Shown here one piece after another: positions 1-64,000 of a stretch of 64,000 nucleotides of DNA. How positions within the stretch are numbered: position 1 is the stretch's first letter; each line of letters opens with the position of its first letter. The position numbers were made by a program, and so were the translations under genes. The notes below the pieces were generated by a model. The model did no database searches and had not been told where the DNA came from. It saw only the letters and a program-made list of their open reading frames with translations. Source of the DNA: an uncultured Bdellovibrionales bacterium (GTDB lineage: Bacteria > Patescibacteriota > Minisyncoccia > Moranbacterales > UBA1568); NCBI GenBank assembly GCA_964491155.1, contig CAZBFG010000001.1, positions 4,604-68,603 on the forward strand, given 5' to 3'.

Positions 1-1057
1 GGATTCTTTCCGCGGCAATCCGTCCGAGCGCCACTACTTCATCGCTTCGATTCACATAGTAGGCCAGTTCTTTCTTCAGGCCATCCACATCTTTGACGGA
101 GAAAAAGGCACCAGTATTGGCCACAGCTTCCCTGTGCGGTTCGATATCACTCACCAAAGGCATGAGGCCGTGCCCCATCGCCTCCAAAAGCGCCAGGGAC
201 AAGCCCTCCTGTTCTGATGGCTGGACATAGAGGTAGGCATGTGAATAGAGCGTCTCCATGGCTCTCCCGGTTCGTTCGCCCGCAAACACAATGTTCGAGC
301 GCCCTTCTGCCAAGTGCCTCAAAAACTTTTCATAGTCAGGTGTATCGGCATGAGCACCCACGATTACCAATTTGAAATTGTTGGGAATACGATTAGTGTC
401 TTCCAATTCTTTAAAGGCTTTGATCAGATAGTGCGTTCCCTTGTGCGGAACCAAGCGATGAACTGCCAAGAGATACCGTTTTGAACGGAGTCCCAATTCT
501 GTCAGCGTTTCCGTGTTCTCCTCAAAAGCTACTTCGGCTCCACTGGGGATAAAAACCACATCCGTACCATAGGACTCCTTGGCGTATTCAATAAGTGTTT
601 CGCTCGAAACAATCGTCCGCTCAGGTATGCGACAGGTAGCATACTCAGCCATACGAAGAAATAAACGGGCAAAAAATCCCCATTTCTTGTGAGTATAATC
701 CCGGCTGTGAAAGGTGGCTACGACACGGGCCTTCGGCTTGAACAGTCTCGGGAGAACCGACAAAATACTCGGGCCAATGGACTGAAAATGAATGATGTCG
801 TACGAAACAAACAGCGCATGCACGGTCGCACACAGTGCGTGCGTGATAGCATCGAGGTGCTTGGTGTGAATACTCGGCGCATGTACCAGTTTCACGCCCT
901 GAAACTCATGAAGTGTCACGGGTGTATAGTGCGAACGCACATAAACCGTCACGTCGTGCCCCTGAGCTGCCAAACGAGTTGCCAGTTTTTCGACATGCTT
1001 TTCCACCCCACCAGAAAGAGCGGGGATTCCTTTCTGACCGATAAATGCGATCTTCAT
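1..1057 (-). CDS. GT4-family glycosyltransferase; its C-terminus is truncated by the window edge, and its ATG is at 1055-1057
   Basis: Reverse-strand translation reads MKIAFIGQKGIPALSGGVEKHVEKLA...EQEGLSLALLEAMGHG, the typical GT4/GT1 N-terminal and EX7E region; the ORF track misses it because it runs off the window. Confidence 0.8.
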   Translation of the reverse strand, partial: MKIAFIGQKGIPALSGGVEKHVEKLATRLAAQGHDVTVYVRSHYTPVTLHEFQGVKLVHAPSIHTKHLDAITHALCATVHALFVSYDIIHFQSIGPSILSVLPRLFKPKARVVATFHSRDYTHKKWGFFARLFLRMAEYATCRIPERTIVSSETLIEYAKESYGTDVVFIPSGAEVAFEENTETLTELGLRSKRYLLAVHRLVPHKGTHYLIKAFKELEDTNRIPNNFKLVIVGAHADTPDYEKFLRHLAEGRSNIVFAGERTGRAMETLYSHAYLYVQPSEQEGLSLALLEAMGHGLMPLVSDIEPHREAVANTGAFFSVKDVDGLKKELAYYVNRSDEVVALGRIAAERI

Positions 1058-1097
1058 AGGATGATATATCATGAACGAACTTCGAACTCGAAATCGA

Positions 1098-2114
1098 TTA
1101 GAAACCACGGAGGACTGGAGAGGTAGCACCGACATGATTTCCTTCGAGACGGTTGTCATTGACTCCTGTACCTAAAATGATACCACCAAATGACTTGAGA
1201 CCATTCGCTGTACGCGCCATGCGAGCGACACCGTAGCGGCCGTTCCCGACCAGCTGTGCTTTCTTCAAGCCGACATTACCGGCAGCACCATAGGCATTGA
1301 CCTCAACACCTTCGCGTTTGTTGTTTCTGATACTGTTTGATTTGGTCCAAACAGAAGCGCCATCAAGAACTACCTTGATACCACTTCCACCATTGCTGTT
1401 GATACGATTCCCTTCAAACCAGGCTTCCATACCGGCTGCCAAATCGATACCGTCACTTTTGTTGGTATGAATGTTACTATTGATAATAACGATGTCGCGC
1501 TTTTCAGAATAAATACCGGCACGGGCGCTTCCTCGCACTTCGACAGCGTCAATCAGTGCGCGGTGTTTCTTGTCGCGCTTGGCGGCATCAATATGGATAC
1601 CATCACGATTACTGTTTTTTACGGTCACTTTGTAAATCTTGGCTTTGGCATCGTCCTCGATACGCACACCATGGCGACCGCCTTCAACCGTCAAAAAGTT
1701 CAGTTCTGTCTGATGCTTCATAGTGACGGTCGGCTTGTCGCCGTTGGTCGACTTGATGACCACATCACCAATATCTTTTTTCTTACCAAAAAGTTTCACG
1801 CCCTTTGGAAGCGTAATATTTTCTTTGTAAGTTCCTTTGGCAATATGAATATCAGTTCCCTCTTTGGCATTCTTGAGGGCCTTACCGATGCTGCGATAGG
1901 GATGATTGGACGTTCCTTCCTCGGAACCCTTGGCATCCTTATCAACATACACTTGCTTGCTCCCACCAAAAACAATAAGTGGGGCAGCGATTAAAAATGT
2001 AAAAGCAAAACCGAGAATTACCTCTCTTTTAAGCCAAAAGTTGCGAACCTGCATAGGGATAAAATCATGAATTTTTAGACCTTGTATCTTATCAAATTTT
2101 AGGCTTTTTGTCAA
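1098..2114 (-). CDS. Secreted or membrane-anchored right-handed parallel beta-helix repeat protein (pectate-lyase or NosD-like fold)
   Basis: N-terminal hydrophobic anchor; repeated ~22-aa G/N/I-rich turns (GNRINSNGGSGIKV, NSNIHTNKSDGIDL). The start at 2114 is TTG and an alternative ATG lies at 2054. Confidence 0.55.
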   Translation of the reverse strand: MTKSLKFDKIQGLKIHDFIPMQVRNFWLKREVILGFAFTFLIAAPLIVFGGSKQVYVDKDAKGSEEGTSNHPYRSIGKALKNAKEGTDIHIAKGTYKENITLPKGVKLFGKKKDIGDVVIKSTNGDKPTVTMKHQTELNFLTVEGGRHGVRIEDDAKAKIYKVTVKNSNRDGIHIDAAKRDKKHRALIDAVEVRGSARAGIYSEKRDIVIINSNIHTNKSDGIDLAAGMEAWFEGNRINSNGGSGIKVVLDGASVWTKSNSIRNNKREGVEVNAYGAAGNVGLKKAQLVGNGRYGVARMARTANGLKSFGGIILGTGVNDNRLEGNHVGATSPVLRGF

Positions 2115-2181
2115 GAGAGGGGTTTTGCGGTAAAATTATGTTAGTCAAGCCATAAATCCTGGATTATTTAAGATATTTTCT

Positions 2182-4284
2182 ATGAATCTCGCCCCTTTGT
2201 TTTCTCCTCGCTCTATCGCTGTCATCGGTGCCTCGACCAAACCAGGAAGTGTCGGCAATACACTGACAGAAAACTTGCTCCGCTACGGTTACACCGGAAA
2301 AGTCTATCCGATCAATCCAAAAGCCACAACACTTTTTGACCTCCCCTGCTTCGCCAGTATTCACGACATCAAAGAAGCAATAGACCTGGCCATCATCATT
2401 ATCCCCGCTGCTTTGGTGCCACAGGCTCTGCGCGAAGTCGGTGAAAAAGAAATCAAGGCTGCTATCATCATCTCGGCCGGTTTCAAAGAAACAGGTGCGG
2501 CTGGTGCTACTCTCGAAAATGAACTCTGCGAGATTGCAGAAGAATATGGCATTGCCCTCCTTGGTCCAAACTGTCTCGGATTTATTCATCCCAAGCTTGG
2601 ACTCAATGCTTCTTTTGCCAGTGGCATGCCAAAGCAAGGATCGGTGGCTTTTTTTTCTCAAAGCGGTGCGCTCTGTACTGCCCTCCTCGACCTCACTGCC
2701 GAAAAAGTAGGATTTTCCGCCTTTGTCAGTGATGGCAACAAAGCCATCTTGAACGAAAATCATTTTCTTCGTCACTTTGCTGCCGATGAAGAAACAAACG
2801 TCATCGGCTTTTATTCCGAAGGCCTGATCAATGCTCCCGAGGTCATCGCGACTGGGCGCGGTATCCTGGCTCGACCGGAGGCCAAACCAATCATTGCTCT
2901 CAAATCGGGTACTACCTCTGCTGGAACTGCTGCCTCCAGTTCTCATACGGGCGCCCTGGCCGGGAGCGATGCTGCCTATCAGGCTCTCTTTACCCAGGCT
3001 CGTATCATCCGCGCCAGTTCTCTCAAGCACCTCGCCGAGCTCCTCACAGTCTTTTCACAAAATCCACTCCCTCAGGGGAAAAATATCGCCATCCTCACCA
3101 ATGCCGGAGGCCTGGGAGTACTCGCTACGGACGCTGCCGAAAAACACGGACTCAAACTCGCAACCCTCTCCCCTGAAACCACCGCGCGCTTGGATGTCTT
3201 GCCGCCATCGGCTTCACGAAAAAATCCTGTTGATGTCCTCGGTGATGCACTGGCTGATCGCTATCGTCTAGCCCTCGAAGCCCTGGCCGTGGATACACAA
3301 GTAGATATGATATTGGTTATTGTCACACCACAAACCGTGACTCAAGCCAAAGAAACAGCCGAAGCCATTGCTGATACCAAAAAGCACTGTGCCAAACCCA
3401 TCGTCGCTATTTTTGCTGGTGCGGCAGCATTCACTGACGGCTTTCCTATACTCAAGAATAACAACATTGCCACACTGACTTATCCAGAAGATGGTGCTCG
3501 GGCACTGGCAGCGCTCGCCCAGATAGCGGCCTGGCGAAAACAATCCATGCCTACGCCTTTTTCACTCGATGCGCTTGATACAAAAAAAGCGCGAACTATC
3601 ATTGATAGCGCACGAGAAGAGGAGCGCACTACCCTCTACGAAACAGAAGTCTGGGACATACTCTCAGCCTATGGCTTTCAGTTTCTCCGGAGCCACGCCG
3701 TAAAGAGCAAAGAAGAAGCTCTCGAAGCCGCCAAGAGCTTCACCGGAAAACTCGCCATGAAAATCATCTCACCAGATATCACCCACAAATCTGATGCTGG
3801 CGGTGTTTTGCTTAATATAGAGCCACAAGAAGCGGATGTGAAATACGACGAACTCATGGCTCGCGTGACCGAGCGAGTTCCAAGCGCTACACTCGAAGGA
3901 GCGCTCATAGTAGAAATGGCCGAAACCGGTGGCCGTGAAATTATTCTCGGGATGAAAGAAGAACCGGGCCTCGGCAAACTCCTCATGGCCGGTCTCGGCG
4001 GTATCTTTGTCGAAACATTCAAAGATGTGGCCTTTCGTTTTGCGCCACTGACAGAAGAAGATGCCCACGAGATGCTCCATGAGCTCAAGAGTCTACCCCT
4101 CCTCGAGGGCGCCCGTGGACAAGATGGCGTCGATATCCCTACCATCGTCACGGCACTCGGCCGTCTCTCACAACTCGTCACAGACTTCCCGGAAATAGCT
4201 GAACTCGATATCAACCCCCTTCTCTCGTTCAAAGAACCAACCCGCTTCCGTGTCCTTGATGCCCGCATCACACTGAAAAAATAG
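2182..4284 (+). CDS. Acetate--CoA ligase (ADP-forming) / acyl-CoA synthetase (NDP-forming), alpha and beta domains fused
   Basis: 700 aa; N-terminal CoA-binding Rossmann motif (SIAVIGASTKPGSVGN), a succinyl-CoA-synthetase-like middle domain and a C-terminal ATP-grasp domain. Confidence 0.8.
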   Translation: MNLAPLFSPRSIAVIGASTKPGSVGNTLTENLLRYGYTGKVYPINPKATTLFDLPCFASIHDIKEAIDLAIIIIPAALVPQALREVGEKEIKAAIIISAGFKETGAAGATLENELCEIAEEYGIALLGPNCLGFIHPKLGLNASFASGMPKQGSVAFFSQSGALCTALLDLTAEKVGFSAFVSDGNKAILNENHFLRHFAADEETNVIGFYSEGLINAPEVIATGRGILARPEAKPIIALKSGTTSAGTAASSSHTGALAGSDAAYQALFTQARIIRASSLKHLAELLTVFSQNPLPQGKNIAILTNAGGLGVLATDAAEKHGLKLATLSPETTARLDVLPPSASRKNPVDVLGDALADRYRLALEALAVDTQVDMILVIVTPQTVTQAKETAEAIADTKKHCAKPIVAIFAGAAAFTDGFPILKNNNIATLTYPEDGARALAALAQIAAWRKQSMPTPFSLDALDTKKARTIIDSAREEERTTLYETEVWDILSAYGFQFLRSHAVKSKEEALEAAKSFTGKLAMKIISPDITHKSDAGGVLLNIEPQEADVKYDELMARVTERVPSATLEGALIVEMAETGGREIILGMKEEPGLGKLLMAGLGGIFVETFKDVAFRFAPLTEEDAHEMLHELKSLPLLEGARGQDGVDIPTIVTALGRLSQLVTDFPEIAELDINPLLSFKEPTRFRVLDARITLKK

Positions 4285-4349
4285 AGTAAAGAAAAAACAG
4301 CCGACCGTTGTTGCGGGAGACTGCTCTATAAAAATTCGCTCGCAGGCGT

Positions 4350-4862
4350 TCAGGTTCCCAGGGTGCTATGTTTCACTGTTTGCCTGATGATCGAGTCCCT
4401 CACTCGCTCAAAGTGCTGCCTGGAAAAGCTCCGAAGGACCACTCCGACTTCCAGCGGTGTTTGCAAGACGCTCACCGGTGGACGTAGTCCCTTGTCGCCA
4501 AACCACAAAGGAACAGACCCGCACTCAACCCGAAAGTTCGGGGTCTTCCGGTTTTGGAGCACCATAACCTCGCACTTTGCCAAGTGTTCCCGACTGTAAC
4601 CAACCGGCATGGGCACAAGATGCGGAGCAACCTCTTGTTGCAGATCGGCCATCAGCTTCCGCACCCGCTTCGGTTCTTTCCCACCCGGGATAACAAAATC
4701 CACCGGGACATAGATATCCTCTGCCACACCATCCTTGGGGACATACGTGACCGCCAAGTCCGTGGTAGCACCATGCGCGAAACTGCCAATGGCACCAACG
4801 GCCAAAATGGCCAGAGCGAGAATCGCCCAGCCGAGTACCCGCAGAAAAACACCATTCTTCAT
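4350..4862 (-). CDS. Hypothetical exported or membrane protein, in high-GC cassette 1
   Basis: N-terminal hydrophobic segment (WAILALAILAVGAIGSFAHG); the local GC is clearly higher than in the flanking genes; no recognisable domain. Confidence 0.5.
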   Translation of the reverse strand: MKNGVFLRVLGWAILALAILAVGAIGSFAHGATTDLAVTYVPKDGVAEDIYVPVDFVIPGGKEPKRVRKLMADLQQEVAPHLVPMPVGYSREHLAKCEVMVLQNRKTPNFRVECGSVPLWFGDKGLRPPVSVLQTPLEVGVVLRSFSRQHFERVRDSIIRQTVKHSTLGT

Positions 4863-4928
4863 GTCACCCTCCTCAGGGTTGGTTTTGAAACAACTGAACC
4901 ACTTAGAGGCGAGGCCTCTAAGTTGACC

Positions 4929-5933
4929 TTACACTACCTTGTTCCATTTTAGGAACCTTGCGATGTACATGTCAAACCAATGCGTACGAACCGTTGGTTC
5001 ATGTGCGTATTTTTCTTTCAGGTAGGCATAAGTTTTTTCCAAACCTACCTCCAAGCTCGTCATAGGATAAAAACCAAATTCTTCGTTGGCTCGACCGATG
5101 TCGAGCACGATTTTTTGCACATCAAACGGACGCTTTTCCAAACGCTTGATACGGGGCATCGACTGAGTAGTTTTTGATAACATCAGTACCAATTCAAAAA
5201 GAGCAACTCCTCGACCGCTCCCGACATTATAGGTCGAGTTCTTGTGCTGTTCGGAAAAATTTTCAGCAATAAAGCTCGTCACATCCTTCACATAAACATA
5301 GTCACGCACCGTGTTACCATACAAATCAAGCGGCTCGTGCTTCATCATATGTTTCATAAAGATCGGAATTGCCCCCTGAATACCATTGGGATCCTGACGT
5401 TCACCATAGGGATTAGCAATGCGATAAATAACAAATGATAATCCATGCTGCCGACGGTAAAAATGCAAATGCTCTTCAATAGCAAGTTTGGTCACGGCAT
5501 ATGGTGACATAGGACGAGCCTGTGTTGTCTCACTAGCTACTTCTTCCAGAGCATTACCATACACGGCACCACCAGATGAAGGATAGATAATTTTTTTCAC
5601 GCCATGTTTCACGCACAGATCAAGGAGCTGGAGTGTACTCTCCAGGTTAAGTTTGATTTCTTTCTGTGGATCATTGGCCGTCGAAGCGGGCGTGCTGAGT
5701 GAAACGAAATGAAAAACATAATCGACACCCTTAAGGGCACGTGACACGTGCCACTTATTAAGGAAATTGCCTTTGTAAAATTCAATTTTTCCCTTGAGAT
5801 GTTTCAAATTCTTGATCCGTCCTTTTTGGAAACGATCAAACACGCGGACATCGTAACCACGAGCCACAAGATCGTCTATCAGATGACTCCCGAGGAACCC
5901 ATCCCCGCCGAGTACCAGACATTTCTTTGCCAT
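4929..5933 (-). CDS. NAD-dependent epimerase/dehydratase (UDP-sugar 4-epimerase-like, SDR family)
   Basis: Begins MAKKCLVLGGDGFLGSHL (a GxxGxxG motif) and has a YxxxK region; the track start at 5939 is TTG and the ATG at 5933 is preferred. Confidence 0.8.
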   Translation of the reverse strand: MAKKCLVLGGDGFLGSHLIDDLVARGYDVRVFDRFQKGRIKNLKHLKGKIEFYKGNFLNKWHVSRALKGVDYVFHFVSLSTPASTANDPQKEIKLNLESTLQLLDLCVKHGVKKIIYPSSGGAVYGNALEEVASETTQARPMSPYAVTKLAIEEHLHFYRRQHGLSFVIYRIANPYGERQDPNGIQGAIPIFMKHMMKHEPLDLYGNTVRDYVYVKDVTSFIAENFSEQHKNSTYNVGSGRGVALFELVLMLSKTTQSMPRIKRLEKRPFDVQKIVLDIGRANEEFGFYPMTSLEVGLEKTYAYLKEKYAHEPTVRTHWFDMYIARFLKWNKVV

Positions 5934-6007
5934 ATACAAAAACCCGATTGAAAGTTAACGGGTCATCATACACTGTTTTTTGTATTTTGTCAAGTGTCAG
6001 AAAGTGA

Positions 6008-7234
6008 CTATTTTTTGGCTTGTATAAGGGAAGAATAGAGGTCGAGAATGGCCTTGAGATAGGTATGTTCGTCAAGCGACAAAACACTGCTCCGAGCATT
6101 TTCTTGCAAAGTTATTATTGGGACAGTCTGTAAAAATTGTATTTTTTCGGCCAAATCATGAGCATCACCCGGAGTAAAGAGAAGTCCATTGAAACTATCC
6201 TGTACCCGCTCCGGTAAACTCCCCACTCGTGCCGCAATGACCGGCGTCCCCGAGGCCAGTGTCTCAAGGAGTGCGTAGGGCGTGTTTTCGTACCACTCTG
6301 ATGGCACCACCACCGCTCTTGCTGGCAGGAGAATTTTTTGCAGTTCATCACCGTACATCGGACCATGAAAAATCACCCTGTTCTCCAATGCCAGTTCTTT
6401 CGTCAATTGTTTCAAGCGTTCTTCCTCCGGACCAAACCCGACAACAGAAAGTGTCTCGCTATTATGCAATTCAACAAAAGCGCGAATAAGTGTAGCAATC
6501 CCTTTTTCAGCTGACAAACGCCCAAAGTATAAAAAGTTTTTCCCTGTTTTTTCCGGCAACGGTGCTGCCACATCCGGCAGTGGTACTAGCGGCTGTGGCA
6601 AAAGCATGATTGGATAAGGAAACCCCAACCGCTTATACGTATCGATGAGAAACTGACTGAGTCCAATATAGGCATCTACTTTCCCATAGGTACCAAGGAA
6701 ATCATGCAGCCATTTTTCTATGGCACACACCAAGCTTTTTCCAAAAGAATCCTTGACACAACGGTCAGCGAGACAGCGCCATCCCGAGCCGTATTCCCAA
6801 ATCTTGCCTCGTACAAAGAGACTGTAATTAGGCGAAGCCAACTTGTAATCACAGAGTGTCATTACGATAGGTACACCATGTTTTTTAAGTGCCCAGATGA
6901 TCGATGGTGAGAGCTGATGATACGTCACAAAAAGATGTGCCACATCTGGTTTGAATTCAGCTATCAGGGATTCCAGATTGCGCTTGGCCTCCGGATTCCA
7001 GATAATGTTGCGCGCCACCTTCAGTTTTTGCCACAGCGTGAGATGGTTGGCTTCTTCGTAATCCACCTGCTCCACAAAATACTTACTCCACTCGGTCGGT
7101 TCATTTTTGGGATGCGCCATAGCAAAAAAAGCCACCTCGTGACCCTGGGCTCGGAGCAATTTGGCTGTATCAAAATACAGACGCTGCGGACCAGCATACT
7201 GACGGTGATATTTGTCGATCAGGAGAACGCGCAT
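6008..7234 (-). CDS. GT4-family glycosyltransferase
   Basis: Begins MRVLLIDKY with a Glyco_trans_4-like N-terminal half; the C-terminal half has FGRLSAEKG...EWYENTPYALLETLASGTPVIA, a GT1 signature. Confidence 0.8.
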   Translation of the reverse strand: MRVLLIDKYHRQYAGPQRLYFDTAKLLRAQGHEVAFFAMAHPKNEPTEWSKYFVEQVDYEEANHLTLWQKLKVARNIIWNPEAKRNLESLIAEFKPDVAHLFVTYHQLSPSIIWALKKHGVPIVMTLCDYKLASPNYSLFVRGKIWEYGSGWRCLADRCVKDSFGKSLVCAIEKWLHDFLGTYGKVDAYIGLSQFLIDTYKRLGFPYPIMLLPQPLVPLPDVAAPLPEKTGKNFLYFGRLSAEKGIATLIRAFVELHNSETLSVVGFGPEEERLKQLTKELALENRVIFHGPMYGDELQKILLPARAVVVPSEWYENTPYALLETLASGTPVIAARVGSLPERVQDSFNGLLFTPGDAHDLAEKIQFLQTVPIITLQENARSSVLSLDEHTYLKAILDLYSSLIQAKK

Positions 7235-7291
7235 ATTTTGACTTTTTGGCTTAGTAATGGCATTATACAATAAAGTACCACTGAAAACAAT

Positions 7292-7954
7292 ATGATTTCT
7301 GTTATCGACAAAATTGCCTACGCCATATCAGCACGTAGTCGGGAACGCAAATTTTCCCAATTTCTCTCACTCATCATGCCACGAGAGCACGAGTCCATCA
7401 TCGATGTCGGAGTCAATACCACTGAGTACTCTGCTACCGACAACTACCTCGAAAAACACTATTCCCATCCGGAAAACATTACTGCAGTCGGACTCGGTAC
7501 CGACGAGGAAATCACTACTTTCCAAACTCGCTACCCACTCGTCACAACACAAGCCGGTGATGGACGCTCACTCTCCTTTCCTGACAACGCTTTTGATATT
7601 GCCTACTCCAACGCTGTCATCGAACATGTGGGGAATTTTGATGATCAACGCCGCTTTCTCTCCGAACTCTATCGAGTAAGCCGCCGTGGCTACCTCACTA
7701 CTCCCAACCGTCTCTTTCCTATCGAGCTCCACACTCGTATTCCGCTCCTACATCTCCTCCTGTCCAAGAAAAATTTCGACGTTTTTGTCACCAAAATCGG
7801 CAAACCCTGGGCGGCTGGTGACTATATGTCCCTCCTCTCAGAATCTGACCTCCACAGACTCTTTTCCCAGGCCGGTATAAGACACTACACGCTCGTCAAA
7901 AACCGCTTGTGTGGCCTTCCTATGACCTTCACAGTGATTTGGCACAAAGAGTAA
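7292..7954 (+). CDS. Class I SAM-dependent methyltransferase
   Basis: Methyltransf_11-like motifs (IIDVGVN, FPDNAFDIAYSNAVIEHV). Confidence 0.7.
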   Translation: MISVIDKIAYAISARSRERKFSQFLSLIMPREHESIIDVGVNTTEYSATDNYLEKHYSHPENITAVGLGTDEEITTFQTRYPLVTTQAGDGRSLSFPDNAFDIAYSNAVIEHVGNFDDQRRFLSELYRVSRRGYLTTPNRLFPIELHTRIPLLHLLLSKKNFDVFVTKIGKPWAAGDYMSLLSESDLHRLFSQAGIRHYTLVKNRLCGLPMTFTVIWHKE

Positions 7955-8000
7955 ATCCATTCGACATCCGCCGGCTGGCGGATCAGGGCAAACAAACGAC

Positions 8001-9371
8001 ATGAACCATCCTATTATCGACAATACGCTCAAGAATTCCCTGCTGTGGATTTTTCTTGCTCTTATCGTAACTATTGGCATCGCCAGTTCTTTTTTTCTTC
8101 ACTTTTCACCATTATTACCCTTCCTTCTTGCTTTTGGAATCCTCTCTCTCATACTCGCCTTTCGAGCGCCTCTCCTCCTTCTTTTTGGTCTCATTATCGT
8201 CCGCATGTCACTCGACTACTCCTCGCAGTATGTCAGTGTTTCATTCTACAACATCACACTCTCCTTCTCACAGCTCCTCGGAGTCGGTATCGCGCTCTTG
8301 GGTGTCGTCATCCTCATTCTCAAACGCCAGCACCTGTTCCGCTACCCGCTCTTCTTTCCGTTTTTTCTCCTGCTCTTTTGGGGGAGCACGACGCTCTTGT
8401 ACTCATTGTCCCCCACGGATACCCTCCAGGAGCTACTCCGTATCTTTGACCTCTTTACGCTAGGCTTTCTCGCCTACGCCACCATCCGTGATACAGCAGA
8501 CTTCAAACATCTCCTCCAAGCCTTTTTTGTCTCGAGCATCCTTCCCATACTCTTTGGCCTCTACCAATACGCTTTTCACATCGGTCTCTCCGACCAAAAC
8601 GTTTCCATTCTCCGCATCTTTGGTACGTTTAGTCATCCCAACGTCTATTCACTCTACCTCTTTGCACTCATCGTTTTCGGAGGCCTCTACCTGGTCCTGT
8701 TTGCAGACAGCGGCATCCGACGTATCATCACAGCCGGCCTCGTCGCTATTTTCACTACCGTACTCGTCCTCACGTTTGCACGCGTGGCCTGGATAGCACT
8801 CTTCGTCTTTGTTTTCCTCATGGCACTCTTGCGCTATCGACTCCTCCTCTTTCCTCTCTTTCTCATTCCCTTTGTGCTCTATGTTTTTTCTCCCAGCTTT
8901 GCAGAACGCATCAACGAAAGTTTTCATTCCGATCCGGACAGTTCGCTCCTCTGGCGTCAAACACTCTGGGCAGATGTCACTCGTCATTCGCTCCAAGAAG
9001 ACCGCTTGCTTCTCGGTGCCGGTATGGATACGTTTCCCAAGGTCTCCGAAAGTGTCCGTGGTACCAATAACGGCCCCAACGATCCACACAATGATTTCGT
9101 CAAGTTCTTTGTGGAGGGCGGATTGGTTGGACTTGGCATCTTTTTCCTTTACCTCTTCTCACTCGGATATCTTCTTATAAAAAAGTATCGCCAAGCTCGT
9201 CCCGGCAGTGCCCTTCGCTTGGCCTTCGGCGTCATGTTTGTTTTCTTCCTCACGCTCGAACTCTCAGCCCTCACCGACAACATATTCAAAAACACTCCCG
9301 TCCAGTGGCTCTTCTTCACCGCCCTCGGCGCCCTCTTGGCTCTCTCGGAACAAAAAAAGAAGCTCGCTTGA
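8001..9371 (+). CDS. O-antigen ligase / Wzy-like polymerase family membrane protein
   Basis: 456 aa with about 10-12 TM helices and a periplasmic loop of Wzy_C type (FGTFSHPNVYSLYL...RVAWIALFVF). Confidence 0.7.
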   Translation: MNHPIIDNTLKNSLLWIFLALIVTIGIASSFFLHFSPLLPFLLAFGILSLILAFRAPLLLLFGLIIVRMSLDYSSQYVSVSFYNITLSFSQLLGVGIALLGVVILILKRQHLFRYPLFFPFFLLLFWGSTTLLYSLSPTDTLQELLRIFDLFTLGFLAYATIRDTADFKHLLQAFFVSSILPILFGLYQYAFHIGLSDQNVSILRIFGTFSHPNVYSLYLFALIVFGGLYLVLFADSGIRRIITAGLVAIFTTVLVLTFARVAWIALFVFVFLMALLRYRLLLFPLFLIPFVLYVFSPSFAERINESFHSDPDSSLLWRQTLWADVTRHSLQEDRLLLGAGMDTFPKVSESVRGTNNGPNDPHNDFVKFFVEGGLVGLGIFFLYLFSLGYLLIKKYRQARPGSALRLAFGVMFVFFLTLELSALTDNIFKNTPVQWLFFTALGALLALSEQKKKLA

Positions 9372-9391
9372 GCTTCAAAGTGGTATTCGGA

Positions 9392-9434
9392 TAAAAAAAG
9401 AAGGGGCCGGAACGCTGTTGCGTCCTGACCCCTT
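9392..9434 (-). terminator. Putative intrinsic terminator downstream of 9458-10279
   Basis: On the minus strand, a GC stem (aagggg...cccctt) is followed by ctttttttat. Confidence 0.4.
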
Positions 9435-9457
9435 TGTCGATACTGAAGTGTCTGGCG

Positions 9458-10279
9458 TCAGTTCCAGTAAGCCCGAGGGACTCGGATGGTGACGTACTTG
9501 CCACCCGTGTCGCCGACCCATTCGGACATCCACGACTCGCAGTTGTTGGCCGGGTAAGGGCTCCGGTTCTTCTCGCTCTTCGGATCCTCACAGTGCAGGT
9601 CGAACCCGCTGTAGGCATTGTCCATGCCGCGCCACCAGTCGAGGCCGACTTGCAGCCTGGCCGGACCAACGATCGCGACTTCCATCTCCACCAGATAGCG
9701 GGCGTCCCGTTTGTTGTCCAGGCGCCGCCCGGTCCAGTTGTGGAAAAGACGACGAGCGACTTTGCCCGGAAAGACATTGTAGACCCCGCCTTCGTAGTCG
9801 TAGACAAGGTCATTTTCGCCTGTTCCGTCGGTCTCGCCGTACCACTTCTCGACCTCATGACCGCGCGCAGTCATCTGGATCCGCGGAAAAATCCCACCTG
9901 CATCCACGTTTTCTTCACTCGTAGCATTGAACGTGATGGTCTGAAGCAGCCGTTTCGGACTGTTCTTGCCACGCTGTTCGTAGACTTTCCACGAGCGAAT
10001 CGAGACACGAGATGCGCCTCCTGTGTCACAGGGAACAGCGTTTACCACCGTGATGTGACTGATGGCCGCATGAAAGTTCGGTGGCGGCGTTTCCCGACCG
10101 GGATGGTGGTGCTCATTCTTCCAGATGGCACCCGACGGCACCAACGGTAGATTGTTCACTGGTGTCCCCGGAGCACATGGTTTGGTAACCGGGTTTTGTG
10201 CCCACAGTGACGATGAGCACAAGAGCCAGACGATGGCCAAAAAAAACCTCAATGCTTTCGTCACTTGGACTCCTTTCAT
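9458..10279 (-). CDS. Secreted hypothetical protein (high-GC island)
   Basis: Signal peptide MKGVQVTKALRFFLAIVWLLCSSSLWAQ; an AAGGAG ribosome-binding site; about 60% GC. Confidence 0.6.
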   Translation of the reverse strand: MKGVQVTKALRFFLAIVWLLCSSSLWAQNPVTKPCAPGTPVNNLPLVPSGAIWKNEHHHPGRETPPPNFHAAISHITVVNAVPCDTGGASRVSIRSWKVYEQRGKNSPKRLLQTITFNATSEENVDAGGIFPRIQMTARGHEVEKWYGETDGTGENDLVYDYEGGVYNVFPGKVARRLFHNWTGRRLDNKRDARYLVEMEVAIVGPARLQVGLDWWRGMDNAYSGFDLHCEDPKSEKNRSPYPANNCESWMSEWVGDTGGKYVTIRVPRAYWN

Positions 10280-10288
10280 CAGTTAAGT

Positions 10289-10741
10289 TCAGCAGCCCGA
10301 GGACTGCAGGTTCTTGACGTGCATCTCACCGTCGACTCCTTGGAGTCCGATGCGCACGGCGCCGTCCGTCATGTTCGGCGGGAAAACCCATTCCCGCTTG
10401 ACGGATCGGAACTCATCAGACGACCCCTGCTTGAAGTCCGGTGCCCACTTCTGTTTGCCACCGGCCATGATCTCGAAATCGAAATGAGGCCCATGGTAGG
10501 AAGCAGTCCCGCCCTTCACGCCCGTAGCCTTGTACTCGGCCGAGAGCGTGAACTTCTTGCCAGCGCAACTCGCCGGCAAGACATAGATCAGTCGCGGGAA
10601 GTCATCTCCACCGCTCTGACCACGAATGACGTACGTGTCACCGTTCTTAGTGACATCACCACCTTCCATCTTCCACACCACCTGGGCGGTGGCATTGACC
10701 GAAAAAAGAGCGGCCAAAAGCGCTAAAAACTTGGTTTGCAT
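10289..10741 (-). CDS. Small secreted hypothetical protein (high-GC island)
   Basis: Signal peptide MQTKFLALLAALFSVNATAQ; the track start at 10753 is TTG and the ATG at 10741 is preferred. Confidence 0.6.
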   Translation of the reverse strand: MQTKFLALLAALFSVNATAQVVWKMEGGDVTKNGDTYVIRGQSGGDDFPRLIYVLPASCAGKKFTLSAEYKATGVKGGTASYHGPHFDFEIMAGGKQKWAPDFKQGSSDEFRSVKREWVFPPNMTDGAVRIGLQGVDGEMHVKNLQSSGC

Positions 10742-10865
10742 GGTTTGCTCCAATTGAAAAGGACCAGAATTCGTGCGTTCGCATCACGCGAACAAAGAAG
10801 TATAGAATAAAATTCGCTTTCTGTCAATAAAGAGAAACTCGTTTGAGTTTCAGAAATATTTTGGA

Positions 10866-10910
10866 TAAAAAAAGAGGGGTTTCGCAGTACATCGTACTTT
10901 GAAACCCCTA
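10866..10910 (-). terminator. Intrinsic terminator after 10958-11608
   Basis: On the minus strand, aggggtttc...gaaacccct is followed by ctttttttat. Confidence 0.6.
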
Positions 10911-10957
10911 TTGTGTAACCGCGTCATTGACGCGGGACTTGTGGCGGCCTAGCCAGG

Positions 10958-11608
10958 CTACTGGAAGCTGCCGGCGAAGAACTGCTTGGCGGCCTTGGTC
11001 GGCAACACAACCTTGGTAGCCTTGCCGTCGGCACCGCGCTCGACGATGAGCAGTGTGATGGTTTGCCCACGGCTGTTCTTGCCGCGTGACTCACCAAAGG
11101 GGTGGGAACCCCAGGCCCGTGTTCCGTCCTTGAGTTCGATCACAGGGATCGCGCCCAAGAGGTCGTAGTCGCCGGCCACGTCGACCTGATAGGTACCACT
11201 GGCGCCCGTGATGGGTGCGCAGGCAACCCGCGGGTCGTCGAGCTTGAGACTCGGAAGGCTGGCAGTGCCTGGCCAATCACTGCCGCGCTTCAGAATGCAC
11301 TGACGTGCACCTTCGAACGCCGCCGGATTGGTCTTGTAGGACAACACCCAGTCCATGACACCCTTCTTGCCATCCTCGCTTTGCAGCTTGGTAGCGTTGT
11401 AGGTGGCGCCAGGGTCGGTTTTCCACACGGCCGCGATGCCGTGGATGGTCAACTCGACCTTGTCATTGAGAACCGGGCCGATCTGGAGCGTCGTCGCGCC
11501 GGCGCCTTGGGTACCGTTGACCTTGAAGGTCGTCTTGGCCGGTTCGGCCGCGGAAACGCTCAAGGCACATGCGAAAGCCGCGAGCGCGGCGAAGATCTTG
11601 CTGATCAT
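10958..11608 (-). CDS. Secreted hypothetical protein (high-GC island)
   Basis: Signal peptide MISKIFAALAAFACALSVSAAEP; an AGGAG ribosome-binding site. Confidence 0.6.
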   Translation of the reverse strand: MISKIFAALAAFACALSVSAAEPAKTTFKVNGTQGAGATTLQIGPVLNDKVELTIHGIAAVWKTDPGATYNATKLQSEDGKKGVMDWVLSYKTNPAAFEGARQCILKRGSDWPGTASLPSLKLDDPRVACAPITGASGTYQVDVAGDYDLLGAIPVIELKDGTRAWGSHPFGESRGKNSRGQTITLLIVERGADGKATKVVLPTKAAKQFFAGSFQ

Positions 11609-11643
11609 GGTGTGCTCCTAAGTTGCACGGTGGGAAAGTTGAT

Positions 11644-11690
11644 TGCGTCTGTAAAATCAACTCACCCGAGTTGATAGATTCACAGACGCG
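11644..11690 (-). promoter_or_regulatory. Long imperfect hairpin in the 5' UTR of 10958-11608
   Basis: gcgtctgtgaatctatcaactc pairs with gagttgattttacagacgc (8 bp then 6 bp); it lies between the promoter and the ribosome-binding site. Confidence 0.4.
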
Positions 11691-11745
11691 AGGAACTGAG
11701 TTCTCCGATGTTTACCTCTTTGACGAGATACCCACTGGAGGAATC

Positions 11746-11774
11746 AGTATACACCTTTTCTTACTTCTTGTCAA
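11746..11774 (-). promoter_or_regulatory. Sigma70-type promoter, TTGACA-17-TATACT
   Basis: On the minus strand a consensus -35 (ttgaca) is followed by a 17-nt spacer and a -10 (tatact), about 130 nt upstream of the ATG at 11608. Confidence 0.6.
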
Positions 11775-11824
11775 TAGCTAGAAAGAGAATGTTTTAAGGC
11801 TCAAGGGAGCCTAAAAAGATCAAA

Positions 11825-11852
11825 GGCAGGTCGTTCGGATGAACTTCCTGCC
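11825..11852 (-). terminator. Intrinsic terminator after 11995-13617
   Basis: On the minus strand, ggcagg...cctgcc is followed by tttgatcttttt. Confidence 0.5.
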
Positions 11853-11994
11853 CTGATTGCGACGATGTCGCTAACTGCCCTGCTGCGTTTCATTTACCTA
11901 AGCCGATATGTCGCATCCAAATGATTTTCATCATTCGTCTTGGCGCATACCCTTTTTATAGACTTTCGTACAAATTCTACGCAGCTGTGTTCAG

Positions 11995-13617
11995 TCAGTC
12001 GTCAGCGTCAGAGGGCGCGGTCTTCCACTGCTTCTGGGGACTATTCATCCCCTTAGGCAGAATGACCATGCCATCCTTGTCGAGTCGGCCACCGGCCTTT
12101 TCGATCGCGGCCGTGAATTGCGCCTTGCGCGCTTGTTCACGATGCACGTAGACCGTCTTGCGGATGTCCCAGCTCCAGCCGAAACCGAAGAGTGAACCGC
12201 CGTTCAACAGGTCATAGTTGCGACCGAGGCCTATGAAGAGCCGCTCTTCCTTATCGCTCCACTGGAAGCGCCAGTTGGCCGTTTCTGCCAGGCTCGGAGC
12301 CTCTTGGAACCAGCCGAGCGCGAACCAGAGCTTGGTACCGATCTTGTCATCCTCTTCCGAAAGGTCGAGGAGACCGATACGTCCACCCACGTTCACGACA
12401 TGACTGAGCCTGGAGTCCGGGTCGGCCAGTGGTTGACCAAAAACGGAGTGTTCGGCCTCACCTCCCGTCGGCTTGAAGGCCGAAACGAAGAGTTGGTACT
12501 TGAAGAAGGACTTCTCCCCCCTCAACTCGCGTGCGTAGTTGTTGTACGCGAGCGTGATACCACGAAGGTCGAATTGCCGTTGGCTCTTGTAAGCCGCTTG
12601 CTCGCCGTTCTCTTCCAACGTGGCCCACGGCAGCAGCTTGAGACCGAAGTCGTAGCCACCTTCGTAAGCACTGTACTTGTAGGCCGGCCCGTAACCACCG
12701 AGGTGACCACTGAAACCAAAGCCTGTATCAGTCTTGCCGTGCCAGCTGCTGAAAGTGCCGCCGATACCGAACGCGTGTTCGGCACCGGAACCTTCAATGA
12801 AGAGACCGTAGAGCGCTCCAGACACGAACGTCGATTGCGCTGTCCGATCGTACTCCTTGCCGCCCACCAGTTCCCAGTCCCAGCGACGCACTGCCTCTTC
12901 AGGCGGTACTTCTTTGGGTTCGGGTTCTGGTATAACTTCTGGCGTCGGTTCTGGCTCTTTCTGCGGCTGCGGTTCTGGTTCCGGCTGTGGCTCAGGCTGT
13001 GGTTCTGGTTCCGGCTGTGGCTCAGGCTGGGACGTCACCATGAAGGTGATGTTCCCACATGAGAGCATATCGGCCAGCGTCTTGCCGGTCGAGAGCTTCC
13101 ATGTCTCCATCGCTTCGGGTCGCCCACCTTGTTCTGGTGTGCAAACCCTGACGTCACGGAGAAACTTGATCGTACCATCTTTGGAACGGAATGGCATGGC
13201 TTTGAACACCATGTCACTAGATACTAGCTCACGAACTCCACGCTCGAGAGAGACCAGAGCTTTCGCCTCGACTTTCTCTTCTGCCGTCAGATCCGGATTG
13301 GCATCGATTGCCTCCAGCCGAAGCTTGAGAGAGCCATAACGATTCCACGGCGCCCTATTCAAGTTGATGCAGGCTTGGGGCTGCTTCGCTTCGACAGCTG
13401 TACCACGCTCCGGGAACCGGATGATGGCACCAGCCTTGATGACGTTGCAGTCGTCCAGTTGATTGAACAGGCAGAGCACCTGCCAATCATGACCGAACTT
13501 CTTGGCAATCGATCCGAGCGTCTCGCCGGGATTGATTTTGTGAGGCGGCGTTTGATCGCCAGCCCACGCCCCCACCACTCCAAAGAGCAGCAAGAGAACC
13601 ATATACCATTTCTTCAT
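11995..13617 (-). CDS. Secreted LysM-like domain protein with a PEPQ-repeat linker and a Gly/aromatic-rich C-terminal domain
   Basis: Signal peptide MKKWYMVLLLLFGVVGAWAG; a LysM-like segment (INPGETLGSIAKKFGHDWQVL...IKAGAIIRFP); the linker QPEPQPEPEPQPEPQPEPEPQPQKEPEP; a C-terminal ~300 aa rich in G/F/Y/W. Confidence 0.6.
   Translation of the reverse strand: MKKWYMVLLLLFGVVGAWAGDQTPPHKINPGETLGSIAKKFGHDWQVLCLFNQLDDCNVIKAGAIIRFPERGTAVEAKQPQACINLNRAPWNRYGSLKLRLEAIDANPDLTAEEKVEAKALVSLERGVRELVSSDMVFKAMPFRSKDGTIKFLRDVRVCTPEQGGRPEAMETWKLSTGKTLADMLSCGNITFMVTSQPEPQPEPEPQPEPQPEPEPQPQKEPEPTPEVIPEPEPKEVPPEEAVRRWDWELVGGKEYDRTAQSTFVSGALYGLFIEGSGAEHAFGIGGTFSSWHGKTDTGFGFSGHLGGYGPAYKYSAYEGGYDFGLKLLPWATLEENGEQAAYKSQRQFDLRGITLAYNNYARELRGEKSFFKYQLFVSAFKPTGGEAEHSVFGQPLADPDSRLSHVVNVGGRIGLLDLSEEDDKIGTKLWFALGWFQEAPSLAETANWRFQWSDKEERLFIGLGRNYDLLNGGSLFGFGWSWDIRKTVYVHREQARKAQFTAAIEKAGGRLDKDGMVILPKGMNSPQKQWKTAPSDADD
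12936..13034. repeat. Tandem 30-bp DNA repeat encoding the PE/PQ linker
   Basis: ggttctggttccggctgtggctcaggctgt appears in at least two perfect copies plus degenerate copies. Confidence 0.7.
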
Positions 13618-14543
13618 GGCAAACTCCTTGTCTGTAGGTTTCTGGGTGGGTCGCTCGGAAGCAACCCGGCTTGGGTTTCTTCCTTCACGGCGTCACCTTT
13701 CTTCCCGCATCCGTTGTTCGCCACAGATATGTTATGCGGCAACGACAGCACTGCGCCGACAATCATAAACGTCGCGCTGGGCACTGCCGAAGCACTACCG
13801 CATGTGACGAGTCTGTCGAGCTTATTCACGCCCTTTGTCAGGGCGCCAACATGAACGATGTCCGGCTGCGTCGAGAACACTTCCCCATCATCTCCCATCG
13901 GGAGAGGAATGGGGTAGCGTGCTTCCAGCCACACGAAGAACTTGCGTCCTGCGGGGTGGTCGCGCCGGAAATTCGAATACTCAGGAAATGGCGAGGGATG
14001 GGCGGTGAAGAACTGATTACTCAGCTCAAAGGCGCCATTCTCGATATTTACCAAAGCACCCTTGGTCGTCATGACTGTCTTGCCATCATTGAACCGGACG
14101 AGCCAGTAGCCCCGATTGTACTCCGCCACCCTTCCAGGAGGCAAGAGTACAAAAAGCTCTGTTTCGTCAGGATTCATGATGGTGTCAAACACTTCAACTC
14201 TTCCATCGACGTAGTAGGCGGTTCGCCAGACCGAACAGATGACTGGTCGAACTGACTTCCCAACCTTGTACGAGCGACTCGGGTCACGGATCTCACTGCG
14301 CCAGGCCTCAGGGAGAGGCTTGGGCAACTTGATCATGGCGACCGTGTAGCTGAAGGTCTTGGTAACATCACCACGTACTGATACGCAGCGCCACGGCAGT
14401 TGTACACCACCTTGATCGCCTTGCTTCACCTTCGTGGTCTCGATGTTGTAGCCAATATCCTCTCTGACCTCTTCGATCTTCCGATCGATACTGGCGCACC
14501 CCGTGAGGAGGGCCAGAGCGATCATACCAATGATACGCAACAT
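13614..14543 (-). CDS. Lipoprotein of unknown function, overlapping the downstream LysM gene by 4 nt
   Basis: Lipobox MLRIIGMIALALLTGCAS; a GGAG ribosome-binding site ahead of the ATG at 14543; the track start at 14609 is an upstream extension. Confidence 0.6.
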   Translation of the reverse strand: MLRIIGMIALALLTGCASIDRKIEEVREDIGYNIETTKVKQGDQGGVQLPWRCVSVRGDVTKTFSYTVAMIKLPKPLPEAWRSEIRDPSRSYKVGKSVRPVICSVWRTAYYVDGRVEVFDTIMNPDETELFVLLPPGRVAEYNRGYWLVRFNDGKTVMTTKGALVNIENGAFELSNQFFTAHPSPFPEYSNFRRDHPAGRKFFVWLEARYPIPLPMGDDGEVFSTQPDIVHVGALTKGVNKLDRLVTCGSASAVPSATFMIVGAVLSLPHNISVANNGCGKKGDAVKEETQAGLLPSDPPRNLQTRSLP

Positions 14544-14667
14544 GGATATCTCCTTGTGGGTTGCACCAAACAAACTAACTGAACACAAATTGGTAAGGAT
14601 CAAAAACAACAGATCCTAGGAAGAAAGCAGTGGTGACGATGACGCCGCACCGCTCTCTTCCCAGGAA

Positions 14668-14688
14668 CTTAGACATCAGATGTCTAAG
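14668..14688. promoter_or_regulatory. Perfect 21-bp palindrome CTTAGACATCaGATGTCTAAG, a candidate operator
   Basis: 10-bp arms with a 1-nt centre; it cannot form an RNA hairpin with a 1-nt loop, so a DNA-binding site is more likely; it lies about 125 nt upstream of the lipoprotein ATG. Confidence 0.45.
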
Positions 14689-14726
14689 TGCGGGATGACT
14701 CGGCGCTTTAGGAAAGCGCCCGTCAC

Positions 14727-15404
14727 TTAGGCCATTCGGTCATTCAAAGAAACAGTGTCATTGCGAGAAAAAGCAGAGTAGCGAGATTCGTATCTCACAA
14801 CAATAAAGAAAGCTGAGAGAAAGAGTCCGGCTAGAAAGGCGATGAAGACAGTCTTAATCACCTTGGTCAGACTCGGGCTCTGTTCGAGAATCGGACCAGA
14901 GAGGACACGGATCTCGACACTTTTTTCATCACCACCACGGAAGAGTGAGTTTTTTTCGATCAGTACCTGAGCGATACCGTCCATGATACGGGCGACATCA
15001 CGCTCACGTTCACCTTTGACAGTTACGCCGATGATGCCGAGTTCGAGATTTTTTTCGACCGCTACCATCTTGCTCCACTGTGCGAGACGATGCTGTTTGT
15101 CGAATGGCAAGAATTCTTTGTTCACTTTACCAGTCTCTACCAGTGCATCGATGAAACGATCGCTGTACACCGCCTCAGCAAGAATTTTTCCCAAGTACTC
15201 TGAAGATTTGAATTGGGTGTAAAAATCCTGATTGTTTGCATTGGTCTGCACCACCAAAAAATCCATTTTATTCTGAAATGGCTTTTCAGTCATGATAAGA
15301 CCGAAGAATGCAAGTGCGCCAAACAGCGCACCAAAAAGGATAAGTGTTCCCATCCGTGACCGCAATAAAGCGAAGATTTGCTGGTTTTCCATAATTTTTC
15401 TCAC
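14727..15404 (-). CDS. Wzz-like polysaccharide chain-length determinant family protein
   Basis: N-terminal and C-terminal TM helices flank a periplasmic helical domain (Wzz architecture); the track start at 15404 is GTG and an ATG alternative lies at 15390. Confidence 0.55.
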   Translation of the reverse strand: MRKIMENQQIFALLRSRMGTLILFGALFGALAFFGLIMTEKPFQNKMDFLVVQTNANNQDFYTQFKSSEYLGKILAEAVYSDRFIDALVETGKVNKEFLPFDKQHRLAQWSKMVAVEKNLELGIIGVTVKGERERDVARIMDGIAQVLIEKNSLFRGGDEKSVEIRVLSGPILEQSPSLTKVIKTVFIAFLAGLFLSAFFIVVRYESRYSAFSRNDTVSLNDRMA

Positions 15405-15420
15405 AATTTATAGACCTTAT

Positions 15421-15449
15421 ATACTACCAAAAAAATGACAAATTGTCAA
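15421..15449 (-). promoter_or_regulatory. Promoter TTGACAAT-N17-TGGTAGTAT (extended -10)
   Basis: The minus strand reads ttgacaatttgtcatttttttggtagtat; the greA promoter is nearly identical. Confidence 0.5.
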
Positions 15450-15475
15450 TAGCAAAACAATGATTTTTTGATATA

Positions 15476-15508
15476 GCTAAAAACCCCTTAAACAAGGGGT
15501 TTTATGGG
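15476..15508 (-). terminator. Intrinsic (bidirectional-looking) terminator
   Basis: aaaacccctt-aaac-aaggggtttt forms a stem with T-runs on the minus strand. Confidence 0.5.
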
Positions 15509-15524
15509 ATATTATATTGGACTA

Positions 15525-15694
15525 GGAAATATCTTCCCTTTTCTTACCCTTTCTTTCCGACGAACATCCCTGACTCGTTCTGCCGAACAGGGAGCTGTCT
15601 TGTACCAAGGTGTCAATCACGCTCGACTGTTACCGGCTCACTCATCACGGATGTGACCGTCGGAAACCGGAGAAAGAAAATGAAAGAATATTTC
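15525..15694. repeat. Copy 1 of a ~175-nt conserved imperfect-palindrome element (candidate structured ncRNA)
   Basis: About 85% identical to 62242-62422; nested helices (ggaaatat/atatttcc, tccgacg/cgtcgga, acatcc/ggatgt) carry compensatory changes between the copies. Confidence 0.7.
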
Positions 15695-15715
15695 CCATGC
15701 GCTTTTCAGGGCTCC

Positions 15716-16885
15716 CTAAAAAAGCTTGGTGAGTTTCTCGAGAATATCAAACTGAGCAAAATCACGCACGGTCACAAAAAGCATAAGGAGTAAAAGGAGC
15801 ATAAAGCCCACTTGATGAATCATACCCTCCACTCTGCGACTGACCGGACTACCTTTCAACTTTTCAATGAGAATAAAGAGGATACGTCCACCGTCGAGGG
15901 CCGGAATCGGCAGGATGTTGATGATACCAAGATTGATCGAAAGGAGTGCAGCAAACTGAAGGAGATATGGCAGACCGAGGTCACTCATCTGCTTGGTCAA
16001 GTAGACGATGCCGACCGGACCAGTCACATCAAGTGCCGCTTTCTCCGCCCCAAAGAGTGAAGCAATCATTTTACCAAAAGCTTCGAGGATAGCCATGGTG
16101 ATGTTGTAGGTCGCGATGGCGCCACGGTAGATGGCTTCGTACCATGGATATGAAACCACGGCTGTTTCAGAAAACGAAATGCCGAGAGCGCCTTCACTAG
16201 CTGGATATTCAGTTCGGGGTGTTCCAGAAAGCGAAAACGCCTGTCCAAAACGATCCACATCGATACTGATAGATTTGCCCTTGTTCTCACCGATTATCTG
16301 CGAGACCCGTTCGAGACTGTGTATCTTTTCCCCGTTGATAGAGACGATAGCGTCACCCATTGACAGTCCCATGGCTTCGGCTGGCGTCCCCTTCCCGACG
16401 GACAGCACCTGAATTTCCGCATTTGGATACTGACCACGTTCACTCGGCTCGATAGGCTGCGGCATGCCAAGCATGAGCACGATAGAAATGAGGAACCAGG
16501 CAAACAGAAAGTTCATGACCACCCCTGCAGCCAGCACTTTGACACGTACCCAGGCTGACTTGCTCGCAAAACTGTTGGGATCGCTCGTATCGTGTCCATC
16601 CTCTCCAGCAATTTTGACAAACCCCCCGAGTGGAATCCAATTGAGCGAATAGACCGTTTTCCCGCTTGGCATTTCCTTGTTTCCCCACACTATTCTGTAT
16701 TTCCCCGTATCATCCTTGATCACTCCGAACATCCGTGGTGGAAACCCAAAGCCAAATTCGTCTACTCGAATACCGTTTCGTACAGCTGTCACAAAATGCC
16801 CCAATTCGTGTACAAACACCAGGAGCCCAAGGAGAACAATAAATATGAGAACAGTGAGCATAGTCAGAAAATTCCTAATTCCCAA
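15716..16885 (-). CDS. rseP: RIP site-2 zinc metalloprotease RseP (M50 family) with a PDZ domain
   Basis: HELGHF motif in the first TM helix, a PDZ segment, and a C-terminal LDGG motif; the track start is TTG and an ATG alternative lies at 16861. Confidence 0.8.
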   Translation of the reverse strand: MGIRNFLTMLTVLIFIVLLGLLVFVHELGHFVTAVRNGIRVDEFGFGFPPRMFGVIKDDTGKYRIVWGNKEMPSGKTVYSLNWIPLGGFVKIAGEDGHDTSDPNSFASKSAWVRVKVLAAGVVMNFLFAWFLISIVLMLGMPQPIEPSERGQYPNAEIQVLSVGKGTPAEAMGLSMGDAIVSINGEKIHSLERVSQIIGENKGKSISIDVDRFGQAFSLSGTPRTEYPASEGALGISFSETAVVSYPWYEAIYRGAIATYNITMAILEAFGKMIASLFGAEKAALDVTGPVGIVYLTKQMSDLGLPYLLQFAALLSINLGIINILPIPALDGGRILFILIEKLKGSPVSRRVEGMIHQVGFMLLLLLMLFVTVRDFAQFDILEKLTKLF

Positions 16886-16965
16886 TCTCTAATTTCTAAA
16901 AATGCAGAAATTTTATTGGGATTCTTAGTTAGATATTTGATATTAGAAATTAGATATCCCGTTTC
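16886..16965. repeat. Copy A of the CTAATTTCTAA/TTAGAAATTAG palindromic intergenic repeat
   Basis: Inverted pairs cccaat/attggg and ctaatttctaa/ttagaaattag; it lies between frr and rseP. Confidence 0.6.
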
Positions 16966-17523
16966 TTAAACGGTCAGCACTTCTTCTTCCTTCTTCTTCC
17001 GAATCACTTCCAGTTTCTGATTGTATTCATCAACGACTTTTTGCAACTCTTCCTTTCCAAAAAACTTGTCATCCTCAGAGATATCCCCTGATTTTTCAAA
17101 ATCCTGGATATCTTTCCAGATTTCTTCTCGAACATTGCGTATAGCGATGCGCCCCTCTTCTGCCCGTTGATTGAGTGATTTGACCAAGTTTTTTCGCGTT
17201 TCCTCAGTCAATGCTGGGAGTGTGATACGAAGCGCCACGCCATCATTGCCTGGGTTCAGTCCCAGATCAGACTCCCGGATGGCTGCTTCAATGAGTACCA
17301 GACTGCCCTTGTCCCAGGGAGAAATGAGGATCTGACGAGCCTCGGGAATGCTGATACTGGCTATCTGACGGAGCGGTGTACGTGTACCGTAGTAGTCCAC
17401 CGACAAATTTTCCACCAATCCGGGATGGGCGCGTCCTGTACGAATCTTGGAGGCTTCGTCTGCAAAGTGTCCGACCGCATTCTCGAAATTCTGCTTCTTA
17501 TCATCAATCAGTTCCTTTATCAT
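16966..17523 (-). CDS. frr: Ribosome recycling factor
   Basis: 185 aa; full-length RRF-like sequence (MIKELIDDKKQNFENAVGHF...). Confidence 0.9.
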   Translation of the reverse strand: MIKELIDDKKQNFENAVGHFADEASKIRTGRAHPGLVENLSVDYYGTRTPLRQIASISIPEARQILISPWDKGSLVLIEAAIRESDLGLNPGNDGVALRITLPALTEETRKNLVKSLNQRAEEGRIAIRNVREEIWKDIQDFEKSGDISEDDKFFGKEELQKVVDEYNQKLEVIRKKKEEEVLTV

Positions 17524-17542
17524 AGTCTTGCGTTTCGTTATA

Positions 17543-18739
17543 TTACTTGAAATTTCTCAGTCCAACAAACAAATATTCCGAATCAAAGGGATCATAAGAG
17601 ACAAACGATGCACCCCGATCAACTGTCATCCCCGTCACAAACCAGGTCTGTCCGCTATCGATGGATTTGTAAAAAGCTTTGCCGGCTACAAACACGATCT
17701 CATCGGGATTTTTAGGGTTGACTGCGATAGAGCGAATCGGAAACTTCTTGGCACTCTCGATGATATTAATCTCGGTCCAGTATTTTCCAAAATCCGCACT
17801 CTTGAAAAAACCATTGCTCGTACCGGCGTAGATCACCCCTGAGCGAGTCGGATCCGAAGCGATAGAGATGATACCCGCAGGCATCTTGTTCGTTTGATTT
17901 CGTTCAGAGAGCTTGGCGGATTCCTTTTGCAGCCGCTCGGATTCCTTGGCATTGCCATTGGTCGAGGCGTCGCTTGCTCGCTTCTGGAGTGCTGCTACTT
18001 CTTTCTGCTTCTCTTCTTCCCAATCAAGCCAGGCTACTCCACCATCTCGAGAGTAGTAGAGTTTTTGACCAAAGGTCAGGAGATAGGTAGTAAACTTCTG
18101 AGTAGCATCAAACAAAATATCAGAGACCGTACCTTCAATCTTGTTTCCCACGTTCTTCCACGTCTCACCAGCGTCCGTACTCTTGACCACTGTCCCGGTC
18201 GAAGTGCCCGCAAAAATAACATTGATATCAGTCGGGTGCTGGGAAAGAGCTGTGACATTGGCCTGGACACCCGGCTCGGTATAAACTTCCTTCCATTCCT
18301 CTCCGCCATCATCTGTCCGGAAAATCTTGCCCCACTCGCCAACCACTCCCGAAGCAAACATGCGGTTGTCCGGGTCATTACGATCCAAGATGAAACTATA
18401 GATCTTTTTTGGAGGAAAGGAGATAGGTGTCCACTGCTCACCTGCATCTTCCGTTTTGAAAATACCATTGTCTACTGAACCCACATAGATAGTTCCCTGC
18501 GTATGTGGATGATAGGCGATAGAAAGGATGTCTGCCTTGGTGATAGTGGTTGTTTCATCAATCGTTGACTTGACCTCAAAGGTCTGCCCTCCATCACTGG
18601 TCCGCCACAGACTGCCCTTGGCTGGGGCGCCACTCGTAGTTGTCTCCGGCGAAAGAGATCCAGGAAGCGGGATAGTACACCCTGACAGTATAAAAGTACC
18701 CATCGCCAATACTCCTGACAACAATAATCTCTGTACCAT
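17543..18739 (-). CDS. Lipoprotein with BNR/Asp-box repeats
   Basis: Six S-x-D-x-G-x-T-W-like motifs (SDGGQTF, TEDAGEQWT, TDDGGEEWK, STDAGETWK, SRDGGVAWL, SIDSGQTWF); the signal/lipobox reads LAMGTFILSGC; the start is trimmed to the ATG at 18739. Confidence 0.65.
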   Translation of the reverse strand: MVQRLLLSGVLAMGTFILSGCTIPLPGSLSPETTTSGAPAKGSLWRTSDGGQTFEVKSTIDETTTITKADILSIAYHPHTQGTIYVGSVDNGIFKTEDAGEQWTPISFPPKKIYSFILDRNDPDNRMFASGVVGEWGKIFRTDDGGEEWKEVYTEPGVQANVTALSQHPTDINVIFAGTSTGTVVKSTDAGETWKNVGNKIEGTVSDILFDATQKFTTYLLTFGQKLYYSRDGGVAWLDWEEEKQKEVAALQKRASDASTNGNAKESERLQKESAKLSERNQTNKMPAGIISIASDPTRSGVIYAGTSNGFFKSADFGKYWTEINIIESAKKFPIRSIAVNPKNPDEIVFVAGKAFYKSIDSGQTWFVTGMTVDRGASFVSYDPFDSEYLFVGLRNFK

Positions 18740-18831
18740 ATTTGTATATAATTTCCCTTTCAGTATAGCAGAAAACTGAGCCCGAGAAAAGAAAAAACTC
18801 CTCGAGGGAGTTCTTTCCTTTTGATGAGTTT

Positions 18832-18907
18832 TGGTGGGTACAGCAGGAATCGAACCTGCGACCGTTGGCTTAAAAGGCCACTGCTCTACCGACTGAGCTA
18901 TGTACCC
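18832..18907 (-). tRNA. tRNA-Lys (anticodon TTT)
   Basis: Cloverleaf gggtaca/tgtaccc acceptor stem, D-arm gctcagtcggtagagc, anticodon loop cttttaa, T-arm ggttcgattcc, and CCA encoded. Confidence 0.85.
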
Positions 18908-18955
18908 GCAAATCAAAACAATTGTACCTGGAATGAGGCACTTTGGTCAACCCTC

Positions 18956-20278
18956 CTACTGCTTTGGCGCAATAACATCTTTACCAACAAACGGCCGGAG
19001 CACCTCGGGAATCGTCACCGAACCGTCAGCTTGCTGGTAATTTTCGAGGATCGAGATAAAGATGCGTGGGCTTGGGAGAGCGGTGTTATTGAGCATATAG
19101 ACATGTTTTTTGTCGCCGTTCTCGTCTTTGTACTTCACATTGAGCCGGCGAGCCTGCCAGTCGAGGAAATTCGAGGCTGATCCTGTCTCGCCATAGCGAT
19201 TCATCCCGGGCATCCAAGCCTCAAGATCAAAGGCGCGGTACTTGCCGGCGCTCATGTCACCACTACAGATCTGAATCTTGCGATACGGCAGCCCGAGCTC
19301 TTGGTGCATTTCTTCTGAAACAGCAATCATCTCTTCCTGAAGTTTGTTGGCCAGTTCCATATCAGCCGGACACAGTATGACCTGCTCCACTTTCATAAAC
19401 TCATGCACCCGGTACATACCCTTGGTATCTTTGCCGTAACTTCCGATTTCACTCCGGTAGCACTGACTGAAGCCAGCCATGCGCAGCGGCAGATTCTTTT
19501 CTTCTAAAACCTCATCGCTATAGTACGAAAGCAGTGATGGCTCGGCCGTTCCGACCAAGAATTTTGATTCTTTTGAAATGCTGCCATCTACTTCTTTATC
19601 GGATGTCGCTACCTGATAGATTTCATCAATCTCGCCATTGTATTCGCCACCCTTGAAGTAGCCACTCCCGAAAAGCGGAAAGCTTTTTACCAAGGTTGGC
19701 GGGATCATCGGTGTATACCCTTTGGAAACCAGCTTTTGCAATGCATAGAACATCAACCCCATCACCAGGAGCGTCCCTTCATTTTTCAAATAGTAGCCGC
19801 GGTATCCAGACACTTTGGCTCCGCGCTCCAAATCCAAAATATCGAGCATCTTCCCCAGCTCCATATGTGTCCGTGGTGCAAACTCAAACTGCTTGATATC
19901 TCCATACTTTCCCACCTCAACGTTCTCCGCATCACTTTTCCCACGCGGCGTATCCGGAGAAATAATATTTGGCACTTGTACCATGAGCGCATCAAACTCT
20001 TTCTTCACCACAGCAAAGCGCGGCTCAAGTTCATCAATTTTTACTTTGATCTCCTTGCCTTTGGCGATAATTTCAGCGCGCTCTTCATCTGTTTTTGCCT
20101 GCTGAATAAGATCATTGATATCATTCTTGAGCGACTTTAGTTCTTCCAGTTCCTGAAGCAGCGCAATGCGCTCACCATCTTTGGCGAGTAAAGCATCAAT
20201 ATCAAGCGACAAATTCTTTGCCGTCACTGCTTCTTTGATAGCGGCCGTATTAGTACGAATGTATTGGATATCTAACAT
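18956..20278 (-). CDS. serS: Seryl-tRNA synthetase
   Basis: Begins MLDIQYIRTN, with an N-terminal coiled coil and class II core motifs; the track start at 20308 is a GTG extension. Confidence 0.9.
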   Translation of the reverse strand: MLDIQYIRTNTAAIKEAVTAKNLSLDIDALLAKDGERIALLQELEELKSLKNDINDLIQQAKTDEERAEIIAKGKEIKVKIDELEPRFAVVKKEFDALMVQVPNIISPDTPRGKSDAENVEVGKYGDIKQFEFAPRTHMELGKMLDILDLERGAKVSGYRGYYLKNEGTLLVMGLMFYALQKLVSKGYTPMIPPTLVKSFPLFGSGYFKGGEYNGEIDEIYQVATSDKEVDGSISKESKFLVGTAEPSLLSYYSDEVLEEKNLPLRMAGFSQCYRSEIGSYGKDTKGMYRVHEFMKVEQVILCPADMELANKLQEEMIAVSEEMHQELGLPYRKIQICSGDMSAGKYRAFDLEAWMPGMNRYGETGSASNFLDWQARRLNVKYKDENGDKKHVYMLNNTALPSPRIFISILENYQQADGSVTIPEVLRPFVGKDVIAPKQ

Positions 20279-20337
20279 AGGAACGGCTTCATTAGCTTTT
20301 AGCTTCACTAGCTTGTTAGTCTTCTAATTATTTAGGG

Positions 20338-20411
20338 TGGACGACACTGGATTCGAACCAGTGACCCCAGCAATGTGAATGCTGTGCTCTAACCAACTGA
20401 GCTAGTCGTCC
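20338..20411 (-). tRNA. tRNA-Val (anticodon CAC)
   Basis: ggacgac/gtcgtcc acceptor stem, D-arm gctcagttggttagagc, anticodon loop ttcacat, T-arm ggttcgaatcc; the 3' end reads ACCC, so CCA is not fully encoded. Confidence 0.8.
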
Positions 20412-20419
20412 GGCTGTTC

Positions 20420-21880
20420 TTACTCTTTGTCCTTCATTGGTGGAAAGATGACCGTCTCGCGGACGGAGCGATTCATGAGGATAGCAAACAGACGTTCACT
20501 CATCCCGAATCCACAGGCTGGTGGCATACCATACTCCAGCGCCTGGATAAAGTCTTCGTCGAGCATCATCCCCTCCTTGTCACCGGCATCACGAAGCTTC
20601 ATCTGCTCCTCAAAGCGTGCTCGCTGATCAATCGGATCATTGAGTTCTGCAAATCCGTTCCCGAGCTCACTCTTGGCCGCTATCGGCTGAAAACGAAGCG
20701 TCCGACGAGGATTCTTGGGATCACACTTCGCGAGTGGCGACACTTCGATCGGGTGCCCTACCAAGAAACATGGCTGCAGCAATTTTTGACGAACTGTTTT
20801 CTTGTACAGCGTATCAATCATGCGCCCCTTGCCATAATTCTTTTCGTATTTGATATGAAGCTCATCAGCCTTTTTCTGAAGCTGCTCGATGGTCACTTCG
20901 TGAGACAAATCAATACCCGTTTCTTTCTCAAACTCAGTAAAATAGTCGACACGCGGAAATGACGTATTCCAATCAATACTCACTCCCTCATACTCCGTGG
21001 CCATCGTTTCACCGACCACCGCACGCACGATATCTTTGTACAATCGCTCCACTAGTTCCATCCCCTGCTCCATATTCATGTAAGCAGCATAAAATTCCAT
21101 GTGATCGAACTCCTGCAGATGTTCACGGTCTATTCCCTCGTTACGAAAGACCCGACCGATCTCAAACACGCGCTCATACCCGCCGACGAGCAAACGCTTG
21201 AGCGCCAGTTCGAGCGAGATGCGCAGATAAAAGTCAGCATCCAAAGCATTGTGGTGTGTCACAAACGGTTCCGCTTCGGCGCCACCAGGAATGTGCTCGA
21301 GCACCGGCGTCTGCACTTCCAAAAATTTCTGCTCTGTCAGCACTGTTCGGACAGTCTGCCAAAACGCATTTTTCTTGATAAACAACTGTCGCGTCTCTTC
21401 ATTCATGAGCAAATCGAGATAACGACGACGGAGGAGTTCTTCCTCATCTTTCAAACCATAGAATTCTGTCGGGATTGGTCGGAGTGACTTGCAGAGCATC
21501 TGCCATGAGGCCACTCGTACTGATTTTTCATCTTGTTTGGTCAAAAAAACCGCGCCGGTGATAGCCACAAAGTCACCGAGGTCAACCGTTTCTTTAAAAA
21601 GTTTGAAGTCTGTTTCGCCTAACACTTCGAGAGAAAAAAATCCCTGAATTTTTCCACTCCCATCCTCAAGATGACAAAAGGCAATCTTGCCCATGACACG
21701 CAAGGACTTGACGCGCCCCACTACCGACACCTGAGTATCGGTGCCATTCAGGGTCTCAAAAGCATCCAAAACCTCCACGCTCGTATGGGTACGCACCACA
21801 GTATCCGGATAGGCTGTTCCGGTTGCTTGGCGTATTTTCTCAAGCTTTTCGAGTTTCGTTGTCAGAATATCTTCACGCAT
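20420..21880 (-). CDS. lysS: Lysyl-tRNA synthetase (class II)
   Basis: 486 aa; N-terminal OB anticodon-binding domain plus class II motifs 1-3 (FRNEGID, GGxERxxE-like region). Confidence 0.9.
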   Translation of the reverse strand: MREDILTTKLEKLEKIRQATGTAYPDTVVRTHTSVEVLDAFETLNGTDTQVSVVGRVKSLRVMGKIAFCHLEDGSGKIQGFFSLEVLGETDFKLFKETVDLGDFVAITGAVFLTKQDEKSVRVASWQMLCKSLRPIPTEFYGLKDEEELLRRRYLDLLMNEETRQLFIKKNAFWQTVRTVLTEQKFLEVQTPVLEHIPGGAEAEPFVTHHNALDADFYLRISLELALKRLLVGGYERVFEIGRVFRNEGIDREHLQEFDHMEFYAAYMNMEQGMELVERLYKDIVRAVVGETMATEYEGVSIDWNTSFPRVDYFTEFEKETGIDLSHEVTIEQLQKKADELHIKYEKNYGKGRMIDTLYKKTVRQKLLQPCFLVGHPIEVSPLAKCDPKNPRRTLRFQPIAAKSELGNGFAELNDPIDQRARFEEQMKLRDAGDKEGMMLDEDFIQALEYGMPPACGFGMSERLFAILMNRSVRETVIFPPMKDKE

Positions 21881-22002
21881 ATTTCAAAGTTGTTTCACCG
21901 AGCGTATGGTCACATTGTAGCCTCTCCTAAAGCAAAATGCAAGGCACAAAACGAAAGAAGTTCGACTTCCAACTGGAGGTCGAACTTCTCGAAAGAGTGA
22001 AT

Positions 22003-22458
22003 CTAGTTCACAGAAACGATTTCGTACTTGACGGTCGCAGCAGGAGTCGTGACCTCTACCTTGTCTCCCTTACCTTTACCCAAGAAAGCCTGACCCAGGG
22101 GTGACTCATTGGAGATTTTTCCAGCAGCCGGGTCAACTTCGTTCGAACCAACGATTTCAAAATGAAATTCCTTGCCATGGACTTTGACACCTAGCTTGGA
22201 GCCCATACCGATTGTTGAAGCACCCTTGTGTTTGGCAGCAACCACTGAATCCTTGAGCATGCCCTCGAGCTCAGCAATACGAGACTCATTCTCGTTCTGA
22301 TGGTTCTTGGCCTCGCTGTATTCAGCATTTTCAGACAGGTCACCCTGCTCTTTTGCTTCCTTGATAGCTTCCGCAATCTCCTGACGAATCTTCGTCTTGC
22401 GTTCCTCGAGCTCTACAGTCAGTTTTTTCAACCCTTCCTCAGTAAAAATTTTTGCCAT
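22003..22458 (-). CDS. greA: Transcription elongation factor GreA
   Basis: 151 aa; N-terminal coiled coil with the DLSENAEY acidic tip and a C-terminal FKBP-like domain. Confidence 0.9.
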   Translation of the reverse strand: MAKIFTEEGLKKLTVELEERKTKIRQEIAEAIKEAKEQGDLSENAEYSEAKNHQNENESRIAELEGMLKDSVVAAKHKGASTIGMGSKLGVKVHGKEFHFEIVGSNEVDPAAGKISNESPLGQAFLGKGKGDKVEVTTPAATVKYEIVSVN

Positions 22459-22524
22459 AATTGATGTACAAATGAAAATTCTCTCCCGAGGGAAAGAATT
22501 GGATTTAGATATCAGAGTTTCTCA

Positions 22525-22552
22525 ATACTACCAAAATATGAATAATTGTCAA
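22525..22552 (-). promoter_or_regulatory. Promoter TTGACAAT-N16-TGGTAGTAT upstream of greA
   Basis: The minus strand reads ttgacaattattcatattttggtagtat. Confidence 0.5.
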
Positions 22553-22589
22553 TGCCAAACATTTTTGGCTCTAAAAAAGCAAAAAATGA

Positions 22590-24476
22590 CTATTTTTCTC
22601 GATTAAAATACCAATCGTACACTTCTTTCGTCACCGGAACAGCATTGTACCCCTCTTCTCCTTGCCCCTCAACCAGCACGATCATAGCCAGTTCCGGAGC
22701 CTCATAGGGAGCAAAAGAAACGAACCAGCCATGCGTTTTTTCAGCTGAACCAAACTGGGCTGTTCCTGTTTTTCCGGCTACTGCCACTGGCATATCCTTG
22801 AGTGACTGAGCTGTCCCTTCAGTCACCGTCTCTCGCATTCCTTCGCGAACAATATGCAAAATATCCTTGTCCATAAAGTCCTGACGAATGACCTTGGGTG
22901 CCACAGCAGTCACCTTTCCGTCGGCAGAACGGATCTGTGATACAATCCTTGGCTCATAGAGCGTGCCACCATTGGCGATAGCCACCACAGAATTGAGTAC
23001 CTGGAGCGGCGTCGCGGTCACAAACCCCTGCCCGATAGACGCATGGTAGTCGTCACCGATATACCAACGTTCACCGATTTTTTTCTGTTTCCACTCGGCG
23101 CTGGGGATGAGTCCATCTGCCTCACCCAGCATATCAATACCCGTCTTTTGGCCATATCCAAACAGTTCTTCATATTTTTTCATGCGATCCATCCCGAGAC
23201 CACTGATGTTTCCATATCCACCACCGATAGAATAAAAAAACACATCGCTTGAAACAGCGATCGCCCGCCTAATGTCGGTAAATCCGTGTACCTTCCAGTC
23301 CCCAAAGAAAAATTTTCCGATACTGATACCTCCCCGACTCTCGATCTCTGTGTGCTCATTGACAATTCCCTCACGAAGCGCTGCTGCTGCCAAAACCGGC
23401 TTGATGGTTGATCCCGGCGGATACTCCCCCGATACTGCTCGGTTAAAGAGTGGTTCGGATGGATCTTCGATCAATTTTTTGTATTCTTCTCCGGAAATCC
23501 CTCCAGAAAAAAGATTATTATCAAAACTTGGCAGACTGACCAGTGCCCGTACCGCTCCGCTCCGTGGATCGATGATGACAGCGGCCGCTCGTTTCAACTC
23601 ATTTTTTTCCAAAATAGCCTGGAGACTATCAAATGTTTTCTTTTGCAAGTCGGCATCAATATTTAAAATAAGGTCGTTGCCTGGAATCGGCTGCACAATA
23701 CCCAGTGCTTTTTTGATCTTTCCAAACGCATCTACTTCTACCCGTTCAAAACCATGTTTTCCCCGCAGCACCGACTCATAGCTTTTTTCCAAACCCTGCT
23801 TCCCGATAGAATCGGTCAACAGATACTCCGGATGTGTCACCAGCTCTTCTTTACGAATTTTTCCTTCGTAGCCCAAGACATGGGAAAAAATAAGACTGTC
23901 TAGATAGCTGCGCTCGGTTGTCTTGTACAGGCTGACCCCCGGAAAACCCTGGCTGCGACTGAGAAAAATAAGCGTTTCTTCCTGAGTCAGTTTTTCCTTG
24001 AGGAGTATCGGCAACGTTGAACGCGTATCGATCCGACTGAGTATTTCTGACAACACCGCCTCTTCGATGCCAAAATCTCCCAAAAGAGCAGCTCGCATTC
24101 TTTCACGGGCTTCACTATCGGCCGGGATATCCGCAGGTATCAATACCATATCTATACTCGGTACATTTCGTACCAACGGTTTTCCCGAGATGTCATACAC
24201 GATACCGCGTGGAGCGGGCAACACCAGCGCACGCAGGCTATTGCGAAGCGCGGCAGCCTGATACTCACTTCCCTTGATAATGCTCAAATAAAACACTCGC
24301 CCACCGAGCGCCATAAGAGCAAACATCATAACCCATAGAAAAAGAGATGACATCTTCCGATTGAGTGGCCATTCCATTTTGACGGCATCCTTTTCAGTCA
24401 CCGTCAACACGGCATCGTCAATTTCCATGCCACCCTTCTTATGAAGAAATATTCCTTTGCGAACAAAAAAACTCAT
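22590..24476 (-). CDS. mrdA: Penicillin-binding protein 2 (class B transpeptidase)
   Basis: N-terminal TM helix, a PBP dimerisation domain, and the transpeptidase motifs STIKP, SSD and KTGTAQ. Confidence 0.85.
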   Translation of the reverse strand: MSFFVRKGIFLHKKGGMEIDDAVLTVTEKDAVKMEWPLNRKMSSLFLWVMMFALMALGGRVFYLSIIKGSEYQAAALRNSLRALVLPAPRGIVYDISGKPLVRNVPSIDMVLIPADIPADSEARERMRAALLGDFGIEEAVLSEILSRIDTRSTLPILLKEKLTQEETLIFLSRSQGFPGVSLYKTTERSYLDSLIFSHVLGYEGKIRKEELVTHPEYLLTDSIGKQGLEKSYESVLRGKHGFERVEVDAFGKIKKALGIVQPIPGNDLILNIDADLQKKTFDSLQAILEKNELKRAAAVIIDPRSGAVRALVSLPSFDNNLFSGGISGEEYKKLIEDPSEPLFNRAVSGEYPPGSTIKPVLAAAALREGIVNEHTEIESRGGISIGKFFFGDWKVHGFTDIRRAIAVSSDVFFYSIGGGYGNISGLGMDRMKKYEELFGYGQKTGIDMLGEADGLIPSAEWKQKKIGERWYIGDDYHASIGQGFVTATPLQVLNSVVAIANGGTLYEPRIVSQIRSADGKVTAVAPKVIRQDFMDKDILHIVREGMRETVTEGTAQSLKDMPVAVAGKTGTAQFGSAEKTHGWFVSFAPYEAPELAMIVLVEGQGEEGYNAVPVTKEVYDWYFNREK

Positions 24477-24479
24477 ACT

Positions 24480-25022
24480 CTAACGGATATTGCGAAACTG
24501 CTTTTGATTCAAAAAATTGAGATATCGTTCAAACCGATCAATAGTATAGTGCGTAAGCAAAAATACCGGCAAGAAAACTACTAACGAAAATAACAACGTA
24601 TCAACAGACGGTGTCGCCCGCAAGAGAAGCGATGTCTCTGGAGCTATAAAGCGGTAGACCACCAGAGAAAAGAGCCCCTGATACAGCAGGGCGGCGCCAA
24701 ACGCCACCAACCCATACAACATAAGCCCCACGCCCTTATGTTCGAGCAACAGTCGCCGCAACAAAAAACTGGTCACATATGCAAAAAAAACAGCGTAGAG
24801 AGAAAACCAAGACACCCTACCCAAAGAAACAGTGTCGAACAGGAGTGTCAGCGGCAGGGTCATAAAAAGAGCCGAGGGGAAATTTCGTATCAGAACAAAA
24901 GAAATGACTGCTCCCAACAGAAACAACGGTGCTCGAAACCATGGAAAAAGAATATTGAAAAATGAGAGCTGGAGAAACACCAACAGGAGCAAAAAAGATA
25001 TCCGAAAAAAAACGTCTTTCAT
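24480..25022 (-). CDS. mreD: Rod shape-determining protein MreD
   Basis: 180-aa polytopic membrane protein; ATGA overlap with mreC. Confidence 0.7.
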   Translation of the reverse strand: MKDVFFRISFLLLLVFLQLSFFNILFPWFRAPLFLLGAVISFVLIRNFPSALFMTLPLTLLFDTVSLGRVSWFSLYAVFFAYVTSFLLRRLLLEHKGVGLMLYGLVAFGAALLYQGLFSLVVYRFIAPETSLLLRATPSVDTLLFSLVVFLPVFLLTHYTIDRFERYLNFLNQKQFRNIR

Positions 25023-25843
25023 GGTACGAGTGATTTTTTAATAACAAAGACGTAGCGGAGCGTACTGAAATTTACCGGGGAAACAATAGACGCACGCTGA
25101 TACAAATGATCAGAAGAGGGGCGGATATCCTGGATAGCACCAATGACCAGATCCTTGGGAATTTCGCCACCTAGACCGGAAGTAACCAGTCGATCCGCCG
25201 TCTGAAGCACCATATCCTGCGGCACCATATCAAGGACGATCCCAAGTCCATATTCTCCTTTGATAATTCCCTGAGCATTTCCCTCAAGCGTCACTCCACT
25301 CACCACACTCTCGGGGTTAGTCAGGAGCATGACACGCGCACTCCCCGGAAAAACCTCTATCACACGTCCAATCAAAACGCTCCCCGATACCGTTACTACC
25401 ATACCACGCTCAATCCCCTGCAGTGACCCCTGATCAATAGTCAGCCAATTTCCCAAACCGGCAGCGTCCCGCCCGATGACTTCAGCAGCCCGCAGTTCGA
25501 AACGATCTCTCGGCAACAATGACAGTTCTTTTCTCAAGATATCATTTTCGCTCGCAACAGATTGCCACTTCGCGTTCTCACCAGCCAAGCGAATATTTTC
25601 TTGCACCAGGTACTCATTCTCACGCTTCAAATTTCCGATAGAAGTCACAAAAGAAAATTTGTCGCGCACTTCAAACGCTACCGAAGACACCATACCCTGT
25701 ATCGGCCACGCTATAGTCGAAAACACCACGCGTAACGGCTCCATAAGAAAACGTGGTTGCCACACCAAAAAGACCAATAACACTATCGAAACAATAAAAG
25801 CGCGGAAAAATTTTGTTTGAGTAAATTTTCGACGAAGAGCCAT
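25019..25843 (-). CDS. mreC: Rod shape-determining protein MreC
   Basis: N-terminal TM helix, a coiled coil and beta-rich domains; located between mreB and mreD. Confidence 0.8.
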   Translation of the reverse strand: MALRRKFTQTKFFRAFIVSIVLLVFLVWQPRFLMEPLRVVFSTIAWPIQGMVSSVAFEVRDKFSFVTSIGNLKRENEYLVQENIRLAGENAKWQSVASENDILRKELSLLPRDRFELRAAEVIGRDAAGLGNWLTIDQGSLQGIERGMVVTVSGSVLIGRVIEVFPGSARVMLLTNPESVVSGVTLEGNAQGIIKGEYGLGIVLDMVPQDMVLQTADRLVTSGLGGEIPKDLVIGAIQDIRPSSDHLYQRASIVSPVNFSTLRYVFVIKKSLVP

Positions 25844-25949
25844 ATGCCACGCAGGTATACCTGTGAATTTCTAATTACCAATTTCTAATTTCCAAAAAAT
25901 ACCTTTCACGCAAGCATTCATTAGAAATTAGATATTAGAAATTAAATAT
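25844..25949. repeat. Copy B of the CTAATTTCTAA/TTAGAAATTAG palindromic intergenic repeat
   Basis: caggtatacctg palindrome, ctaatttc...gaaattag inverted pair, and a tandem attagaaatta; it lies between mreB and mreC. Confidence 0.6.
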
Positions 25950-27044
25950 TTATCCCAAAGGCTTATTGTCCTCTTCTTCTATCAAAACCTCTTTCAAGTT
26001 TTCCATATCATCAAGCACAATACCCGTACCGCGCACCACCGCCGTGAGTGGGTCCTCCATCATCCGCACCGGTATCCCTGTCTGATTGGCAATCAGTTTA
26101 TCCATACCACGAATAAGGCTGCCTCCTCCTGCTAGGATAATACCGCGCTGCATGATATCTGCCAAAAGTTCCGGTGGCGTTTCTTCGACAATAGTCTTGA
26201 TATTATTGACAATAATTCGAATCGATCGTGACAGCGCCTCACGGATATGTTCGTCTGTTGCCAATACTTCTTTGGGCAAACCCGATACGAGATCACGACC
26301 GCGGAGCGGAAACGTCAGACGCTCCCGCTGCGGATACGCACTGCCGATAGCAATCTTGGCTTCCTCAGCTGTACGCTCGCCTATGAGAATATTGAATTCA
26401 TCACGACTGAAACGGACGATATCTTCATTCATCTCATCACCAGCGATACGGAGACTCCGAGAAATAACCACGCCTCCCAATGATATGACGGCAATTTCGG
26501 TCGTCCCGCCACCGATATCCACTACCATATTGCCGGCAGCATCGGTCACTGGCAAACGCGCACCGATAGCAGCTGCCATCGGCTCATCAATGAGAAAGGC
26601 CTGCCGTGCTCCGGCATTCATAGCTGCCTCCATTACCGCACGCTTCTCCACCTCTGTCACGCCCGAAGGAATACCGATGAGCACTCGAGGGCGCCGGAGA
26701 AAAGAAAAACTGTCCTGATTGACTTTGTTGATGAAATAACGAAGCATCTGTTCGGTTACTTCAAAATCGCTGATGACACCATCAACGAGTGGGCGTGTAG
26801 CCACGATATGCCCCGGTGTCTTGCCTACCATTTTCTTGGCCTCCCGGCCAATAGCCAAGATTTGCCCGGTCCGCTGATTGACCGCCACCACCGACGGTTC
26901 ATTGATCACAATCCCTCTTCCTTTGACGTAGACCAGCGTGTTAGCTGTCCCTAAATCAATCCCGATATCCTGTGACAAATGACTAAAAAACCTATCAATA
27001 AGGCCTTTTTGGAAATTTTTTATGAAGCGCTCAAAACTCGACAT
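25950..27044 (-). CDS. mreB: Rod shape-determining actin homolog MreB
   Basis: Begins MSSFERFIKNFQKGLIDRFFSHLSQDIGIDLGTANT; full actin-fold motifs; the start is trimmed to the ATG at 27044. Confidence 0.9.
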   Translation of the reverse strand: MSSFERFIKNFQKGLIDRFFSHLSQDIGIDLGTANTLVYVKGRGIVINEPSVVAVNQRTGQILAIGREAKKMVGKTPGHIVATRPLVDGVISDFEVTEQMLRYFINKVNQDSFSFLRRPRVLIGIPSGVTEVEKRAVMEAAMNAGARQAFLIDEPMAAAIGARLPVTDAAGNMVVDIGGGTTEIAVISLGGVVISRSLRIAGDEMNEDIVRFSRDEFNILIGERTAEEAKIAIGSAYPQRERLTFPLRGRDLVSGLPKEVLATDEHIREALSRSIRIIVNNIKTIVEETPPELLADIMQRGIILAGGGSLIRGMDKLIANQTGIPVRMMEDPLTAVVRGTGIVLDDMENLKEVLIEEEDNKPLG

Positions 27045-27209
27045 AGACAAAAAGAGGAGAAAAAAGTAAAAAATCAACCGGAAAACACAAAAAGGCACTC
27101 AAAAACAGGACATCCCCCATTCTATCCTATCCTTGAGAATTTTTCCAGTGTAAAAGAATAAGCCCCTCCCATATCGGGAAAAGGCTCTCCTTTCTCTTGA
27201 AGATGGTGT

Positions 27210-28601
27210 CTACTTCTTGAGGGTGATACCGAGTTCGCGAAGCTGTTCGGAAGAAATCTCGGAGGGAGCTTCCATCATCGGATCCTTACCCTCGCCCGTC
27301 TTGGCAAAGGCAATAACTTCACGAATATTTGGTTCATTCTGGAGGAGCATCATGAGACGATCAAACCCAAAGGCCAACCCTCCGTGTGGAGGCGTCCCAG
27401 AGCCAAGAGCCTGGAGCATATGACCAAAGTTCTTTTCGATACGCTCCGGAGAATATCCCATGATTTCAAAAACTTTTTTGAGCGCTTCCGGCCGGTGATT
27501 GCGAATGCCTCCACCACCGATCTCATAGCCGTTTAGTACCATGTCATACTGTGCCGCCACAATCCCGCCGATATTTTTCTCCGCCATCAAGTCTTCCATA
27601 TACTCCGGCTTGGGTGCAGAAAAAGGATTGTGTGTAAACGTCCAACCACCATCGTCAGCCTTTTCAAAAAACGGAAAGTCCACCACCCAGCAAAATGCCA
27701 GAAGATTCGGATCATTCTTGTCTTCGCGGATATCGGGCTTGTCTGAGTTATACTTCTCCATCGCTTCGGAGTAGGTCAAACGAGGAAATGGGAGCGCCTG
27801 AATTCTCTTTTCCGGATACAACTCCGTGACCAGATCCACGATCATCTTTTCATTGATGGCCATGACATCTTCTTGTGTCACAAAACTCATTTCCAAATCT
27901 ATTTGCGTAAATTCTGGCTGTCTGTCGCCACGCGTATCTTCGTCACGAAAGCACCGAGCAATCTGGAAATACCGCTCGAAGCCAGCGGACATGAGGAGCT
28001 GCTTGTACTGCTGTGGAGACTGCGGCAGCGCATAAAACTTGCCCTGATCCAGTCGCGATGGTACCACATAGTCACGCGAACCCTCTGGTGTCGACTTGGT
28101 CATGTTTGGTGTCTCAATCTCGACAAATCCTTCCTGAGTATAAAATCCCCGTACAAAATGCGTGGCGAGATGACGCTTGCGAATATTCTGTTGCATCCGA
28201 TCACGACGCAGATCGAGGTACCGATACTTCAAACGAATCTCCTCATTGATTTCCTTGCCATCAGAAGCGATATCAAACACTGGAGTCACCGCCTCATTCA
28301 GCACTGACAAAGTGAGTGCCTCTATTTCAATAGCGCCATTGGGTTGCTCGGTATTGATCAGCTTATCGGGACGAGCATTGACTTTGCCCACTACTTCAAC
28401 CACCCATTCCGGACGCAGGGTTTCAGCTACTGCTTTGGCTTCCGGGTGGTGTGGCAGAACAACCATCTGTACCTGGCCACTACTGTCACGCAAATCCAAG
28501 AAAATAAGTTTTCCATGATCTCGACGAATATGCACCCAGCCCTGAAGGGTAATTTCTTCTCCAATATGTTCTTTGGCTTCACTCACCAGTGTCCGTTTCA
28601 T
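27210..28601 (-). CDS. aspS: Aspartyl-tRNA synthetase (short, archaeal-type, probably non-discriminating)
   Basis: Begins MKRTLVSEAKEHIGEEITLQGWVH (OB fold); class II motifs (FRDE, GGGIRNH); an ATG at 28601 is preferred over 28616. Confidence 0.85.
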   Translation of the reverse strand: MKRTLVSEAKEHIGEEITLQGWVHIRRDHGKLIFLDLRDSSGQVQMVVLPHHPEAKAVAETLRPEWVVEVVGKVNARPDKLINTEQPNGAIEIEALTLSVLNEAVTPVFDIASDGKEINEEIRLKYRYLDLRRDRMQQNIRKRHLATHFVRGFYTQEGFVEIETPNMTKSTPEGSRDYVVPSRLDQGKFYALPQSPQQYKQLLMSAGFERYFQIARCFRDEDTRGDRQPEFTQIDLEMSFVTQEDVMAINEKMIVDLVTELYPEKRIQALPFPRLTYSEAMEKYNSDKPDIREDKNDPNLLAFCWVVDFPFFEKADDGGWTFTHNPFSAPKPEYMEDLMAEKNIGGIVAAQYDMVLNGYEIGGGGIRNHRPEALKKVFEIMGYSPERIEKNFGHMLQALGSGTPPHGGLAFGFDRLMMLLQNEPNIREVIAFAKTGEGKDPMMEAPSEISSEQLRELGITLKK

Positions 28602-28634
28602 AGTCATACATCTCATGCATTAAAATCCTACACG

Positions 28635-29447
28635 CTACTTCCCCTGAAAATAGTCATTGACAGCATACACCAACTGGCTGGGTGTTATTTCGGTCTTGAG
28701 AAAAGCCTGCGTCACAATACCGGCATCTTTCAACACCTTGACGCTTTCGTCTTCCATGGAAACTGATGCCGACAACAGAAATATAGGAACATTTTTCCCT
28801 TGTTCTTCGTCTCGCAATTTCTTGATGAACTCACGGCCATCCATATTGGGCATCATAACATCAGTAATGATGAGATCAAAAACTTCACTCAGTGCCGCTG
28901 CCAAACCCTGCACTCCATCTTGTTTGGCAACTACTTCATATCCTTCACTCTGCAAGCGCTTACTAAACATCTCAACAAAAACCGGCTCATCCTCAATCAA
29001 AAGAATCTTTTTCTCCAAATGTGCTCTCTCTCCCTGTGGTCGAGCATCATTGGCAGAATTTTTATCCTGCTCATTAAATTGTCGTAAAAATCGTTCAATT
29101 TCACTGACTACCTCAGAAGGTGAAAACTCTGTCTTGGAAATAAAGCCGTTGGCACCCAGTTTCAATACTTGTTCCCGATCTTCGGCACTACTCAAATTGC
29201 TAAACACTACCACTTTCAAAGTTTGGTCGTATTCCTTGTTATGACGCAGCTCTCGTAGGACTTCGATACCACTCATTTCTGGCAATACCAAATCAAGCAG
29301 AATCAAATCAAATTTTTGCTCCTGGACATACTTCAAAACAGCTTTGCCCGAAGTGGCATTGACCGTCTCAAAACCGGACGACTCCAATTTCTTTTGATAA
29401 ATCTCGGCAATAAACGGGTCATCTTCGACGAGGAGAATTTTTGCCAT
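28635..29447 (-). CDS. Response regulator with two tandem receiver domains and no output domain
   Basis: REC1 begins MAKILLVEDDP...D54-like; REC2 reads KKILLIEDEPVFVEMF...; no helix-turn-helix. Confidence 0.8.
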   Translation of the reverse strand: MAKILLVEDDPFIAEIYQKKLESSGFETVNATSGKAVLKYVQEQKFDLILLDLVLPEMSGIEVLRELRHNKEYDQTLKVVVFSNLSSAEDREQVLKLGANGFISKTEFSPSEVVSEIERFLRQFNEQDKNSANDARPQGERAHLEKKILLIEDEPVFVEMFSKRLQSEGYEVVAKQDGVQGLAAALSEVFDLIITDVMMPNMDGREFIKKLRDEEQGKNVPIFLLSASVSMEDESVKVLKDAGIVTQAFLKTEITPSQLVYAVNDYFQGK

Positions 29448-29507
29448 AGGTCATGTTGACATTTAAATCAAATGTAGGATATCAAAAAATTGGCTTATAA
29501 TCAACAT

Positions 29508-31208
29508 TTACAGACTAGCTGCCTTTCCAAGCGTCTCCACTGGGAGCTTGATGATAAACGTCGATCCCTTCCCTGAGCCTTCTGATTCGACAGAGAGCAA
29601 TCCCCCATGAGCTTCCACAAAGTTTTTGCCCACATAAAGACCAAGTCCCGTGCCGGAAACATCCAACTTCATAGTCTCCGTGCTTCTCGTGAATTTCTCA
29701 AAAAGCCGTTTACTCTCCTTTGGATCAACACCAATACCCGTATCCTTTATCCTGACAGAGACACACTTAGTATCTCCTTCAACAGTCACCGTGACACCGC
29801 CTTCTTTAGTATATTTGAGAGCATTATCGATCAAATTGGAAACCACTTCACGAATCTTATTCACGTCCAGTGTCAATTTTGGCAGAGACTTGTTCGGCAG
29901 CTTGATCTTGAGTGATAATTTTTTCTCTTTGGCCATGATCGTGAACATATCGACGATATCAGCCACAATCGGTTCCAGTTGGGCTTCGACAAAATTGTAC
30001 TGCACCCGACCGGATTCAATACGAGAAATACTAAGGAGATCCTCGACCAACTGACCCATGCGATTGTTCACTATATACACTTTGTTCAAAACATCCTGGA
30101 GTGTCATGGGAACTTTGCCATATGAACCCTCAAGTATGAGCGAAACATAACCCTTGATAGCTGTCAGTGGCGTCCTGAGCTGATGCGAAGCGATCGAAAT
30201 AAATTCCGATTTTGCCGCATCCAAACGTTTCAATTCGTTGTTTGCAATGGCCAACTCCTGCGTCAACGCCTGTAATTCCTCCTTACGCTTCACTTCTTCC
30301 TTAACAGATCGAATGAGTATAATTCCAAAGATAGAAGCCAGGATAAAGGTAGTGGCAACCAGTATGTAACTCGTCATCTCCCGGATAAAGAACAGCTGTG
30401 ATCCGATCAAAGATATAAGCCCCACCACCAATGCCTGAGCCCCAATAAGTTTTAGATTAAAAGCCTGATACTTCACAATCAAATAGGTAAGAAACCCAAG
30501 AAAAACCGGCATTCCAAAAAGTCCATACTGAAGAATTTTCCAATTATCTGGATCATCGGGATTGATAACCGAAGCAATACTCCCAGCTATATTCGCCCCG
30601 GAAAAAGAAAGAAGGAATAATACCGAACCAAGAACAAGATATACGGCTTGAACTCGAGCAGAATCTCGCGTTTTAAATATTTTCCAAATTCCATATCCAA
30701 GTAAAGTCAGAAAAAATACCACCTCAAGGAAATAAAAATAGTTAACAAGCACTCCTTGCTGCGCTTCACAAAGAGTCGCATTAAAACCAGTTATATTGTA
30801 TTGTGTGGGCAAAAGAACAAGAAAAGGAACAAAAAGCAAAGCGAATACTGCTTTATATCGCATTGCCAAATCTCGCTTTTCAATGAAAACATAGACGAAA
30901 TACACTGTGAGACAACTCACCATGTTTTCAAGAAGATTAATTATCGACCAAAAAAACATCGTTTTCCGACTGTCAGGACTACTCCAGAGAATCAAATCAA
31001 AGGCAGACCAAAGAGCGAAAAGAACTGTCACCAAAAAAAACAGCCTACTCGAGAGATCTTTTTTATTCTTAAAGAAAATAAACAGTCCCAAAAGCAAAGT
31101 GACAATCGCCGTTGGAATGTGAGAATAATACAAAATCACATTACCACTCAAAATAGAGTCCATTATTGCCTTGCAATATTCCGAGTTTGTAACAAGATTG
31201 AAATTCAT
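29508..31208 (-). CDS. Sensor histidine kinase with an N-terminal ~8-TM sensor domain
   Basis: Polytopic N-terminus, a coiled coil, the HisKA motif (SHQLRTPLTAIKGY) and a HATPase_c domain (N, G1, G2 boxes). Confidence 0.8.
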   Translation of the reverse strand: MNFNLVTNSEYCKAIMDSILSGNVILYYSHIPTAIVTLLLGLFIFFKNKKDLSSRLFFLVTVLFALWSAFDLILWSSPDSRKTMFFWSIINLLENMVSCLTVYFVYVFIEKRDLAMRYKAVFALLFVPFLVLLPTQYNITGFNATLCEAQQGVLVNYFYFLEVVFFLTLLGYGIWKIFKTRDSARVQAVYLVLGSVLFLLSFSGANIAGSIASVINPDDPDNWKILQYGLFGMPVFLGFLTYLIVKYQAFNLKLIGAQALVVGLISLIGSQLFFIREMTSYILVATTFILASIFGIILIRSVKEEVKRKEELQALTQELAIANNELKRLDAAKSEFISIASHQLRTPLTAIKGYVSLILEGSYGKVPMTLQDVLNKVYIVNNRMGQLVEDLLSISRIESGRVQYNFVEAQLEPIVADIVDMFTIMAKEKKLSLKIKLPNKSLPKLTLDVNKIREVVSNLIDNALKYTKEGGVTVTVEGDTKCVSVRIKDTGIGVDPKESKRLFEKFTRSTETMKLDVSGTGLGLYVGKNFVEAHGGLLSVESEGSGKGSTFIIKLPVETLGKAASL

Positions 31209-31244
31209 AGATATTTACACTATTTATATTTTTTACACCATCAG

Positions 31245-32099
31245 TCACTCGCTTTCTTTCATTATAGCAGAAACAACGGTCTTATATTCTTCCGGATAAT
31301 ACCTCCAATAAACATCTTCTTCAGTCTCTGCCGGAACAAGCCTCACAATAAGAGGTCTAACGCCAAAATCAGCAACTATACTCCTATATGTAGGTAAAAG
31401 AATGTTTTTTGTAAGATCACTATAAAATCCGCTCAAGAGGAAATTCTCAAAAAGAACGCCATGACAAATAAAAATTGAAAGGATATATCTATAGTATCTA
31501 CTTGCCTGCCCTCCATTTCTAGCATAATACTCAGACATATCAATTCTATTTTCAGATCCTAAAATAGAAGAAACTATACTGTGATGAAAATTAACAAGGC
31601 TTGTACCTGAAATAATTTTTACATCAGAAATTTTTTTTCCATCAAAAAAATCAAAATCCACAGCTTTTACAGACGATATTTTTCTGCCGCCCTTCTTGCC
31701 GAGTCCTTCATAAAAAACCATTTTTCCTAGATAATATTTATCCTCATTCTTGGTTACAAACTTATCACTGAGATACTCAAATCCTACCGGATCAATACCT
31801 ATACTCTTAACAGATTCTAAAAAATTTATAAGCTCAAAATTTGGACTCATGACATGCCGAGAGATCACTGCTCTCGGGGAAAGCTTCACTACTTCTGGAA
31901 TATCTTGCCCTAAGAATTCTTCTATTTTTGATTTTAACGCCGCATTATTCCACCGCTTCTTTATCTCTTCCTTTGCTTCATCAAGTGACATGTATATAGA
32001 ATCCAGCTCTGCTCTTGCATTCAAATCTTCTTGCGACATAAGACAGACACTATTATTCTCCAGTATTACTCTCAACATTCGTCTCGGGAAATTCCGCAC
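31245..32099 (-). CDS. Hypothetical cytoplasmic protein (AT-rich gene)
   Basis: 284-aa ORF with no recognisable motif; GC roughly 33%. The start is uncertain (GTG 32099, ATG 32078 or ATG 32039) and the first two options overlap the upstream gene. Confidence 0.45.
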   Translation of the reverse strand: MRNFPRRMLRVILENNSVCLMSQEDLNARAELDSIYMSLDEAKEEIKKRWNNAALKSKIEEFLGQDIPEVVKLSPRAVISRHVMSPNFELINFLESVKSIGIDPVGFEYLSDKFVTKNEDKYYLGKMVFYEGLGKKGGRKISSVKAVDFDFFDGKKISDVKIISGTSLVNFHHSIVSSILGSENRIDMSEYYARNGGQASRYYRYILSIFICHGVLFENFLLSGFYSDLTKNILLPTYRSIVADFGVRPLIVRLVPAETEEDVYWRYYPEEYKTVVSAIMKESE

Positions 32100-32553
32100 T
32101 CATCACTTCCTCTTCGGGCTCCAAAACCTCAACTGGCGCATTGAGCATGTTGTACGCTTCCGGATCACTACACTCTGATCCATCCTCCAAACTCGCATCA
32201 CAAAGAGTTATCACACATCCAACTTCATCTTCCTTACACTCAAGTGGCACACAGTCTTCGCTAGCAGGATCACACAGTGGGATATTCTTAGCATTTCTAT
32301 CAATCAGCTTATAATACGAAGTATCTGCCACTGGATCACCTGTGCATTCCTCTACGGTCGCATCACAATGGTACACAAAACAAGCCTCAGTCGTAGGATC
32401 GCACTCTATCTGTGATTGAAGAGGATAGTCTCGTAGAATAAAAAACCGATAGAAAGACAACCCGATTGAAATCGTTGTAGCAATAACAAACACCGCAATT
32501 AGTACCCTGCTACTCCTCTTTACCACAGCATCGCTCTTTGTCTCGATTTCCAT
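32053..32553 (-). CDS. Single-pass membrane protein with a Cys-rich acidic ectodomain
   Basis: TM helix VLIAVFVIATTISIGLSFYRFFIL; about 14 Cys residues in a ~110-aa extracytoplasmic region; acidic C-terminus. Confidence 0.5.
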   Translation of the reverse strand: MEIETKSDAVVKRSSRVLIAVFVIATTISIGLSFYRFFILRDYPLQSQIECDPTTEACFVYHCDATVEECTGDPVADTSYYKLIDRNAKNIPLCDPASEDCVPLECKEDEVGCVITLCDASLEDGSECSDPEAYNMLNAPVEVLEPEEEVMSAEFPETNVESNTGE

Positions 32554-32562
32554 AAAAAAATT

Positions 32563-33516
32563 TTAACTAATCAAGTATATCCCTATCGCAATAATACAAC
32601 ATGCGATGATTTTTGTCTTAAAAGCGACCAGCTGATCTTGATAAATCTGCCTGGATTTCTCTCTATTTGTCTTCAAAAAGATTACGACGAGCAGTAAACT
32701 GAGTACCATTACAAACACTGGCGCCAAGCTTCCGATAACAGCAACAAATGATACGGCCGGACTCAGATCGATGGCTCGCTGCAAAGCCACAACAGCCAAT
32801 AAATTCAAAACTTCAGCGAGAACAAAAACGAGGAAGAAATTCCGACTGATATCGTAGATATGTTTCATCCGAGAGCCTATCGACTTATGATCGAGCAGAG
32901 ATATGAGCAAGCCACTCACGGTAGCTCCAATGGAAAAAAGCAAAAAGCAGCTCCAAAAATCATTCCCTGTCGCTTGAAATGCCATCGTTTGAAACACCAT
33001 GCTTAGGGAAAGGAAAACAAAGGCTCCTATCATCAGGGAAAACACTTTCCCAAAGTTTTTTTCTTTAATTTCACCATGAAATGAAAATAGCATGGCTCCT
33101 GCAAAGGCTATAGCAATACCGATATAGTGCATCACAGATAACTGCTCCCCCACAAGAAGCCAGGCCAAAAATGGTACCAATGGAACGCTCAAATTAGCCA
33201 GCGCCTGCACCACTACCATATCATTCGAGACAAATAGAGTCTTGAAGTAAAAGTAATAGGAGAACATAAGAAAAGCACCGCTTGAGAAAGCGATGCCGGC
33301 AACTGTCCAACCTGGAAAAATAAATTCTACGAGTCCAAATAAAGGAAGGAGCCACGGGAGGAGCTGGAAGAGTGCATTGATGATAACACCGTCCCACTCA
33401 TCCTCATATACACCGCTCACAAAGTAGATGTCTATGATATTCACAAGAGCCCAAAAGAATGGCGCTAGAAATGCGACAAAAATCCAATGACTCCATAAAT
33501 ACCCAAAAAAATCCAT
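32563..33516 (-). CDS. DMT-superfamily (EamA-like) 10-TM permease
   Basis: 317 aa with two repeated 5-TM halves. Confidence 0.6.
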   Translation of the reverse strand: MDFFGYLWSHWIFVAFLAPFFWALVNIIDIYFVSGVYEDEWDGVIINALFQLLPWLLPLFGLVEFIFPGWTVAGIAFSSGAFLMFSYYFYFKTLFVSNDMVVVQALANLSVPLVPFLAWLLVGEQLSVMHYIGIAIAFAGAMLFSFHGEIKEKNFGKVFSLMIGAFVFLSLSMVFQTMAFQATGNDFWSCFLLFSIGATVSGLLISLLDHKSIGSRMKHIYDISRNFFLVFVLAEVLNLLAVVALQRAIDLSPAVSFVAVIGSLAPVFVMVLSLLLVVIFLKTNREKSRQIYQDQLVAFKTKIIACCIIAIGIYLIS

Positions 33517-33539
33517 ATCTGAGAAAAGAAAAATTCTTC

Positions 33540-33929
33540 CTACACAATATCTTGAAGAGGATATTTCTTACCGCGTTCGATAAAATTAACTTCTGTATCT
33601 TTCAGATCAAACTGTTTCACAAAATAGTTGATAATATGATCCTGTGAAAGACCATTCTTGCAGGTATAGACGTCGATACTGACGAAACCACGGGCTGGAA
33701 AGGTATGAATACTGATATGACTCTCGGCGATGACAGTAAATCCACTCCAGCCACCCGGGTCTTTCTTGTCATTTCCCTCAGCAAAGTACACTTCCGGACC
33801 GGCAAGAATATGCATATCGAGCATATCCGGTAAACCTTTGAGACAGTTTAGAACGAGCTCTTTGTCATTCAACTTCTCGTAATTCCCACCATATCCATCC
33901 AACGTCAAGTGCTCACCAAAATGCGTCAT
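33540..33929 (-). CDS. speH: S-adenosylmethionine decarboxylase proenzyme (class 1b, SpeH-like)
   Basis: AESHISIHTFP self-processing motif; about 130 aa when started at MTHFGEHLTLDGYG; the track start at 34019 is TTG. Confidence 0.75.
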   Translation of the reverse strand: MTHFGEHLTLDGYGGNYEKLNDKELVLNCLKGLPDMLDMHILAGPEVYFAEGNDKKDPGGWSGFTVIAESHISIHTFPARGFVSIDVYTCKNGLSQDHIINYFVKQFDLKDTEVNFIERGKKYPLQDIV

Positions 33930-34047
33930 AAAACAAGAGAAAAAATATATTTCACCAACAGAAAAATAATAACACAAAAACACATTTTTGGAAAGAAAAA
34001 AGGACTGCAACTTGTGCAACCCCGTTGAAGTTTAGTAGCCCTCGTGG

Positions 34048-34584
34048 CTACTTCCGTAAACGCAGCACATCGCTGCAGAACCTCTCGGCACATAGCGTGC
34101 CGCGTGTCTTGAAGTCCCGGCTCCCCTGCCGCAGATCGGTCACGAACGGAAAGGACTGTTCGATTTCAAAGTCGACCCCGTACTTCGGAGTGCTGCCCTT
34201 GTCCGCCGAGAGTAACCAGACCTTGAAACGGTAGGAATGCCTGGCATCAAAACACCAGTTTTCCCGATTCAAGCTCTTTGACACGAAGAACCAGCGCTCG
34301 TTTTTCTCGTCACCATCCCGCGCGTGAACAACAAATCCGTGATTCCCCGGTGTGTTGAGGAAAAACGTGCCGATGCAGAACGATCTTGCATTGGAGCGCG
34401 GACTGATGTCAAACTCCACCTCACTGTCCCGAAAAATCGCCGACCACAACTCGGTCTGTGGGGTAGGGGCGATGGAGGATGAATAGACACGAACGTCCGT
34501 GTGGTAACCAGGGTAATCAGCCGGCGTTTGCGCACGCGCCGCCACCGAAACCAGCAAGCAAAGAACCATGGCGATGAGTTGCAT
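34048..34584 (-). CDS. Secreted hypothetical protein, in high-GC cassette 2
   Basis: Signal peptide MQLIAMVLCLLVSVAARAQTPAD; an AGGAGG ribosome-binding site; own promoter at 34620-34648 (TTGACT-17-TATGGT) and terminator. Confidence 0.6.
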   Translation of the reverse strand: MQLIAMVLCLLVSVAARAQTPADYPGYHTDVRVYSSSIAPTPQTELWSAIFRDSEVEFDISPRSNARSFCIGTFFLNTPGNHGFVVHARDGDEKNERWFFVSKSLNRENWCFDARHSYRFKVWLLSADKGSTPKYGVDFEIEQSFPFVTDLRQGSRDFKTRGTLCAERFCSDVLRLRK

Positions 34585-34619
34585 CGCTTCCTCCTATGCG
34601 TCACGGATTGTGACTGTTC

Positions 34620-34648
34620 ACCATAACCTGAAATAAGAAAAAAGTCAA
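34620..34648 (-). promoter_or_regulatory. Sigma70-type promoter TTGACT-17-TATGGT for 34048-34584
   Basis: The minus strand reads cttgacttttttcttatttcaggttatggt. Confidence 0.45.
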
Positions 34649-34677
34649 GAAAAAACAGAGGAGCTGGAAACCCTCTG
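34645..34677 (-). terminator. Intrinsic terminator after the acidic protein gene
   Basis: On the minus strand, cagaggg-tttccagc-tcctctg is followed by ttttttctt. Confidence 0.55.
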
Positions 34678-34706
34678 CTTTTCTTTCTGTCTATCCTCCC
34701 CTTGTG

Positions 34707-36101
34707 TTATTTCCCGATGTTGAAGAACCAACCCAAGAGACTGAGGCGATCACGCTGACCTCCCACAAAATTCTGTAACTTCGATGTCTGTGCCTTGAGC
34801 ACTTCGACCTGATCAAGGATGATGGATTTCATGTCCTGATCTTCCACGGCCTCAGCTGCTTTCAGCAAGGACTCCGTACGAGTCTTGTTCGCAGCGATTT
34901 CTTGTTCCAAGCTATTCAAATCAGCATCACTGGCGCCAAACAATGCCTGCAAGACCGGATTGCGCTTGTCGACTTCTTTGACAGTCTCACCAATCTTCTT
35001 GGTAGCATCCTTATGGTCATCAGCGATACGACGGATTGCCCGTCCAACGTTGTCATCTTCAATATCAGCCACATCATTCAGGTGTTCAGCAATATCGTCA
35101 CTTTCGTCCTCCAGATCATCGTCGAGCTCTTCGTCCGTACCACCCAAGGCATAGATCATTCCTTCAACACTACTCTTGAGACGCTTGACCTTGCGCTCCA
35201 AGGCATCAAGAGAATCCTCCATCGCAGCCAAATCATATCCACCTGCAGCGATAGTAGCCTTGAGTGCTGCCAAATCAGACTCATACGACGCAAGAGTAGA
35301 CTTCACAGAACTACTATCACCTCCAACCGCTTCTAACAAAGCAATCTTGCCATTCGTTTGAGTAATCCGCTTGGCTACTTTGGCGACATCTTCAGCAACT
35401 TCCTTGGCATCATGCAAATCGTCGTTACGAGCGAAATGAGCCAATTTCTTCACTTCTTTGCTCAGCTGCTTGGCAGCTTCAAGATCATTACTATCAAACG
35501 CACCGCCCACTGTTGCTGCCATTATCTTGGCTTCGGCCAATCGAGCCAGGGCCGCCGTCACATCCACTCCTTCAGCCTGCTTCTCGAGAATTTCCTTTTC
35601 TGCTTCAGCAAGTTCTTTATCGAGCTTTGAAAGGGTCTTGGCACGATCCTTGTACATGCCATTGTCACTTCCCTTTCGGTCATCTCCGTCCTCATCCTCC
35701 AATTCGTCAACTCCGTTTTCATCACTGTCATCGTCTGCATCATCACTGTCATCATCCAAGTCATCTAATCCGTCATCGTCGGAAGTCTTTCCTGATCGCT
35801 CAGCCGCTTTCTTGAGCGTTTCACGCTCTCGCTCGGCTTTCTTTTTAGCTTCTTCCTTGGCTTTCTTCTCAGACTTCGACTCCTTATCATCATCTTTATC
35901 TTCGTCATCATCCTTGTCTTCGTCACTATCATCACCCCCATCATCATCTCCATCATCACCGCTCCCACTTTCAGCCAATGAAGTAGGAATGAAATTTAAA
36001 CCATTTTGAGTTGCCAGAGCCATGATACCAACGAACCCACCAAACGAAAGCACTGCTACCAACAATGCCGGCAACAGAGCGACTTTTTTCTTCTCAGACA
36101 T
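34707..36101 (-). CDS. Membrane-anchored, extremely acidic coiled-coil protein
   Basis: N-terminal TM helix; poly-Asp/Glu tracts (GDDGDDDGGDDSDEDKDDDEDKDDD); long heptad-like helical repeats; encoded by GAT/GAC-rich low-complexity DNA. Confidence 0.6.
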   Translation of the reverse strand: MSEKKKVALLPALLVAVLSFGGFVGIMALATQNGLNFIPTSLAESGSGDDGDDDGGDDSDEDKDDDEDKDDDKESKSEKKAKEEAKKKAERERETLKKAAERSGKTSDDDGLDDLDDDSDDADDDSDENGVDELEDEDGDDRKGSDNGMYKDRAKTLSKLDKELAEAEKEILEKQAEGVDVTAALARLAEAKIMAATVGGAFDSNDLEAAKQLSKEVKKLAHFARNDDLHDAKEVAEDVAKVAKRITQTNGKIALLEAVGGDSSSVKSTLASYESDLAALKATIAAGGYDLAAMEDSLDALERKVKRLKSSVEGMIYALGGTDEELDDDLEDESDDIAEHLNDVADIEDDNVGRAIRRIADDHKDATKKIGETVKEVDKRNPVLQALFGASDADLNSLEQEIAANKTRTESLLKAAEAVEDQDMKSIILDQVEVLKAQTSKLQNFVGGQRDRLSLLGWFFNIGK

Positions 36102-36201
36102 ACTTTTTATTTTTATGGCAAGTAGAACAAATTAAAAACCTACTCACCTTATATATTTCTCAGACGTAGTATAGCACAAAATCTTACAGAAACCGTCGCT
36201 C

Positions 36202-36846
36202 CTACTCAGTGGCCGCATTTTCTATGGCTTTTTTAAACGCATCCACACTACTTGGGTTCTCAAGCTTTTTCCCATTCAAAAAGAATGATGGTGTTCCTGA
36301 TATCTTGAGTTCGTTTCCAGTTGCACGGTCTTGATTGATTTTTTCATCCAAAGACGAATCATTCATGTCTTGTTTGAATTTTTCCACATCAATACCAACC
36401 CGGGTAGCGTAGGCAGGAAAAATACTCTTGGTTGGATCATCAGCGCTTGACCATTCTTTCTGATTGGTAAAAAGCATATCGTACATTTCCCAAAACTTCC
36501 CCTGACGGCCAGCTGCCTCCGCGGCCCGCGAGCTCGGTAACGCGTTTTTATGGATCTGAATGAGTGGATAATGACGCACCACAAACTTCATCTTTCCTTC
36601 TAGCTCTTTTGAAAGCTGATCAATGATAGGATGGTATGCCGCACAAGCCGGGCACTGAAAATCAGTATATTCTACCAACGTTACCGGAGCCCCAGCATCG
36701 CCTTTGACTCTGTCTTGCTCCGTGAGAGCGATTGGCCCGCCAAGAGCGACTGATCCTTCATTTTCTCCGGAAAACCCGTACTGCCAAACCGTAAACCCAA
36801 TAAACCCAACTAACGCTACCAATCCCAGCTTTATCAATGCACCCAT
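36202..36846 (-). CDS. DsbA-like thiol:disulfide oxidoreductase (thioredoxin fold), membrane anchored
   Basis: N-terminal TM helix; CPAC active site within FQCPACAAYHP. Confidence 0.75.
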   Translation of the reverse strand: MGALIKLGLVALVGFIGFTVWQYGFSGENEGSVALGGPIALTEQDRVKGDAGAPVTLVEYTDFQCPACAAYHPIIDQLSKELEGKMKFVVRHYPLIQIHKNALPSSRAAEAAGRQGKFWEMYDMLFTNQKEWSSADDPTKSIFPAYATRVGIDVEKFKQDMNDSSLDEKINQDRATGNELKISGTPSFFLNGKKLENPSSVDAFKKAIENAATE

Positions 36847-36894
36847 AGGTATTATGCTTTCAGAAGTTATTCTCTCTCCCTATGATACTCCTTT

Positions 36895-38052
36895 TCAATT
36901 TCCTTTGGCAAGAAAGACATTTACGGTCTCACCTGCTGCCTTTCCCCAAGAAAACCGAGCTGCTTGTGCCAACCCATCCTGTTGCATCCGTGCTGAGAGC
37001 TCCTGATTTTCCAAAACGGACTGCAGTGCCAGATATAGCTCCTCCGGCTGGTAGGGATCGATCATGATACTGGCTTTTCCTACTACTTCAGAAAGAGCCG
37101 AGGAATGACTGGTCACCACTGGGACGCCGCAGGCCATCGCTTCAAGCGGCGGAAATCCGAAACCCTCGTAAAAAGATGGATAAACAAACACGCTAGCCAA
37201 ATTATACAACGCCACCTTGTCTTCATCGGCGATAAATCCAGGGAGTCGGATACGATCTCTGTAGAGCGATGACTCGCAGGCAACAAATACATCCTGACAC
37301 TCCCAGCCGCGCGTACCGGCCAATACCAAATCGTGTTTCTTCGAAATATCATTTCCCGTGCGAAGCAGTGCTTCATACCCATGAATGAGCGAGCTCATAT
37401 TCTTCCGCGGTTCAAATGTCCCCAAAAAGAGGATAAACCGATATGGGAGATAATACTTTTCTTTAACACGCAAAAGCTCGGGGTCATTGCGATCCAACCG
37501 ATGGAAGCGTTTTTCGATGCCGCTGTGAACAACCGTGATCTTTTCCGCCGGCACCCGGTATTCTGTCACTAGATCCCCCTTGGTGGAATGAGAGACGGCA
37601 ATCACGCGATCAGCCCGACGCACCAAACTCCGGAAATTCACTAGGAAATGCCATATACGCTGCTTCCAAGAAAACATCTCTGGAAACCACTCAAATGACA
37701 CATCATGTGCCGTTACTACCAGTTCCGTATCTCGTGATACCGCAGCAAAGTTCAAATTGGGAAGAAAAAACACATCCGTACCTCCGACCAAGCGATCAAG
37801 CTTGGGAAAACCAAAATACCAAAGCGATAGATTGAACAGCTTGTTCGGAAAATGAAATACGCGGAGCGTAACGTTTGGGTACACCTCTACCCATGAAAAA
37901 TCCACTTCTTCGCTGCGCCAAGCATTGAAAAAGAGGATATACTCATTCGTCTGATCACGCTCAAAGACCGCTTTCAAAAGCGCTAGGGTATACTCTTCTA
38001 CCCCAGTACGCTTCCCCTCTGCCAAACACCGTATGTCTATTCCGATACGCAT
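36895..38052 (-). CDS. GT4-family glycosyltransferase
   Basis: Begins MRIGIDIRCLAEGKRTGVEEYT; GT1 C-terminal EGFGFPPLEAMACGVPVV; the ATG at 38052 lies 3 nt after the upstream stop. Confidence 0.8.
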   Translation of the reverse strand: MRIGIDIRCLAEGKRTGVEEYTLALLKAVFERDQTNEYILFFNAWRSEEVDFSWVEVYPNVTLRVFHFPNKLFNLSLWYFGFPKLDRLVGGTDVFFLPNLNFAAVSRDTELVVTAHDVSFEWFPEMFSWKQRIWHFLVNFRSLVRRADRVIAVSHSTKGDLVTEYRVPAEKITVVHSGIEKRFHRLDRNDPELLRVKEKYYLPYRFILFLGTFEPRKNMSSLIHGYEALLRTGNDISKKHDLVLAGTRGWECQDVFVACESSLYRDRIRLPGFIADEDKVALYNLASVFVYPSFYEGFGFPPLEAMACGVPVVTSHSSALSEVVGKASIMIDPYQPEELYLALQSVLENQELSARMQQDGLAQAARFSWGKAAGETVNVFLAKGN

Positions 38053-38054
38053 GC

Positions 38055-38651
38055 CTAGTGCTTCCGTAAAAAGTAATGTCTGAAAAGCACCGCCCAAAAC
38101 CCCACAAACAACCCCAAGGCCAAACCAATGAGCAGCGCTGTACGCAGATTCACCCGAGCATCCTCGAGCACCGGTTCGCTCCCTAGCACCACAAACCAAC
38201 TCTTTTCTTGTCCTTCCGTATTGAGCGTATTGGTATAGCGATTGAGCACGGTAACGAGAGCAGCCGACAATTGTTCCAAGGTCTTCTGATGTTCCCCATC
38301 GTATTTGACGCTAATAACCTGAGAAGAAAGTCTCCCCGCACGAAATGTAGCCCTCTCTGCCGTATCAATATGTGCCTCACGATAAATATCCTCGACGACC
38401 CGTGGTGTACCAAGCCAACGCACCACCGTATCAGCAAACCGCTCATCAGCCTGGAGACGATAAAAACTATCATAGGTGTAGTCGGTCGTTTCACTGACTC
38501 CTGTGCGCCCGATATTGATGAGGAGTGTCGCCTGGTATGATACCGGCTGTGATATTTGCCATACCCAAGCAACCAGAACACACAAACTGATCAACACCAT
38601 ATAGAACATGCGCTGCTTTTTGAATATGTCGAGAAATTCTTTCAGTTCCAT
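38055..38651 (-). CDS. Wzz-like chain-length determinant family protein (short)
   Basis: N-terminal and C-terminal TM helices flank a periplasmic domain; same architecture as 14727-15404. Confidence 0.5.
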   Translation of the reverse strand: MELKEFLDIFKKQRMFYMVLISLCVLVAWVWQISQPVSYQATLLINIGRTGVSETTDYTYDSFYRLQADERFADTVVRWLGTPRVVEDIYREAHIDTAERATFRAGRLSSQVISVKYDGEHQKTLEQLSAALVTVLNRYTNTLNTEGQEKSWFVVLGSEPVLEDARVNLRTALLIGLALGLFVGFWAVLFRHYFLRKH

Positions 38652-38728
38652 ATATCTTGGTTAAAAACACAGATATCAAAGCACAAAAGCCAAACAAAGC
38701 ACAGTTTCCAAAAAAATAATCAAAAAAA

Positions 38729-39895
38729 CTAGGGTGGGGTTTGTGGAATTGTGTTTTGTGTTTTGTTTGGACTTTGGACTCTGTGTTTTGTGTTTTCCAA
38801 ATGCTCATTTAGAGCATTGGTGACATAATTCCGTATTTTAGTCTTAAACTGCTCTTTGTCAAAATGAAGGGCCTGATTCCTGATAAAGACCGGGTCGTAG
38901 CGACTCTCATCAAATCCCTGCACGGCCCCCACTATTGATGCAGTAGTCTGTTCATTGAAAAACACTCCTGTCTCCCCTTCTTTCATATGTTCTACGATAT
39001 CGCCTCCCCGATAGGCAATCACCGGGCGACCCGAGGCCATCGCTTCCATGGCCACAATGCCGAAATCTTCTTCTTGGGGGAAAACAAAGGCCCGACACTC
39101 CGCATAGTACTGAGGCAACGCTTCATCCGAAACCCGTCCCAAAAATTCAATCGTCGGTCCGGCCAATTTCTTCAACCGATCCATTTCCGGACCACGACCG
39201 ATAATCTTCAGTGGAAGCTTGAGAGTATTAAAGGCCTCGATGGCGATATCAAAACGCTTGTAGGCAATCAGTCGGCCTACCATAAGAAAATAAGGCTTGC
39301 GATCTTCCGGCTTGGCAATATAGAACTGATCGACGTTGACCGGCGGGTGGATGACGGTCGCTTCTTTATGATAGTACTTGGCGATGCGCTTCCCCACAAA
39401 CTGCGAATTCGCGAGATAGCGGTCGACCCGATCGGCACTGGCCTTGTCCCACAGACGGATAGGACTCATGAAAAAAGGCACCAGTCGCTTCACGAGACTC
39501 GGGAAACCAAAATCCTGCGTGTATTTCTGGCAGTCATCCCACGCATAGCGCATCGGGGTGTGCATGTAGCAGATGTGGAGCGTCTCCGGTCTGGTGATAA
39601 TGCCTTTGGCATAGCTCGACGAATCAGACAACACGATGTCGTACTTACTAAAATCAAATTCTTCGATAGCGAGCGGCATCAGTGGCGGGAAAAAGCGATG
39701 ATGTTTGCGCGAAAAAGGCATTTTTTGTAGAAACGAGGTATAGATACGTTTCTCTGAAAACTGCCCCCGCATAGCCTGATCGTCGTGAATCAAAGTATAA
39801 ATCGGGGCATAGGGAAAAACCTCGGTAAAGGCCTCGAGTACCCGCTCGGCTCCACCATACTGCACCAAATAGTCATGCACCAGCGCTATTTTCAT
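38729..39895 (-). CDS. GT4-family glycosyltransferase
   Basis: Begins MKIALVHDYLVQYGGAERVLE; GT1 C-terminal EDFGIVAMEAMASGRPVIA. Confidence 0.8.
   Translation of the reverse strand: MKIALVHDYLVQYGGAERVLEAFTEVFPYAPIYTLIHDDQAMRGQFSEKRIYTSFLQKMPFSRKHHRFFPPLMPLAIEEFDFSKYDIVLSDSSSYAKGIITRPETLHICYMHTPMRYAWDDCQKYTQDFGFPSLVKRLVPFFMSPIRLWDKASADRVDRYLANSQFVGKRIAKYYHKEATVIHPPVNVDQFYIAKPEDRKPYFLMVGRLIAYKRFDIAIEAFNTLKLPLKIIGRGPEMDRLKKLAGPTIEFLGRVSDEALPQYYAECRAFVFPQEEDFGIVAMEAMASGRPVIAYRGGDIVEHMKEGETGVFFNEQTTASIVGAVQGFDESRYDPVFIRNQALHFDKEQFKTKIRNYVTNALNEHLENTKHRVQSPNKTQNTIPQTPP
38744..38798. repeat. GT-rich direct repeat (tgtgttttgtgttttg, two copies) overlapping the 3' end of the glycosyltransferase
   Basis: Two copies flank ggactttggactc; they encode the low-complexity tail PNKTQNTIPQTPP. 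Confidence 0.5.
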
Positions 39896-39943
39896 ATATA
39901 CCCACTCTAGCGCAAAATGAGCCTTTCGGCGAGGGTAAGCCAA

Positions 39944-39984
39944 GAAAAAGAAAAGCCCGCGCTTGGTTGTTCACCTTGCGCGGG
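39944..39984 (-). terminator. Intrinsic terminator after 39990-40547
   Basis: On the minus strand, cccgcgc-aaggtgaacaaccaa-gcgcggg is followed by cttttctttttctt. Confidence 0.6.
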
Positions 39985-39989
39985 AAAGA

Positions 39990-40547
39990 TCAGTACTCAG
40001 CGTCGTCCGTGAAGTGTACGAAGTACCACTTCCCGGCGACCGAGCATTTGCCACCGAAGCGCGGGCTCGCCGGATTGCGCCGGTTATTCCACAATTCGGT
40101 ATACTCCACAGAACAGGCCAGCGTGTAGAGTTGCCCACTCATACGGTCAGTGAGCATGATCCAGAGCGTGTCGCCCTGAACACTGATCGACTCGAGCGGA
40201 CCCCGCTTCCACAACCAGTCCGCATGGAAGCGTGGAGTGATCTCCACCACCCAGTGATTCCGCACGTGTTCGGCCGTCCGTTCTATGAACGGATGTTGTC
40301 CCGACGGCGTCTTCAGTCGACGACTCGCGTGACAGAAAACGATGTGTCCGTTCGGGCTGTGCTCGGGGTAGACCTCCCACTCTTCGCCAGCGGAGATCGA
40401 TTGCCGGCGAGGAGGCTCGATGATGAGCTTGTAGTTCTTGCCGTCGAATTCGTACGGCGCCCACAGTTGCCTCTGACTGTTGTGGACACCCTCCCGCACC
40501 GTGACGGTGATGGTGTGGAAGAAGGGAATGTTGCGGTTGGTAGACAT
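39990..40547 (-). CDS. Hypothetical cytoplasmic protein, in high-GC cassette 3
   Basis: 185 aa with no signal peptide; an AAGGAG ribosome-binding site; about 60% GC. Confidence 0.55.
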   Translation of the reverse strand: MSTNRNIPFFHTITVTVREGVHNSQRQLWAPYEFDGKNYKLIIEPPRRQSISAGEEWEVYPEHSPNGHIVFCHASRRLKTPSGQHPFIERTAEHVRNHWVVEITPRFHADWLWKRGPLESISVQGDTLWIMLTDRMSGQLYTLACSVEYTELWNNRRNPASPRFGGKCSVAGKWYFVHFTDDAEY

Positions 40548-40698
40548 CGTAGTCTCCTTGGTTCAGGGGTTGCATCGCTGCATCCCACAGACTTCGGATT
40601 CCACTTGTCCAGAAAAAAATTGAGATGCAGACAGTTGTTCAAAAATCTACATCATATGTGCCAATACATGAGTATCTCCTTTTAAAGTACGAAACGAG

Positions 40699-40727
40699 AT
40701 GATAGCATATTTTCGTATAAAAGTCAA
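40699..40727 (-). promoter_or_regulatory. Sigma70-type promoter TTGACT-17-TATCAT for 39990-40547
   Basis: The minus strand reads ttgacttttatacgaaaatatgctatcat; it implies a ~145-nt leader containing a tiny uORF (MYWHI). Confidence 0.55.
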
Positions 40728-40741
40728 TAGATAAGAGTTCA

Positions 40742-40769
40742 AAAAAGAGGCTTAAAAAATCCTCTTTTA
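40742..40769 (-). terminator. Intrinsic terminator after the metzincin gene
   Basis: On the minus strand, aagagg-attttttaag-cctctt is followed by tttttt. Confidence 0.55.
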
Positions 40770-40806
40770 AATATTTTACATTGAAGTAACCGTACTTTCT
40801 CACGCT

Positions 40807-41766
40807 TCAAACTATTTTATCAACCACTCTCCCCTTCAAAATATTAATCCGTTCCCAAATGATGTCCCAGACAGTCTGATTGCACCGAGTGAGGAGCATG
40901 GCTTTGTCTTCGGATGACAGCGCTATCGGATCGAGAGACTGCTGTTCCATCAAATAGTACATCATCGACTGGGGATCGCTTCCGTGAGCAAACCCCAGGG
41001 CATGCCCAAATTCATGTACCAAGACGGCCCGGAGATGCGAGACATCATCGTACTGATAAATATTGATTTCTTCACCAACATAGTCCCCCTGGTCGAACTG
41101 CGCTGACTGTCCATAGCGCCCGGTATATTCTTCTACCCGCGCATTGTAGTCCTCGACCACTGCCACTTGTTTGGCCGAAAATGAATTAACTTCTTTGGCC
41201 AGTGCATTCACCTCGAGTCGTTTGGCCTCCAGTTCTTTTTCTTCCTTGAGAAGCACCCGCGAGACCTTTTCCAGGTCTTTATAGACATCCTCCGGAGCAC
41301 CGCCTTCGCGATTCCATTTTTCCACCTCAGCATTATAGGCACTCAGTTTTCTCTTGAACGATTCAAACAAACGCTCGTATTCTCTACTGGTCTTTTCGTA
41401 CAAAGAACGGGTCTTTTGCTGCTTTTGTTCCAGAGTTTCTTGTGAAGCCTTTGTTTTTTCCAAAAAAGATTCTAGTTTTTGACCCTCAAGCGTGCGCTCC
41501 TGCCGCTCGTCAAAAACCAGATTTATTTTGAACGCAGCCTCTGGCACAAAGCGAAACAACTCCCGACCCAGTGCACTTTCCCATAGTTCTTCGGCAGCAC
41601 TGGCTTCCTGCAAGAAATCTTCCTGACTGATACCAAAGCGACTATCGAATGCCCCGAGAGCATACTCGATCGGCGTAGCACACGGCACTGGTACGGTTTT
41701 CCACACTAAAACTGTGCCCAAAACAAGGACAACAAAAAGTCCGTACTGGAGAATCTTTTTTATCAT
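40807..41766 (-). CDS. Membrane-anchored metzincin (matrixin-like) zinc peptidase
   Basis: N-terminal TM helix, a coiled-coil spacer, and the HEFGHALGFAHGSD motif (HExxHxxGxxH) followed by a Met-turn (MMYYLM). Confidence 0.7.
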   Translation of the reverse strand: MIKKILQYGLFVVLVLGTVLVWKTVPVPCATPIEYALGAFDSRFGISQEDFLQEASAAEELWESALGRELFRFVPEAAFKINLVFDERQERTLEGQKLESFLEKTKASQETLEQKQQKTRSLYEKTSREYERLFESFKRKLSAYNAEVEKWNREGGAPEDVYKDLEKVSRVLLKEEKELEAKRLEVNALAKEVNSFSAKQVAVVEDYNARVEEYTGRYGQSAQFDQGDYVGEEINIYQYDDVSHLRAVLVHEFGHALGFAHGSDPQSMMYYLMEQQSLDPIALSSEDKAMLLTRCNQTVWDIIWERINILKGRVVDKIV

Positions 41767-41774
41767 ATAAACGG

Positions 41775-44213
41775 CTAGACTCGCAGGCGACCATTGTGAG
41801 TAGCGGCCAGAGCGACGATGCGATCGAAAGCAGCGTCCATTTCCGTGCTGGACAGCGTCCGATCAGGAGCGCCAAAAGACAAATGAAAGGCAAAACTTTT
41901 TTCGCCATCTTTTTCGTAAATATCAAAGAGCTCTGCTCGCTGTAACAGGGGCGCGCCCGCTTCATGGAGTAACCGTTCGACTTCACTCACGGTCATGGCC
42001 CTGGGGAATGTGAGTGAAATATCCCGTAGGGCATACGGAAATTTCTGAAGTGGCGTAAAAACAGTTTCTTTTTGCTGTAGTGAGAGCAATTCTGAAGTGA
42101 TAAATCCCCCCACTGTTACTCGTGGTTCCAAACCAAACGATTTGAGCACTTGCGGATGCACTTCACCGATGATACCGATCACTTGGCCATTCACTGTGTA
42201 GCAGGCACTCCGTGTCGGATGAAGCATGGCCAGTACTGGAATGTCTCTGTGTTTCTCACTCGGTTCGAGTACTACCTTGGATGTGTCGATATGAAGTGCC
42301 GTAAGCATGGCCTCTATCTTCCCTTTCAGAGCAAAAAAGCCCGCTCCTTGTTCGCTTTTTTTAGCAGCAACAGAAATGAGTGAAAGAGCAGAAATTTCAA
42401 CTGGCTGCTTGGTTTTTGGATGTTTAGCAAATACCTTGCCCCATTCGAAGCAGTCAAAACTCTCAAAGTGTCTGGCATTTTCCACTGCCCGACGCAGATG
42501 GAGCGGCACCAACGTCATACGGAGGTACTTTTGATCAGGACTGAGAGGATTTTCCAGCTCTACATGATGATCGAGTGGCAAACGAGTGGCTGCTATTTCT
42601 TTCTCACCATAAAAAGAATAGGTCATGAGCTCATCAAAACCAACAGAAGCGAGATATTCCTTGGCTGCTCGTTCCAACAGTTTGGCTGGGTTCTTCGGAC
42701 GAGCGGAGAGCGGCAGGAGTGGCGCCGTCGCCTCGATACCATCATACCCATGCATGCGACCAATTTCCTCGATCAGATCCCATTCGTCGCGCAGGTCAGG
42801 ACGCCTGGTCGGCACTATCACCGAAACAGCATTTTCACTGGCTACTTTCTTGACCTTGAGCCCCAAGAGTGCCAGATGCTGCACCACCTGAAAGAGCGGC
42901 AGCTTCACTCCGAGTACATGCTCTACCCGATCAAGAGAGAGCGTGATTTTCCCGGGAGTCACTTCTTTGGGGTAGACATCGCGCATCCCAACAATTTTTC
43001 CTCCACAGAGTCCCGGCAAAAGAGCAGCTGCCTCACGAAGCGCCTCACCAACCAGATTCGGATCGAGGTTGCGTTCAAAGCGATAACTGGCATCCGTGGG
43101 CATATTGTGACGATTCTTGGTCCGACGAATAGAAGAACCATCAAAGTTGGCTACTTCTAAGAAGATATTCTTCGTTTCTGCTGTCACAGCCGAAAACTGT
43201 CCTCCCATTACGCCAGCCAAAGCCAAAGCGTGTTTGGTATCAGCAATCACCAAATCTTCGGGAGATAACTTGCGCGTATCGCCGTTCAAGAGTACCAGTT
43301 TCTCATTTTTCTTGGCTCGCCGTACGGTCACCGCCCCTGCAATCTTGTCCGCATCAAAAGCATGCATTGGCTGCCCCGTGAGGAGCATGAGGTAGTTGGT
43401 CACGTCCACGATATTGTTGATCGGTCGCAACCCAGAAACAAGCAGGCGTACTTTGAGCCACAGTGGCGACTCGCTCACCGTCACATCGCGCAGTGCCAGT
43501 GCTCCATAACGCGCACAACCAATTTTATCAGCAATCACGACTTTGGCCGCTTTGTTATACGAAGGAAAATGTACGGGTTTCAGCGATTTCTCCACAAAAT
43601 GCGGTGCGTAGCCATCAAGCGCTGCGATTTCACGAGCCAGTCCTTGATAAGCCAGAGCATCAGAACCACGATCCGGCAGGATCTTGACCTCGATGATACT
43701 ATCATCCAGACCGACATACTTCACAAACGACGCTCCTACTGGCGCCTCTTCATCCAAAACGAGAATACCGGCATGATCATCACCCAGGCCCAGCTCCTTG
43801 GCCGAACAAATCATACCGTTTGATTCGATACCGCGCAATTTCGCAACTTTGATCTCGATACCACCAGGCCCGCCCGCATCGTTACGCGCGGACGCGTCCG
43901 AAGCGTTTCGGGCAGGCAGTTTCGTTCCTGGTAAAGCCACTGCCACTTTCTGACCCTCCACAATATTCGGAGCACCACAAACAATCGTCCGGGTATCTTT
44001 TTTTCCCACCTCTACTTGTGCCACGCGCAATTTGTCAGCGTCCGGGTGCTGCGCCAGTGCCACTACTTTCCCAATCACGACATCATCGATGCCCAGGGAA
44101 AATTTCTCGATGCCTTCTACCTCAAAAGCATGCACCATCAAAAGCTTGGCCAGTTGTTCGGCGCTTTTCTTGGTTCCCGAAAGTTCTTTCAATAGCCGGT
44201 AAGAATATTTCAT
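41775..44213 (-). CDS. pheT: Phenylalanyl-tRNA synthetase beta subunit
   Basis: 812 aa; tRNA-binding OB fold, B3/B4, B5, class II-like and FDX-ACB domains; lies next to pheS. Confidence 0.9.
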   Translation of the reverse strand: MKYSYRLLKELSGTKKSAEQLAKLLMVHAFEVEGIEKFSLGIDDVVIGKVVALAQHPDADKLRVAQVEVGKKDTRTIVCGAPNIVEGQKVAVALPGTKLPARNASDASARNDAGGPGGIEIKVAKLRGIESNGMICSAKELGLGDDHAGILVLDEEAPVGASFVKYVGLDDSIIEVKILPDRGSDALAYQGLAREIAALDGYAPHFVEKSLKPVHFPSYNKAAKVVIADKIGCARYGALALRDVTVSESPLWLKVRLLVSGLRPINNIVDVTNYLMLLTGQPMHAFDADKIAGAVTVRRAKKNEKLVLLNGDTRKLSPEDLVIADTKHALALAGVMGGQFSAVTAETKNIFLEVANFDGSSIRRTKNRHNMPTDASYRFERNLDPNLVGEALREAAALLPGLCGGKIVGMRDVYPKEVTPGKITLSLDRVEHVLGVKLPLFQVVQHLALLGLKVKKVASENAVSVIVPTRRPDLRDEWDLIEEIGRMHGYDGIEATAPLLPLSARPKNPAKLLERAAKEYLASVGFDELMTYSFYGEKEIAATRLPLDHHVELENPLSPDQKYLRMTLVPLHLRRAVENARHFESFDCFEWGKVFAKHPKTKQPVEISALSLISVAAKKSEQGAGFFALKGKIEAMLTALHIDTSKVVLEPSEKHRDIPVLAMLHPTRSACYTVNGQVIGIIGEVHPQVLKSFGLEPRVTVGGFITSELLSLQQKETVFTPLQKFPYALRDISLTFPRAMTVSEVERLLHEAGAPLLQRAELFDIYEKDGEKSFAFHLSFGAPDRTLSSTEMDAAFDRIVALAATHNGRLRV

Positions 44214-44214
44214 A

Positions 44215-45252
44215 CTAGAATTGTCGAATAAAACGAAGGTCGCCGCTCATCAGGAGACGGATATCAGTAATCTTGTACTTCATCATGGCGAGACGTGTCA
44301 TCCCGAAACCCCAAGCAAAGCCCTGGTACACGCCGCGTTTGTAACCCGCCGCCTCAAAGACTCGCTGATTGACCATACCTGCGCCCCCTATTTCGAGCCA
44401 GCCGCTCTGCTTGCACGTTGCACACCCTTTTCCACTGCACAGGATACAACTGATATCAAATTCAAACGAAGGTTCCGTAAATGGAAAAAAGCTTGGTCGC
44501 AATCGCACACTCACTTTTTCTCCAAAAAACCTGCTAAAAAACTCCTCAGCCACATACTTGAATGTCGCCACACTCACTGCGCCCTCCACATCTACCATGA
44601 GGCACTCAAACTGATGAAAGGTATGCTCATGTGAAGCATCAGTCGCTTCATTGCGAAACACCCGACCCGGTACAATCACACGGAGCGGTGGCTTGTGTGC
44701 CTCCATGTAGCGCACTTGGACACCCGATGTATGAGTACGTGGGAGATAATGGTCTTTTACTTTTTTCTCACTTTTTATCCAGAAAGTATCCTGCATGTCA
44801 CGAGATGGGTGATCCTTTGGAAAGTTCAGCGCATCAAAATTGTAACTTTCCGTTTCTACTTCCGGTCCATCAGCAATATCGAAACCCATCGACGAGAAAA
44901 TATCTTCAATGTCGTGTTCGAGACGAGTGATAGGATGCAAATGGCCAGCTCGTGCGGATACACCAGGTGCCGTGATGTCGATCCCTTCGGCTTGCCAATC
45001 GATACTATTTTCAAGCAGCTCCTTTTTCTTGGCATCAAACAAAGCGATGAGCTTCTGCTTGGTACTGTTCCCAAGGGGTCCGACAATTTTCTTTTCCTCG
45101 GGTGACAAATCACGGAGGCCTTTGAGGAGTGTGTTCAGTTCACTCTTGCGACCCAGATATTCAATTTCCCAAGCTTCAAGAAGAGCCATCGTTTTGATTG
45201 CTCCCAATTTTTCCTCCCCTGCCTGACCGATTTTTTCAATCTGTTCTTTCAT
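44215..45252 (-). CDS. pheS: Phenylalanyl-tRNA synthetase alpha subunit
   Basis: 345 aa; class II motifs (FRNE, GxGxGxxR-like region) and a C-terminal catalytic core. Confidence 0.9.
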   Translation of the reverse strand: MKEQIEKIGQAGEEKLGAIKTMALLEAWEIEYLGRKSELNTLLKGLRDLSPEEKKIVGPLGNSTKQKLIALFDAKKKELLENSIDWQAEGIDITAPGVSARAGHLHPITRLEHDIEDIFSSMGFDIADGPEVETESYNFDALNFPKDHPSRDMQDTFWIKSEKKVKDHYLPRTHTSGVQVRYMEAHKPPLRVIVPGRVFRNEATDASHEHTFHQFECLMVDVEGAVSVATFKYVAEEFFSRFFGEKVSVRLRPSFFPFTEPSFEFDISCILCSGKGCATCKQSGWLEIGGAGMVNQRVFEAAGYKRGVYQGFAWGFGMTRLAMMKYKITDIRLLMSGDLRFIRQF

Positions 45253-45292
45253 GATTTCATTCTACCCAATTTTTCCTTTTTTACCTAAAATA

Positions 45293-46501
45293 CTAATCTT
45301 TGAAAACAACCTTCACGAAATCCTTTTTCCCAACTTTCATTACCTTGCCATTATCTTCTTTAGTAAACATCCGTGATCCGACGACAATTCTCTCATCACC
45401 AAGATTCACTCCGCCCTGCTGAATCTTCCTTCTAGCATCAGATTTACTGGTTGCAAGACCAATGCGCGCAATGAAAGATTCAATGTTTTCATATCCCTCC
45501 AAAGCTGGCTCAAGTAGCACTTCTCTTACATTTTGAGGTGTTACACCTTTCGAAAACGTCTCAATAAAATACTGCTCCGCCTGTATCGCTTCGGCTTCAC
45601 CATGGTACAGTTGCACGATTTCCTTGGCCAGACGCACCTTGGCATCCCGCGGATTGCCACCAGTCACCATGTCCTCCGCCATCTTCGCGATTTCCGTCAT
45701 CGGTATACGCGTGCAGTGCACAAAATAATCCGTAATGAGATTGTCCGGCACACTCATCACTTTGCCAAACATCTCATTCGGCGCATCCATGAGATTGATA
45801 GTGTTTCCCCAGCTCGAGCTCATCTTGCGCCCGTCTGTTCCGAGAATCAAGTTCATCATGAGAATATCCTGTGCTGGCTGGCCATGCGCTTCCTGCAATC
45901 GTCGTCCCGCCAAAAGATTGAAACGCTGGTCGATGCCCCCCAGTTCGACATCGGCATTGATGGCGATACTGTCGAAGCCTTGCATGAGCGGATAGAGTAC
46001 CTCGCGCAAAGATACACGCTTCCCTTCGCTTAGTCGTTTCTTGATATTGTCGCGAGAAATGAATTCAGCCAAGGAAAAAACATTTGCTTGCTGTCCAATT
46101 TCTTCATACCCGAGTTTTTCCAACCATGTGGAGTTGTAGTGTACCTCTGCCTGTTCCAAATCGATCAATTTTCCCAGTTGCTCGGTGTAGGTCTGCATGT
46201 TCTGTTCGATAGCATCAGTTGTGAGCATTGGTCGTTCACTCTCTTTGTCAGACGTATCACCGATCACACCCGTGAAGTCACCGACGATAAGCACAATCTT
46301 ATGTCCCAGTTGCTGCAAATCACGCATCTTGAGCAACACAACCGCTCGACCAATATGGATATTGGCGCTGGTCGGATCGATACCAAGTTTGATACGAAGT
46401 GGCTTACCCTCAAGCAAACGCGCCTTCAGATGATCATGGTCGATCACTTCCGCCACGCCTCGAGAAAGAATTTCTTCTACCAATTGTTCTTTATTTTCCA
46501 T
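45293..46501 (-). CDS. tyrS: Tyrosyl-tRNA synthetase
   Basis: HIGH-like motif (GIDPTSANIHIGRAV), KMSSS, and a C-terminal S4 domain. Confidence 0.85.
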   Translation of the reverse strand: MENKEQLVEEILSRGVAEVIDHDHLKARLLEGKPLRIKLGIDPTSANIHIGRAVVLLKMRDLQQLGHKIVLIVGDFTGVIGDTSDKESERPMLTTDAIEQNMQTYTEQLGKLIDLEQAEVHYNSTWLEKLGYEEIGQQANVFSLAEFISRDNIKKRLSEGKRVSLREVLYPLMQGFDSIAINADVELGGIDQRFNLLAGRRLQEAHGQPAQDILMMNLILGTDGRKMSSSWGNTINLMDAPNEMFGKVMSVPDNLITDYFVHCTRIPMTEIAKMAEDMVTGGNPRDAKVRLAKEIVQLYHGEAEAIQAEQYFIETFSKGVTPQNVREVLLEPALEGYENIESFIARIGLATSKSDARRKIQQGGVNLGDERIVVGSRMFTKEDNGKVMKVGKKDFVKVVFKD

Positions 46502-46513
46502 AACGGGTAAAAA

Positions 46514-46813
46514 TTATTTTAACCCAAAACGAGCTTTAGCCAGTCTATACTGATCGTCGGACATCTGACCAGCCTTGCGCATAGCCTCGAGCGACGCCAG
46601 GATTTCGCCTTTGTGCTTTTCAATATTCTTGGGAGTCATAGCTTTGCGCAGGGTTTTTTCACGATCCGCCGGACTCATGTTCATGAGACGCTTCATGGCA
46701 AAACGCTGAAGCATGTTCATGTCCTTGGTATCCGGCATACCTGGAATACTTGGGGTCGCTTCTCCTTTTTTTTCTTCGTCTTGTTCGTCTTTTTTGCTGA
46801 ATGGATTCCACAT
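46514..46813 (-). CDS. Small basic hypothetical protein (99 aa)
   Basis: Lys/Arg-rich helical C-terminus; no recognisable family. Confidence 0.4.
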   Translation of the reverse strand: MWNPFSKKDEQDEEKKGEATPSIPGMPDTKDMNMLQRFAMKRLMNMSPADREKTLRKAMTPKNIEKHKGEILASLEAMRKAGQMSDDQYRLAKARFGLK

Positions 46814-46922
46814 ACACTCTAAATGTCAAAGCTCAAATTACAAATATCAAATCAATTTTCAATGTCTCAATTTTTAAATTTTTTCATTCGGATTTCATTT
46901 GTCATTTGGTATTGGGATTTTG

Positions 46923-47825
46923 TCATTTTCCAGACATCTTCATCTTGTACCGAGACACGAGCAAAGCCGAGGCGATATAGATGGACGAGTACGTTCCAAA
47001 AACAACACCCGAGAGCAATGCGACACCGAAATACTTGATGCTCTCTCCACCAAACAATACGATAGCGATAAGGGTGATAATAACCGTCATCGACGTGTTG
47101 ATCGAACGTCCCATGGTTTCATTGAGCGAGCGGTTCACGATATTTTCAAAATCTTCTTTGTGACTGCTGCGCATCAGATTCTCACGCACCCGATCATACA
47201 CCACGATGGTATCATTGACCGAATACCCGAGAATCGTGAGGAGTGCTGCCACAAAAGGAATACCCACCTCAACATCATAATACTCTCCGAGGATTGCAAA
47301 CAACCCCACAACGATAATGATGTCATGAGCGAGCGCAATAATAGCCCCCAGACCATACTCCCATGACGTCACCACGCCCGAAACACGTCGAAAGGCCCAG
47401 GCAATATAGAGCGCGATACCAACGAGAGAGAGGGCTGTCCCGGTAAAAGCATTGCGTTTAATTTGTTCAGAAACAGATCCCCCGATAAAATCCGTACGTA
47501 GCTGTTTCACCTCCGGATCAAGAGCCACCAATTTTTCCAGTACCAGATCATTGGCTGCCTCATCGGACGCCAGATAGCGGAGCAGCATGCCATTATTTTC
47601 AGTCGGCTGTAGGGTCAAACTCTGAAGCGATAGTTCTGACAAGCTGGCCTCCACTTCCTGCACCTGCGGCACAGGATCTTTCACAAACTGTACCTCCATG
47701 AGCGTCCCGCCTTTGAAATCAATACCCAGTCTCAATCCAAAAAGAACGATACAGACGACGCTGGCCACGGTCAAAACAGTCGACAGGGCGTAGGCGTATT
47801 TTCTTTTTTGAATAATCTTGAGCAT
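46923..47825 (-). CDS. secF: Protein-export membrane protein SecF
   Basis: 6 TM helices; SecD/SecF GG motif region; lies immediately downstream of secD. Confidence 0.85.
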   Translation of the reverse strand: MLKIIQKRKYAYALSTVLTVASVVCIVLFGLRLGIDFKGGTLMEVQFVKDPVPQVQEVEASLSELSLQSLTLQPTENNGMLLRYLASDEAANDLVLEKLVALDPEVKQLRTDFIGGSVSEQIKRNAFTGTALSLVGIALYIAWAFRRVSGVVTSWEYGLGAIIALAHDIIIVVGLFAILGEYYDVEVGIPFVAALLTILGYSVNDTIVVYDRVRENLMRSSHKEDFENIVNRSLNETMGRSINTSMTVIITLIAIVLFGGESIKYFGVALLSGVVFGTYSSIYIASALLVSRYKMKMSGK

Positions 47826-47859
47826 ACTGTACAGTCAACAATCAGCAATTAACAATCTA

Positions 47860-49551
47860 CTATTCTTCCAGCTTCTTCTTGGGTGATACCAACAGCTTTG
47901 GGTGACGTTCCATCCAGTCTCCGGCCAAATACGTCGTCGTGATGCGCACCAGTACCACCGCAGTAAACAATGAGAGGAGGACACCAAGCGCCAAGATGAC
48001 CGCAAACCCCTTCACGAATCCTGTTCCTAGACCGATAAGTATGACTGTGGTGATCAGTGTCGAAACATGACCGTCCCGAATACTTGGCCAAGCCCGCCTG
48101 TAGCCTTCCTTGATAGAGCGGATGACCCCTTTGCCATAGGACAACTCTTCTCGTGTGCGTTCAAAGATAAGCACGTTGGCATCAACCGCGATACCAATCG
48201 AAAGGATAAAGCCTGCGATACCCGAGAGTGTGACCGTGATAGCAAACGGGGTAAACACCGAAAGCTTGAAAATCGTCAAAAGCATCGCTGTATAAAGAAG
48301 CAACGCAAACACGGCTACGAGTCCCAACAACCGATAGTAGAAAATCATAAACACCGCGACCGCCGCCAAACCAACAATTCCCGCAAACAAACTCTGCTTT
48401 AGTGCCACTTCTCCGAGAGAAGCATCGACACTCTGCTGACCGACCAGCGTGATCGGTACTGGGAGTGCTCCCTCATTCAAACGCTTCACCAGGTTATTGG
48501 CCTCCTGCATGGTAAAGTCTCCTGTGATAACAGCCTGCCCGTTCGGTATCTCATTTTGCACCGTTGGCTGACTGATGATTTCGTCATCGAGGAAGATAGC
48601 CACCGGCTTACCGATATTGCGTTTGGTTATTTCCGAAAAAAGAGTCGTCCCCTCATCGTCAAATTGCAGTGCGATCTGCGGCGACCCGACACCCTGCGTC
48701 TGATAGTCCACATAGGCGTTTTTCAAGTGTTTGCCAGAAAGTCCCGTTGCCTTGTAAGCAAGCTTGGGGAAATCCTGGGCGGCGTACTTACGAAACAGCA
48801 CATGCGCCACTTTGACTTCACGCTCATCACCCTCACCGCGCTCATCGAGTTTTTTCATGATATGCCACCCAAAATCCGTTTCTACTAGAGCAGGATGCAC
48901 GCTCCCTTTGGAAAAATTCGGATCAAATGTCACGGCATCAAACTCACCAACGTAATATCCCTTCTTGGCAAAATCATACTCCCCACCATTGTCTTTGGAT
49001 CCCGGGTCTTCACTGAATTGTGTTGCCAGGACAGCAAATTCTTCTCCTTCTTTGGCGCGCGCCAAAATACTTTCTGCCTTGCCACGGTTGGAATCATTCA
49101 GTTGATCGAGCTGTCCCTGCTCTTCCGGAGTGATGTTGCCATCTGAAGATTCACGAAATTCCAAAAACGGCGTTTCTTTGATCATCTTTTTCGCCTGATC
49201 AATATCCTTGATCCCCGGGAGCTCTACGATGATACGGTGTTCCGTACCCGAGCGAGACAGCTGCACGAGCGGCTCTCCCACACCAAAGGCATTGACGCGT
49301 CGTTCGATGACCGCTTCCGCTGCCACGAGCGCATCACTCACCTTTTCACTCTCAATTTGCGACACATCAGCCTTGTACTCGAGGTGGATACCGCCCTGCA
49401 AATCCAGTCCTTTGTTCACCTGCATGGCATCGAACACGTCAAAAACCGGCGGGATAAATTTCACCGCCTGCGGGTACGAAATAACTCCACAGACCAAGCC
49501 AAGAAGGAGTACCGCTATGAATTGATATCGGATTTTTGCCTGTTGTTTCAT
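47860..49551 (-). CDS. secD: Protein-export membrane protein SecD
   Basis: N-terminal TM helix, a large periplasmic domain (LDLQGGIHLEY) and a C-terminal 5-TM bundle. Confidence 0.85.
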   Translation of the reverse strand: MKQQAKIRYQFIAVLLLGLVCGVISYPQAVKFIPPVFDVFDAMQVNKGLDLQGGIHLEYKADVSQIESEKVSDALVAAEAVIERRVNAFGVGEPLVQLSRSGTEHRIIVELPGIKDIDQAKKMIKETPFLEFRESSDGNITPEEQGQLDQLNDSNRGKAESILARAKEGEEFAVLATQFSEDPGSKDNGGEYDFAKKGYYVGEFDAVTFDPNFSKGSVHPALVETDFGWHIMKKLDERGEGDEREVKVAHVLFRKYAAQDFPKLAYKATGLSGKHLKNAYVDYQTQGVGSPQIALQFDDEGTTLFSEITKRNIGKPVAIFLDDEIISQPTVQNEIPNGQAVITGDFTMQEANNLVKRLNEGALPVPITLVGQQSVDASLGEVALKQSLFAGIVGLAAVAVFMIFYYRLLGLVAVFALLLYTAMLLTIFKLSVFTPFAITVTLSGIAGFILSIGIAVDANVLIFERTREELSYGKGVIRSIKEGYRRAWPSIRDGHVSTLITTVILIGLGTGFVKGFAVILALGVLLSLFTAVVLVRITTTYLAGDWMERHPKLLVSPKKKLEE

Positions 49552-49657
49552 GTTCTCGAGTATACCCGAAAGTCAAAATCCAGGCAACTGCAAGCCTTTT
49601 TTGAGATATTTTTTGCCTTTCTACTTTCCGTGTTTTTCTTCCAAACGTTTCAAGACG

Positions 49658-50449
49658 CTATTTTTTCGATATGTCCACATTTCGCACATAGACCGTATTG
49701 TCAGTAGCGATATCCGAATGACGATACTGACCAATTTTCACATAATGTTGATACCCGTTCAACATATTGGCTCCGGTCGCCACAAATATCGGTTCATCCA
49801 ATCCATTTAGGTACACTACTGCTTTACCGGTATCTGATTGCGACCACGTGATATCAATAGTAATCGTGTTCCAGACATTTTTCTTGAGAGGGATGGTCCC
49901 AATGGGAGTATATGCCGTCCCATACGTAAAACTGAGGATATCGTCCTTCCCGTCGTTCCCATACCCAAACAATACAGGTGGACTCTGTGACTCATGACCG
50001 TCCCACGTTTCTCCCTTGCTGATATCTGGTTGATCGTGCCACTGACCTATTACCCACCAACGATTGAGAGGGAAATCTGACGGAAATACTTCAGGTAATT
50101 TGAATTGCCAAGAATAGCGAAGGGTTTCTCCCTCATTGTATGGATAATCAATCGATATTTCTGCCCGTACTCTATCTCGCAGTTTTTTATTCTCCTGAAA
50201 AAGATTGAGGGCGAGCGAATCACCTTCTGTCTCGTGTACGATATCCACGCCTTCCATCTGAGCGATCTCGATATGTGCATATTCTATAAGCGCCTCCGAA
50301 AGAGCTGCCCGCAGATATTGCTCTTCTAGCTGCCTCGTAGCATCATCCACGGGTGAGTCGGTAGAAAGAGTGGTATTTCTCGTACCAAGATATGTGATAC
50401 CTCCCAAAAAAACTATCACCAAAAGAAAAATAATCAAATATTTTTTCAT
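49658..50449 (-). CDS. Secreted concanavalin-A-like (polysaccharide-lyase or glycanase-like) protein
   Basis: Signal anchor MKKYLIIFLLVIVFLGG; a beta-rich ~230 aa region with aromatic/Q/H/Y motifs (QWHDQP, HYVKIGQYRH) reminiscent of PL7 and heparin-lyase-I jelly-rolls; the assignment is tentative. Confidence 0.4.
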   Translation of the reverse strand: MKKYLIIFLLVIVFLGGITYLGTRNTTLSTDSPVDDATRQLEEQYLRAALSEALIEYAHIEIAQMEGVDIVHETEGDSLALNLFQENKKLRDRVRAEISIDYPYNEGETLRYSWQFKLPEVFPSDFPLNRWWVIGQWHDQPDISKGETWDGHESQSPPVLFGYGNDGKDDILSFTYGTAYTPIGTIPLKKNVWNTITIDITWSQSDTGKAVVYLNGLDEPIFVATGANMLNGYQHYVKIGQYRHSDIATDNTVYVRNVDISKK

Positions 50450-50509
50450 ATTTGTTCTTACATATTTCTTTCAGGATATCACACTTCTTTTCAGTAGACT
50501 CTAGGGAAT

Positions 50510-52225
50510 CTACTTTCCATGTTTTTCTTCCAAACGCTTCAAGACGCGAGTCACTTTCGAGAGTGCTTCTTTTTCATAGGTCGCATAGTCGGCCACTACG
50601 GACAGCTGGCCATCTTCCAAGAGATAACTCTGTGTCAATTGCAGACGTTCGAGAAACAAGCGATCATGGGTCACCAACAAAATCGTACCGGGGTAGAGAG
50701 CGAGCGACTCCTCTAGCGCCTCAATGGCTTCAAGGTCGAGATGATTGGTCGGTTCATCGAGAACCAAGACATTGGCGTGCAGCATCGAGAGGAGAGCGAG
50801 GATGAGTCGCACGCGTTCGCCCGGACTCAGGTATTTGATCTTGTCATCGAGCACATCCGGTGAAAACTGAAACTCGGTGAGCTGCAGTGCTACCTCGTAA
50901 GCATCGAAATTCATCAGACGTTTTTTGAACAACTCACGCGGTGTCAGCGCCTGAGAAATATTTTCGTGTTCCTGCATCAAGTATCCAAAAACAATCTGCT
51001 TCCCACAGACGAGCTCTCCTTCCAATGGCGGAAGCGTCCCGGTGATGGTCTGGAGCAGGGTCGATTTGCCCACGCCGTTGTTGCCCAAGATAGCAATACG
51101 CGCCCCGAGCGGAATCTCAAGGTCGATAGGTCCACCCTGAAATGGCTTGGTTCCACCCTTTTTTTCAGCATACCCAAACACCAATTTTTTCAAAAAGATG
51201 CTACTGTCTTCATTTTTTTCCGTCGTCAGAACAATATCAAGCGGTGGTCGCTCCAGTGGTCGTTCGACGCCATCTAGGCGCTTCTCGCGACCCTGCAGAG
51301 CCGTAGCCGCGCCATCAAACTTGCGGATAGCGCGCTCTTTCTTGAAGTTGGCCGTTAGTTTGTCATGATCTGGCGTTTTTCGTTCCTTCACTCGCACCAC
51401 CCATTCTTTCTTTTCATCAATAGACTCAAACAAACGCTCACGCTCGGCCTCTTGCATGCGATACTGTTCTTTATGTTTTCGAAACGCATGTGCCTTCATT
51501 TCGGCAAATTCACTCCAACCACCGGTGTACATAACGGCTTCGCGCTTGAACCAATCAATCTCCACTACTTTCTTCACCACATGATCGAGAAAGCGCCGGT
51601 CATGAGACGCGATGAGACACGTCGCTTTGGAACGACGCAAATAATTCTCGAGCCAGAGGAGAGCCGGCAGGTCGAGGTTGTTGGTCGGCTCATCAAGGAG
51701 CAAGATATCGACACCACGGAGCAATACTCCGGCCAATGCCGCCTTGCGTTTCTCACCGCCAGACAGTTCCGAGAGCGGACGCCTCAGTCCAACATGCGAA
51801 AGAAACAATCCTTCCAAAATACTTTTTGCCTTCCGTTCAAAGTCATAGCCGCCCAAACGTTCGTAGTCATGCTGCACCAACTCGAACTGTGCGAGTATCG
51901 CCTCTTCATCCAAATTTTTTTCCAAACGCTTCATTTCTTTTTCCAGTTCCGCCAAGCCCGCCATGCGCCGCAAGTATTCAATCAGCGTTTCATCCGGCAG
52001 CGCTCCCACTTCCTGTGGCAGATAACCAACCAGACAGCGGTTCGGCACAGTGCGCTCCCCTTTTTCAAATGTTTCCAGTCCGGCAGCAATCTTGAGGAGC
52101 GTCGACTTGCCGACACCGTTTTGTCCGACCAACGCTACTTTCTGTCCCTCGCCCAACGAAAAAGAGACCTTTTCGAGGACGCGGTGAATACCATAAATTT
52201 TCCGAATGTTTTTGAGAACGAGCAT
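50510..52225 (-). CDS. ABC-F family ATPase (tandem ABC domains with a linker; Uup/EttA-like)
   Basis: Two sets of Walker A (GQNGVGKST / GNNGVGKST), LSGGE signature and Walker B motifs; no TM helix. Confidence 0.85.
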   Translation of the reverse strand: MLVLKNIRKIYGIHRVLEKVSFSLGEGQKVALVGQNGVGKSTLLKIAAGLETFEKGERTVPNRCLVGYLPQEVGALPDETLIEYLRRMAGLAELEKEMKRLEKNLDEEAILAQFELVQHDYERLGGYDFERKAKSILEGLFLSHVGLRRPLSELSGGEKRKAALAGVLLRGVDILLLDEPTNNLDLPALLWLENYLRRSKATCLIASHDRRFLDHVVKKVVEIDWFKREAVMYTGGWSEFAEMKAHAFRKHKEQYRMQEAERERLFESIDEKKEWVVRVKERKTPDHDKLTANFKKERAIRKFDGAATALQGREKRLDGVERPLERPPLDIVLTTEKNEDSSIFLKKLVFGYAEKKGGTKPFQGGPIDLEIPLGARIAILGNNGVGKSTLLQTITGTLPPLEGELVCGKQIVFGYLMQEHENISQALTPRELFKKRLMNFDAYEVALQLTEFQFSPDVLDDKIKYLSPGERVRLILALLSMLHANVLVLDEPTNHLDLEAIEALEESLALYPGTILLVTHDRLFLERLQLTQSYLLEDGQLSVVADYATYEKEALSKVTRVLKRLEEKHGK

Positions 52226-52394
52226 TTGAGTAGCTTCCTAGCTGCTTAGCTTTTAGCTTCTTAGTTCTTAGAAGCCGGACTTCTAAGTAATATACGACTT
52301 CACGAACAGATGATTTACTATACAGTAAATCCTGAAAAAAGCAAGAGTTGGTGCATAAAAATACCTATTTCAAGCCATAATTTCCTAAAAAGTA

Positions 52395-52423
52395 TTGACA
52401 GGAATAGTTTTTAGGTGTATAAT
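52395..52423 (+). promoter_or_regulatory. Consensus sigma70 promoter TTGACA-17-TATAAT
   Basis: ttgaca at 52395-52400, a 17-nt spacer, and tataat at 52418-52423, about 70 nt upstream of the 52496 start. Confidence 0.65.
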
Positions 52424-52495
52424 GTTTGGTTGGTGTTTGAGCTTACCTTATAAGATTCAACCCGACAAACTCGTCCTCAACAACTGGAGAAGAAA

Positions 52496-52885
52496 TTGAA
52501 CGAACTACAAGTCGGTCGAAAAATAGCAGATGCTCTCGTCAATCTGTTCGCCCAGCTCGTGGTGGATAGACTTAACAACAATCGCAGACCGGAGGATGGT
52601 TTCTACTCGTTTGTTCCTGACGGGTGCAACCGCTTCGAAATTCTGCTCTCGGCGCCCGGTCTCGGCACGACTCTGAAATCGCAGGTACTGGTGATCATTG
52701 CACTTCCTATCCACCCAGTTCAGCGCCGAGTCATAGGGGTGTTTGTCGACCCTTCGGCTAACACTTTTTTGACAATCAACGAAGTGGATAGATACAAGCT
52801 GATTGTCCGTGAGGCTCTCAAGCAATTCTTCCTGCACTTCAATTTCACAGAAGTACGATTCGGCGACGAACTCATCGGACCGTAA
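52496..52885 (+). CDS. Hypothetical protein (129 aa), starting at TTG
   Basis: A GGAG ribosome-binding site lies 7 nt before TTG; it has its own promoter and terminator; no recognisable domain. Confidence 0.45.
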   Translation: MNELQVGRKIADALVNLFAQLVVDRLNNNRRPEDGFYSFVPDGCNRFEILLSAPGLGTTLKSQVLVIIALPIHPVQRRVIGVFVDPSANTFLTINEVDRYKLIVREALKQFFLHFNFTEVRFGDELIGP

Positions 52886-52917
52886 ACCGAACCACGACGG
52901 TCACGCCGTCACCAAGA

Positions 52918-52972
52918 AGAAAGCCGCACACCGAGGACTCCTCACCGTGCGGCTTTTGAATTTTACTAAACC
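52918..52972 (+). terminator. Intrinsic terminator (bidirectional-looking)
   Basis: aagccgcac-accgaggactcctcacc-gtgcggctt is followed by ttgaatttt. Confidence 0.65.
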
Positions 52973-52979
52973 CTAATTG

Positions 52980-53495
52980 CTAATCGCTAACCCCTGCCCG
53001 GAGATACTCCTCCATCTCACGGAGCACACGCTTGGCGTTGTCAAAGGTGACGCGCTCGAGTGCCGCATCGTACTTCTCCCATATATGTCCCTGGTGTTCA
53101 TGCGAAATCGTCACGGCTTCGGTTGTGGTCTCCGCAGGATAAAAGTGCACTTCCTTGAAAATCCAAATGCCCTGCGCCTTGCCACGCCGTTTGGCACGCT
53201 CTGTTCCCTTGGCCACATAGAAATAGCGGATACTGACCCGATGAGGAAAGACCTGCAAATCCTTGATGCCGGATTCTTCTTCGGTCTCACGTCTGAGTGT
53301 CATTTCCTCGGTTTCACCCTTTTCGACATGTCCCTTGGCAAAATCATAGTGTCCACTGGGATAATGAAGCAACAAATACAGTCGCTCACCGTCCACTCGG
53401 CGAAATACCACTGCTCCCACCGATGTTTCCCATATCACTGGAAAGCTAAAAAATCGAAGAAAAAAATAAAGCCACTTGGAAACTGGTATTTTCAT
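52980..53495 (-). CDS. NUDIX hydrolase
   Basis: Nudix box GHVEKGETEEMTLRRETEEESGI. Confidence 0.8.
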   Translation of the reverse strand: MKIPVSKWLYFFLRFFSFPVIWETSVGAVVFRRVDGERLYLLLHYPSGHYDFAKGHVEKGETEEMTLRRETEEESGIKDLQVFPHRVSIRYFYVAKGTERAKRRGKAQGIWIFKEVHFYPAETTTEAVTISHEHQGHIWEKYDAALERVTFDNAKRVLREMEEYLRAGVSD

Positions 53496-53594
53496 AAATT
53501 TGCGCTTGATTGACAGATACCTCTAATACTTCTACTGTAACATAATACCCTATTTTCCGTCTAAGTATCTATAGTCCCTTAAGAGCTCTCGGCC

Positions 53595-55718
53595 ATGTAT
53601 TTTTTTTCCCGCTACAAACTCAAAAACCCTATTCTGACCTTGTTGTCTGAGATTATTTTTTTCTCATGCCTCGTCGTGCTCGGAGTCATCATCGGCCTCT
53701 TTCTCATCTATTACTACGCCACTCCTAGTATCGACCATATTCGTAACTACCAGTGGAAGCTGCCCTCTATCATCTACGATCGCACGGGCGCAGTCGAACT
53801 GTACCGTCTATACGACGAAGAAAACCGTATCGTTATCTCGCACGACGCCATCCCGGAATCTATTCGTCTCGCCACTATTGCCTCCGAAGATCAAAACTTT
53901 TATACCCACCACGGTGTCGATCCTCTCTCGATTTTGCGCGCGCTGCGTGCCAATCTCTCCAGCGGTCGCATCGAACAAGGTGGATCCACTATCACCCAGC
54001 AGCTGGCGCGCGCCCTCTTCCTCACCAATGAACGTACTTTGGAACGCAAAGTCCGTGAAGCGCTCCTCGCCATCAAAATCGATCGAGCCCTCGAAAAAGA
54101 CGAAATCCTGGATCTTTACTTGAATACCGTCCCCTACGGAGCCAATGCCTATGGTATCGAATCCGCTGCTCATCTCTTTTTTGATAAAAAAGCGCTCGAC
54201 CTGACGATCGACGAAAGTGCCCTGCTCGCCGCTCTCCCCAACGCCCCGACATTTTTCTCGCCCTACAAAAACAACCTCGACGAACTGAAAAATCGCCAGG
54301 AACATATCCTGCTCCGCATGTACACCCTGGGCTACATATCCCGCAGTGAGTACAATGAGGCCATCGCCACTGAGACCCTGGCTCGTATCCTGCCTCGCAG
54401 TGACAGCATCATCGCTCCGCACTTTGTGTTTGCTGTCCTAGATGAGCTCAAGGAAAAATATTCCGAAGCCGACCTTCAAACCAAAGGTCTTCACATTGTT
54501 ACGACGCTTGATCTCGACCTCCAAAAAGAAGCTGAGCGTGTCGTCCGTGAAGGCGCTGAAAAAAACAAAACTCGTGGTGCCGAAAATGCCGCTCTCGTTG
54601 CGATTGATGCCAAGAATGGCGACATCCTGGCCATGGTCGGGTCGCGTGATTACTTTGATACCACCATCGATGGCAACGTCAACGTGACGATGGAAAAACG
54701 TCAGCCGGGTTCGGCATTCAAACCCTTTGCCTACGCCACCGCTTTTTCCAAAGGCTTCCAACCGGAAACCCCCATCTACGATACCCTCATCAACTTTGGT
54801 CCGGATGGTTCGGGCAAAAACTATATTCCTCGTAACTACGATGGCAAATTCCATGGTCGTCTAACTATGCGCCAAGCTCTCGCCATGTCACTCAATGTCC
54901 CGGCCGTTCAAACACTCGCGCTCGCTGGTATCGAAGACACCATCAAACTGGCAACGAATATGGGGATCACCACGCTCACTGATCCCAAACGCTACGGCCT
55001 TGCTCTCGTCTTGGGTGGTGCCGAAGTCCGTCCACTCGACATGGCCAACGCTTTTTCGGTATTTGGACAAGAGGGTCGTACCCACGACACCACCGGTATC
55101 GTCAAAGTGCTCGATCGTACTGGACACGAAGTGGTCTTTCATGAAACCAAAGAATCCAAACAGGTTCTCGATCCACAAGTAGCCCGCAAGGTCAACTCAA
55201 TCCTGACTGACAACGCGGCGCGCACTCCTATTTTTGGCCCTCGCAGTCCGCTCGCGTTTCCGGCCGGCACCGTCGTCGCTGGCAAGACTGGTACCACGCA
55301 GAATTTCCGTGATGCCTGGACAGTCGGCTACACGCCCTCTATCGCTGTAGCTGTGTGGGCTGGCAACAATGACAACCGTCCCATGCATGCCGGTGCCGAT
55401 GGCATCTTTGTCGCTGCTCCCATCTGGCGCGCCTTTATCGATCAGGCGCTCAAAAAATATCCTGTAACCGGCTTTACTGCCTACACACCGACTGTCAGCA
55501 CCCAGGCCATCGCCCGGCCGGAATCTCTCCCCACCAAAACTATTTATATCGATAAAAAAACCGGACGCGAAATCCCGGAAAGCAAGGCCAAGAAAATGAA
55601 AAAGGGTCGTGTTGAAAAAATTTCCACTGGTGATATCAACATTTCGCCCGAAAGCCTCGACGGCACCGTCCCAATGAATCTCAGTGACTTCCAAAGTTTT
55701 TACGCCCAAAACCCGTAA
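53595..55718 (+). CDS. Class A penicillin-binding protein (PBP1A, transglycosylase plus transpeptidase)
   Basis: N-terminal TM helix; GT51 motifs (EDQNFYTHHGVD, GGSTITQQL); transpeptidase motifs (SxxK region, KTGT). Confidence 0.85.
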   Translation: MYFFSRYKLKNPILTLLSEIIFFSCLVVLGVIIGLFLIYYYATPSIDHIRNYQWKLPSIIYDRTGAVELYRLYDEENRIVISHDAIPESIRLATIASEDQNFYTHHGVDPLSILRALRANLSSGRIEQGGSTITQQLARALFLTNERTLERKVREALLAIKIDRALEKDEILDLYLNTVPYGANAYGIESAAHLFFDKKALDLTIDESALLAALPNAPTFFSPYKNNLDELKNRQEHILLRMYTLGYISRSEYNEAIATETLARILPRSDSIIAPHFVFAVLDELKEKYSEADLQTKGLHIVTTLDLDLQKEAERVVREGAEKNKTRGAENAALVAIDAKNGDILAMVGSRDYFDTTIDGNVNVTMEKRQPGSAFKPFAYATAFSKGFQPETPIYDTLINFGPDGSGKNYIPRNYDGKFHGRLTMRQALAMSLNVPAVQTLALAGIEDTIKLATNMGITTLTDPKRYGLALVLGGAEVRPLDMANAFSVFGQEGRTHDTTGIVKVLDRTGHEVVFHETKESKQVLDPQVARKVNSILTDNAARTPIFGPRSPLAFPAGTVVAGKTGTTQNFRDAWTVGYTPSIAVAVWAGNNDNRPMHAGADGIFVAAPIWRAFIDQALKKYPVTGFTAYTPTVSTQAIARPESLPTKTIYIDKKTGREIPESKAKKMKKGRVEKISTGDINISPESLDGTVPMNLSDFQSFYAQNP

Positions 55719-55736
55719 AAAAGTTTCTTTTTTTCT

Positions 55737-56993
55737 TCAATCCCTACGGAGGGCTTCCATGGGAGTGAGCGAGGCGGCGCGATAGGCGGGCGCCAGACCA
55801 AAGATAATACCGACCGCTGTCGAAAATCCGACACCTAAGAAAAATGACTGCAGTGAAAACGAGAGCGGTAGCGCAAAACCGAGAGAGGCAAACACCAGAC
55901 CTAATCCCCAGGTGAGGAGCATACCAAGGACAATTCCGATGAATCCTCCGAGAAGTGTGATGATCAGTGCCTCAAACAAAAACTGCTGCAGAATACTACG
56001 AGACGTGGCACCCACCGCTTTACGCAGGCCGATTTCCGACGTACGCTCGGACACCGAGACGTACATGACGTTCATAATGCCCACCCCACCAACAACGAGC
56101 GAGATGGAGGTGAGAGCGAGGAGAAGAATCGACAACGACCCCAAAACATCACTGAGGGTTTCTTGCGCTTCTTTGGTGGAAGTCACAGAAAAATCATCCT
56201 TATCAGGATTGTCGATATCATGCCGCTTGCGGAGCAGAGCCACGATATCCGCCACCGTCTCTGTCTCGCGTGTGGTATCCTGCATTTTAACCGAAACAAA
56301 CTGCACATAGTCGACACCAAGCAGCTTCTTTTGCAGCGTTTGAACCGGCACATACGTAAAAACATCCAGATTGAAAAACGCGGCTGCTCCACGAGGAGCC
56401 AGCACTCCGATGACTCGATACTTATCCCCCTTGAGCGTAATCGACTGTCCGACCGCCTCACTCTCCCCAAAAAACGTTTCTTTAATTTCACTTCCCAACA
56501 CCACGACCTGCGCCAAACTATAATCTTCTTCATCAGTAAAAAATCGCCCGCTCTCAATCTTGGCGTTACCATCAACCAGAGCCACTCCCGATCCCGTTCC
56601 AAACAGTGAAATACGTTTACCAATGGATCCATACGTCGCTCGTTCTTGTCCGATAGTTCCAGCATACACCGCTTCCACATTCGGGAGCTTGGCAATCGCT
56701 TCACCGTCTTTGACCGTCAGTGTCGTGATCTGTGTCCCCTGGGCTCGTGACGAAGCATTGTCACTCGACATGGCAGTGGTATTGGGAATCTTGACTTCCA
56801 CCTGAATGAGATCTGTTCCAAAACTCTCCACCTGACCAAGAACAAATCCTTTCACCCCTTCACCGAGCGACGTCACCACTACCACGGCAAAGACCCCAAT
56901 CACCACGCCCAAAAGTGCCAGTGCCGTCCGGGCCTTGTGGGTCCGAATAGTTCGGAAAGCAAACAAGAGTGGAATGAGAGTTTTTTTATTCAT
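55737..56993 (-). CDS. MacB/FtsX-family ABC transporter permease
   Basis: Begins MNKKTLIPLLFAFRTIRTHKARTALALLGVVIG; a periplasmic domain then a C-terminal 3-TM FtsX fold; the start is trimmed to the ATG at 56993. Confidence 0.75.
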   Translation of the reverse strand: MNKKTLIPLLFAFRTIRTHKARTALALLGVVIGVFAVVVVTSLGEGVKGFVLGQVESFGTDLIQVEVKIPNTTAMSSDNASSRAQGTQITTLTVKDGEAIAKLPNVEAVYAGTIGQERATYGSIGKRISLFGTGSGVALVDGNAKIESGRFFTDEEDYSLAQVVVLGSEIKETFFGESEAVGQSITLKGDKYRVIGVLAPRGAAAFFNLDVFTYVPVQTLQKKLLGVDYVQFVSVKMQDTTRETETVADIVALLRKRHDIDNPDKDDFSVTSTKEAQETLSDVLGSLSILLLALTSISLVVGGVGIMNVMYVSVSERTSEIGLRKAVGATSRSILQQFLFEALIITLLGGFIGIVLGMLLTWGLGLVFASLGFALPLSFSLQSFFLGVGFSTAVGIIFGLAPAYRAASLTPMEALRRD

Positions 56994-58227
56994 ATCTGAG
57001 TGCTTCCATGGGACTGACACGAGATGCTTTGAATGCCGGGTACAAACCAAAGATAATACCAATACTGAGCGATACGGAAAAACCAATCACCACAGACGAG
57101 AGAGGAATCAGAAACTGCCACTCATACCCCAAACGAGGGATGATCAAAGCCGCCACATAGGCAATAAAAATACCGAAAACAATACCGATAACGCCGCCGA
57201 TAAGCGTCACGCATGCTGACTCGATAAGAAACTGCGTCATGATATGAACCGGCCGAGCCCCTACCGCTTTGCGCAGACCGATTTCGCGGATACGTTGCGA
57301 CACCGATATGAGCATGGAATTCATGATGCCGATACCTCCCACGACCAGTGAAATAGAAGCGATAGCAATCAGAAAATATTTGAGGACATCGGTGATACTG
57401 GTGAGTGCGCCCAGTGCTGCCTTGGTACTTCGCACAGAAAAATCCGACTCTTCTCCTTCTTCGATATCGTGGCGCTTGCGAAGGAGCTCGGTCATATCAG
57501 CCATAGCACGTTCGATATTTTCTGGTGTATCCACCTTGCCGCGTGCAAAATTGAGATAGTTGATGCCGAGCAAAATTTTCTGAGCCGTTTCTAGTGGCAC
57601 AAAAATGAGCGTATCGGGATTGGAAAAAGCCGCTGATCCACGCTCTTCCAGAACACCGATCACTTTGAATGGATTCTTTTTGATGATGATCGTTTCACCG
57701 ATCGGGTCACGATTGGGAAACAGGTCGGCTGCTCGGGTGGCACCGAGCACGACCACACGTGACAAATCCCCTTCTTCTTCCGCAAAAAAGAACCGTCCTT
57801 TGGCCACAGTGATGTTTTCTACTTTTATCATGTCCGGGGAAACGCCCTGAAAGCTCGCTTCAAACGACTCCGTTGCTGATTCCACGGTCGCAGAACCGCT
57901 CACATACCCGGACAAAGCCTCAAGGTGTGGAACATTACGCCGTTCCCGAAGTGCTTTCAAATCATCATTCTTGAACGTCGTAGTAACAATCCCCATGGCC
58001 GAAGCTGGCGGACCCTTTTCTTCCGAGGCACCGGGGAGTACTGCCACTAGATTGGATCCCACGTTTTCCACTTGCGACAGCACCAGTCTTTGTGCACTCG
58101 CTCCGATAGCCATGACCATGATAACTGCCGCCACGCCAATCACTACTCCAAGTACCGTAAGGAGAAACCGCAATTTTGAAGCAGAGAGAGATCGATAGGT
58201 GATCTTGATTGGATCTGAAAACTTCAT
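56986..58227 (-). CDS. MacB/FtsX-family ABC transporter permease, a paralog that overlaps the previous gene by 8 nt
   Basis: Begins MKFSDPIKITYRSLSASKLRFLLTVLGVVIG; same architecture; the track start at 58245 is GTG. Confidence 0.75.
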   Translation of the reverse strand: MKFSDPIKITYRSLSASKLRFLLTVLGVVIGVAAVIMVMAIGASAQRLVLSQVENVGSNLVAVLPGASEEKGPPASAMGIVTTTFKNDDLKALRERRNVPHLEALSGYVSGSATVESATESFEASFQGVSPDMIKVENITVAKGRFFFAEEEGDLSRVVVLGATRAADLFPNRDPIGETIIIKKNPFKVIGVLEERGSAAFSNPDTLIFVPLETAQKILLGINYLNFARGKVDTPENIERAMADMTELLRKRHDIEEGEESDFSVRSTKAALGALTSITDVLKYFLIAIASISLVVGGIGIMNSMLISVSQRIREIGLRKAVGARPVHIMTQFLIESACVTLIGGVIGIVFGIFIAYVAALIIPRLGYEWQFLIPLSSVVIGFSVSLSIGIIFGLYPAFKASRVSPMEALRYE

Positions 58228-58289
58228 ATTTCGTTCAAAACACACATTCTAAAACACAACGCTCAATCGAGACTTGTGTTTGTAAAAAA

Positions 58290-59012
58290 CTACTTTAGTA
58301 ATTCTGTTTCAACATTAGCAAAGCGACGTTTGGCAACCGGTTCGTCACTCACAATACGACCGTCCACCATACGCAAAATGCGTTTGGCATGCTCAGCCGT
58401 TGATGTCTCGTGTGTTACGAGAATAATAGTTTTTCCCTCCTCATTGAGTCGCTGCAAAATTGCCATCACCTGCAAACCAGATTTGGAATCCAAATTTCCG
58501 GTTGGTTCATCGGCAAAAATAATATCAGGATTATTGACCAGTGCTCTGGCGATAGCCACGCGTTGCTTTTCACCACCAGACAACTGACTGGAGAGGTAGG
58601 TCTCCCGATGTGACAATCCAACTGCCTGGAGCGCCGCTTTGACGCGCGCATCATTCGACTCCATGACCGCCTCATCATAGAGGAGAGGTAGCTCGACATT
58701 TTCCGCCACGCTAGTCTTGGGCAACAGATTGAACGCCTGAAAAACAAATCCGATTTTTCTATTTCGCAAACGAGCCAATTCATCGTCCGTAAACTGTGAG
58801 ACTTCTTTTCCATCCAACTGATAACTGCCTCCCGTCGCTCGATCGAGCAGCCCGAGCACTTGCATGAGTGTTGATTTTCCGGAACCCGATGGTCCCATGA
58901 TAGCCAAGAACTCACCCTTTTCGATAGTAAAAGTAGCCCCGAGAAGCGCCCGCGTTTGCACGCCTTCGCTTTCATAGATCTTCTCCAGTGTGGTAGCGGA
59001 AATCAAAGTCAT
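58290..59012 (-). CDS. ABC transporter ATP-binding protein (MacB/LolD-type)
   Basis: Walker A GPSGSGKST, signature LSGGEKQR, Walker B IIFADEPTGNLD. Confidence 0.85.
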   Translation of the reverse strand: MTLISATTLEKIYESEGVQTRALLGATFTIEKGEFLAIMGPSGSGKSTLMQVLGLLDRATGGSYQLDGKEVSQFTDDELARLRNRKIGFVFQAFNLLPKTSVAENVELPLLYDEAVMESNDARVKAALQAVGLSHRETYLSSQLSGGEKQRVAIARALVNNPDIIFADEPTGNLDSKSGLQVMAILQRLNEEGKTIILVTHETSTAEHAKRILRMVDGRIVSDEPVAKRRFANVETELLK

Positions 59013-60010
59013 TTCTTTTGTGTTGCTCCGATGGTCACCTCATCGCCTTCCTTCAGTCCGGATTTTACTTCAATAGTGCCTTCGTCACCTTCCAGTCCGG
59101 TGGTGACTTCTACTTTTTCAAAATTTTCAGCACTTCGTTTTACTTCCGCATACGTTTTACTTCCTTCTTTTGTTAAGGCGCGATACGGTACCCAAAGTAC
59201 GCCAGTACGCTTGGCTGTTTCTACATCGATATTACCAGTCATCCCCTCTTTCAAACGATCATCCTGCTTATTCAAACGAAATTTTACCCTGTAGGACACA
59301 ACATCTTGCACTACGGTAGCAGCCGGATCAATACTCATCACTTCGCCCTCGAAAATATCGTCGTTCGTAAACGCATCAAAGGTAATCGAGGCCTTCATCC
59401 CCAGTTGTATCTTGGCGATATCCGATTCTGGTACTCGTGATTCAAGCAGATAACTCCCCGGCTTGATGACTCGAGCAATCACCTTGCCGAGCGTCACTAC
59501 CTCACCGATACGCGTATCAAATTTTGAAATCTGCCCAGTCATTGGTGACCTTAGAACACTCTGCTTCATTTGTGCCTCTACCGTCCGGACGCTTTCCCGC
59601 GCTTGTTCAGAGAGATATTTCTTGGCTGCCAACTCCTCAGGCGTATAGTTAGTGCGACCACGACGCAGTAATTTTTCATTTTGTTCAGCCACACGCGCAC
59701 CAATACGCGCTTCTTTCAGCTGAGAAAAAAGTACCATCCGATCAAGGGAAGCTATCGCGTCACCCTCTGAGATGCTATCACCAATTTTCACCATCACGGC
59801 ATCGACAGCTCCGGTACTAGAAAATGACAAATCTGCATATTCTTCCGGCACCAGCTCTCCGGTCACGCTCACTGTCTCCGCCACATCACCACGCTTCACC
59901 GTCTCAGTCTGCACGACCGCTCCAGTATCTTTGCGTGTGAAAAAATAATAGCCGCCACCCACAAGAACCAGGAGGATTATAGCGATGATGATTCTTTTTT
60001 TCGTAAACAT
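59009..60010 (-). CDS. HlyD/MacA-family periplasmic adaptor
   Basis: N-terminal TM anchor, a coiled-coil hairpin, and lipoyl and beta-barrel domains; overlaps the ATPase gene in an operon; the start is taken at MFTKKRIII. Confidence 0.7.
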   Translation of the reverse strand: MFTKKRIIIAIILLVLVGGGYYFFTRKDTGAVVQTETVKRGDVAETVSVTGELVPEEYADLSFSSTGAVDAVMVKIGDSISEGDAIASLDRMVLFSQLKEARIGARVAEQNEKLLRRGRTNYTPEELAAKKYLSEQARESVRTVEAQMKQSVLRSPMTGQISKFDTRIGEVVTLGKVIARVIKPGSYLLESRVPESDIAKIQLGMKASITFDAFTNDDIFEGEVMSIDPAATVVQDVVSYRVKFRLNKQDDRLKEGMTGNIDVETAKRTGVLWVPYRALTKEGSKTYAEVKRSAENFEKVEVTTGLEGDEGTIEVKSGLKEGDEVTIGATQKK

Positions 60011-60014
60011 ATGT

Positions 60015-60443
60015 TTAGAGAAGTGACTTTTGTTTTGAGTGCTCATCCATCGATTTGTTGGCTTCGGCATCAGCCCGCGTATTAAATTCTCGTCTGACAT
60101 GAACAAACTCTACTTCGGAAAAATCAAGCATCAGGTTCCAGACCTGAAAAAACAGCGGTTGCAACTTTTCATTTTCAATCTTGTAGATATGATTGAGCTG
60201 ACGACAAGCCAGTTCCGAGTCCATCCGACACTCAACCTTGGCCTTCTTGGCTTTTTCTTTCCCAACAAGAGACTTGATTTTTTTCAGCCCCGCGACGATG
60301 GCGGCGTACTCGGCCTCGTTGTTGGTCTTGGTGCCGAGAAACTCACCAAACGCCACATCAAGCGTCTCAATATAGACACCCAAAGCCGCTGGTCCCGGAT
60401 TCCCCCGCGACCCTCCATCACTGTACATCACAATTTTTTCCAT
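60015..60443 (-). CDS. rnhA: Ribonuclease HI
   Basis: YSDGGSRGNPGPAALGVY and NNEAEYAAIVAGL motifs with the D-E-D-D catalytic residues. Confidence 0.8.
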   Translation of the reverse strand: MEKIVMYSDGGSRGNPGPAALGVYIETLDVAFGEFLGTKTNNEAEYAAIVAGLKKIKSLVGKEKAKKAKVECRMDSELACRQLNHIYKIENEKLQPLFFQVWNLMLDFSEVEFVHVRREFNTRADAEANKSMDEHSKQKSLL

Positions 60444-60468
60444 ATGACCCTATTGTATCAGAAAAGTC

Positions 60469-62184
60469 TTATTTCCGCTTCATATCAACCAGTTTGAGCT
60501 GGAGTGAGGTCGAGCCGTTCCAAGTGTTTTCATCGAGAGTAAAGGCCACATCGAGGACGTCGTTTTCTTTGAGGTCTGGGAAAGTCGTCCCGAGGGAAAA
60601 CCCGATAGCGTCAAAACACTTGATGCCACCCTGTGCGACCAAGGAGAGTTTCCAATGCTTACTACCATTGCCCACCAATCGCGCCTCGCGTACCACCATA
60701 TTTTCCAGAGCAAACACCGGTTCGGGATTCCCTTCACCAAAAGGGGCAAAAGCTACTAAATCACGGTAGAGTTTCGGGGTAAGATGTTCCGGCTTCACCA
60801 CAACGTCTACCCACTGCTCCGGCTCGGTCACGACATCGGCCAGCTTTTTCTCCACCAAGGCATTGAACTTTTCATAAAACGCCCCCATGCGGTCATTTCT
60901 GATAGTCATACCGGCTGCTTGGGCATGACCGCCAAACTTTTCAAGCATATCGCCACACTCCTCAATTGCTTCAATAATGTTGAGTTCAGCAATGCTGCGA
61001 AATGATCCGACACTGGTGGTCTCGCCCCGGGTCATGATACAGGTCGGTTTATTAAATTCTCGGGCGATTCGTCCGGCAATAAGACCAACCACTCCATACG
61101 GGAAGTGTTCGTCGGCTGCGAAAATAAATTTCTTGTTGGCAAATTTCTCAAGCGCAATTTTCCGCACCCGATCCGTCACTTCGGTACTTACTTTCTGCCG
61201 CCTGACGTTACAGTCATCGAGTTCGAGCGCGAGGATACGTGCCTCGGCCTGATCCCGTTCCATGAGGAGCTGGTGGGCCAACATGGCATGCGCCATGCGC
61301 GACGCCGCATTTATACGCGGAGCAATCTGAAACCCGATGGTGTGCGCATCCGGTACATGATCCTCATCGATGGGAATCCGCCCGACCGCGAACATTTCCT
61401 GAAACCCCACTCGTTTCGTTTTGGAAAGCACAATCAAACCATATTTGACGATACAGCGGTTCTCACCAACCAGGGGCATAACGTCAGCCACTGTCCCCAC
61501 GGCCACCACATCGAGGAGCCATTTCAATTGCTCAACTTCTTTCGGCAGGTAGCGCTGGTAGAGTGCTTGCGCCACCTTGAAGCTCGTCCCCGCCCCGCAC
61601 AGTTCCCGAAACGGATAGGTCTCGGTCGGCACTTTGGGATTGATAATAGCATATGCTTCGGGCATCACCTCGGGCACATGGTGGTGATCAATGACAATAG
61701 TGGCGATACCGCGCTTTTTGGCCTCGAGAATCACATCGTGATTCATGATGCCACAGTCGAGCGTCAGCACCAGCTTGATACCCTTGCTCTCAAAGAAATC
61801 CACCGCCAGAATATTGAACCCATGGCCCTCATTCACTTTTTCTGGAATATACACCTGGACCGGTACGCCGATAGCCTGCAGTGCCTCGCGCATAATGACG
61901 GACGATGTCACACCATCGGCATCAAAATCTCCAAACACTCCCACTGTTTCCAGATTGACCCGCGCTTCACCGAGCCGCGTGACGATTTTCTCCATTTCCT
62001 TGAATAGAAACGGGTCATGGATATCTCGATCAAAATTGGGCGACAAAAACAACTCCCGCGCCTCCTTGGTCGTATAGCCCCGATGATTGAGGAGTGCCTC
62101 GGTCACAGGATGCCATTCCTCCTGCCCCGTATGCTGTCCAGTATTTTTGGGCAACTCTGTAATTTTATATTTCCACTCTGGCAT
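60469..62184 (-). CDS. recJ: Single-stranded-DNA-specific exonuclease RecJ
   Basis: DHH motifs (DFDADGVTS, IVIDHHH), DHHA1 (GGHAQAAG) and a C-terminal OB domain. Confidence 0.85.
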   Translation of the reverse strand: MPEWKYKITELPKNTGQHTGQEEWHPVTEALLNHRGYTTKEARELFLSPNFDRDIHDPFLFKEMEKIVTRLGEARVNLETVGVFGDFDADGVTSSVIMREALQAIGVPVQVYIPEKVNEGHGFNILAVDFFESKGIKLVLTLDCGIMNHDVILEAKKRGIATIVIDHHHVPEVMPEAYAIINPKVPTETYPFRELCGAGTSFKVAQALYQRYLPKEVEQLKWLLDVVAVGTVADVMPLVGENRCIVKYGLIVLSKTKRVGFQEMFAVGRIPIDEDHVPDAHTIGFQIAPRINAASRMAHAMLAHQLLMERDQAEARILALELDDCNVRRQKVSTEVTDRVRKIALEKFANKKFIFAADEHFPYGVVGLIAGRIAREFNKPTCIMTRGETTSVGSFRSIAELNIIEAIEECGDMLEKFGGHAQAAGMTIRNDRMGAFYEKFNALVEKKLADVVTEPEQWVDVVVKPEHLTPKLYRDLVAFAPFGEGNPEPVFALENMVVREARLVGNGSKHWKLSLVAQGGIKCFDAIGFSLGTTFPDLKENDVLDVAFTLDENTWNGSTSLQLKLVDMKRK

Positions 62185-62241
62185 AAGCTATTTCTTTTCT
62201 AAAGTAAAAAATTCGTTTATCATTGTTATTCGGTGTTTCTC

Positions 62242-62422
62242 GAAAATACTTTCCATTTTCTTACCCTTTCGTGGCCGTCGAACATTTCTGACTCGCTGCA
62301 CCGAACAGGGAGCTGTCCTGTACCAAGTCGTCAGTCACGCTCGACTGTTACCGGTACGCTCATCAAAAATGTTACCGACGGCACCCGGAGAAAGAAAATG
62401 AAAAGTATTTCCAAGAAACTGT
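62242..62422. repeat. Copy 2 of the ~175-nt conserved imperfect-palindrome element (candidate structured ncRNA)
   Basis: Aligns over its whole length with 15525-15694; helix partners change co-ordinately (gccgtcg/cgacggc versus tccgacg/cgtcgga, and acattt/aaatgt versus acatcc/ggatgt). Confidence 0.7.
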
Positions 62423-62699
62423 TCAAACAGACACTATTTCATCAACAAACGTTTGTTTCCTCTAGAAACTTCCAAGCAAGAATCTTTCAAAGTAACTTCT
62501 GAGAGCCCGCACGGGCACGGTTTTTTCGAAGAAAAAGAGTGCGGGCATAAGGGTAGGGCGCTTCGCCACGCCGGGGCGAGCGACCGGTACTTTGGAAGGT
62601 TGCTTGCTTGGGAAGTTTCTACATTTTATAAAGGAAAGTCTTCATTGCAGAAGCACTCAAATAACATCCCAAAAACAAACAGTCCTTCTAGTCTAACAC

Positions 62700-62747
62700 A
62701 AAATAAAAACCCGCGCTCTCAATAATCGAACGCGGGGATATCTCAAG
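62700..62747 (-). terminator. Intrinsic terminator after dnaJ
   Basis: On the minus strand, cccgcg-ttcgattattgagag-cgcggg is followed by tttttatttt. Confidence 0.6.
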
Positions 62748-62750
62748 AAA

Positions 62751-63839
62751 TCAACGTTTCAAATCCCGCAAAGCCTCAATCAAGCGTTTTTCTTCGGAAG
62801 AAAGCTTTTTAGGAACAGCCAGCGTCACAGAAACCAAGTGATCGCCACGACCATACCGCTGCAGGTGTGGGATACCCTTACCTTTGATCCGAAAGACCTC
62901 GCCTGGCTGGGTGCCAGCGGGAATTTTCATGATCACTTCGCCCTCAATAGTCTCAATAGAAACTTTGGCTCCGAGCGTCGCCTCAGTGAAACTCATAGCA
63001 TACTGCGATACGATATCATCAGCGCGCCGAAGCAGCGTCGCATGCGGTCGCACATGAACATTGACATACAAATCCCCCGGGCGACTGCCAGCTTCTCCGG
63101 CGGCACCATGACCCCCGAGCGACAGCGTCTGTCCATCGCTGATACCAGCCGGAATATCAATCGAAACCTTTTCTTCGCGCTGCGTGCGACCGGCACCATG
63201 ACAGGTACCGCACTGATCAGCATAGGTCTTGCCTCGTCCCTGGCAACGATCACAGAGGACCGCTTGTTGCATAGTTCCAAAGATACTCTGCATCGTGCGC
63301 CGCACCTGCCCCGCTCCCTGACACTGTGAACACGTTGACTCTTTGGATCCTGGTTTGCCGCCCGTTCCATGGCAAGTGTCGCATTCGGACATTTTCCGTA
63401 GCGTAACTTCACGTTTGGCTCCACGCACCATCTCTTCAAAAGAAATCTCTACGTCAATCTGAATATCCGCACCCGCGCGTGAACGACTACGACCGGCACG
63501 TCCTCCAAAAAGATCAGAAAAGACATCCTCAAAGCCGGAACCATTGAAGTCGAATCCTTGGCCTCCATTGAAACCACTAAAATCGAAACCACCGAAACCT
63601 TGGCCAGCGCCCGGGCCACCCTGACCCTGGGTATGATAATCCTGGCCAGTCTGGTCGTAGCGAGCACGCTTTTCTTGATTACTGAGTACCTGATAAGCCT
63701 CATTGATCTCTTTGAACTTCTTTTCGTCTCCTGTTCCTTTGTCCGGGTGGTACTTGTGCGCCAGCTTGCGAAAAGCCTTTTTGATATCGTCTTCCGACGC
63801 GGACCGTGACACTCCGAGCGTACTGTAGTAATCAGCCAT
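62751..63839 (-). CDS. dnaJ: Chaperone DnaJ
   Basis: J domain with HPD (YHPDK), a G/F-rich region, four CxxCxGxG zinc-finger repeats, and a C-terminal substrate-binding domain. Confidence 0.9.
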   Translation of the reverse strand: MADYYSTLGVSRSASEDDIKKAFRKLAHKYHPDKGTGDEKKFKEINEAYQVLSNQEKRARYDQTGQDYHTQGQGGPGAGQGFGGFDFSGFNGGQGFDFNGSGFEDVFSDLFGGRAGRSRSRAGADIQIDVEISFEEMVRGAKREVTLRKMSECDTCHGTGGKPGSKESTCSQCQGAGQVRRTMQSIFGTMQQAVLCDRCQGRGKTYADQCGTCHGAGRTQREEKVSIDIPAGISDGQTLSLGGHGAAGEAGSRPGDLYVNVHVRPHATLLRRADDIVSQYAMSFTEATLGAKVSIETIEGEVIMKIPAGTQPGEVFRIKGKGIPHLQRYGRGDHLVSVTLAVPKKLSSEEKRLIEALRDLKR

Positions 63840-64000
63840 AAAACTTCAATAATAAGCTCTCCAATTACACGTCCATTCTATAATAAAAACAAAAAATTAG
63901 CAATCATCGTATGAGAGTGCTAATTCTACGTAATCTACGGGAGCAATATTTCCTGAACCCGTGGTACACGATCTAACTGTACCCACCCAAAAAAGAGTGC

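Follow-up and report, generated by a model that had tools for sequence, protein, structure and literature searches.

A hypervariable exported-protein gene at a fixed chromosomal junction in a Moranbacteria-type Patescibacteria bacterium, probably a one-gene replacement island

The gene at 4350-4862 on the minus strand of the window (the whole stretch of 64,000 nucleotides analyzed here) raises the question of whether a GC-rich gene between two GC-poorer neighbors was inserted from a foreign source or is a resident whose alleles have been exchanged. The initial annotation took the former view, reading this gene, which we call X, as a module set between an acetyl-CoA synthetase and an epimerase gene. 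Our analysis favors the latter. We consider it probable, at roughly 60%, that the locus is a replacement island consisting of one gene, that the exported envelope protein it encodes is subject to diversifying selection, and that imported alleles carry the GC with them.

X is, as first annotated, a gene of 170 codons. Its open reading frame (ORF) has an ATG start, a GGAGG site, and an N-terminal hydrophobic segment, and it is the sole copy of its family in the window, where the family HMM matches 1 of 580 ORFs. The GGAGG (4868-4872), 5 nt upstream of the ATG, makes a strong ribosome-binding site and lies in a minus-strand 5-bp mini-hairpin, ACCCU-GAGG-AGGGU (4866-4879), whose CCCU..AGGG element recurs in the X leaders of relatives L019, L003, and L012, making four otherwise divergent leaders with that of the window. 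Folding of the sense strand predicts an intrinsic terminator at about 4288-4327 (minus strand), in which an interrupted GC stem leads into UUUUUUCUUU; 4 nt separate the end of this run from the stop codon of the synthetase gene, which converges on X. Taken in the window alone, this structure is not stronger than shuffled sequence (z = -0.83); a hairpin and U-run follow X in all 8 related loci folded, with stem sequences that differ, pairing that is kept, and z down to -4.65. Because of this recurrence, we regard the hairpin and run, already remarked on in the initial annotation, as a genuine intrinsic terminator, predicted to be Rho-independent from its GC hairpin, its U-run, and its conserved orthologous position. 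Clear terminators of this GC-stem/T-run kind are few in the window (after X, after 9458-10279, 22003-22458, and 52980-53495, and after the two genes at 34048-34584 and 39990-40547 discussed below), and the earlier remark that they share a design therefore reflects stand-alone transcription units among long operons. On the other side of X, a perfect 10-bp hairpin (4901-4923, minus strand) directly follows the epimerase stop codon, on the conserved side of the upstream boundary described below, and hairpins of other sequence occupy the same place in L019 and L003; this is probably an epimerase terminator or a leader structure. Inside the 3′-end of the epimerase gene, a sigma-70-like match, TTGACA-18-TAAAAT (4946-4975, minus strand; 11 of 12 consensus positions), is a possible promoter for X, found in a consensus scan that returned 3 matches around X against 1.4 ± 1.2 expected with a consensus that is uninformative for the phylum of the host.

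X is a fixed part of a conserved envelope-glycan neighborhood. Upstream of it lies an NAD-dependent sugar epimerase/dehydratase gene (4929-5939, minus strand; Pfam PF01370, E = 6e-49), with genes for a GT4 glycosyltransferase, a methyltransferase, and a Wzy_C protein beyond. Downstream lies the gene for an ADP-forming acetyl-CoA synthetase (2182-4284, plus strand; Pfam CoA_binding, Succ_CoA_lig, and ATP-grasp_5), whose adjacency to X is convergent, not operonic. The order is Wzy-like, methyltransferase, GT4, epimerase, X, convergent synthetase, beta-helix protein, GT4, and DUF4012. Nearly all genes of the window are on the minus strand, and their content (SerRS, LysRS, AspRS, both PheRS subunits alpha and beta, TyrRS, MreB, PBP2, PBP1A, SecD, ribosome recycling factor, an RseP-like M50 protein, and two tRNAs) is what one would expect of ordinary chromosomal DNA in a bacterium with a small genome. 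A 90%-identity cluster groups the ribosome recycling factor with MBP7060451.1 of "Candidatus Moranbacteria bacterium," which places the host within the CPR/Patescibacteria; by this protein's sequence, we assign it to an uncultivated Patescibacteria (CPR) bacterium of Moranbacteria type. Most of a longer region of the window, 10958-14609, which the initial annotation called the big island, is syntenic in a relative, as the surroundings of X are.

The position of X was followed across its relatives. A word-indexed search returned 9 homologues at 52-99% identity, and an exhaustive profile search resolved the family into about 25 clusters at 50% identity, with lengths of 154-182 aa save for two multi-stretch matches of 227 and 467 aa. 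Genomic context was recovered for 13 distinct alleles (that of the window, P0001, P0003-P0009, P0012, P0020, P0028, and the chimeric allele of L028), including the remote members P0012 (37% identical), P0020 (24%), and P0028 (26%, or 35% by local alignment). In every related contig that reaches far enough, a homologue of X is flanked by the same epimerase on one side and the same convergent synthetase on the other (L001-L005, L009-L018, L019/L020, L021, L022-L024, and L028, where the contig spans the junction), and none of the contigs spanning the junction has it empty. The further neighbors on both sides (GT4, methyltransferase, and Wzy_C; beta-helix, GT4, and DUF4012) are usually kept as well. 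A homologue at this junction in every relative examined, down to 24% identity, is at odds with the description of X as "inserted," and on the evidence of these contigs we regard an inserted cassette as refuted. No direct or inverted repeats flanking X were found, and no mobility gene stands beside it among its metabolic and envelope neighbors. No tRNA is adjacent, the only ones in the window being those at 18.8 kb and 20.3 kb. Nowhere in the 64 kb does any part of 4290-4925 occur a second time. A wide alignment of the family has no stretch of 7-10 conserved columns; scans with a narrow alignment gave no match on viral contigs and just one new locus in metagenomes, and a scan of GTDB species representatives gave only spurious secretin matches that share the motif EDIYVPVD.

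X is a coding sequence under purifying selection, at a fixed position, with sharp boundaries of divergence, excess synonymous divergence, mosaicism, and a pattern of similarity that disagrees with that of its flanks. Between the window and L019, the closest relative by flanks, the epimerase is 93% and the synthetase 94% identical in protein sequence, and X only 35%; between L013 and L022 the same three proteins are 98%, 97%, and 44% identical, and between L003 and L012 the epimerase is 100%, the GT4 97%, and X 72% identical. Overall, the proteins of the window are 80-93% (epimerase), 70-94% (synthetase), and 34-61% (X) identical to those of relatives. The two kinds of similarity are incongruent: the flank-nearest L019 carries the 35% allele, and more distant genomes, those of a GC-richer group in which the epimerase is 86-88%, the GT4 83%, and the synthetase 72-73% identical, carry alleles at 56-61%. 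In nucleotides, identity between the window and L019 is 0.84-0.91 in the flanking genes, is 0.40-0.60 from about 4895 to about 4300, and then recovers, delimiting a hypervariable, replaced segment (4300-4895) that takes in the leader, the coding sequence, and most of the terminator. L003 and L012 are 0.95-1.00 identical in the flanks and 0.44-0.92 in X, and the difference between L003 and L005 is confined to the leader and the signal-peptide part of X. Synonymous divergence in X is 3 to 7 times that of the flanks (dS of 0.97 against 0.14-0.28 between L003 and L012), and dN/dS among homologues is about 0.2-0.3, which together argue that the alleles are older than the genomes that carry them, not merely fast evolving, and that the protein is constrained.

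The alleles are also mosaic. The signal-peptide segment is identical in nucleotides between L005 and L016 (1.00), whose C-terminal parts are 0.67 identical; L005 and L018 show the reverse (0.45 against 1.00-0.99), and L012 and L018 again share the signal-peptide segment (0.98 against 0.69). Alleles that are 45-69% identical elsewhere thus share segments 98-100% identical in nucleotides. In the allele of L028, a chimera, a "type C" signal peptide precedes a "type 1" core and a "type 3" C-terminus, and in P0020, P0028, and P0032 signal peptides of the near family are joined to mature domains that are only 24-26% identical. A PHI-type recombination index was 0.21-0.32 for X against 0.51-0.57 in permuted alignments, and not one of 1000 permutations gave an index that low.

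With its fixed position, its divergent content between sharp boundaries, and its apparent homologous exchange, the locus reads, from sequence comparison, as a replacement island. We propose that deeply divergent alleles of X circulate in the clade and would be swapped, entirely or in part, through homologous recombination in which the conserved epimerase and synthetase genes serve as arms, with the signal-peptide, middle, and C-terminal segments able to move independently. The protein may be surface exposed or secreted, and its diversity could be kept by diversifying or frequency-dependent selection exerted by phages or by a host or partner cell.

The base composition of X can be read against this background. 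X has a GC of 0.558 (GC3 0.620, GC1 0.64), compared with 0.437 (GC3 0.442) in the epimerase and 0.518 (GC3 0.496) in the synthetase; the initial statement that its GC is markedly higher than that of both neighbors holds for the epimerase, whereas the excess over the synthetase is only slight. Among all 52 genes of the window (GC 0.489 ± 0.050, GC3 0.526 ± 0.092, mean ± SD), X lies above the mean but ranks only sixth by GC, with z of 1.4 for GC and 1.0 for GC3; against 44 genes, with the other flagged high-GC genes taken out, z rises to 2.4 and 2.2. GC3 is 0.60-0.68 throughout four 40-codon blocks of X and 0.28-0.62 in the flanks, and X differs from the pooled flanks in GC3 at p = 1.4e-4 (binomial test). 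Because the window's other exported proteins do not share this GC richness (beta-helix 0.456, DsbA-like 0.459, M10 peptidase 0.474), export alone does not account for the composition of X. The GC excess is therefore a real, if modest to moderate, deviation from the host.

The deviation takes on a different look across genomes. X has a GC of 0.55-0.61 in all genomes compared, against a local GC of between 0.48 and 0.56. In the GC-richer relatives, whose local GC is 0.53-0.56, the GC3 of X (0.65-0.74) equals that of its neighbors (0.61-0.71), and the deviation is absent; in the two genomes that are GC-poorer (L019, and the window together with L009, its 99% twin; local GC 0.48-0.50), X has a GC of about 0.56 and a GC3 of 0.59-0.62 beside neighbors at 0.44-0.54. 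A roughly constant GC whatever the genome is what a shared, exchanged allele pool predicts. Since X holds steady while local GC ranges, the GC step in the window is plausibly the mark of an imported allele, on a composition in which GC1 is high too and synonymous sites are saturated between the window and most relatives. We infer that the allele pool would stand at about 0.55-0.61 GC, that the sub-lineage of the window may have drifted to about 0.48, and that the imported allele has perhaps not yet equilibrated. For genome scans this is a caution, in that a GC step seen in a single genome can signal that a resident gene has taken on an imported allele, and not that foreign DNA was inserted.

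The predicted protein is consistent with an exported product. Codons 1-31 (4770-4862, minus strand) encode a Sec-type signal peptide composed of MKNGVFLR, a hydrophobic core of about 20 residues, and the site AHG/A (the slash marking the predicted cut); by inspection of alignments A1 and A2, the relatives have AHA/A, VSA/A, and YA/N at this place, and 30 of the 31 family members in A2 have a hydrophobic N-terminus with an A-x-A-type site. The predicted cleavage site of X has no lipobox cysteine. X is thus predicted to be Sec-exported with a signal peptide that is probably cleaved. Variability within X is highest in the signal peptide, with a column entropy of 1.3-1.6 bits against 0.3-0.8 in the mature part, and this peptide comes in discrete, interchangeable types, its nucleotide identity between alleles being either 0.76-1.00 or 0.32-0.47. 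The mature domain (4353-4769, minus strand; about 139 aa) is alpha/beta, with strands at 36-41 and 53-56, a helix at 64-77, a beta-hairpin at 94-102/107-115, and a C-terminal helix at 135-165; its most conserved part is the first mature strand, LAVTYVPKD..YVPVD. The near family has 67 invariant columns, and the 31-sequence A2 has only two, both cysteines: Cys97 (codon 4572-4574, minus strand; 31 of 31), in hairpin strand 94-102, and Cys114 (codon 4521-4523, minus strand), its predicted cross-strand partner (register 96 + 113 = 102 + 107; model numbering is protein numbering minus 1, and the first row of A2 lacks Met1, making Cys97 C96 there). The two probably form a disulfide that clamps the hairpin, and a gene for a DsbA-like thioredoxin is present in the window (36202-36846). 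AlphaFold2 gave a pLDDT of 89.4 and a pTM of 0.75 with A2, as compared with a pLDDT of 40.8 with a shallow 10-sequence alignment, confidence coming only once remote members were added, and the model comprises an N-terminal helix, a small alpha/beta domain, the beta-hairpin, and a long C-terminal helix. No significant Pfam match was found for X or any of the 31 family members, none in NCBIfam, PHROGs, or PADLOC for the protein of the window, no PDB match by sequence, and no convincing PDB relative of the modeled fold, the fold matches lying in the noise range. A literature search on Moranbacteria surface proteins found nothing. X represents a new, unannotated protein family that acts as a known kind of locus.

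A small protein with a signal peptide, a probable disulfide, no membrane or wall anchor save its N-terminal helix, and extreme allelic diversity at a fixed locus could also be a secreted polymorphic effector, such as a bacteriocin-like toxin, a signaling protein, or a host-directed factor, whose diversity arises from antagonism or self-recognition. We think this unlikely. No co-varying immunity or receptor gene adjoins X, both of its neighbors being 93-100% identical while X changes, and X gave no toxin signal in PADLOC, PHROGs, or Pfam; its constant setting among envelope-glycan genes points to the envelope, although none of these points is decisive. X might also assist the neighboring glycan pathway, for example as an extracytoplasmic chaperone or adaptor that handles the products of the Wzy, GT4, and epimerase proteins and varies to match a variable glycan. 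The glycan enzymes do not vary with X, however, the epimerase being 100% and the GT4 96-97% identical where X is 72-88% identical. Together with fold matches at the level of noise and an adjacency to the synthetase that is convergent, this makes such a role quite improbable.

Could X instead be a weakly constrained, lineage-specific gene that has diverged rapidly in place, by mutation without exchange, and whose GC stems from amino-acid composition or local mutation bias? Its dN is the highest of the neighborhood (0.12-0.36, compared with 0.00-0.22 when the same pairs are scored for flanking genes), its GC1 is high, and across the window higher GC3 tends to go with less conserved genes. Against this stand the excess of X over its flanks in dS as well as dN, the near-identical segments common to otherwise divergent alleles, the permutation result, and the conflict between the similarity of X and that of its flanks, and the low dN/dS, the invariant columns of the near family, and the confident fold all indicate real constraint. 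We consider divergence in place very unlikely.

The initial annotation grouped X with the genes at 34048-34584 and 39990-40547 (cassettes 2 and 3) as a dispersed set of foreign modules. The likeness is one of architecture, in that all three encode 170-185 aa, have raised GC, a GGAGG-type site, and their own GC-stem/T-run terminator; it does not extend to the proteins, which are unrelated in sequence. A check for remote homology among the three and the island proteins was negative (BLASTP E of at least 0.03; hhalign probability 0.1-0.2%), and the idea of a set does not stand, the cassettes having neither sequence nor profile similarity to one another. Cassette 2 is an ORFan whose only match among 5.8 billion clusters is a 100% identical copy of itself. 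Cassette 3 has 6 homologues, 49-76% identical, and the one at 75% occurs on another contig in another context, where it follows fusA and stands between the genes for S12-S7-EF-G and those for EF-Tu-S10, with a GC3 of 0.81 against 0.40-0.54 in its neighbors (cassette 3 itself has a GC3 of 0.76 in the window). This different context and the GC3 outlier elsewhere make cassette 3 the best match for the foreign-module idea, and by these comparisons it does appear to be mobile. For X, a foreign single-gene cassette belonging to such a family is extremely improbable: a GC and GC3 above both neighbors, a ribosome-binding site and a terminator of its own that make it self-contained, and a cassette 3 that really behaves so speak for it, but X stands at the identical junction in every relative, matches its neighbors in GC3 in the GC-richer genomes, has no flanking repeats, mobility gene, or viral copy, and is unrelated to the other cassettes and the island proteins. 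What remains of a foreign origin for X is a history different from that of its neighbors, its alleles having been exchanged and shuffled by homologous recombination.

Exchange of alleles at a resident locus has parallels elsewhere. In cultured bacteria, mosaic, antigenically variable surface-protein genes are shuffled by recombination, and X resembles them in its conserved flanks, its recombined discrete segment types, the purifying selection on its scaffold, and the high age of its alleles; it differs in that no sequence or fold kinship to any such family was found, that no silent donor cassettes or repeats occur in the 64-kb window, and that its variation is between genomes. Diversity-generating retroelements (DGRs) are reportedly, according to a study of them, common in CPR genomes, and their targets share with X a localized hypervariation in a small exported CPR protein, but the variation of X extends over its full length, with indels, and takes in the signal peptide as well as the leader, whereas DGRs act on a short C-terminal variable region. 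X was considered as a DGR target and set aside: neither a template repeat nor a second copy occurs in the window, and at no locus do the called neighbors include a reverse transcriptase. In a Gracilibacterium CPR genome, one extremely variable gene has an N-terminal transmembrane segment and a predicted extracellular product; that gene carries a PTD repeat array that is variable in nucleotides and conserved in amino acids, in contrast to X, which has no repeats and diverges in amino acids (PMC6851277).

The closest description that we can offer is that of the replacement flexible genomic islands of aquatic prokaryotes, which, in the account of Lopez-Perez, Martin-Cuadrado, and Rodriguez-Valera (2014), occupy the same locus in all strains, have divergent content and conserved flanks, and show signs of homologous recombination at their boundaries, as X does (PMC4033161). 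That account describes islands that encode an exposed cell structure, as X may, and attributes their diversity to phage recognition of exposed structures. X differs in being a single 0.6-kb gene in a CPR host, in having alternatives that are still homologous (24-99%) where those of the islands are described there as non-homologous gene sets, and in recombining inside the gene to give mosaics (PMC4033161).

For the Moranbacteria-type clade, X shows allele exchange by homologous recombination at work. The prevailing view is that CPR/Patescibacteria live attached to other cells, and to our knowledge there is hardly any information on which of their many hypothetical exported proteins hosts or phages use for recognition. 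X offers a concrete and testable candidate for such a recognition determinant, having a fixed position, a constrained scaffold, and alleles that are 24-35% identical between genomes with near-identical flanks. We speculate, tentatively and with more doubt than conviction, that X may be an undescribed and structurally novel specificity determinant of Moranbacteria-type CPR bacteria, whose alleles would set phage adsorption or attachment to a host or partner cell, and that the epimerase/synthetase junction may be a dedicated recombination hot spot, a serotype-like locus.

Over most of its length, the large high-GC island at window 9458-14609 is not foreign, and its genes there are syntenic with those of the related contig L002 (1031-5442). 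Both share the order M50, 225 aa, 331 aa, 540 aa, 216 aa and Wzy, and the island genes at 10958-11608, 11995-13617 (LysM) and 13614-14609 are syntenic with L002 at about 70-72% identity. L002 lacks just two genes of the island, encoding proteins of 273 aa (9458-10279) and 154 aa (10289-10753), and has a gap of 108 bp where they would fall; neither protein has a Pfam match.

Of the two isolated high-GC genes flagged elsewhere in the window, cassette 3 (39990-40547, minus strand; 185 aa) appears to be a single gene that is truly mobile. In each of two different genomic contexts its GC3 stands out strongly. In the window (GC3 0.76) it lies with a GT4 gene on one side and M10 peptidase/PheRS-beta on the other, while on a second contig, L025, its homologue (8001-8570) sits 3′ of fusA, within the S12-S7-EF-G ... 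EF-Tu-S10 region, with a GC3 of 0.81 against 0.40-0.54 for its neighbors. The protein has a conserved motif, EHSPNGHI.FC, lacks a signal peptide, and has no match in Pfam, PHROG, PADLOC or PDB. The normally compact str-operon region of L025 is broken up by six genes between fusA and tuf (8001-13926): the cassette-3 homologue, a PaaX_M-like gene, a 242-aa and a 195-aa gene, a DnaJ-domain gene and a 643-aa gene. Cassette 2 (34048-34584, minus strand; 178 aa, GC3 0.69) encodes a protein with a signal peptide and carries, besides a clean terminator, a ribosome-binding site of its own. It is an ORFan, its sole match in 5.8 billion clusters being a 100% identical copy. The opposite compositional outlier is a 284-aa ORF (31245-32099, minus strand; GC 0.354, GC3 0.288), which has no Pfam match and adjoins a 7TM histidine kinase; its surroundings (28635-34019) are broadly AT-richer, with a GC of 0.34-0.43.

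At the hypervariable exported-protein gene X, a mini-hairpin, CCCU(U)GA(A)GGAGGG (window 4866-4879), in which the upstream CCCU pairs with the Shine-Dalgarno sequence, is conserved in the leaders of the related contigs L019, L003 and L012. The four leaders are otherwise divergent and show no covariation in the hairpin, so that structure is inseparable from plain sequence conservation. In the alignment of 31 X-family members, the C-terminus of most is a conserved tail, ...TLG[ST] or ...(G)P.L.T, whose terminal Thr/Ser is preceded by an Arg-rich helix and which could act as a tag for sorting or recognition. L019, the closest contig by its flanks, carries an additional GIY-YIG (homing-endonuclease-like) gene (4593-4844; 83 aa) between GT4 and the epimerase, some 1.1 kb away from X and at the site of window intergenic region 5940-6007. 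The same GT4-epimerase interval is a second divergence hot spot among other relatives (identity 0.33-0.55), and this may have a bearing on local recombination.

Elsewhere in the window, the 5′ end of a mechanically called 457-aa ORF (17543-18916, minus strand) overlaps tRNA-Lys (18832-18907), and its true start must therefore lie downstream of the called one.

Across the window, GC3 rises as conservation falls: it is 0.44-0.47 for genes with 83-87% identity to relatives (epimerase, GT4 and beta-helix), 0.60-0.79 at about 70% identity (Wzy and the island genes) and 0.62 for X, at 56-61%. Every one of these genes has a GC3 of ~0.6-0.7 in the relatives with higher GC. Together, these two patterns suggest that the variable envelope genes draw from a shared, GC-richer pool.

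What the first reader, a model, noticed from the sequence alone, without database searches (positions are those of the whole stretch)
11995..14543. Lipoprotein plus LysM-PEPQ-repeat protein operon with a 4-nt overlap and a tandem 30-bp coding repeat
The lipoprotein gene (13614-14543) and the 540-aa LysM-like protein gene (11995-13617) overlap at ATGA, which implies translational coupling. The LysM-like protein joins a peptidoglycan-binding-type N-terminal module to a PEPQPEPEPQ linker, and the linker is encoded by tandem 30-bp repeats at 12936-13034 that could slip and vary in length. After the linker comes a Gly/aromatic-rich ~300-aa domain with alternating hydrophobic residues. This architecture fits a cell-wall-anchored surface protein. 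The repeat tract is a potential contingency locus.
Basis: partly seen in the sequence, partly recalled or inferred. Interest (0 to 1): 0.55.

Follow-up and report, generated by a model that had tools for sequence, protein, structure and literature searches.

The report
Wall-tethered beta-barrel in a CPR bacterium
A bacterium from a group thought to have only one membrane encodes, next to a partner lipoprotein in a surface-sugar gene cluster, a protein that joins a cell-wall-binding head to what is predicted to be an outer-membrane-type beta-barrel; the DNA repeat that first drew attention is an ordinary spacer.

Summary
The sequence observations hold. The lipoprotein gene (13614-14543) and the 540-aa gene (11995-13617) overlap at ATGA. 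LysM scores above Pfam's cut-off. A 30-bp tandem repeat (2.2 copies) encodes part of a Pro-rich linker.

The contingency-locus reading is not supported. Close strains keep linker length within about 4 residues, and across the family the linker is a length-constrained spacer (median 40 aa).

The host is a Candidatus Moranbacteria (CPR) bacterium, a group counted as monoderm. About 190 protein clusters share the architecture, and wherever enough flanking DNA was held they sit in the same cassette: CpsC-like, lipoprotein, LysM-barrel, small secreted protein(s), Wzy_C, GT4. In strains compared at DNA or gene-by-gene level, the cassette is a recombination hot spot. It is GC3-rich in all six genomes measured.

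Best reading: a wall-tethered, surface-exposed barrel/lipoprotein pair forming the distal module of a Wzy-type glycan pathway. Where a membrane-type barrel sits in a monoderm is unresolved.

The parts
14727..15404 (-). CpsC-like polysaccharide co-polymerase (short, two-TM PCP type). It is the first gene of the likely transcription unit, with a promoter-like site at 15449-15421.
   Evidence: TIGR01006 (CpsC family) E 2.2e-10 over residues 8-204, below the curated cut-off. Weak Wzz and GNVR hits at the two ends. No terminator-like site was found on the minus strand between this gene and the lipoprotein gene. It lies directly upstream of the lipoprotein in every locus with enough DNA.
13614..14543 (-). 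Lipoprotein gene (309 aa). It has a Shine-Dalgarno AAGGAG at 14555-14550 and a lipobox LTGC encoded at 14496-14507. After the lipid anchor comes a roughly 35-aa disordered tether, a beta-rich core (aa 55-230), and a conserved Cys-flanked hydrophobic C-terminal segment.
13614..13617 (-). ATGA stop/start overlap between the lipoprotein gene and the LysM-barrel gene, with the Shine-Dalgarno AAGGAG for the downstream gene at 13629-13624.
   Evidence: Read directly from the sequence. The same 4-nt overlap occurs in L001, L005, L006 and L012.
11995..13617 (-). LysM-barrel gene (540 aa): signal peptide, LysM, Cys-containing middle domain, Pro-rich spacer, 12-stranded barrel, basic helix and tail.
13561..13617 (-). 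Sec-type signal peptide, aa 1-19 (…GAWA|GDQ).
   Evidence: Read from the sequence. The N-terminal hydrophobic segment is conserved in the family.
13411..13542 (-). LysM domain, aa 26-69.
13030..13380 (-). Middle domain, aa 80-196 (two helices plus six strands). Three Cys residues (83, 159, 187) and the C-G-N motif are conserved. Fold family unknown.
   Evidence: pLDDT about 74-90 by 10-residue block. Conservation. No PDB sequence hit and no hhalign similarity to BamA POTRA domains.
12898..13029 (-). Pro/Glu/Gln-rich spacer, aa 197-240, predicted disordered.
   Evidence: pLDDT below 50. Across the family it is 25-60 aa, median 40, 32% Pro, with no conserved sequence.
12965..13029 (.). Tandem 30-bp coding repeat, 2.2 copies at 97% identity, encoding PEPQPEPEPQ units of the spacer.
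   Evidence: TRF and the repeat finder family D1.
12166..12897 (-). Predicted 12-stranded antiparallel beta-barrel, aa 241-484.
11998..12165 (-). Post-barrel basic helix (aa 485-507; R497 invariant in 21 close members) and a conserved tail (DGMxxLP … APSD).
10958..11608 (-). Secreted 216-aa protein of the cassette, with its own promoter-like site at 11774-11746 and a terminator-like hairpin at 10851-10834.
   Evidence: Signal peptide read; promoter and terminator sites. Orthologues follow the barrel gene in L001, L005, L006 and L010. The protein is 100% identical to that of L001.
9458..10753 (-). Two accessory secreted-protein genes (154 aa and 273 aa) inside the same GC-rich block. They are absent from the closest relative.
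   Evidence: ORFs with signal peptides. Window 9361-10896 has no counterpart in L001. The block is flanked by a 20-nt direct repeat at 9386-9405 and 10860-10879. The 273-aa protein is 28% identical to a gene in the same position in L016.
8001..9371 (+). Wzy_C-family membrane protein (polymerase/ligase type) that bounds the cassette.
   Evidence: PF04932 E 3.9e-15. It flanks the cassette in every long locus.

Best explanation
The two genes encode an envelope module specific to Candidatus Moranbacteria and relatives (CPR). One product is a lipid-anchored lipoprotein. The other is a Sec-exported protein with a LysM head, a Pro-rich spacer of constrained length, and a C-terminal 12-stranded barrel of the outer-membrane type, followed by a basic helix. 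The LysM head is expected to bind peptidoglycan. The spacer would reach about 12-14 nm if extended, taking a 0.31 nm rise per residue for a polyproline-II helix (my own knowledge).

The pair is made in fixed proportion through translational coupling. It sits with a CpsC-like co-polymerase, a Wzy_C protein and GT4 glycosyltransferases. It most likely forms the distal, surface-exposed part of a Wzy-dependent glycopolymer assembly line: a wall-tethered conduit or anchor for the polymer. This would be functionally analogous to the lipoprotein-plus-barrel pairs that finish polysaccharide export in diderms.

Shown here: the gene structure, LysM, the predicted fold, the conserved neighbourhood, and the fast mosaic evolution. 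Inferred: peptidoglycan binding, physical pairing with the lipoprotein, the link to the glycan, surface exposure, and where the barrel's hydrophobic belt is buried.

The 30-bp repeat is simply how this lineage encodes its spacer.

For: Family. A profile search finds 191 clusters at E<=1e-3, nearly all 500-650 aa with the barrel C-terminal and most with LysM.

Functional link. The order CpsC-like, lipoprotein, barrel, small secreted protein(s), Wzy_C, GT4 is kept down to members found at E 9e-9 and 2.6e-10. It is also kept where the outer flanks differ, for example SecDF instead of frr-rseP. No terminator-like site lies between the cpsC-like and lipoprotein genes.

Pairing. The lipoprotein and the barrel change type together. 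In L017 they are 34% and 29-33% identical to the window, while flanking genes are 68-92% identical.

Surface exposure. The cassette is consistently more divergent than its flanks, and it is mosaic.

Host. Named PheT relatives are Moranbacteria or Patescibacteria, plus one labelled only 'bacterium' and one labelled Minisyncoccota, another CPR lineage. MAG titles agree.
Against: No experiment supports any of this, and the fold is a prediction from 21 sequences.

CPR bacteria are described as monoderm lineages that lost the outer membrane and its porins (PMC10160955; bioRxiv 10.1101/2021.05.31.446380). A membrane-type barrel therefore has no obvious home, and no known assembly machine.

The lipoprotein has no OPX domain (Poly_export or SLBB), and indeed no recognisable domain or fold at all.

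In L017 the barrel and lipoprotein types change while Wzy and GT4 stay 75-82% identical. The barrel type therefore does not track the glycan genes as a polymer-specific exporter might.
Confidence: 0.42

Rival explanations
1. Outer-layer tether. The protein is a structural link between peptidoglycan and an unrecognised outer hydrophobic layer: a lipid patch, a toga-like sheath of barrels, or a remnant outer membrane. It would work like OmpA (barrel, Pro-rich hinge, peptidoglycan-binding domain) or OmpM/SlpA, but with LysM as the wall-binding head. The glycan locus would be only its neighbour.
For: The domain logic of wall-binding head, Pro-rich hinge of constrained length, and membrane-type barrel matches known tethers. 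Loops on both faces are short, at most 13 aa. GC3 of 0.64-0.79 against about 0.5 for flanking genes in the window, and a higher cassette GC in all six genomes, would fit a very abundant structural protein. In several Moranbacteria the barrel gene lies two genes after rseP, where E. coli has bamA. The Thermotoga toga is a sheath of barrel trimers with few lipids (PMC10160955).
Against: No SLH or OmpA_C domain is present. There is no sequence similarity to the BamA barrel or POTRA domains. The frr-rseP adjacency is not kept in deeper relatives, whereas the glycan genes are. No outer-membrane biogenesis gene occurs in the 64-kb window. Published surveys place CPR among monoderms.
Confidence: 0.2
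2. Host-interface device. Because CPR bacteria are thought to live attached to other cells, the barrel could insert into, or bind, the envelope of a host bacterium while the LysM head stays in the symbiont's own wall. It would act as adhesin or pore, and rapid allele replacement would reflect host specificity.
For: Whole-module replacement and mosaicism resemble genes under diversifying selection at cell-cell or phage interfaces. The best structural neighbours include adhesin translocators, namely intimin, invasin and autotransporters. A spacer of about 12-14 nm could project the barrel beyond the wall.
Against: The tail beyond the barrel is only 56 aa, so there is no passenger or adhesin domain. 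Self-insertion of a monomeric 12-stranded barrel into a foreign membrane has no precedent that I know of. Phage pressure on any surface protein explains the variability equally well. The tight linkage to cpsC and wzy is left unexplained.
Confidence: 0.1
3. Not a membrane barrel. The C-terminal domain could be a soluble or wall-embedded beta structure, or the AlphaFold2 barrel could be an artefact of an alternating Gly/aromatic sequence. The protein would then be an ordinary LysM wall protein of unknown function.
For: The alignment had only 21 sequences and overall pTM was 0.51. There is no sequence match to any outer-membrane protein family in Pfam, NCBIfam or PDB. Foldseek TM-scores are modest, 0.35-0.49 on the target. 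The host group lacks a known outer membrane.
Confidence: 0.15
4. The protein is a cell-wall-anchored surface protein whose 30-bp repeat tract slips and changes linker length at high frequency, making it a contingency locus.
For: The repeat is real and in frame. The closest relative carries other short repeats in the same linker, so duplication and slippage do occur over evolutionary time.
Against: The array has only 2.2 copies. Linker length differs by at most about 4 residues among 8 members of one 90%-identity cluster, through small indels rather than unit gain or loss, and is identical within another cluster. Linker length is constrained family-wide. No read-level data were available.
Confidence: 0.05
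5. Wrong organism. The contig could come from a diderm bacterium or be chimeric, so a barrel protein would be unremarkable.
For: The closest relative's MAG is labelled 'uncultured Bdellovibrionales'. The cassette has a higher GC than its flanks.
Against: The cassette is embedded between housekeeping genes whose named relatives are Moranbacteria or other CPR/Patescibacteria labels. The same synteny occurs in at least nine independent assemblies, three of them titled Candidatus Moraniibacteriota. The GC offset is present in all six genomes measured, including one at 38% GC, which argues against assembly chimeras.
Confidence: 0.03

Closest known systems
Inverse autotransporters (type Ve secretion: intimin, invasin, YeeJ)
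   Different: There is no match to the IAT_beta family PF11924 and no hhalign similarity to the YeeJ barrel. There is no passenger, only a 56-aa tail. An extra Cys-containing middle domain and a long Pro-rich spacer lie between LysM and the barrel. The host is a CPR bacterium, not a diderm with a BAM machine.
OmpA and OmpM/SlpA-type peptidoglycan-to-outer-membrane tethers
   Same: Both combine a membrane barrel, a flexible or extended connector, and a wall-binding domain in one polypeptide. OmpA also uses a Pro-rich hinge (my own knowledge).
   Different: The order is reversed relative to OmpA. LysM replaces OmpA_C or SLH. The barrel has 12 strands, against 8 in OmpA. No sequence relationship was found. 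The tether surveys report these systems lost in CPR (bioRxiv 10.1101/2021.05.31.446380).
Lipoprotein-plus-barrel end stations of polysaccharide export (composite OPX/beta-barrel translocons; PgaA-PgaB, AlgE-AlgK, PelB-PelC)
   Same: A barrel gene and a lipoprotein gene lie side by side inside a polysaccharide locus that also encodes a PCP-type co-polymerase and a Wzy-type protein (PMC9601211, PMC9603273, PMC12819527).
12-stranded sugar-acid channels KdgM, NanC and VhGalP
   Different: No sequence similarity was detected. Those porins are stand-alone barrels without a LysM head, spacer or partner lipoprotein.

Membership tests
LysM domain (PF01476) | Profile match above Pfam's gathering score. 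| tested here: met
Bacterial lipoprotein (signal peptidase II substrate) | N-terminal basic residue, hydrophobic stretch and a lipobox [LVI][ASTVI][GAS]C. | tested here: met
   MLRIIGMIALALLTGC, with L-T-G-C at residues 13-16. G15 and C16 are >=90% conserved among 21 homologues. No dedicated predictor was available.
Translationally coupled gene pair | Overlapping stop and start codons, conserved in relatives. | tested here: met
   ATGA at 13614-13617. The same 4-nt overlap occurs in L001, L005, L006 and L012. The genes are adjacent in all other loci. Coupling itself was not measured.
Inverse autotransporter (type Ve) | Sequence match to the IAT_beta translocator family PF11924. | tested here: not met
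   No hit at E<=10 in any of 21 members. hhalign against the first 500 residues of E. coli YeeJ aligns only part of LysM, at probability 0.9%.
Inverse autotransporter (type Ve) | 12-stranded barrel preceded by a periplasmic LysM domain. | tested here: met
Inverse autotransporter (type Ve) | C-terminal passenger of Ig-like or lectin domains exported through the barrel. | tested here: not met
   Only 56 residues follow the barrel: one helix and a disordered tail. Family members end within about 30-90 residues of the barrel.
Classical autotransporter beta-domain (PF03797) | Profile match, with an N-terminal passenger joined by a lumen-spanning helix. | tested here: not met
OmpA-family tether | OmpA_C peptidoglycan-binding domain and an 8-stranded barrel. 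| tested here: not met
   No OmpA or OmpA_membrane hit. The barrel has 12 predicted strands.
OmpM/SlpA tether | N-terminal SLH domain plus a coiled-coil stalk. | tested here: not met
   No SLH hit. The connector is a disordered Pro-rich segment, not a coiled coil.
Composite OPX/beta-barrel polysaccharide translocon | OPX protein with Poly_export (PF02563) and SLBB domains. | tested here: not met
Composite OPX/beta-barrel polysaccharide translocon | Genomic association with PCP and Wzy (or Wzx) genes. | tested here: met
   A CpsC-like gene lies directly upstream and Wzy_C plus GT4 genes downstream in all long loci. A MurJ/Polysacc_synt flippase is present in L013.
Omp85/BamA | 16-stranded barrel with POTRA domains; sequence match. 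| tested here: not met
Contingency locus (repeat-mediated phase or length variation) | Repeat copy number varies among closely related strains or reads. | tested here: not met
   Two 90%-identity clusters were aligned. Linkers are identical in one. In the other they differ by up to about 4 residues through small indels. Read-level data could not be tested.
Integral membrane beta-barrel (general) | Actual residence in a lipid bilayer and dependence on an assembly machine. | not testable with these tools
   Only the predicted fold and the amphipathic pattern are available.

The most novel reading that the evidence does not exclude
Moranbacteria, members of the CPR lineage that envelope-evolution studies count as monoderm, would make an abundant outer-membrane-type 12-stranded barrel tethered to peptidoglycan through LysM. 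This would imply one of two things. Either there is an unrecognised outer hydrophobic layer (a toga-like barrel sheath, lipid patches or a remnant outer membrane), or a membrane barrel can be assembled without any Omp85/BAM machine. The pair would then be a previously unseen type of wall-to-outer-layer tether and glycan outlet.
Probability: 0.25. Interest if true: 0.85.

Novelty: new variant of a known kind. Interest (0 to 1): 0.66.

Why it matters
Models of how bacteria gained or lost the outer membrane treat CPR bacteria as a clade that lost the membrane, its porins and its tethers. A conserved, probably abundant protein that fuses a wall-binding domain to a membrane-type barrel in this clade does not fit that picture.

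It also gives a concrete object to test, by cryo-tomography, by envelope proteomics of enrichment cultures, and by refolding of the recombinant domain.

The work defines an unannotated family of about 190 clusters at 50% identity, together with its partner lipoprotein. These may be the missing outer step of surface-glycan assembly in these organisms.

The locus is a recombination hot spot, so it could serve as a marker of strain-level surface diversity, phage pressure or host specificity in CPR populations.

Tried and rejected
1. Sequence annotation of the barrel. Pfam, NCBIfam, PDB sequence profiles and hhalign against the E. coli BamA barrel, BamA POTRA domains and YeeJ gave no match.

3. 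Recent horizontal island. The GC step at 9400-14650 suggested one. It was rejected because the same offset occurs in all six genomes measured, across deep divergence, including at third codon positions in the window. No mobility genes or long flanking repeats were found.

4. Phage or plasmid origin. tblastn of the barrel against 50,697 phage and 72,556 plasmid records gave no match.

5. Repeat slippage as the source of variation. Rejected.

6. Structured RNA in the intergenic regions. Only two sub-threshold Rfam hits appeared, a rimP leader at 35 bits against 47 and IMES-1 at 26 against 81. Both were treated as chance.

It therefore under-counts the family, finding 4 loci.

8. Taxon names for distant members. 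Cluster look-ups returned none, so 'CPR-wide' spread is inferred only from gene context such as DUF4012 and SecD-PPIase.

9. A search for BamA or Omp85 in complete Moranbacteria genomes could not be run with the remaining caps.
Full report
**1. The observation**

Two minus-strand ORFs occupy the stated coordinates.

The upstream ORF most plausibly starts at ATG 14543. That start is preceded by AAGGAG at 14555-14550. The N-terminus MLRIIGMIALALLTGC carries a lipobox, and G15 and C16 are conserved in at least 90% of 21 homologues.

Its TGA stop overlaps the ATG of the 540-aa gene, giving ATGA at 13614-13617. A second AAGGAG lies at 13629-13624. The same 4-nt overlap is seen in four related loci, and the two genes are adjacent in all others.

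Pfam LysM scores 32 bits against a cut-off of 20.9.

Tandem Repeats Finder reports a 30-bp period with 2.2 copies at 97% identity at 12965-13029. It is one of only two arrays scoring 60 or more in the window.

Residues 241-484 are rich in Gly and aromatic residues, with alternating hydrophobicity. The repeat is real but short.

**2. What the 540-aa protein is**

AlphaFold2, run on an alignment of 21 family members, gives mean pLDDT 79. The parts are:
- a signal peptide;
- a LysM domain;
- a middle domain of two helices and six strands, with 10-residue block pLDDT of about 74-90;
- a disordered Pro-rich segment (residues 197-240);
- twelve long antiparallel strands (residues 241-484, block pLDDT 73-96 and mostly 85-96);
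- a 23-residue basic helix and a disordered tail.

Foldseek agrees.

Across 94 divergent family members, one face of the strands is 60% hydrophobic and the other 30%. The second face carries more Gly and polar residues. That is the pattern of a barrel with an apolar exterior.

No Pfam, NCBIfam or PDB sequence profile recognises the barrel or the middle domain. hhalign finds nothing in common with the E. coli BamA barrel, the BamA POTRA domains or the YeeJ translocator.

**3. The organism and the family**

The window is ordinary chromosome: frr, rseP, serS, lysS, greA, PBP2, mreBC, pheST, secDF and others.

Named relatives of its PheT are Candidatus Moranbacteria, Moraniibacteriota or 'Patescibacteria group'. 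There is also one entry labelled only 'bacterium' and one labelled Minisyncoccota, another CPR lineage.

A word-indexed search found only about 21 full-length relatives of the 540-aa protein. An exhaustive profile search with the barrel found 191 clusters at 50% identity. Nearly all are 500-650 aa with the barrel at the C-terminus, and most have LysM.

A pattern scan of one genome per species found four loci. Three are titled Candidatus Moraniibacteriota. One is titled 'uncultured Bdellovibrionales', but it has the same synteny and is probably mis-binned.

The literature I could search counts CPR bacteria among the monoderm lineages that lost the outer membrane, its porins and its tethers (PMC10160955; bioRxiv 10.1101/2021.05.31.446380). 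I found no paper describing such a barrel protein in CPR.

**4. The neighbourhood**

In every locus with enough flanking DNA the order is: CpsC-like co-polymerase, lipoprotein, LysM-barrel, one to three small secreted proteins, Wzy_C, GT4 glycosyltransferases. A Pel9A-like beta-helix protein, sugar-nucleotide enzymes and DUF4012 are often present too.

This holds for members as distant as profile E-values of 9e-9 and 2.6e-10. It also holds where the outer flanks differ, for example SecDF instead of frr-rseP.

The cpsC-like product matches TIGR01006 over its full length. No terminator-like site separates it from the lipoprotein gene, and a promoter-like site precedes it.

The conserved linkage is the main evidence that the pair works with a Wzy-dependent glycopolymer pathway.

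**5. Where the variation really is**

- Within one cluster at 90% identity, eight proteins are 531-537 aa long and their linkers differ only by small indels and substitutions. In another cluster the linkers are identical.
- The nearest relative encodes its linker with different short repeats, and a more distant relative with none.
- Across 47 representatives the linker is 25-60 aa (median 40) and 32% Pro, with no conserved sequence. It behaves as a spacer whose length matters.

The locus is nevertheless highly variable, by recombination.
- Module identities are decoupled. P0014 shares 87% of the middle domain but only 31% of the barrel with the window protein. P0008 shares 21% and 79%.
- Against L017, flanking proteins are 68-92% identical. 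The lipoprotein drops to 34% and the LysM-barrel to 29-33%, and the 216-aa gene is missing.
- Against L001 the DNA is about 90% identical, with three exceptions. The LysM-coding 370 bp is unalignable (42-59%). A 1-kb tract including the 216-aa gene is 99-100% identical. A 1.5-kb two-gene block is absent from L001 and is bounded by a 20-nt direct repeat.
- The lipoprotein and the barrel change type together, which fits a physical partnership.

**6. Mechanism**

Shown: the architecture, the predicted fold, the coupling signal, the conserved neighbourhood and the mosaic evolution.

Inferred:
- LysM binds the cell's own peptidoglycan.
- The spacer spans the wall. It would reach about 12-14 nm if extended, taking 0.31 nm per residue for polyproline II (my own knowledge).
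- The barrel sits at or beyond the outer face of the wall with the lipoprotein.
- Together they act as outlet or anchor for the glycan made by the neighbouring genes.

I put this at about 0.4.

The main rival treats the protein as a structural tether to an unrecognised outer layer, like OmpA or OmpM but with LysM. It gains some weight from three observations. The GC3 bias of the cassette could reflect very high expression: 0.64-0.79 against about 0.5 in the window, with cassette GC raised in all six genomes. Loops are short on both barrel faces. And the gene's position after rseP mirrors bamA in E. coli, although that adjacency is not kept in deeper relatives.

A host-directed role, and a non-membrane or mis-predicted fold, remain possible. 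Misassignment of the contig to CPR is unlikely.

**7. Comparison and novelty**

The closest known architecture is the inverse autotransporter: signal peptide, LysM, 12-stranded barrel (PMC5595812). Two defining features are not met, the PF11924 sequence match and the passenger.

The tether analogy (OmpA, OmpM) fails on the wall-binding domain and on strand number.

The polysaccharide-translocon analogy (PMC9601211, PMC9603273, PMC12819527) fails on the OPX domains and on barrel size.

It is therefore a new variant of a known kind: a familiar fold and a familiar wall-binding domain, in a new unannotated family, combined in a new way, in a lineage where such a barrel is unexpected.

The claim rests on structure prediction and comparative genomics only.

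Noticed in passing
window 9400-14650; also L001, L005, L006, L007, L013: The secreted-protein cassette is 4-11 GC points richer than its flanks in all six genomes measured: window 56% against 48%, L013 45% against 38%. In the window the difference also appears at third codon positions, with GC3 0.64-0.79 against about 0.5. An offset that persists through deep divergence argues against recent transfer. Codon bias from very high expression, or biased gene conversion at a recombination hot spot, are untested explanations.
   Followed up: partly
window 13290-13660 and 10900-11940, compared with L001: Against a strain that is otherwise about 90% identical in DNA, the LysM-coding part of the gene is unalignable (42-59%). 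In contrast, the intergenic region plus the 216-aa gene is 99-100% identical, and that protein is 100% identical. These look like recent recombination tracts with breakpoints inside and beside the gene.
   Followed up: partly
window 9361-10896: A 1.5-kb block carrying two signal-peptide proteins (154 aa and 273 aa, no family hits) is absent from L001. It is bounded by a 20-nt direct repeat (9386-9405 and 10860-10879) next to two similar terminator-like hairpins. This suggests gain or loss by recombination between repeated terminators. L016 carries three small genes at the same place.
   Followed up: partly
window 11995-17523, compared with E. coli K-12 L014: The gene order here is frr, rseP, cpsC-like, lipoprotein, barrel. 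E. coli has frr, dxr, ispU, cdsA, rseP, bamA, skp, lpxD. The barrel gene therefore lies close to where bamA sits in diderms. No sequence similarity to BamA was found, and the adjacency is lost in deeper relatives.
   Followed up: partly
window 17543-18916: The listed 457-aa ORF overlaps tRNA-Lys (18832-18907). The real start is probably the internal MVQRLLLSGVLAMGTFILSGC, which would make it a lipoprotein with a BNR/Sortilin (Ycf48-like) beta-propeller. It keeps its place in synteny but is only 39-51% identical between genomes whose neighbouring genes are 64-92% identical. It is another fast-evolving surface protein.
   Followed up: partly
window 13614-13870 (lipoprotein residues about 225-309): The C-terminal part of the lipoprotein contains an invariant C-G-S motif, a roughly 20-residue hydrophobic stretch, and a second conserved Cys followed by basic residues (…TCGSASAVPSATFMIVGAVLSLPHNISVANNGCGKKG…). 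AlphaFold2 does not model it, with pLDDT below 50. It could be a second membrane anchor, a sorting signal, or the part that contacts the barrel.
   Followed up: no
L008 / L001 (CAZPXK010000002.1): The MAG holding the closest relative is titled 'uncultured Bdellovibrionales bacterium', yet the contig has the Moranbacteria gene order and about 90% DNA identity to the window. This is probably a mis-binned contig or a mislabelled bin.
   Followed up: partly
window 47860-49551; L015 4915-6606: SecD carries an inserted PPIase (rotamase) domain between its P1 subdomains, both in the window and in a distant relative. This is an unusual fusion of a secretion-motor subunit with a folding catalyst.
   Followed up: no
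window 11746-11774 and 10799-10827 (minus strand): Two promoter-like sites share identical hexamers and spacing (TTGACA, 17 nt, TATACT). They precede the 216-aa and 154-aa genes. A related sequence lies upstream of the cpsC-like gene (family D2).
   Followed up: no
P0202 (member of the P0001 cluster): One near-identical variant lacks 22 residues spanning strand 4 of the barrel. It comes from a 2.4-kb contig. It may be an assembly artefact or a defective allele.
   Followed up: no

What the first reader, a model, noticed from the sequence alone, without database searches (positions are those of the whole stretch)
14668..14688. Perfect 21-bp palindrome CTTAGACATCaGATGTCTAAG upstream of the island lipoprotein operon
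This is a 10+1+10 perfect palindrome lying about 125 nt upstream of the lipoprotein ATG. An RNA hairpin with a 1-nt loop is impossible, so it is more likely a binding site for a dimeric DNA-binding protein. A related half-site architecture, CTTAGAAG-ccgga-CTTCTAAG, occurs at 52274-52294 upstream of the sigma70 promoter at 52395. This suggests a shared CTTAG-containing operator family.
Basis: seen in the sequence. Interest (0 to 1): 0.5.

Follow-up and report, generated by a model that had tools for sequence, protein, structure and literature searches.

The report
Intergenic RNA stem-loop, not an operator
The perfect palindrome is real, but related genomes keep a hairpin of changing sequence at this spot, so it is most likely an ordinary RNA stem-loop between two genes, not a docking site for a DNA-binding regulator.

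Summary
The palindrome CTTAGACATCaGATGTCTAAG is at 14668-14688, extends to 23 bp (14667-14689), and lies 125 nt upstream of the lipoprotein ATG (14543, - strand). Far fewer than one is expected by chance.

The window is from a Candidatus Moraniibacteriota (CPR) contig. Eighteen related loci give 11 distinct orthologous sequences. All have a short hairpin at the same place, 0-2 nt before a conserved 52-nt hairpin (P2), but its sequence differs. In the 7-bp foot, 63 of 63 cells pair and 6 of 7 pairs show compensatory changes. G·U pairs occur only on the gene-sense (-) strand.

Site 1 is absent from relatives L010, L012 and L037. Site 3 is absent even from relatives with 96-97% identical ABC-F protein, two of them with a 100% identical promoter. 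Its 3' arm belongs to a GCTAAG repeat array.

On the sense strand all three fold as a 9-10-bp stem plus triloop. None has a U-tract, and no DNA-binding regulator gene was seen in the window.

Verdict: a sense-strand RNA stem-loop in an untranslated region, probably affecting mRNA processing or stability (inferred). The shared CTTAGA foot is real and unexplained. Interest is low to moderate.

The parts
14667..14689 (-). P1: the reported palindrome. On the sense (-) strand it reads ACUUAGACAU-CUG-AUGUCUAAGU, a 10-bp stem with a triloop.
   Evidence: -10.6 kcal/mol, z = -5.0. A hairpin is kept at this position in all related loci with compensatory changes.
14702..14720 (-). P0: the hairpin GGCGCUUU-CCU-AAAGCGCC, starting 7 nt after the stop codon of the 221-aa gene. 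It is not conserved: absent in L033, and different hairpins sit there in L007 and L041.
14615..14665 (-). P2: a conserved long hairpin starting 1 nt after P1. It has a 17-bp basal stem with three persistent G·U pairs, a covarying apical stem and a GUYAUC loop.
   Evidence: 91-96% identical in relatives whose neighbouring 221-aa protein is only about 76% identical. RNAalifold result. The covariance model scores 68-83 bits on the sense strand and 38-51 bits on the antisense strand, with one copy per locus. There is no Rfam family.
14597..14616 (-). P3: a small hairpin GGAUC-UGUUGUUUUU-GAUCC that overlaps the last 2 nt of P2. A U-rich or UUUCGAUU stretch follows, then the TTACCAAT/TTAACAAT motif.
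   Evidence: read from the alignment; weak.
4901..4923 (-). Site 1: ACUUAGAGGC-CUC-GCCUCUAAGU. It lies between the epimerase stop (4929) and the ATG of a 170-aa secreted protein (4862).
   Evidence: -15.0 kcal/mol. Kept in L033 with one compensatory pair and one A·C mismatch. Absent in L010, L012 and L037, and replaced by other hairpins in L007 and L008.
52267..52287 (-). Site 3: CUUAGAAGU-CCG-GCUUCUAAG (the ninth pair is U·G). It lies 42 nt upstream of the ABC-F ATG (52225). Its 3' arm is the first unit of a CTAAG/GCTAAG repeat array.
   Evidence: Absent in L043, L053, L054, L046 and L048.
4946..4975 (-). Promoter-like site TTGACA-18-TAAAAT inside the 3' end of the epimerase gene. It would place site 1 at about +17 to +39 of a transcript.
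   Evidence: Its conservation in relatives may only reflect coding constraint.
52317..52344 (-). Promoter-like site TTGCTT-16-TATAGT for the ABC-F gene. It would place site 3 at about +23 to +43.
   Evidence: Read. It is 100% conserved in L053 and L054, and appears as TTGACT-16-TAGAGT in L043, L046 and L048.
14727..15392 (-). Upstream gene: a 221-aa membrane protein with no Pfam match. It has its own promoter-like site at 15421-15449, and a canonical terminator at 15480-15503 lies upstream of that.
13614..14543 (-). Downstream gene: a 309-aa lipoprotein with no Pfam match. In relatives this position holds various unrelated lipoprotein genes.

Best explanation
The palindrome is the DNA image of an RNA stem-loop (P1) made on the - strand, the sense strand of the neighbouring genes. 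It lies in the untranslated spacer between the 221-aa membrane-protein gene and the lipoprotein gene. That spacer folds as three consecutive hairpins (P0, P1, P2), and P1 directly abuts the conserved hairpin P2.

Selection acts mainly on the ability to pair, not on the letters. The two look-alike palindromes at 4902-4922 and 52267-52287 are the same kind of object: a 9-10-bp stem with a triloop, 38-42 nt upstream of a start codon, in an intercistronic spacer or 5'UTR.

The most likely role is inferred, not shown. The hairpin would act as a cis-acting barrier or processing element for the mRNA. It could protect the 3' end of the upstream message or the 5' end of the downstream message from exonucleases, possibly after cleavage in or near the long P2 duplex, and so tune expression of the downstream secreted or lipoprotein gene.

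Shown here: the positional and structural conservation, the strand, and the gain and loss of sites 1 and 3. Inferred: that the region is transcribed, and the effect on stability or processing.
For: 1. In 18 loci from related Moraniibacteriota genomes and metagenomes (11 distinct sequences), a hairpin always ends 0-2 nt before P2, but its sequence differs. Examples: ACTTAGACAT (window), ACTTGGAGGT, GACTTGG, ATACTTGTGGC, GGCTTGAG, ACTGAGAG, ACTGAGC, CCCAGCACCA.
2. In a foot-anchored alignment of 9 distinct stems, 63 of 63 cells form standard pairs. Six of 7 pairs have changes on both sides (16 cells), against 0 of 500 shuffles, and sliding the register destroys the pairing.
3. Strand: the G·U pairs in P1 make the sense fold more stable than the antisense fold in L008 (-13.0 vs -2.4), L042 (-7.7 vs -4.0) and L012 (-7.9 vs -6.7). 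P2 has three G·U pairs that alternate with A-U or G-C, and its model scores about 35 bits higher on the sense strand.
4. The only difference between the window and L041, which is 79% identical overall, is the central base. That fits a loop position.
5. The spacer folds as P0-P1-P2 at -75.4 kcal/mol, against -49.5 ± 4.2 for shuffles (z = -6.2).
6. On the sense strand all three window members share one geometry, a 9-10-bp stem with a C-initial triloop (CUC, CUG, CCG).
7. There is no U-tract after any of them, whereas a canonical terminator exists nearby at 15480-15503.
Against: - There are no transcript data, so transcription through the sites and any effect on RNA stability are inferred.
- The pair-count alignment was hand-built from hairpins predicted in each sequence, so it leans towards pairing.
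- Pure structural selection does not explain why three hairpins in this genome share exactly the foot CTTAGA/TCTAAG and the same length. It also does not explain why the P1 stem is 100% identical in L041 despite 79% overall identity.
- The L033 ortholog of site 1 has an A·C mismatch on the sense strand, which would be G·U on the antisense strand.
- Predicted promoters in the window are not generally followed by stronger folds (mean -10.0 vs -9.7 kcal/mol for background).
Confidence: 0.62

Rival explanations
1. One reading: CTTAGA-N9-TCTAAG is a double-stranded DNA operator for a dimeric regulator specific to this lineage, which represses the downstream genes.
For: There are three exact copies of both half-sites at identical spacing, and the hexamer is otherwise rare. 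Two sites lie at about +17 to +43 of promoter-like sequences, a possible roadblock position. The P1 stem is 100% identical in L041 at 79% background identity, which suggests some sequence constraint.
Against: - Orthologous sites keep the pairing, not the half-site.
- G·U pairs in relatives would be mismatches in any DNA cruciform, and they point to RNA.
- The interiors differ but are perfectly self-complementary.
- Half-site centres are 15 bp apart, about 1.4 helical turns, so they sit on different faces of the helix.
- Site 3 is absent where the promoter is 100% identical.
- No degenerate sites exist.
- No HTH or other DNA-binding gene was seen among the annotated genes of the window.
- The genuine operator in the window, CIRCE, looks different.
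Confidence: 0.1
2. The palindromes are non-adaptive or selfish. They would be young inverted duplications made by template switching, or a small palindromic element that spreads in the manner of REP elements. They would land in permissive untranslated spacers and have no function of their own.
For: Sites 1 and 3 are present or absent among close relatives. The 3' arm of site 3 is a unit of a pre-existing GCTAAG repeat array, so its 5' arm looks like an inverted copy. The perfect complementarity suggests recent origin. Other lineages carry unrelated hairpins at the site-1 position. P1 types are distributed as a mosaic among lineages.
Against: The site-2 hairpin is kept at one position in every lineage examined, through complete sequence turnover, which indicates selection. 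Only 3 copies were found in about 83 kb of this contig, and none elsewhere in about 600 kb of relatives. There are no shared flanks or target-site duplications, and no RAYT or transposase gene was seen. Copy-and-paste spread would give identical interiors.
Confidence: 0.18
3. The hairpin is an intrinsic terminator or attenuator hairpin for the upstream gene.
For: It lies 38 nt after the stop codon of the 221-aa gene. At site 1 the hairpin starts 6 nt after the epimerase stop.
Against: No U-tract follows any of the three (UUCCUGGG, GGUUCAG, AACUAAG). The scan did not call them, and canonical A-tract/stem/U-tract terminators do exist in this genome. Site 3 has no upstream gene on the same strand. 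If anything terminates here it is P2, which is followed by a U-rich stretch.
Confidence: 0.05

Closest known systems
Intercistronic and 5'-UTR stabiliser stem-loops of bacterial mRNAs, for example the ompA 5' hairpin and the REP hairpins in the malE-malF spacer of E. coli (from my own knowledge)
   Same: A short, stable stem-loop without a U-tract, in an untranslated spacer upstream of a gene. Structure is conserved more than sequence. Presence varies between relatives.
   Different: No transcript-end or half-life data exist here. This organism is an uncultured CPR bacterium. Three copies share a specific 6-bp foot. P1 is always fused to a second, sequence-conserved hairpin (P2).
CIRCE/HrcA operator (TTAGCACTC-N9-GAGTGCTAA)
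   Same: An inverted repeat with a 9-nt spacer that starts TTAG and ends CTAA, upstream of a gene. A real CIRCE is present in this window at 63897-63923, upstream of dnaJ.
   Different: CIRCE is 27 bp long with 9-bp conserved arms and a non-palindromic spacer, and it precedes chaperone genes. The CTTAGA sites are 21 bp long, share only 6 bp per arm, have palindromic interiors, and precede secreted-protein, lipoprotein and ABC-F genes.
REP/BIME elements mobilised by RAYT transposases
   Same: Short intergenic palindromes that form RNA hairpins, in several copies that share the base of the stem.
   Different: REP elements occur in tens to hundreds of near-identical copies with a conserved GTAG head and an associated RAYT gene. 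Here 3 copies with unrelated interiors were found in 83 kb, with no RAYT gene seen.
Rho-independent terminators
   Same: A perfect stem-loop shortly after a stop codon.
   Different: There is no U-tract, the stem is A/U-rich, and one copy has no upstream gene on its strand.

Membership tests
Operator of a dimeric DNA-binding repressor | Half-site sequence is conserved at the orthologous promoter in related genomes | tested here: not met
   There are 11 distinct orthologous sequences. The foot varies (ACTTAG, ACTTGG, GCTTGA, ACTGAG, CCCAGC) while pairing is kept. Site 3 is absent although the promoter is 100% identical.
Operator of a dimeric DNA-binding repressor | Several sites in one genome share half-sites and spacing | tested here: met
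   There are three exact CTTAGA-N9-TCTAAG sites in 64 kb, against about 0.002 expected. Only about 83 kb of the genome could be read.
Operator of a dimeric DNA-binding repressor | A cognate regulator gene is nearby or co-occurs | tested here: not met
   No HTH or other DNA-binding Pfam domain appears in the gene calls covering the window. The only regulator-like genes are a histidine kinase and a double-receiver response regulator without an output domain. The rest of the genome was not available.
Operator of a dimeric DNA-binding repressor | The site overlaps or directly follows a promoter | tested here: inconclusive
   Promoter-like hexamers lie 17-23 nt upstream of sites 1 and 3, and none lies upstream of site 2. 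These are consensus matches only.
Structured cis-acting RNA hairpin | Base pairing is maintained by compensatory changes across relatives | tested here: met
   63 of 63 cells pair and 6 of 7 pairs have double changes, with 0 of 500 shuffles as high. Caveat: the alignment was hand-anchored.
Structured cis-acting RNA hairpin | Strand asymmetry: G·U pairs on one strand only | tested here: met
   The sense fold is more stable than the antisense fold in L008, L042 and L012. P2 has G·U pairs, and its model scores 68-83 bits on the sense strand against 38-51 on the antisense strand. One exception is an A·C mismatch on the sense strand in the L033 ortholog of site 1.
Structured cis-acting RNA hairpin | The region is transcribed, with an effect on RNA ends or stability | not testable with these tools
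   No transcriptome data are available.
Rho-independent terminator | A G+C-rich stem followed directly by a U-tract | tested here: not met
   The tails are UUCCUGGG, GGUUCAGU and AACUAAGA. The scan does not call these sites.
CIRCE (HrcA operator) | Match to TTAGCACTC-N9-GAGTGCTAA, upstream of chaperone genes | tested here: not met
   The only match within 3 mismatches is 63897-63923, upstream of dnaJ. The three CTTAGA sites do not match.
REP/RAYT element | Many near-identical copies, a GTAG head and a RAYT gene | tested here: not met
   There are 3 copies with different interiors in 83 kb, no GTAG head, and no transposase in the gene calls. The genome-wide copy number could not be tested.
Any Rfam family | Score at or above the gathering threshold | tested here: not met
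   Only two tRNAs reach threshold in the window. The best hit in 14400-14850 is IMES-1 at 25.6 bits (gathering score 81), and it is on the wrong strand.

The most novel reading that the evidence does not exclude
The 21-nt hairpins with a CUUAGA/UCUAAG foot, three variable pairs and a C-initial triloop may be recognition sites for a lineage-specific trans-acting factor. That factor could be an RNA-binding, processing or antitermination protein, or less likely a DNA-binding one. Together with the conserved P2 hairpin, which is in no Rfam family, they would form a new leader that controls the exchangeable surface-lipoprotein genes of Moraniibacteriota.
Probability: 0.15. Interest if true: 0.55.

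Novelty: new member of a known kind. Interest (0 to 1): 0.3.

Why it matters
As an operator family with an unknown regulator, this would have been a lead into gene regulation in an uncultured CPR bacterium. The evidence instead points to a common kind of feature, an untranslated-region RNA stem-loop, so the palindrome itself adds little.

Two by-products may be worth more.

- The hairpin always abuts a sequence-conserved structured RNA element (P2) that is in no Rfam family. P2 sits at the border between conserved housekeeping genes and a slot holding different lipoprotein genes in different relatives.
- Three hairpins in one genome share a foot that structure alone does not explain.

Both are cheap to test in complete MAGs and metatranscriptomes.

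Tried and rejected
- **Rfam.** At gathering threshold over the whole window, only two tRNAs were found. With E-value up to 10 on 14400-14850, the best hit was a weak IMES-1 match on the + strand (25.6 vs 81 bits). I rejected it because the G·U pairs of the long hairpin work only on the - strand.
- **More family members.** I searched about 600 kb from relatives and 19 kb more of the same contig. Only orthologs turned up: L033 for site 1 and L041 for site 2.
- **Viral contigs.** Interiors were mostly non-palindromic, with extension counts of 74/31/12/3/1 for 0-4 pairs, close to random. The motif is therefore not a widespread hairpin type.
- **Foot variants in the window.** CTTGG...CCAAG variants gave only weak coding-region matches.
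- **Leader paralogy.** I tested whether sites 1 and 2 share a paralogous leader through GTTCAGTT(A)GTTT. The match is not above chance (20 found vs 18 expected at up to 3 mismatches).
- **5'UTR hairpins after promoters.** I found no general enrichment.
- **Mobile-element reading.** I saw no target duplications or shared flanks at the insertion borders.
- **attC or integron reading.** P1 and P2 occur once per locus, and no integrase was seen.
- **Literature.** A search for Moranbacteria RNA motifs found no papers.
- **Divergent 129-aa gene next to site 3.** It has no Pfam match and no obvious HTH.

Full report
**Observation**

The sequence at 14668-14688 is exactly CTTAGACATCAGATGTCTAAG, and the dyad extends to 23 bp at 14667-14689. 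It lies between the stop codon of a 221-aa membrane-protein gene (14727, - strand) and the ATG of a 309-aa lipoprotein gene (14543, - strand). The stated 125 nt to the ATG is therefore correct.

A pattern search found three 21-bp palindromes of the form CTTAGA-N9-TCTAAG:
- 14668-14688, the reported site.
- 52267-52287, CTTAGAAG-CCGGA-CTTCTAAG.

CTTAGA occurs 4 times and TCTAAG 5 times in the window, and three of each lie in these sites. No copies with 1 or 2 mismatches exist. The three are among only 12 perfect hairpins (stem of at least 8, loop of at most 8) in 64 kb.

**Source and context**

The window is positions 9866-73865 of a 117-kb metagenomic contig, ERZ27247837 k141_762857. Relatives found through the adjacent RseP protein are Candidatus Moraniibacteriota, which belong to the CPR/Patescibacteria. 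Nearly all genes are on the - strand.

- Site 2 lies in the spacer between the 221-aa gene and the lipoprotein gene.
- Site 1 lies between an epimerase gene (stop at 4929) and a 170-aa secreted-protein gene (ATG at 4862).
- Site 3 lies 42 nt upstream of an ABC-F gene (ATG at 52225), in a divergent intergenic region.

**Orthologous comparison of site 2, the key result**

I examined 12 genome loci and 6 metagenome loci. All have a short hairpin (P1) ending 0-2 nt before a conserved long hairpin (P2). P2 reads CCUGGGAAGAGAGCGG...GUYAUC...CUGCUUUCUUCCUAGGA and folds at about -36 kcal/mol. The P1 sequence differs between lineages:

| Locus | P1 (5' arm - loop - 3' arm) |
|---|---|
| window | ACTTAGACATC-T-GATGTCTAAGT |
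| L041 | same stem, central base C |
| L007 | TACTTGGAGGT-TTG-ACCTCCAAGTA |
| L038 | CCTTGGAGGT-TCA-ACCTCCAAGG |
| L013 | GACTTGG-GTCT-CCAAGTC |
| L008 | ATACTTGTGGC-TTTCTG-GTCATAAGTAT |
| L015 | GGCTTGAG-TTCG-CTCAAGCC |
| L012 group | ACTGAGAG-CTTCAACC-CTCTTGGT |
| L042 | ACTGAGC-TAG-GCTCGGT |
| L033, L025 | CCCAGCACCA-GAKYTT-TGGTGCTGGG |

I built a foot-anchored alignment of nine distinct stems. All 63 cells form standard pairs, and 6 of 7 pairs have changes on both sides (16 cells). None of 500 shuffles scored as high, and sliding the register removes the pairing. The caveat is that I built this alignment by hand from the hairpins predicted in each sequence, so it leans towards pairing.

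L033 is about 90% identical to the window in DNA and has identical flanks, yet its whole P1 stem is replaced.

**Strand**

G·U pairs in P1 of L008, L012 and L042 make the gene-sense fold more stable than the antisense fold, for example -13.0 vs -2.4 kcal/mol in L008. P2 has three persistent G·U pairs that alternate with A-U or G-C in some relatives. A covariance model of P2 scores 68-83 bits on the sense strand and 38-51 bits on the antisense strand.

The - strand spacer folds as three consecutive hairpins, P0, P1 and P2, at -75.4 kcal/mol. Shuffles give -49.5 ± 4.2 kcal/mol, so z = -6.2.

On the sense strand all three window palindromes have the same geometry, a 9-10-bp stem plus a triloop. 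The loops are CUC, CUG and CCG, and the folds are -15.0, -10.6 and -9.5 kcal/mol.

**Sites 1 and 3 in relatives**

Site 1:
- L033 keeps it, with one compensatory G-C to A-U change and one A·C mismatch on the sense strand.
- L010, L012 and L037 lack it.
- L008 and L007 have unrelated hairpins at that position.

Site 3:
- It is absent from every relative examined. These include L043, L053 and L054, whose ABC-F protein is 96-97% identical; L053 and L054 also carry a 100% identical TTGCTT-16-TATAGT promoter-like sequence.
- All relatives carry a variable number of short (A)GCTAAG repeats in this leader.
- The 3' arm of the window hairpin is the first unit of that array, so the 5' arm looks like an inverted duplication of a repeat unit.

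These two hairpins were therefore gained recently.

**Against an operator**

- Half-sites are not conserved at orthologous positions.
- The interiors differ between sites, yet each is perfectly self-complementary.
- Half-site centres are 15 bp apart, which places them on different faces of the helix.
- No degenerate sites exist.
- Gene calls with Pfam annotation across the window show no DNA-binding regulator.
- A genuine operator in the same window, CIRCE at 63897-63923 upstream of dnaJ, has conserved 9-bp arms and a non-palindromic spacer.

Some features remain compatible with sequence-specific recognition. These are the identical 6-bp foot and length of three sites, the promoter-like hexamers 17-23 nt upstream of sites 1 and 3, and the 100% identity of the P1 stem in L041 although that locus is only 79% identical overall.

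**Against a terminator**

No U-tract follows any of the three sites. The consensus scan does not call them, and canonical terminators do exist here, for example at 15480-15503.

**Against a mobile element**

I found 3 copies in about 83 kb of the contig and none in about 600 kb of relatives apart from the orthologs. The interiors are unrelated, there are no shared flanks or target duplications, and no transposase was seen.

In viral contigs the same pattern mostly has non-palindromic interiors.

**Best explanation**

The palindrome encodes a sense-strand RNA stem-loop in an untranslated spacer, maintained for its pairing. Its most likely role is as a processing or stability element for the flanking messages, possibly acting with the long P2 duplex. 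That role is inferred by analogy with intercistronic and 5'-terminal stabiliser hairpins (my own knowledge), and I could not test it. I put confidence in the RNA stem-loop reading at about 0.6.

The rivals, with my confidence in each:
- A non-functional or selfish young palindrome: 0.18.
- An operator: 0.10.
- A terminator: 0.05.

**Novelty**

This is a new instance of a common kind of feature. Two things are less ordinary. The first is the shared CUUAGA foot, which remains unexplained. The second is the neighbouring P2 element. It is conserved in sequence and structure in one Moraniibacteriota subclade, occurs once per locus, and is in no Rfam family. It sits at the border between conserved genes and a slot occupied by different lipoprotein genes in different relatives.

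Noticed in passing
window 14612-14666 (- strand); L007-L015, L025, L033, L037-L042: A conserved hairpin of about 52 nt (P2) with a 17-bp stem, three persistent G·U pairs and a covarying apical stem with a GUYAUC loop. It is 91-96% identical in relatives whose neighbouring protein is about 76% identical. It occurs once per locus, has no Rfam match, and is absent from more distant relatives. This is a candidate new structured RNA, possibly a terminator or an RNase III-type site.
   Followed up: partly
downstream of P2: window 13614-14543 and the equivalent positions in L007-L015, L025, L041, L042: The gene after the conserved leader always encodes a lipoprotein, with a signal peptide ending in GC. 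The proteins are often unrelated between relatives, which suggests an exchangeable lipoprotein slot behind a conserved leader that also carries a TTAACAAT/TTGACAAT motif.
   Followed up: partly
L041 1033-1053; L033 1180-1200; L025: P1 types are distributed as a mosaic. L041 is 79% identical to the window but has the same P1 stem. L033 is 90% identical but shares a different P1 with L025. This suggests recombination or an old polymorphism within the spacer.
   Followed up: no
window 52226-52266; L043, L046, L048, L053, L054 upstream of ABC-F: The 5'UTR of the ABC-F gene carries a variable number of short tandem repeats of the form (A)GCTAAG or GAAGCTA, with an 8-9-nt unit. The copy number differs between close relatives.
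   Followed up: partly
window 63897-63923: A CIRCE element, TTAGCAATC-ATCGTATGA-GAGTGCTAA, with 1 mismatch to the consensus, lies 58 nt upstream of the dnaJ ATG (63839, - strand). This implies HrcA-type heat-shock control in this CPR bacterium.
   Followed up: no
whole window: CTTAG and CTAAG (both CTNAG) are depleted: 15 and 10 occurrences against about 39-40 expected from dinucleotide content. Possible causes are restriction-site avoidance or stop-codon content.
   Followed up: no
window 9360-10897: The 273-aa and 150-aa genes of the G+C-rich region are absent from the roughly 90%-identical relative L033. The region at 9-14.7 kb (55-59% G+C, against 43-48% in the flanks) is variable.
   Followed up: partly
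L007 about 20200-20290 (downstream of the epimerase): The hairpin CCCCTGGAAAG-ttgaat-CTTCCAGGGG, followed by AATTGTTGTTTTTCC, resembles the foot and tail of P2. This suggests a small family of related hairpins upstream of secreted-protein genes.
   Followed up: no
window 49051-49066; 5736-5752; 10919-10935; 11656-11675; 52312-52331: Other perfect palindromes are present: TTTGGCGCGCGCCAAA (no loop, inside a coding region), GGCACGTGaCACGTGCC, CCGCGTCAtTGACGCGG, ATCAACTC-ACCC-GAGTTGAT and GATTTACT-ATAC-AGTAAATC. The last one overlaps the predicted -10 of the ABC-F promoter.
   Followed up: no
window 14561-14752 (+ strand): A full-length but far sub-threshold match to the Rfam IMES-1 motif (25.6 bits, gathering score 81). 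I judged it spurious because the pairing favours the - strand.
   Followed up: yes
window about 28635-31208 (- strand): A histidine kinase is followed by a response regulator that has two receiver domains and no recognisable output domain.
   Followed up: no
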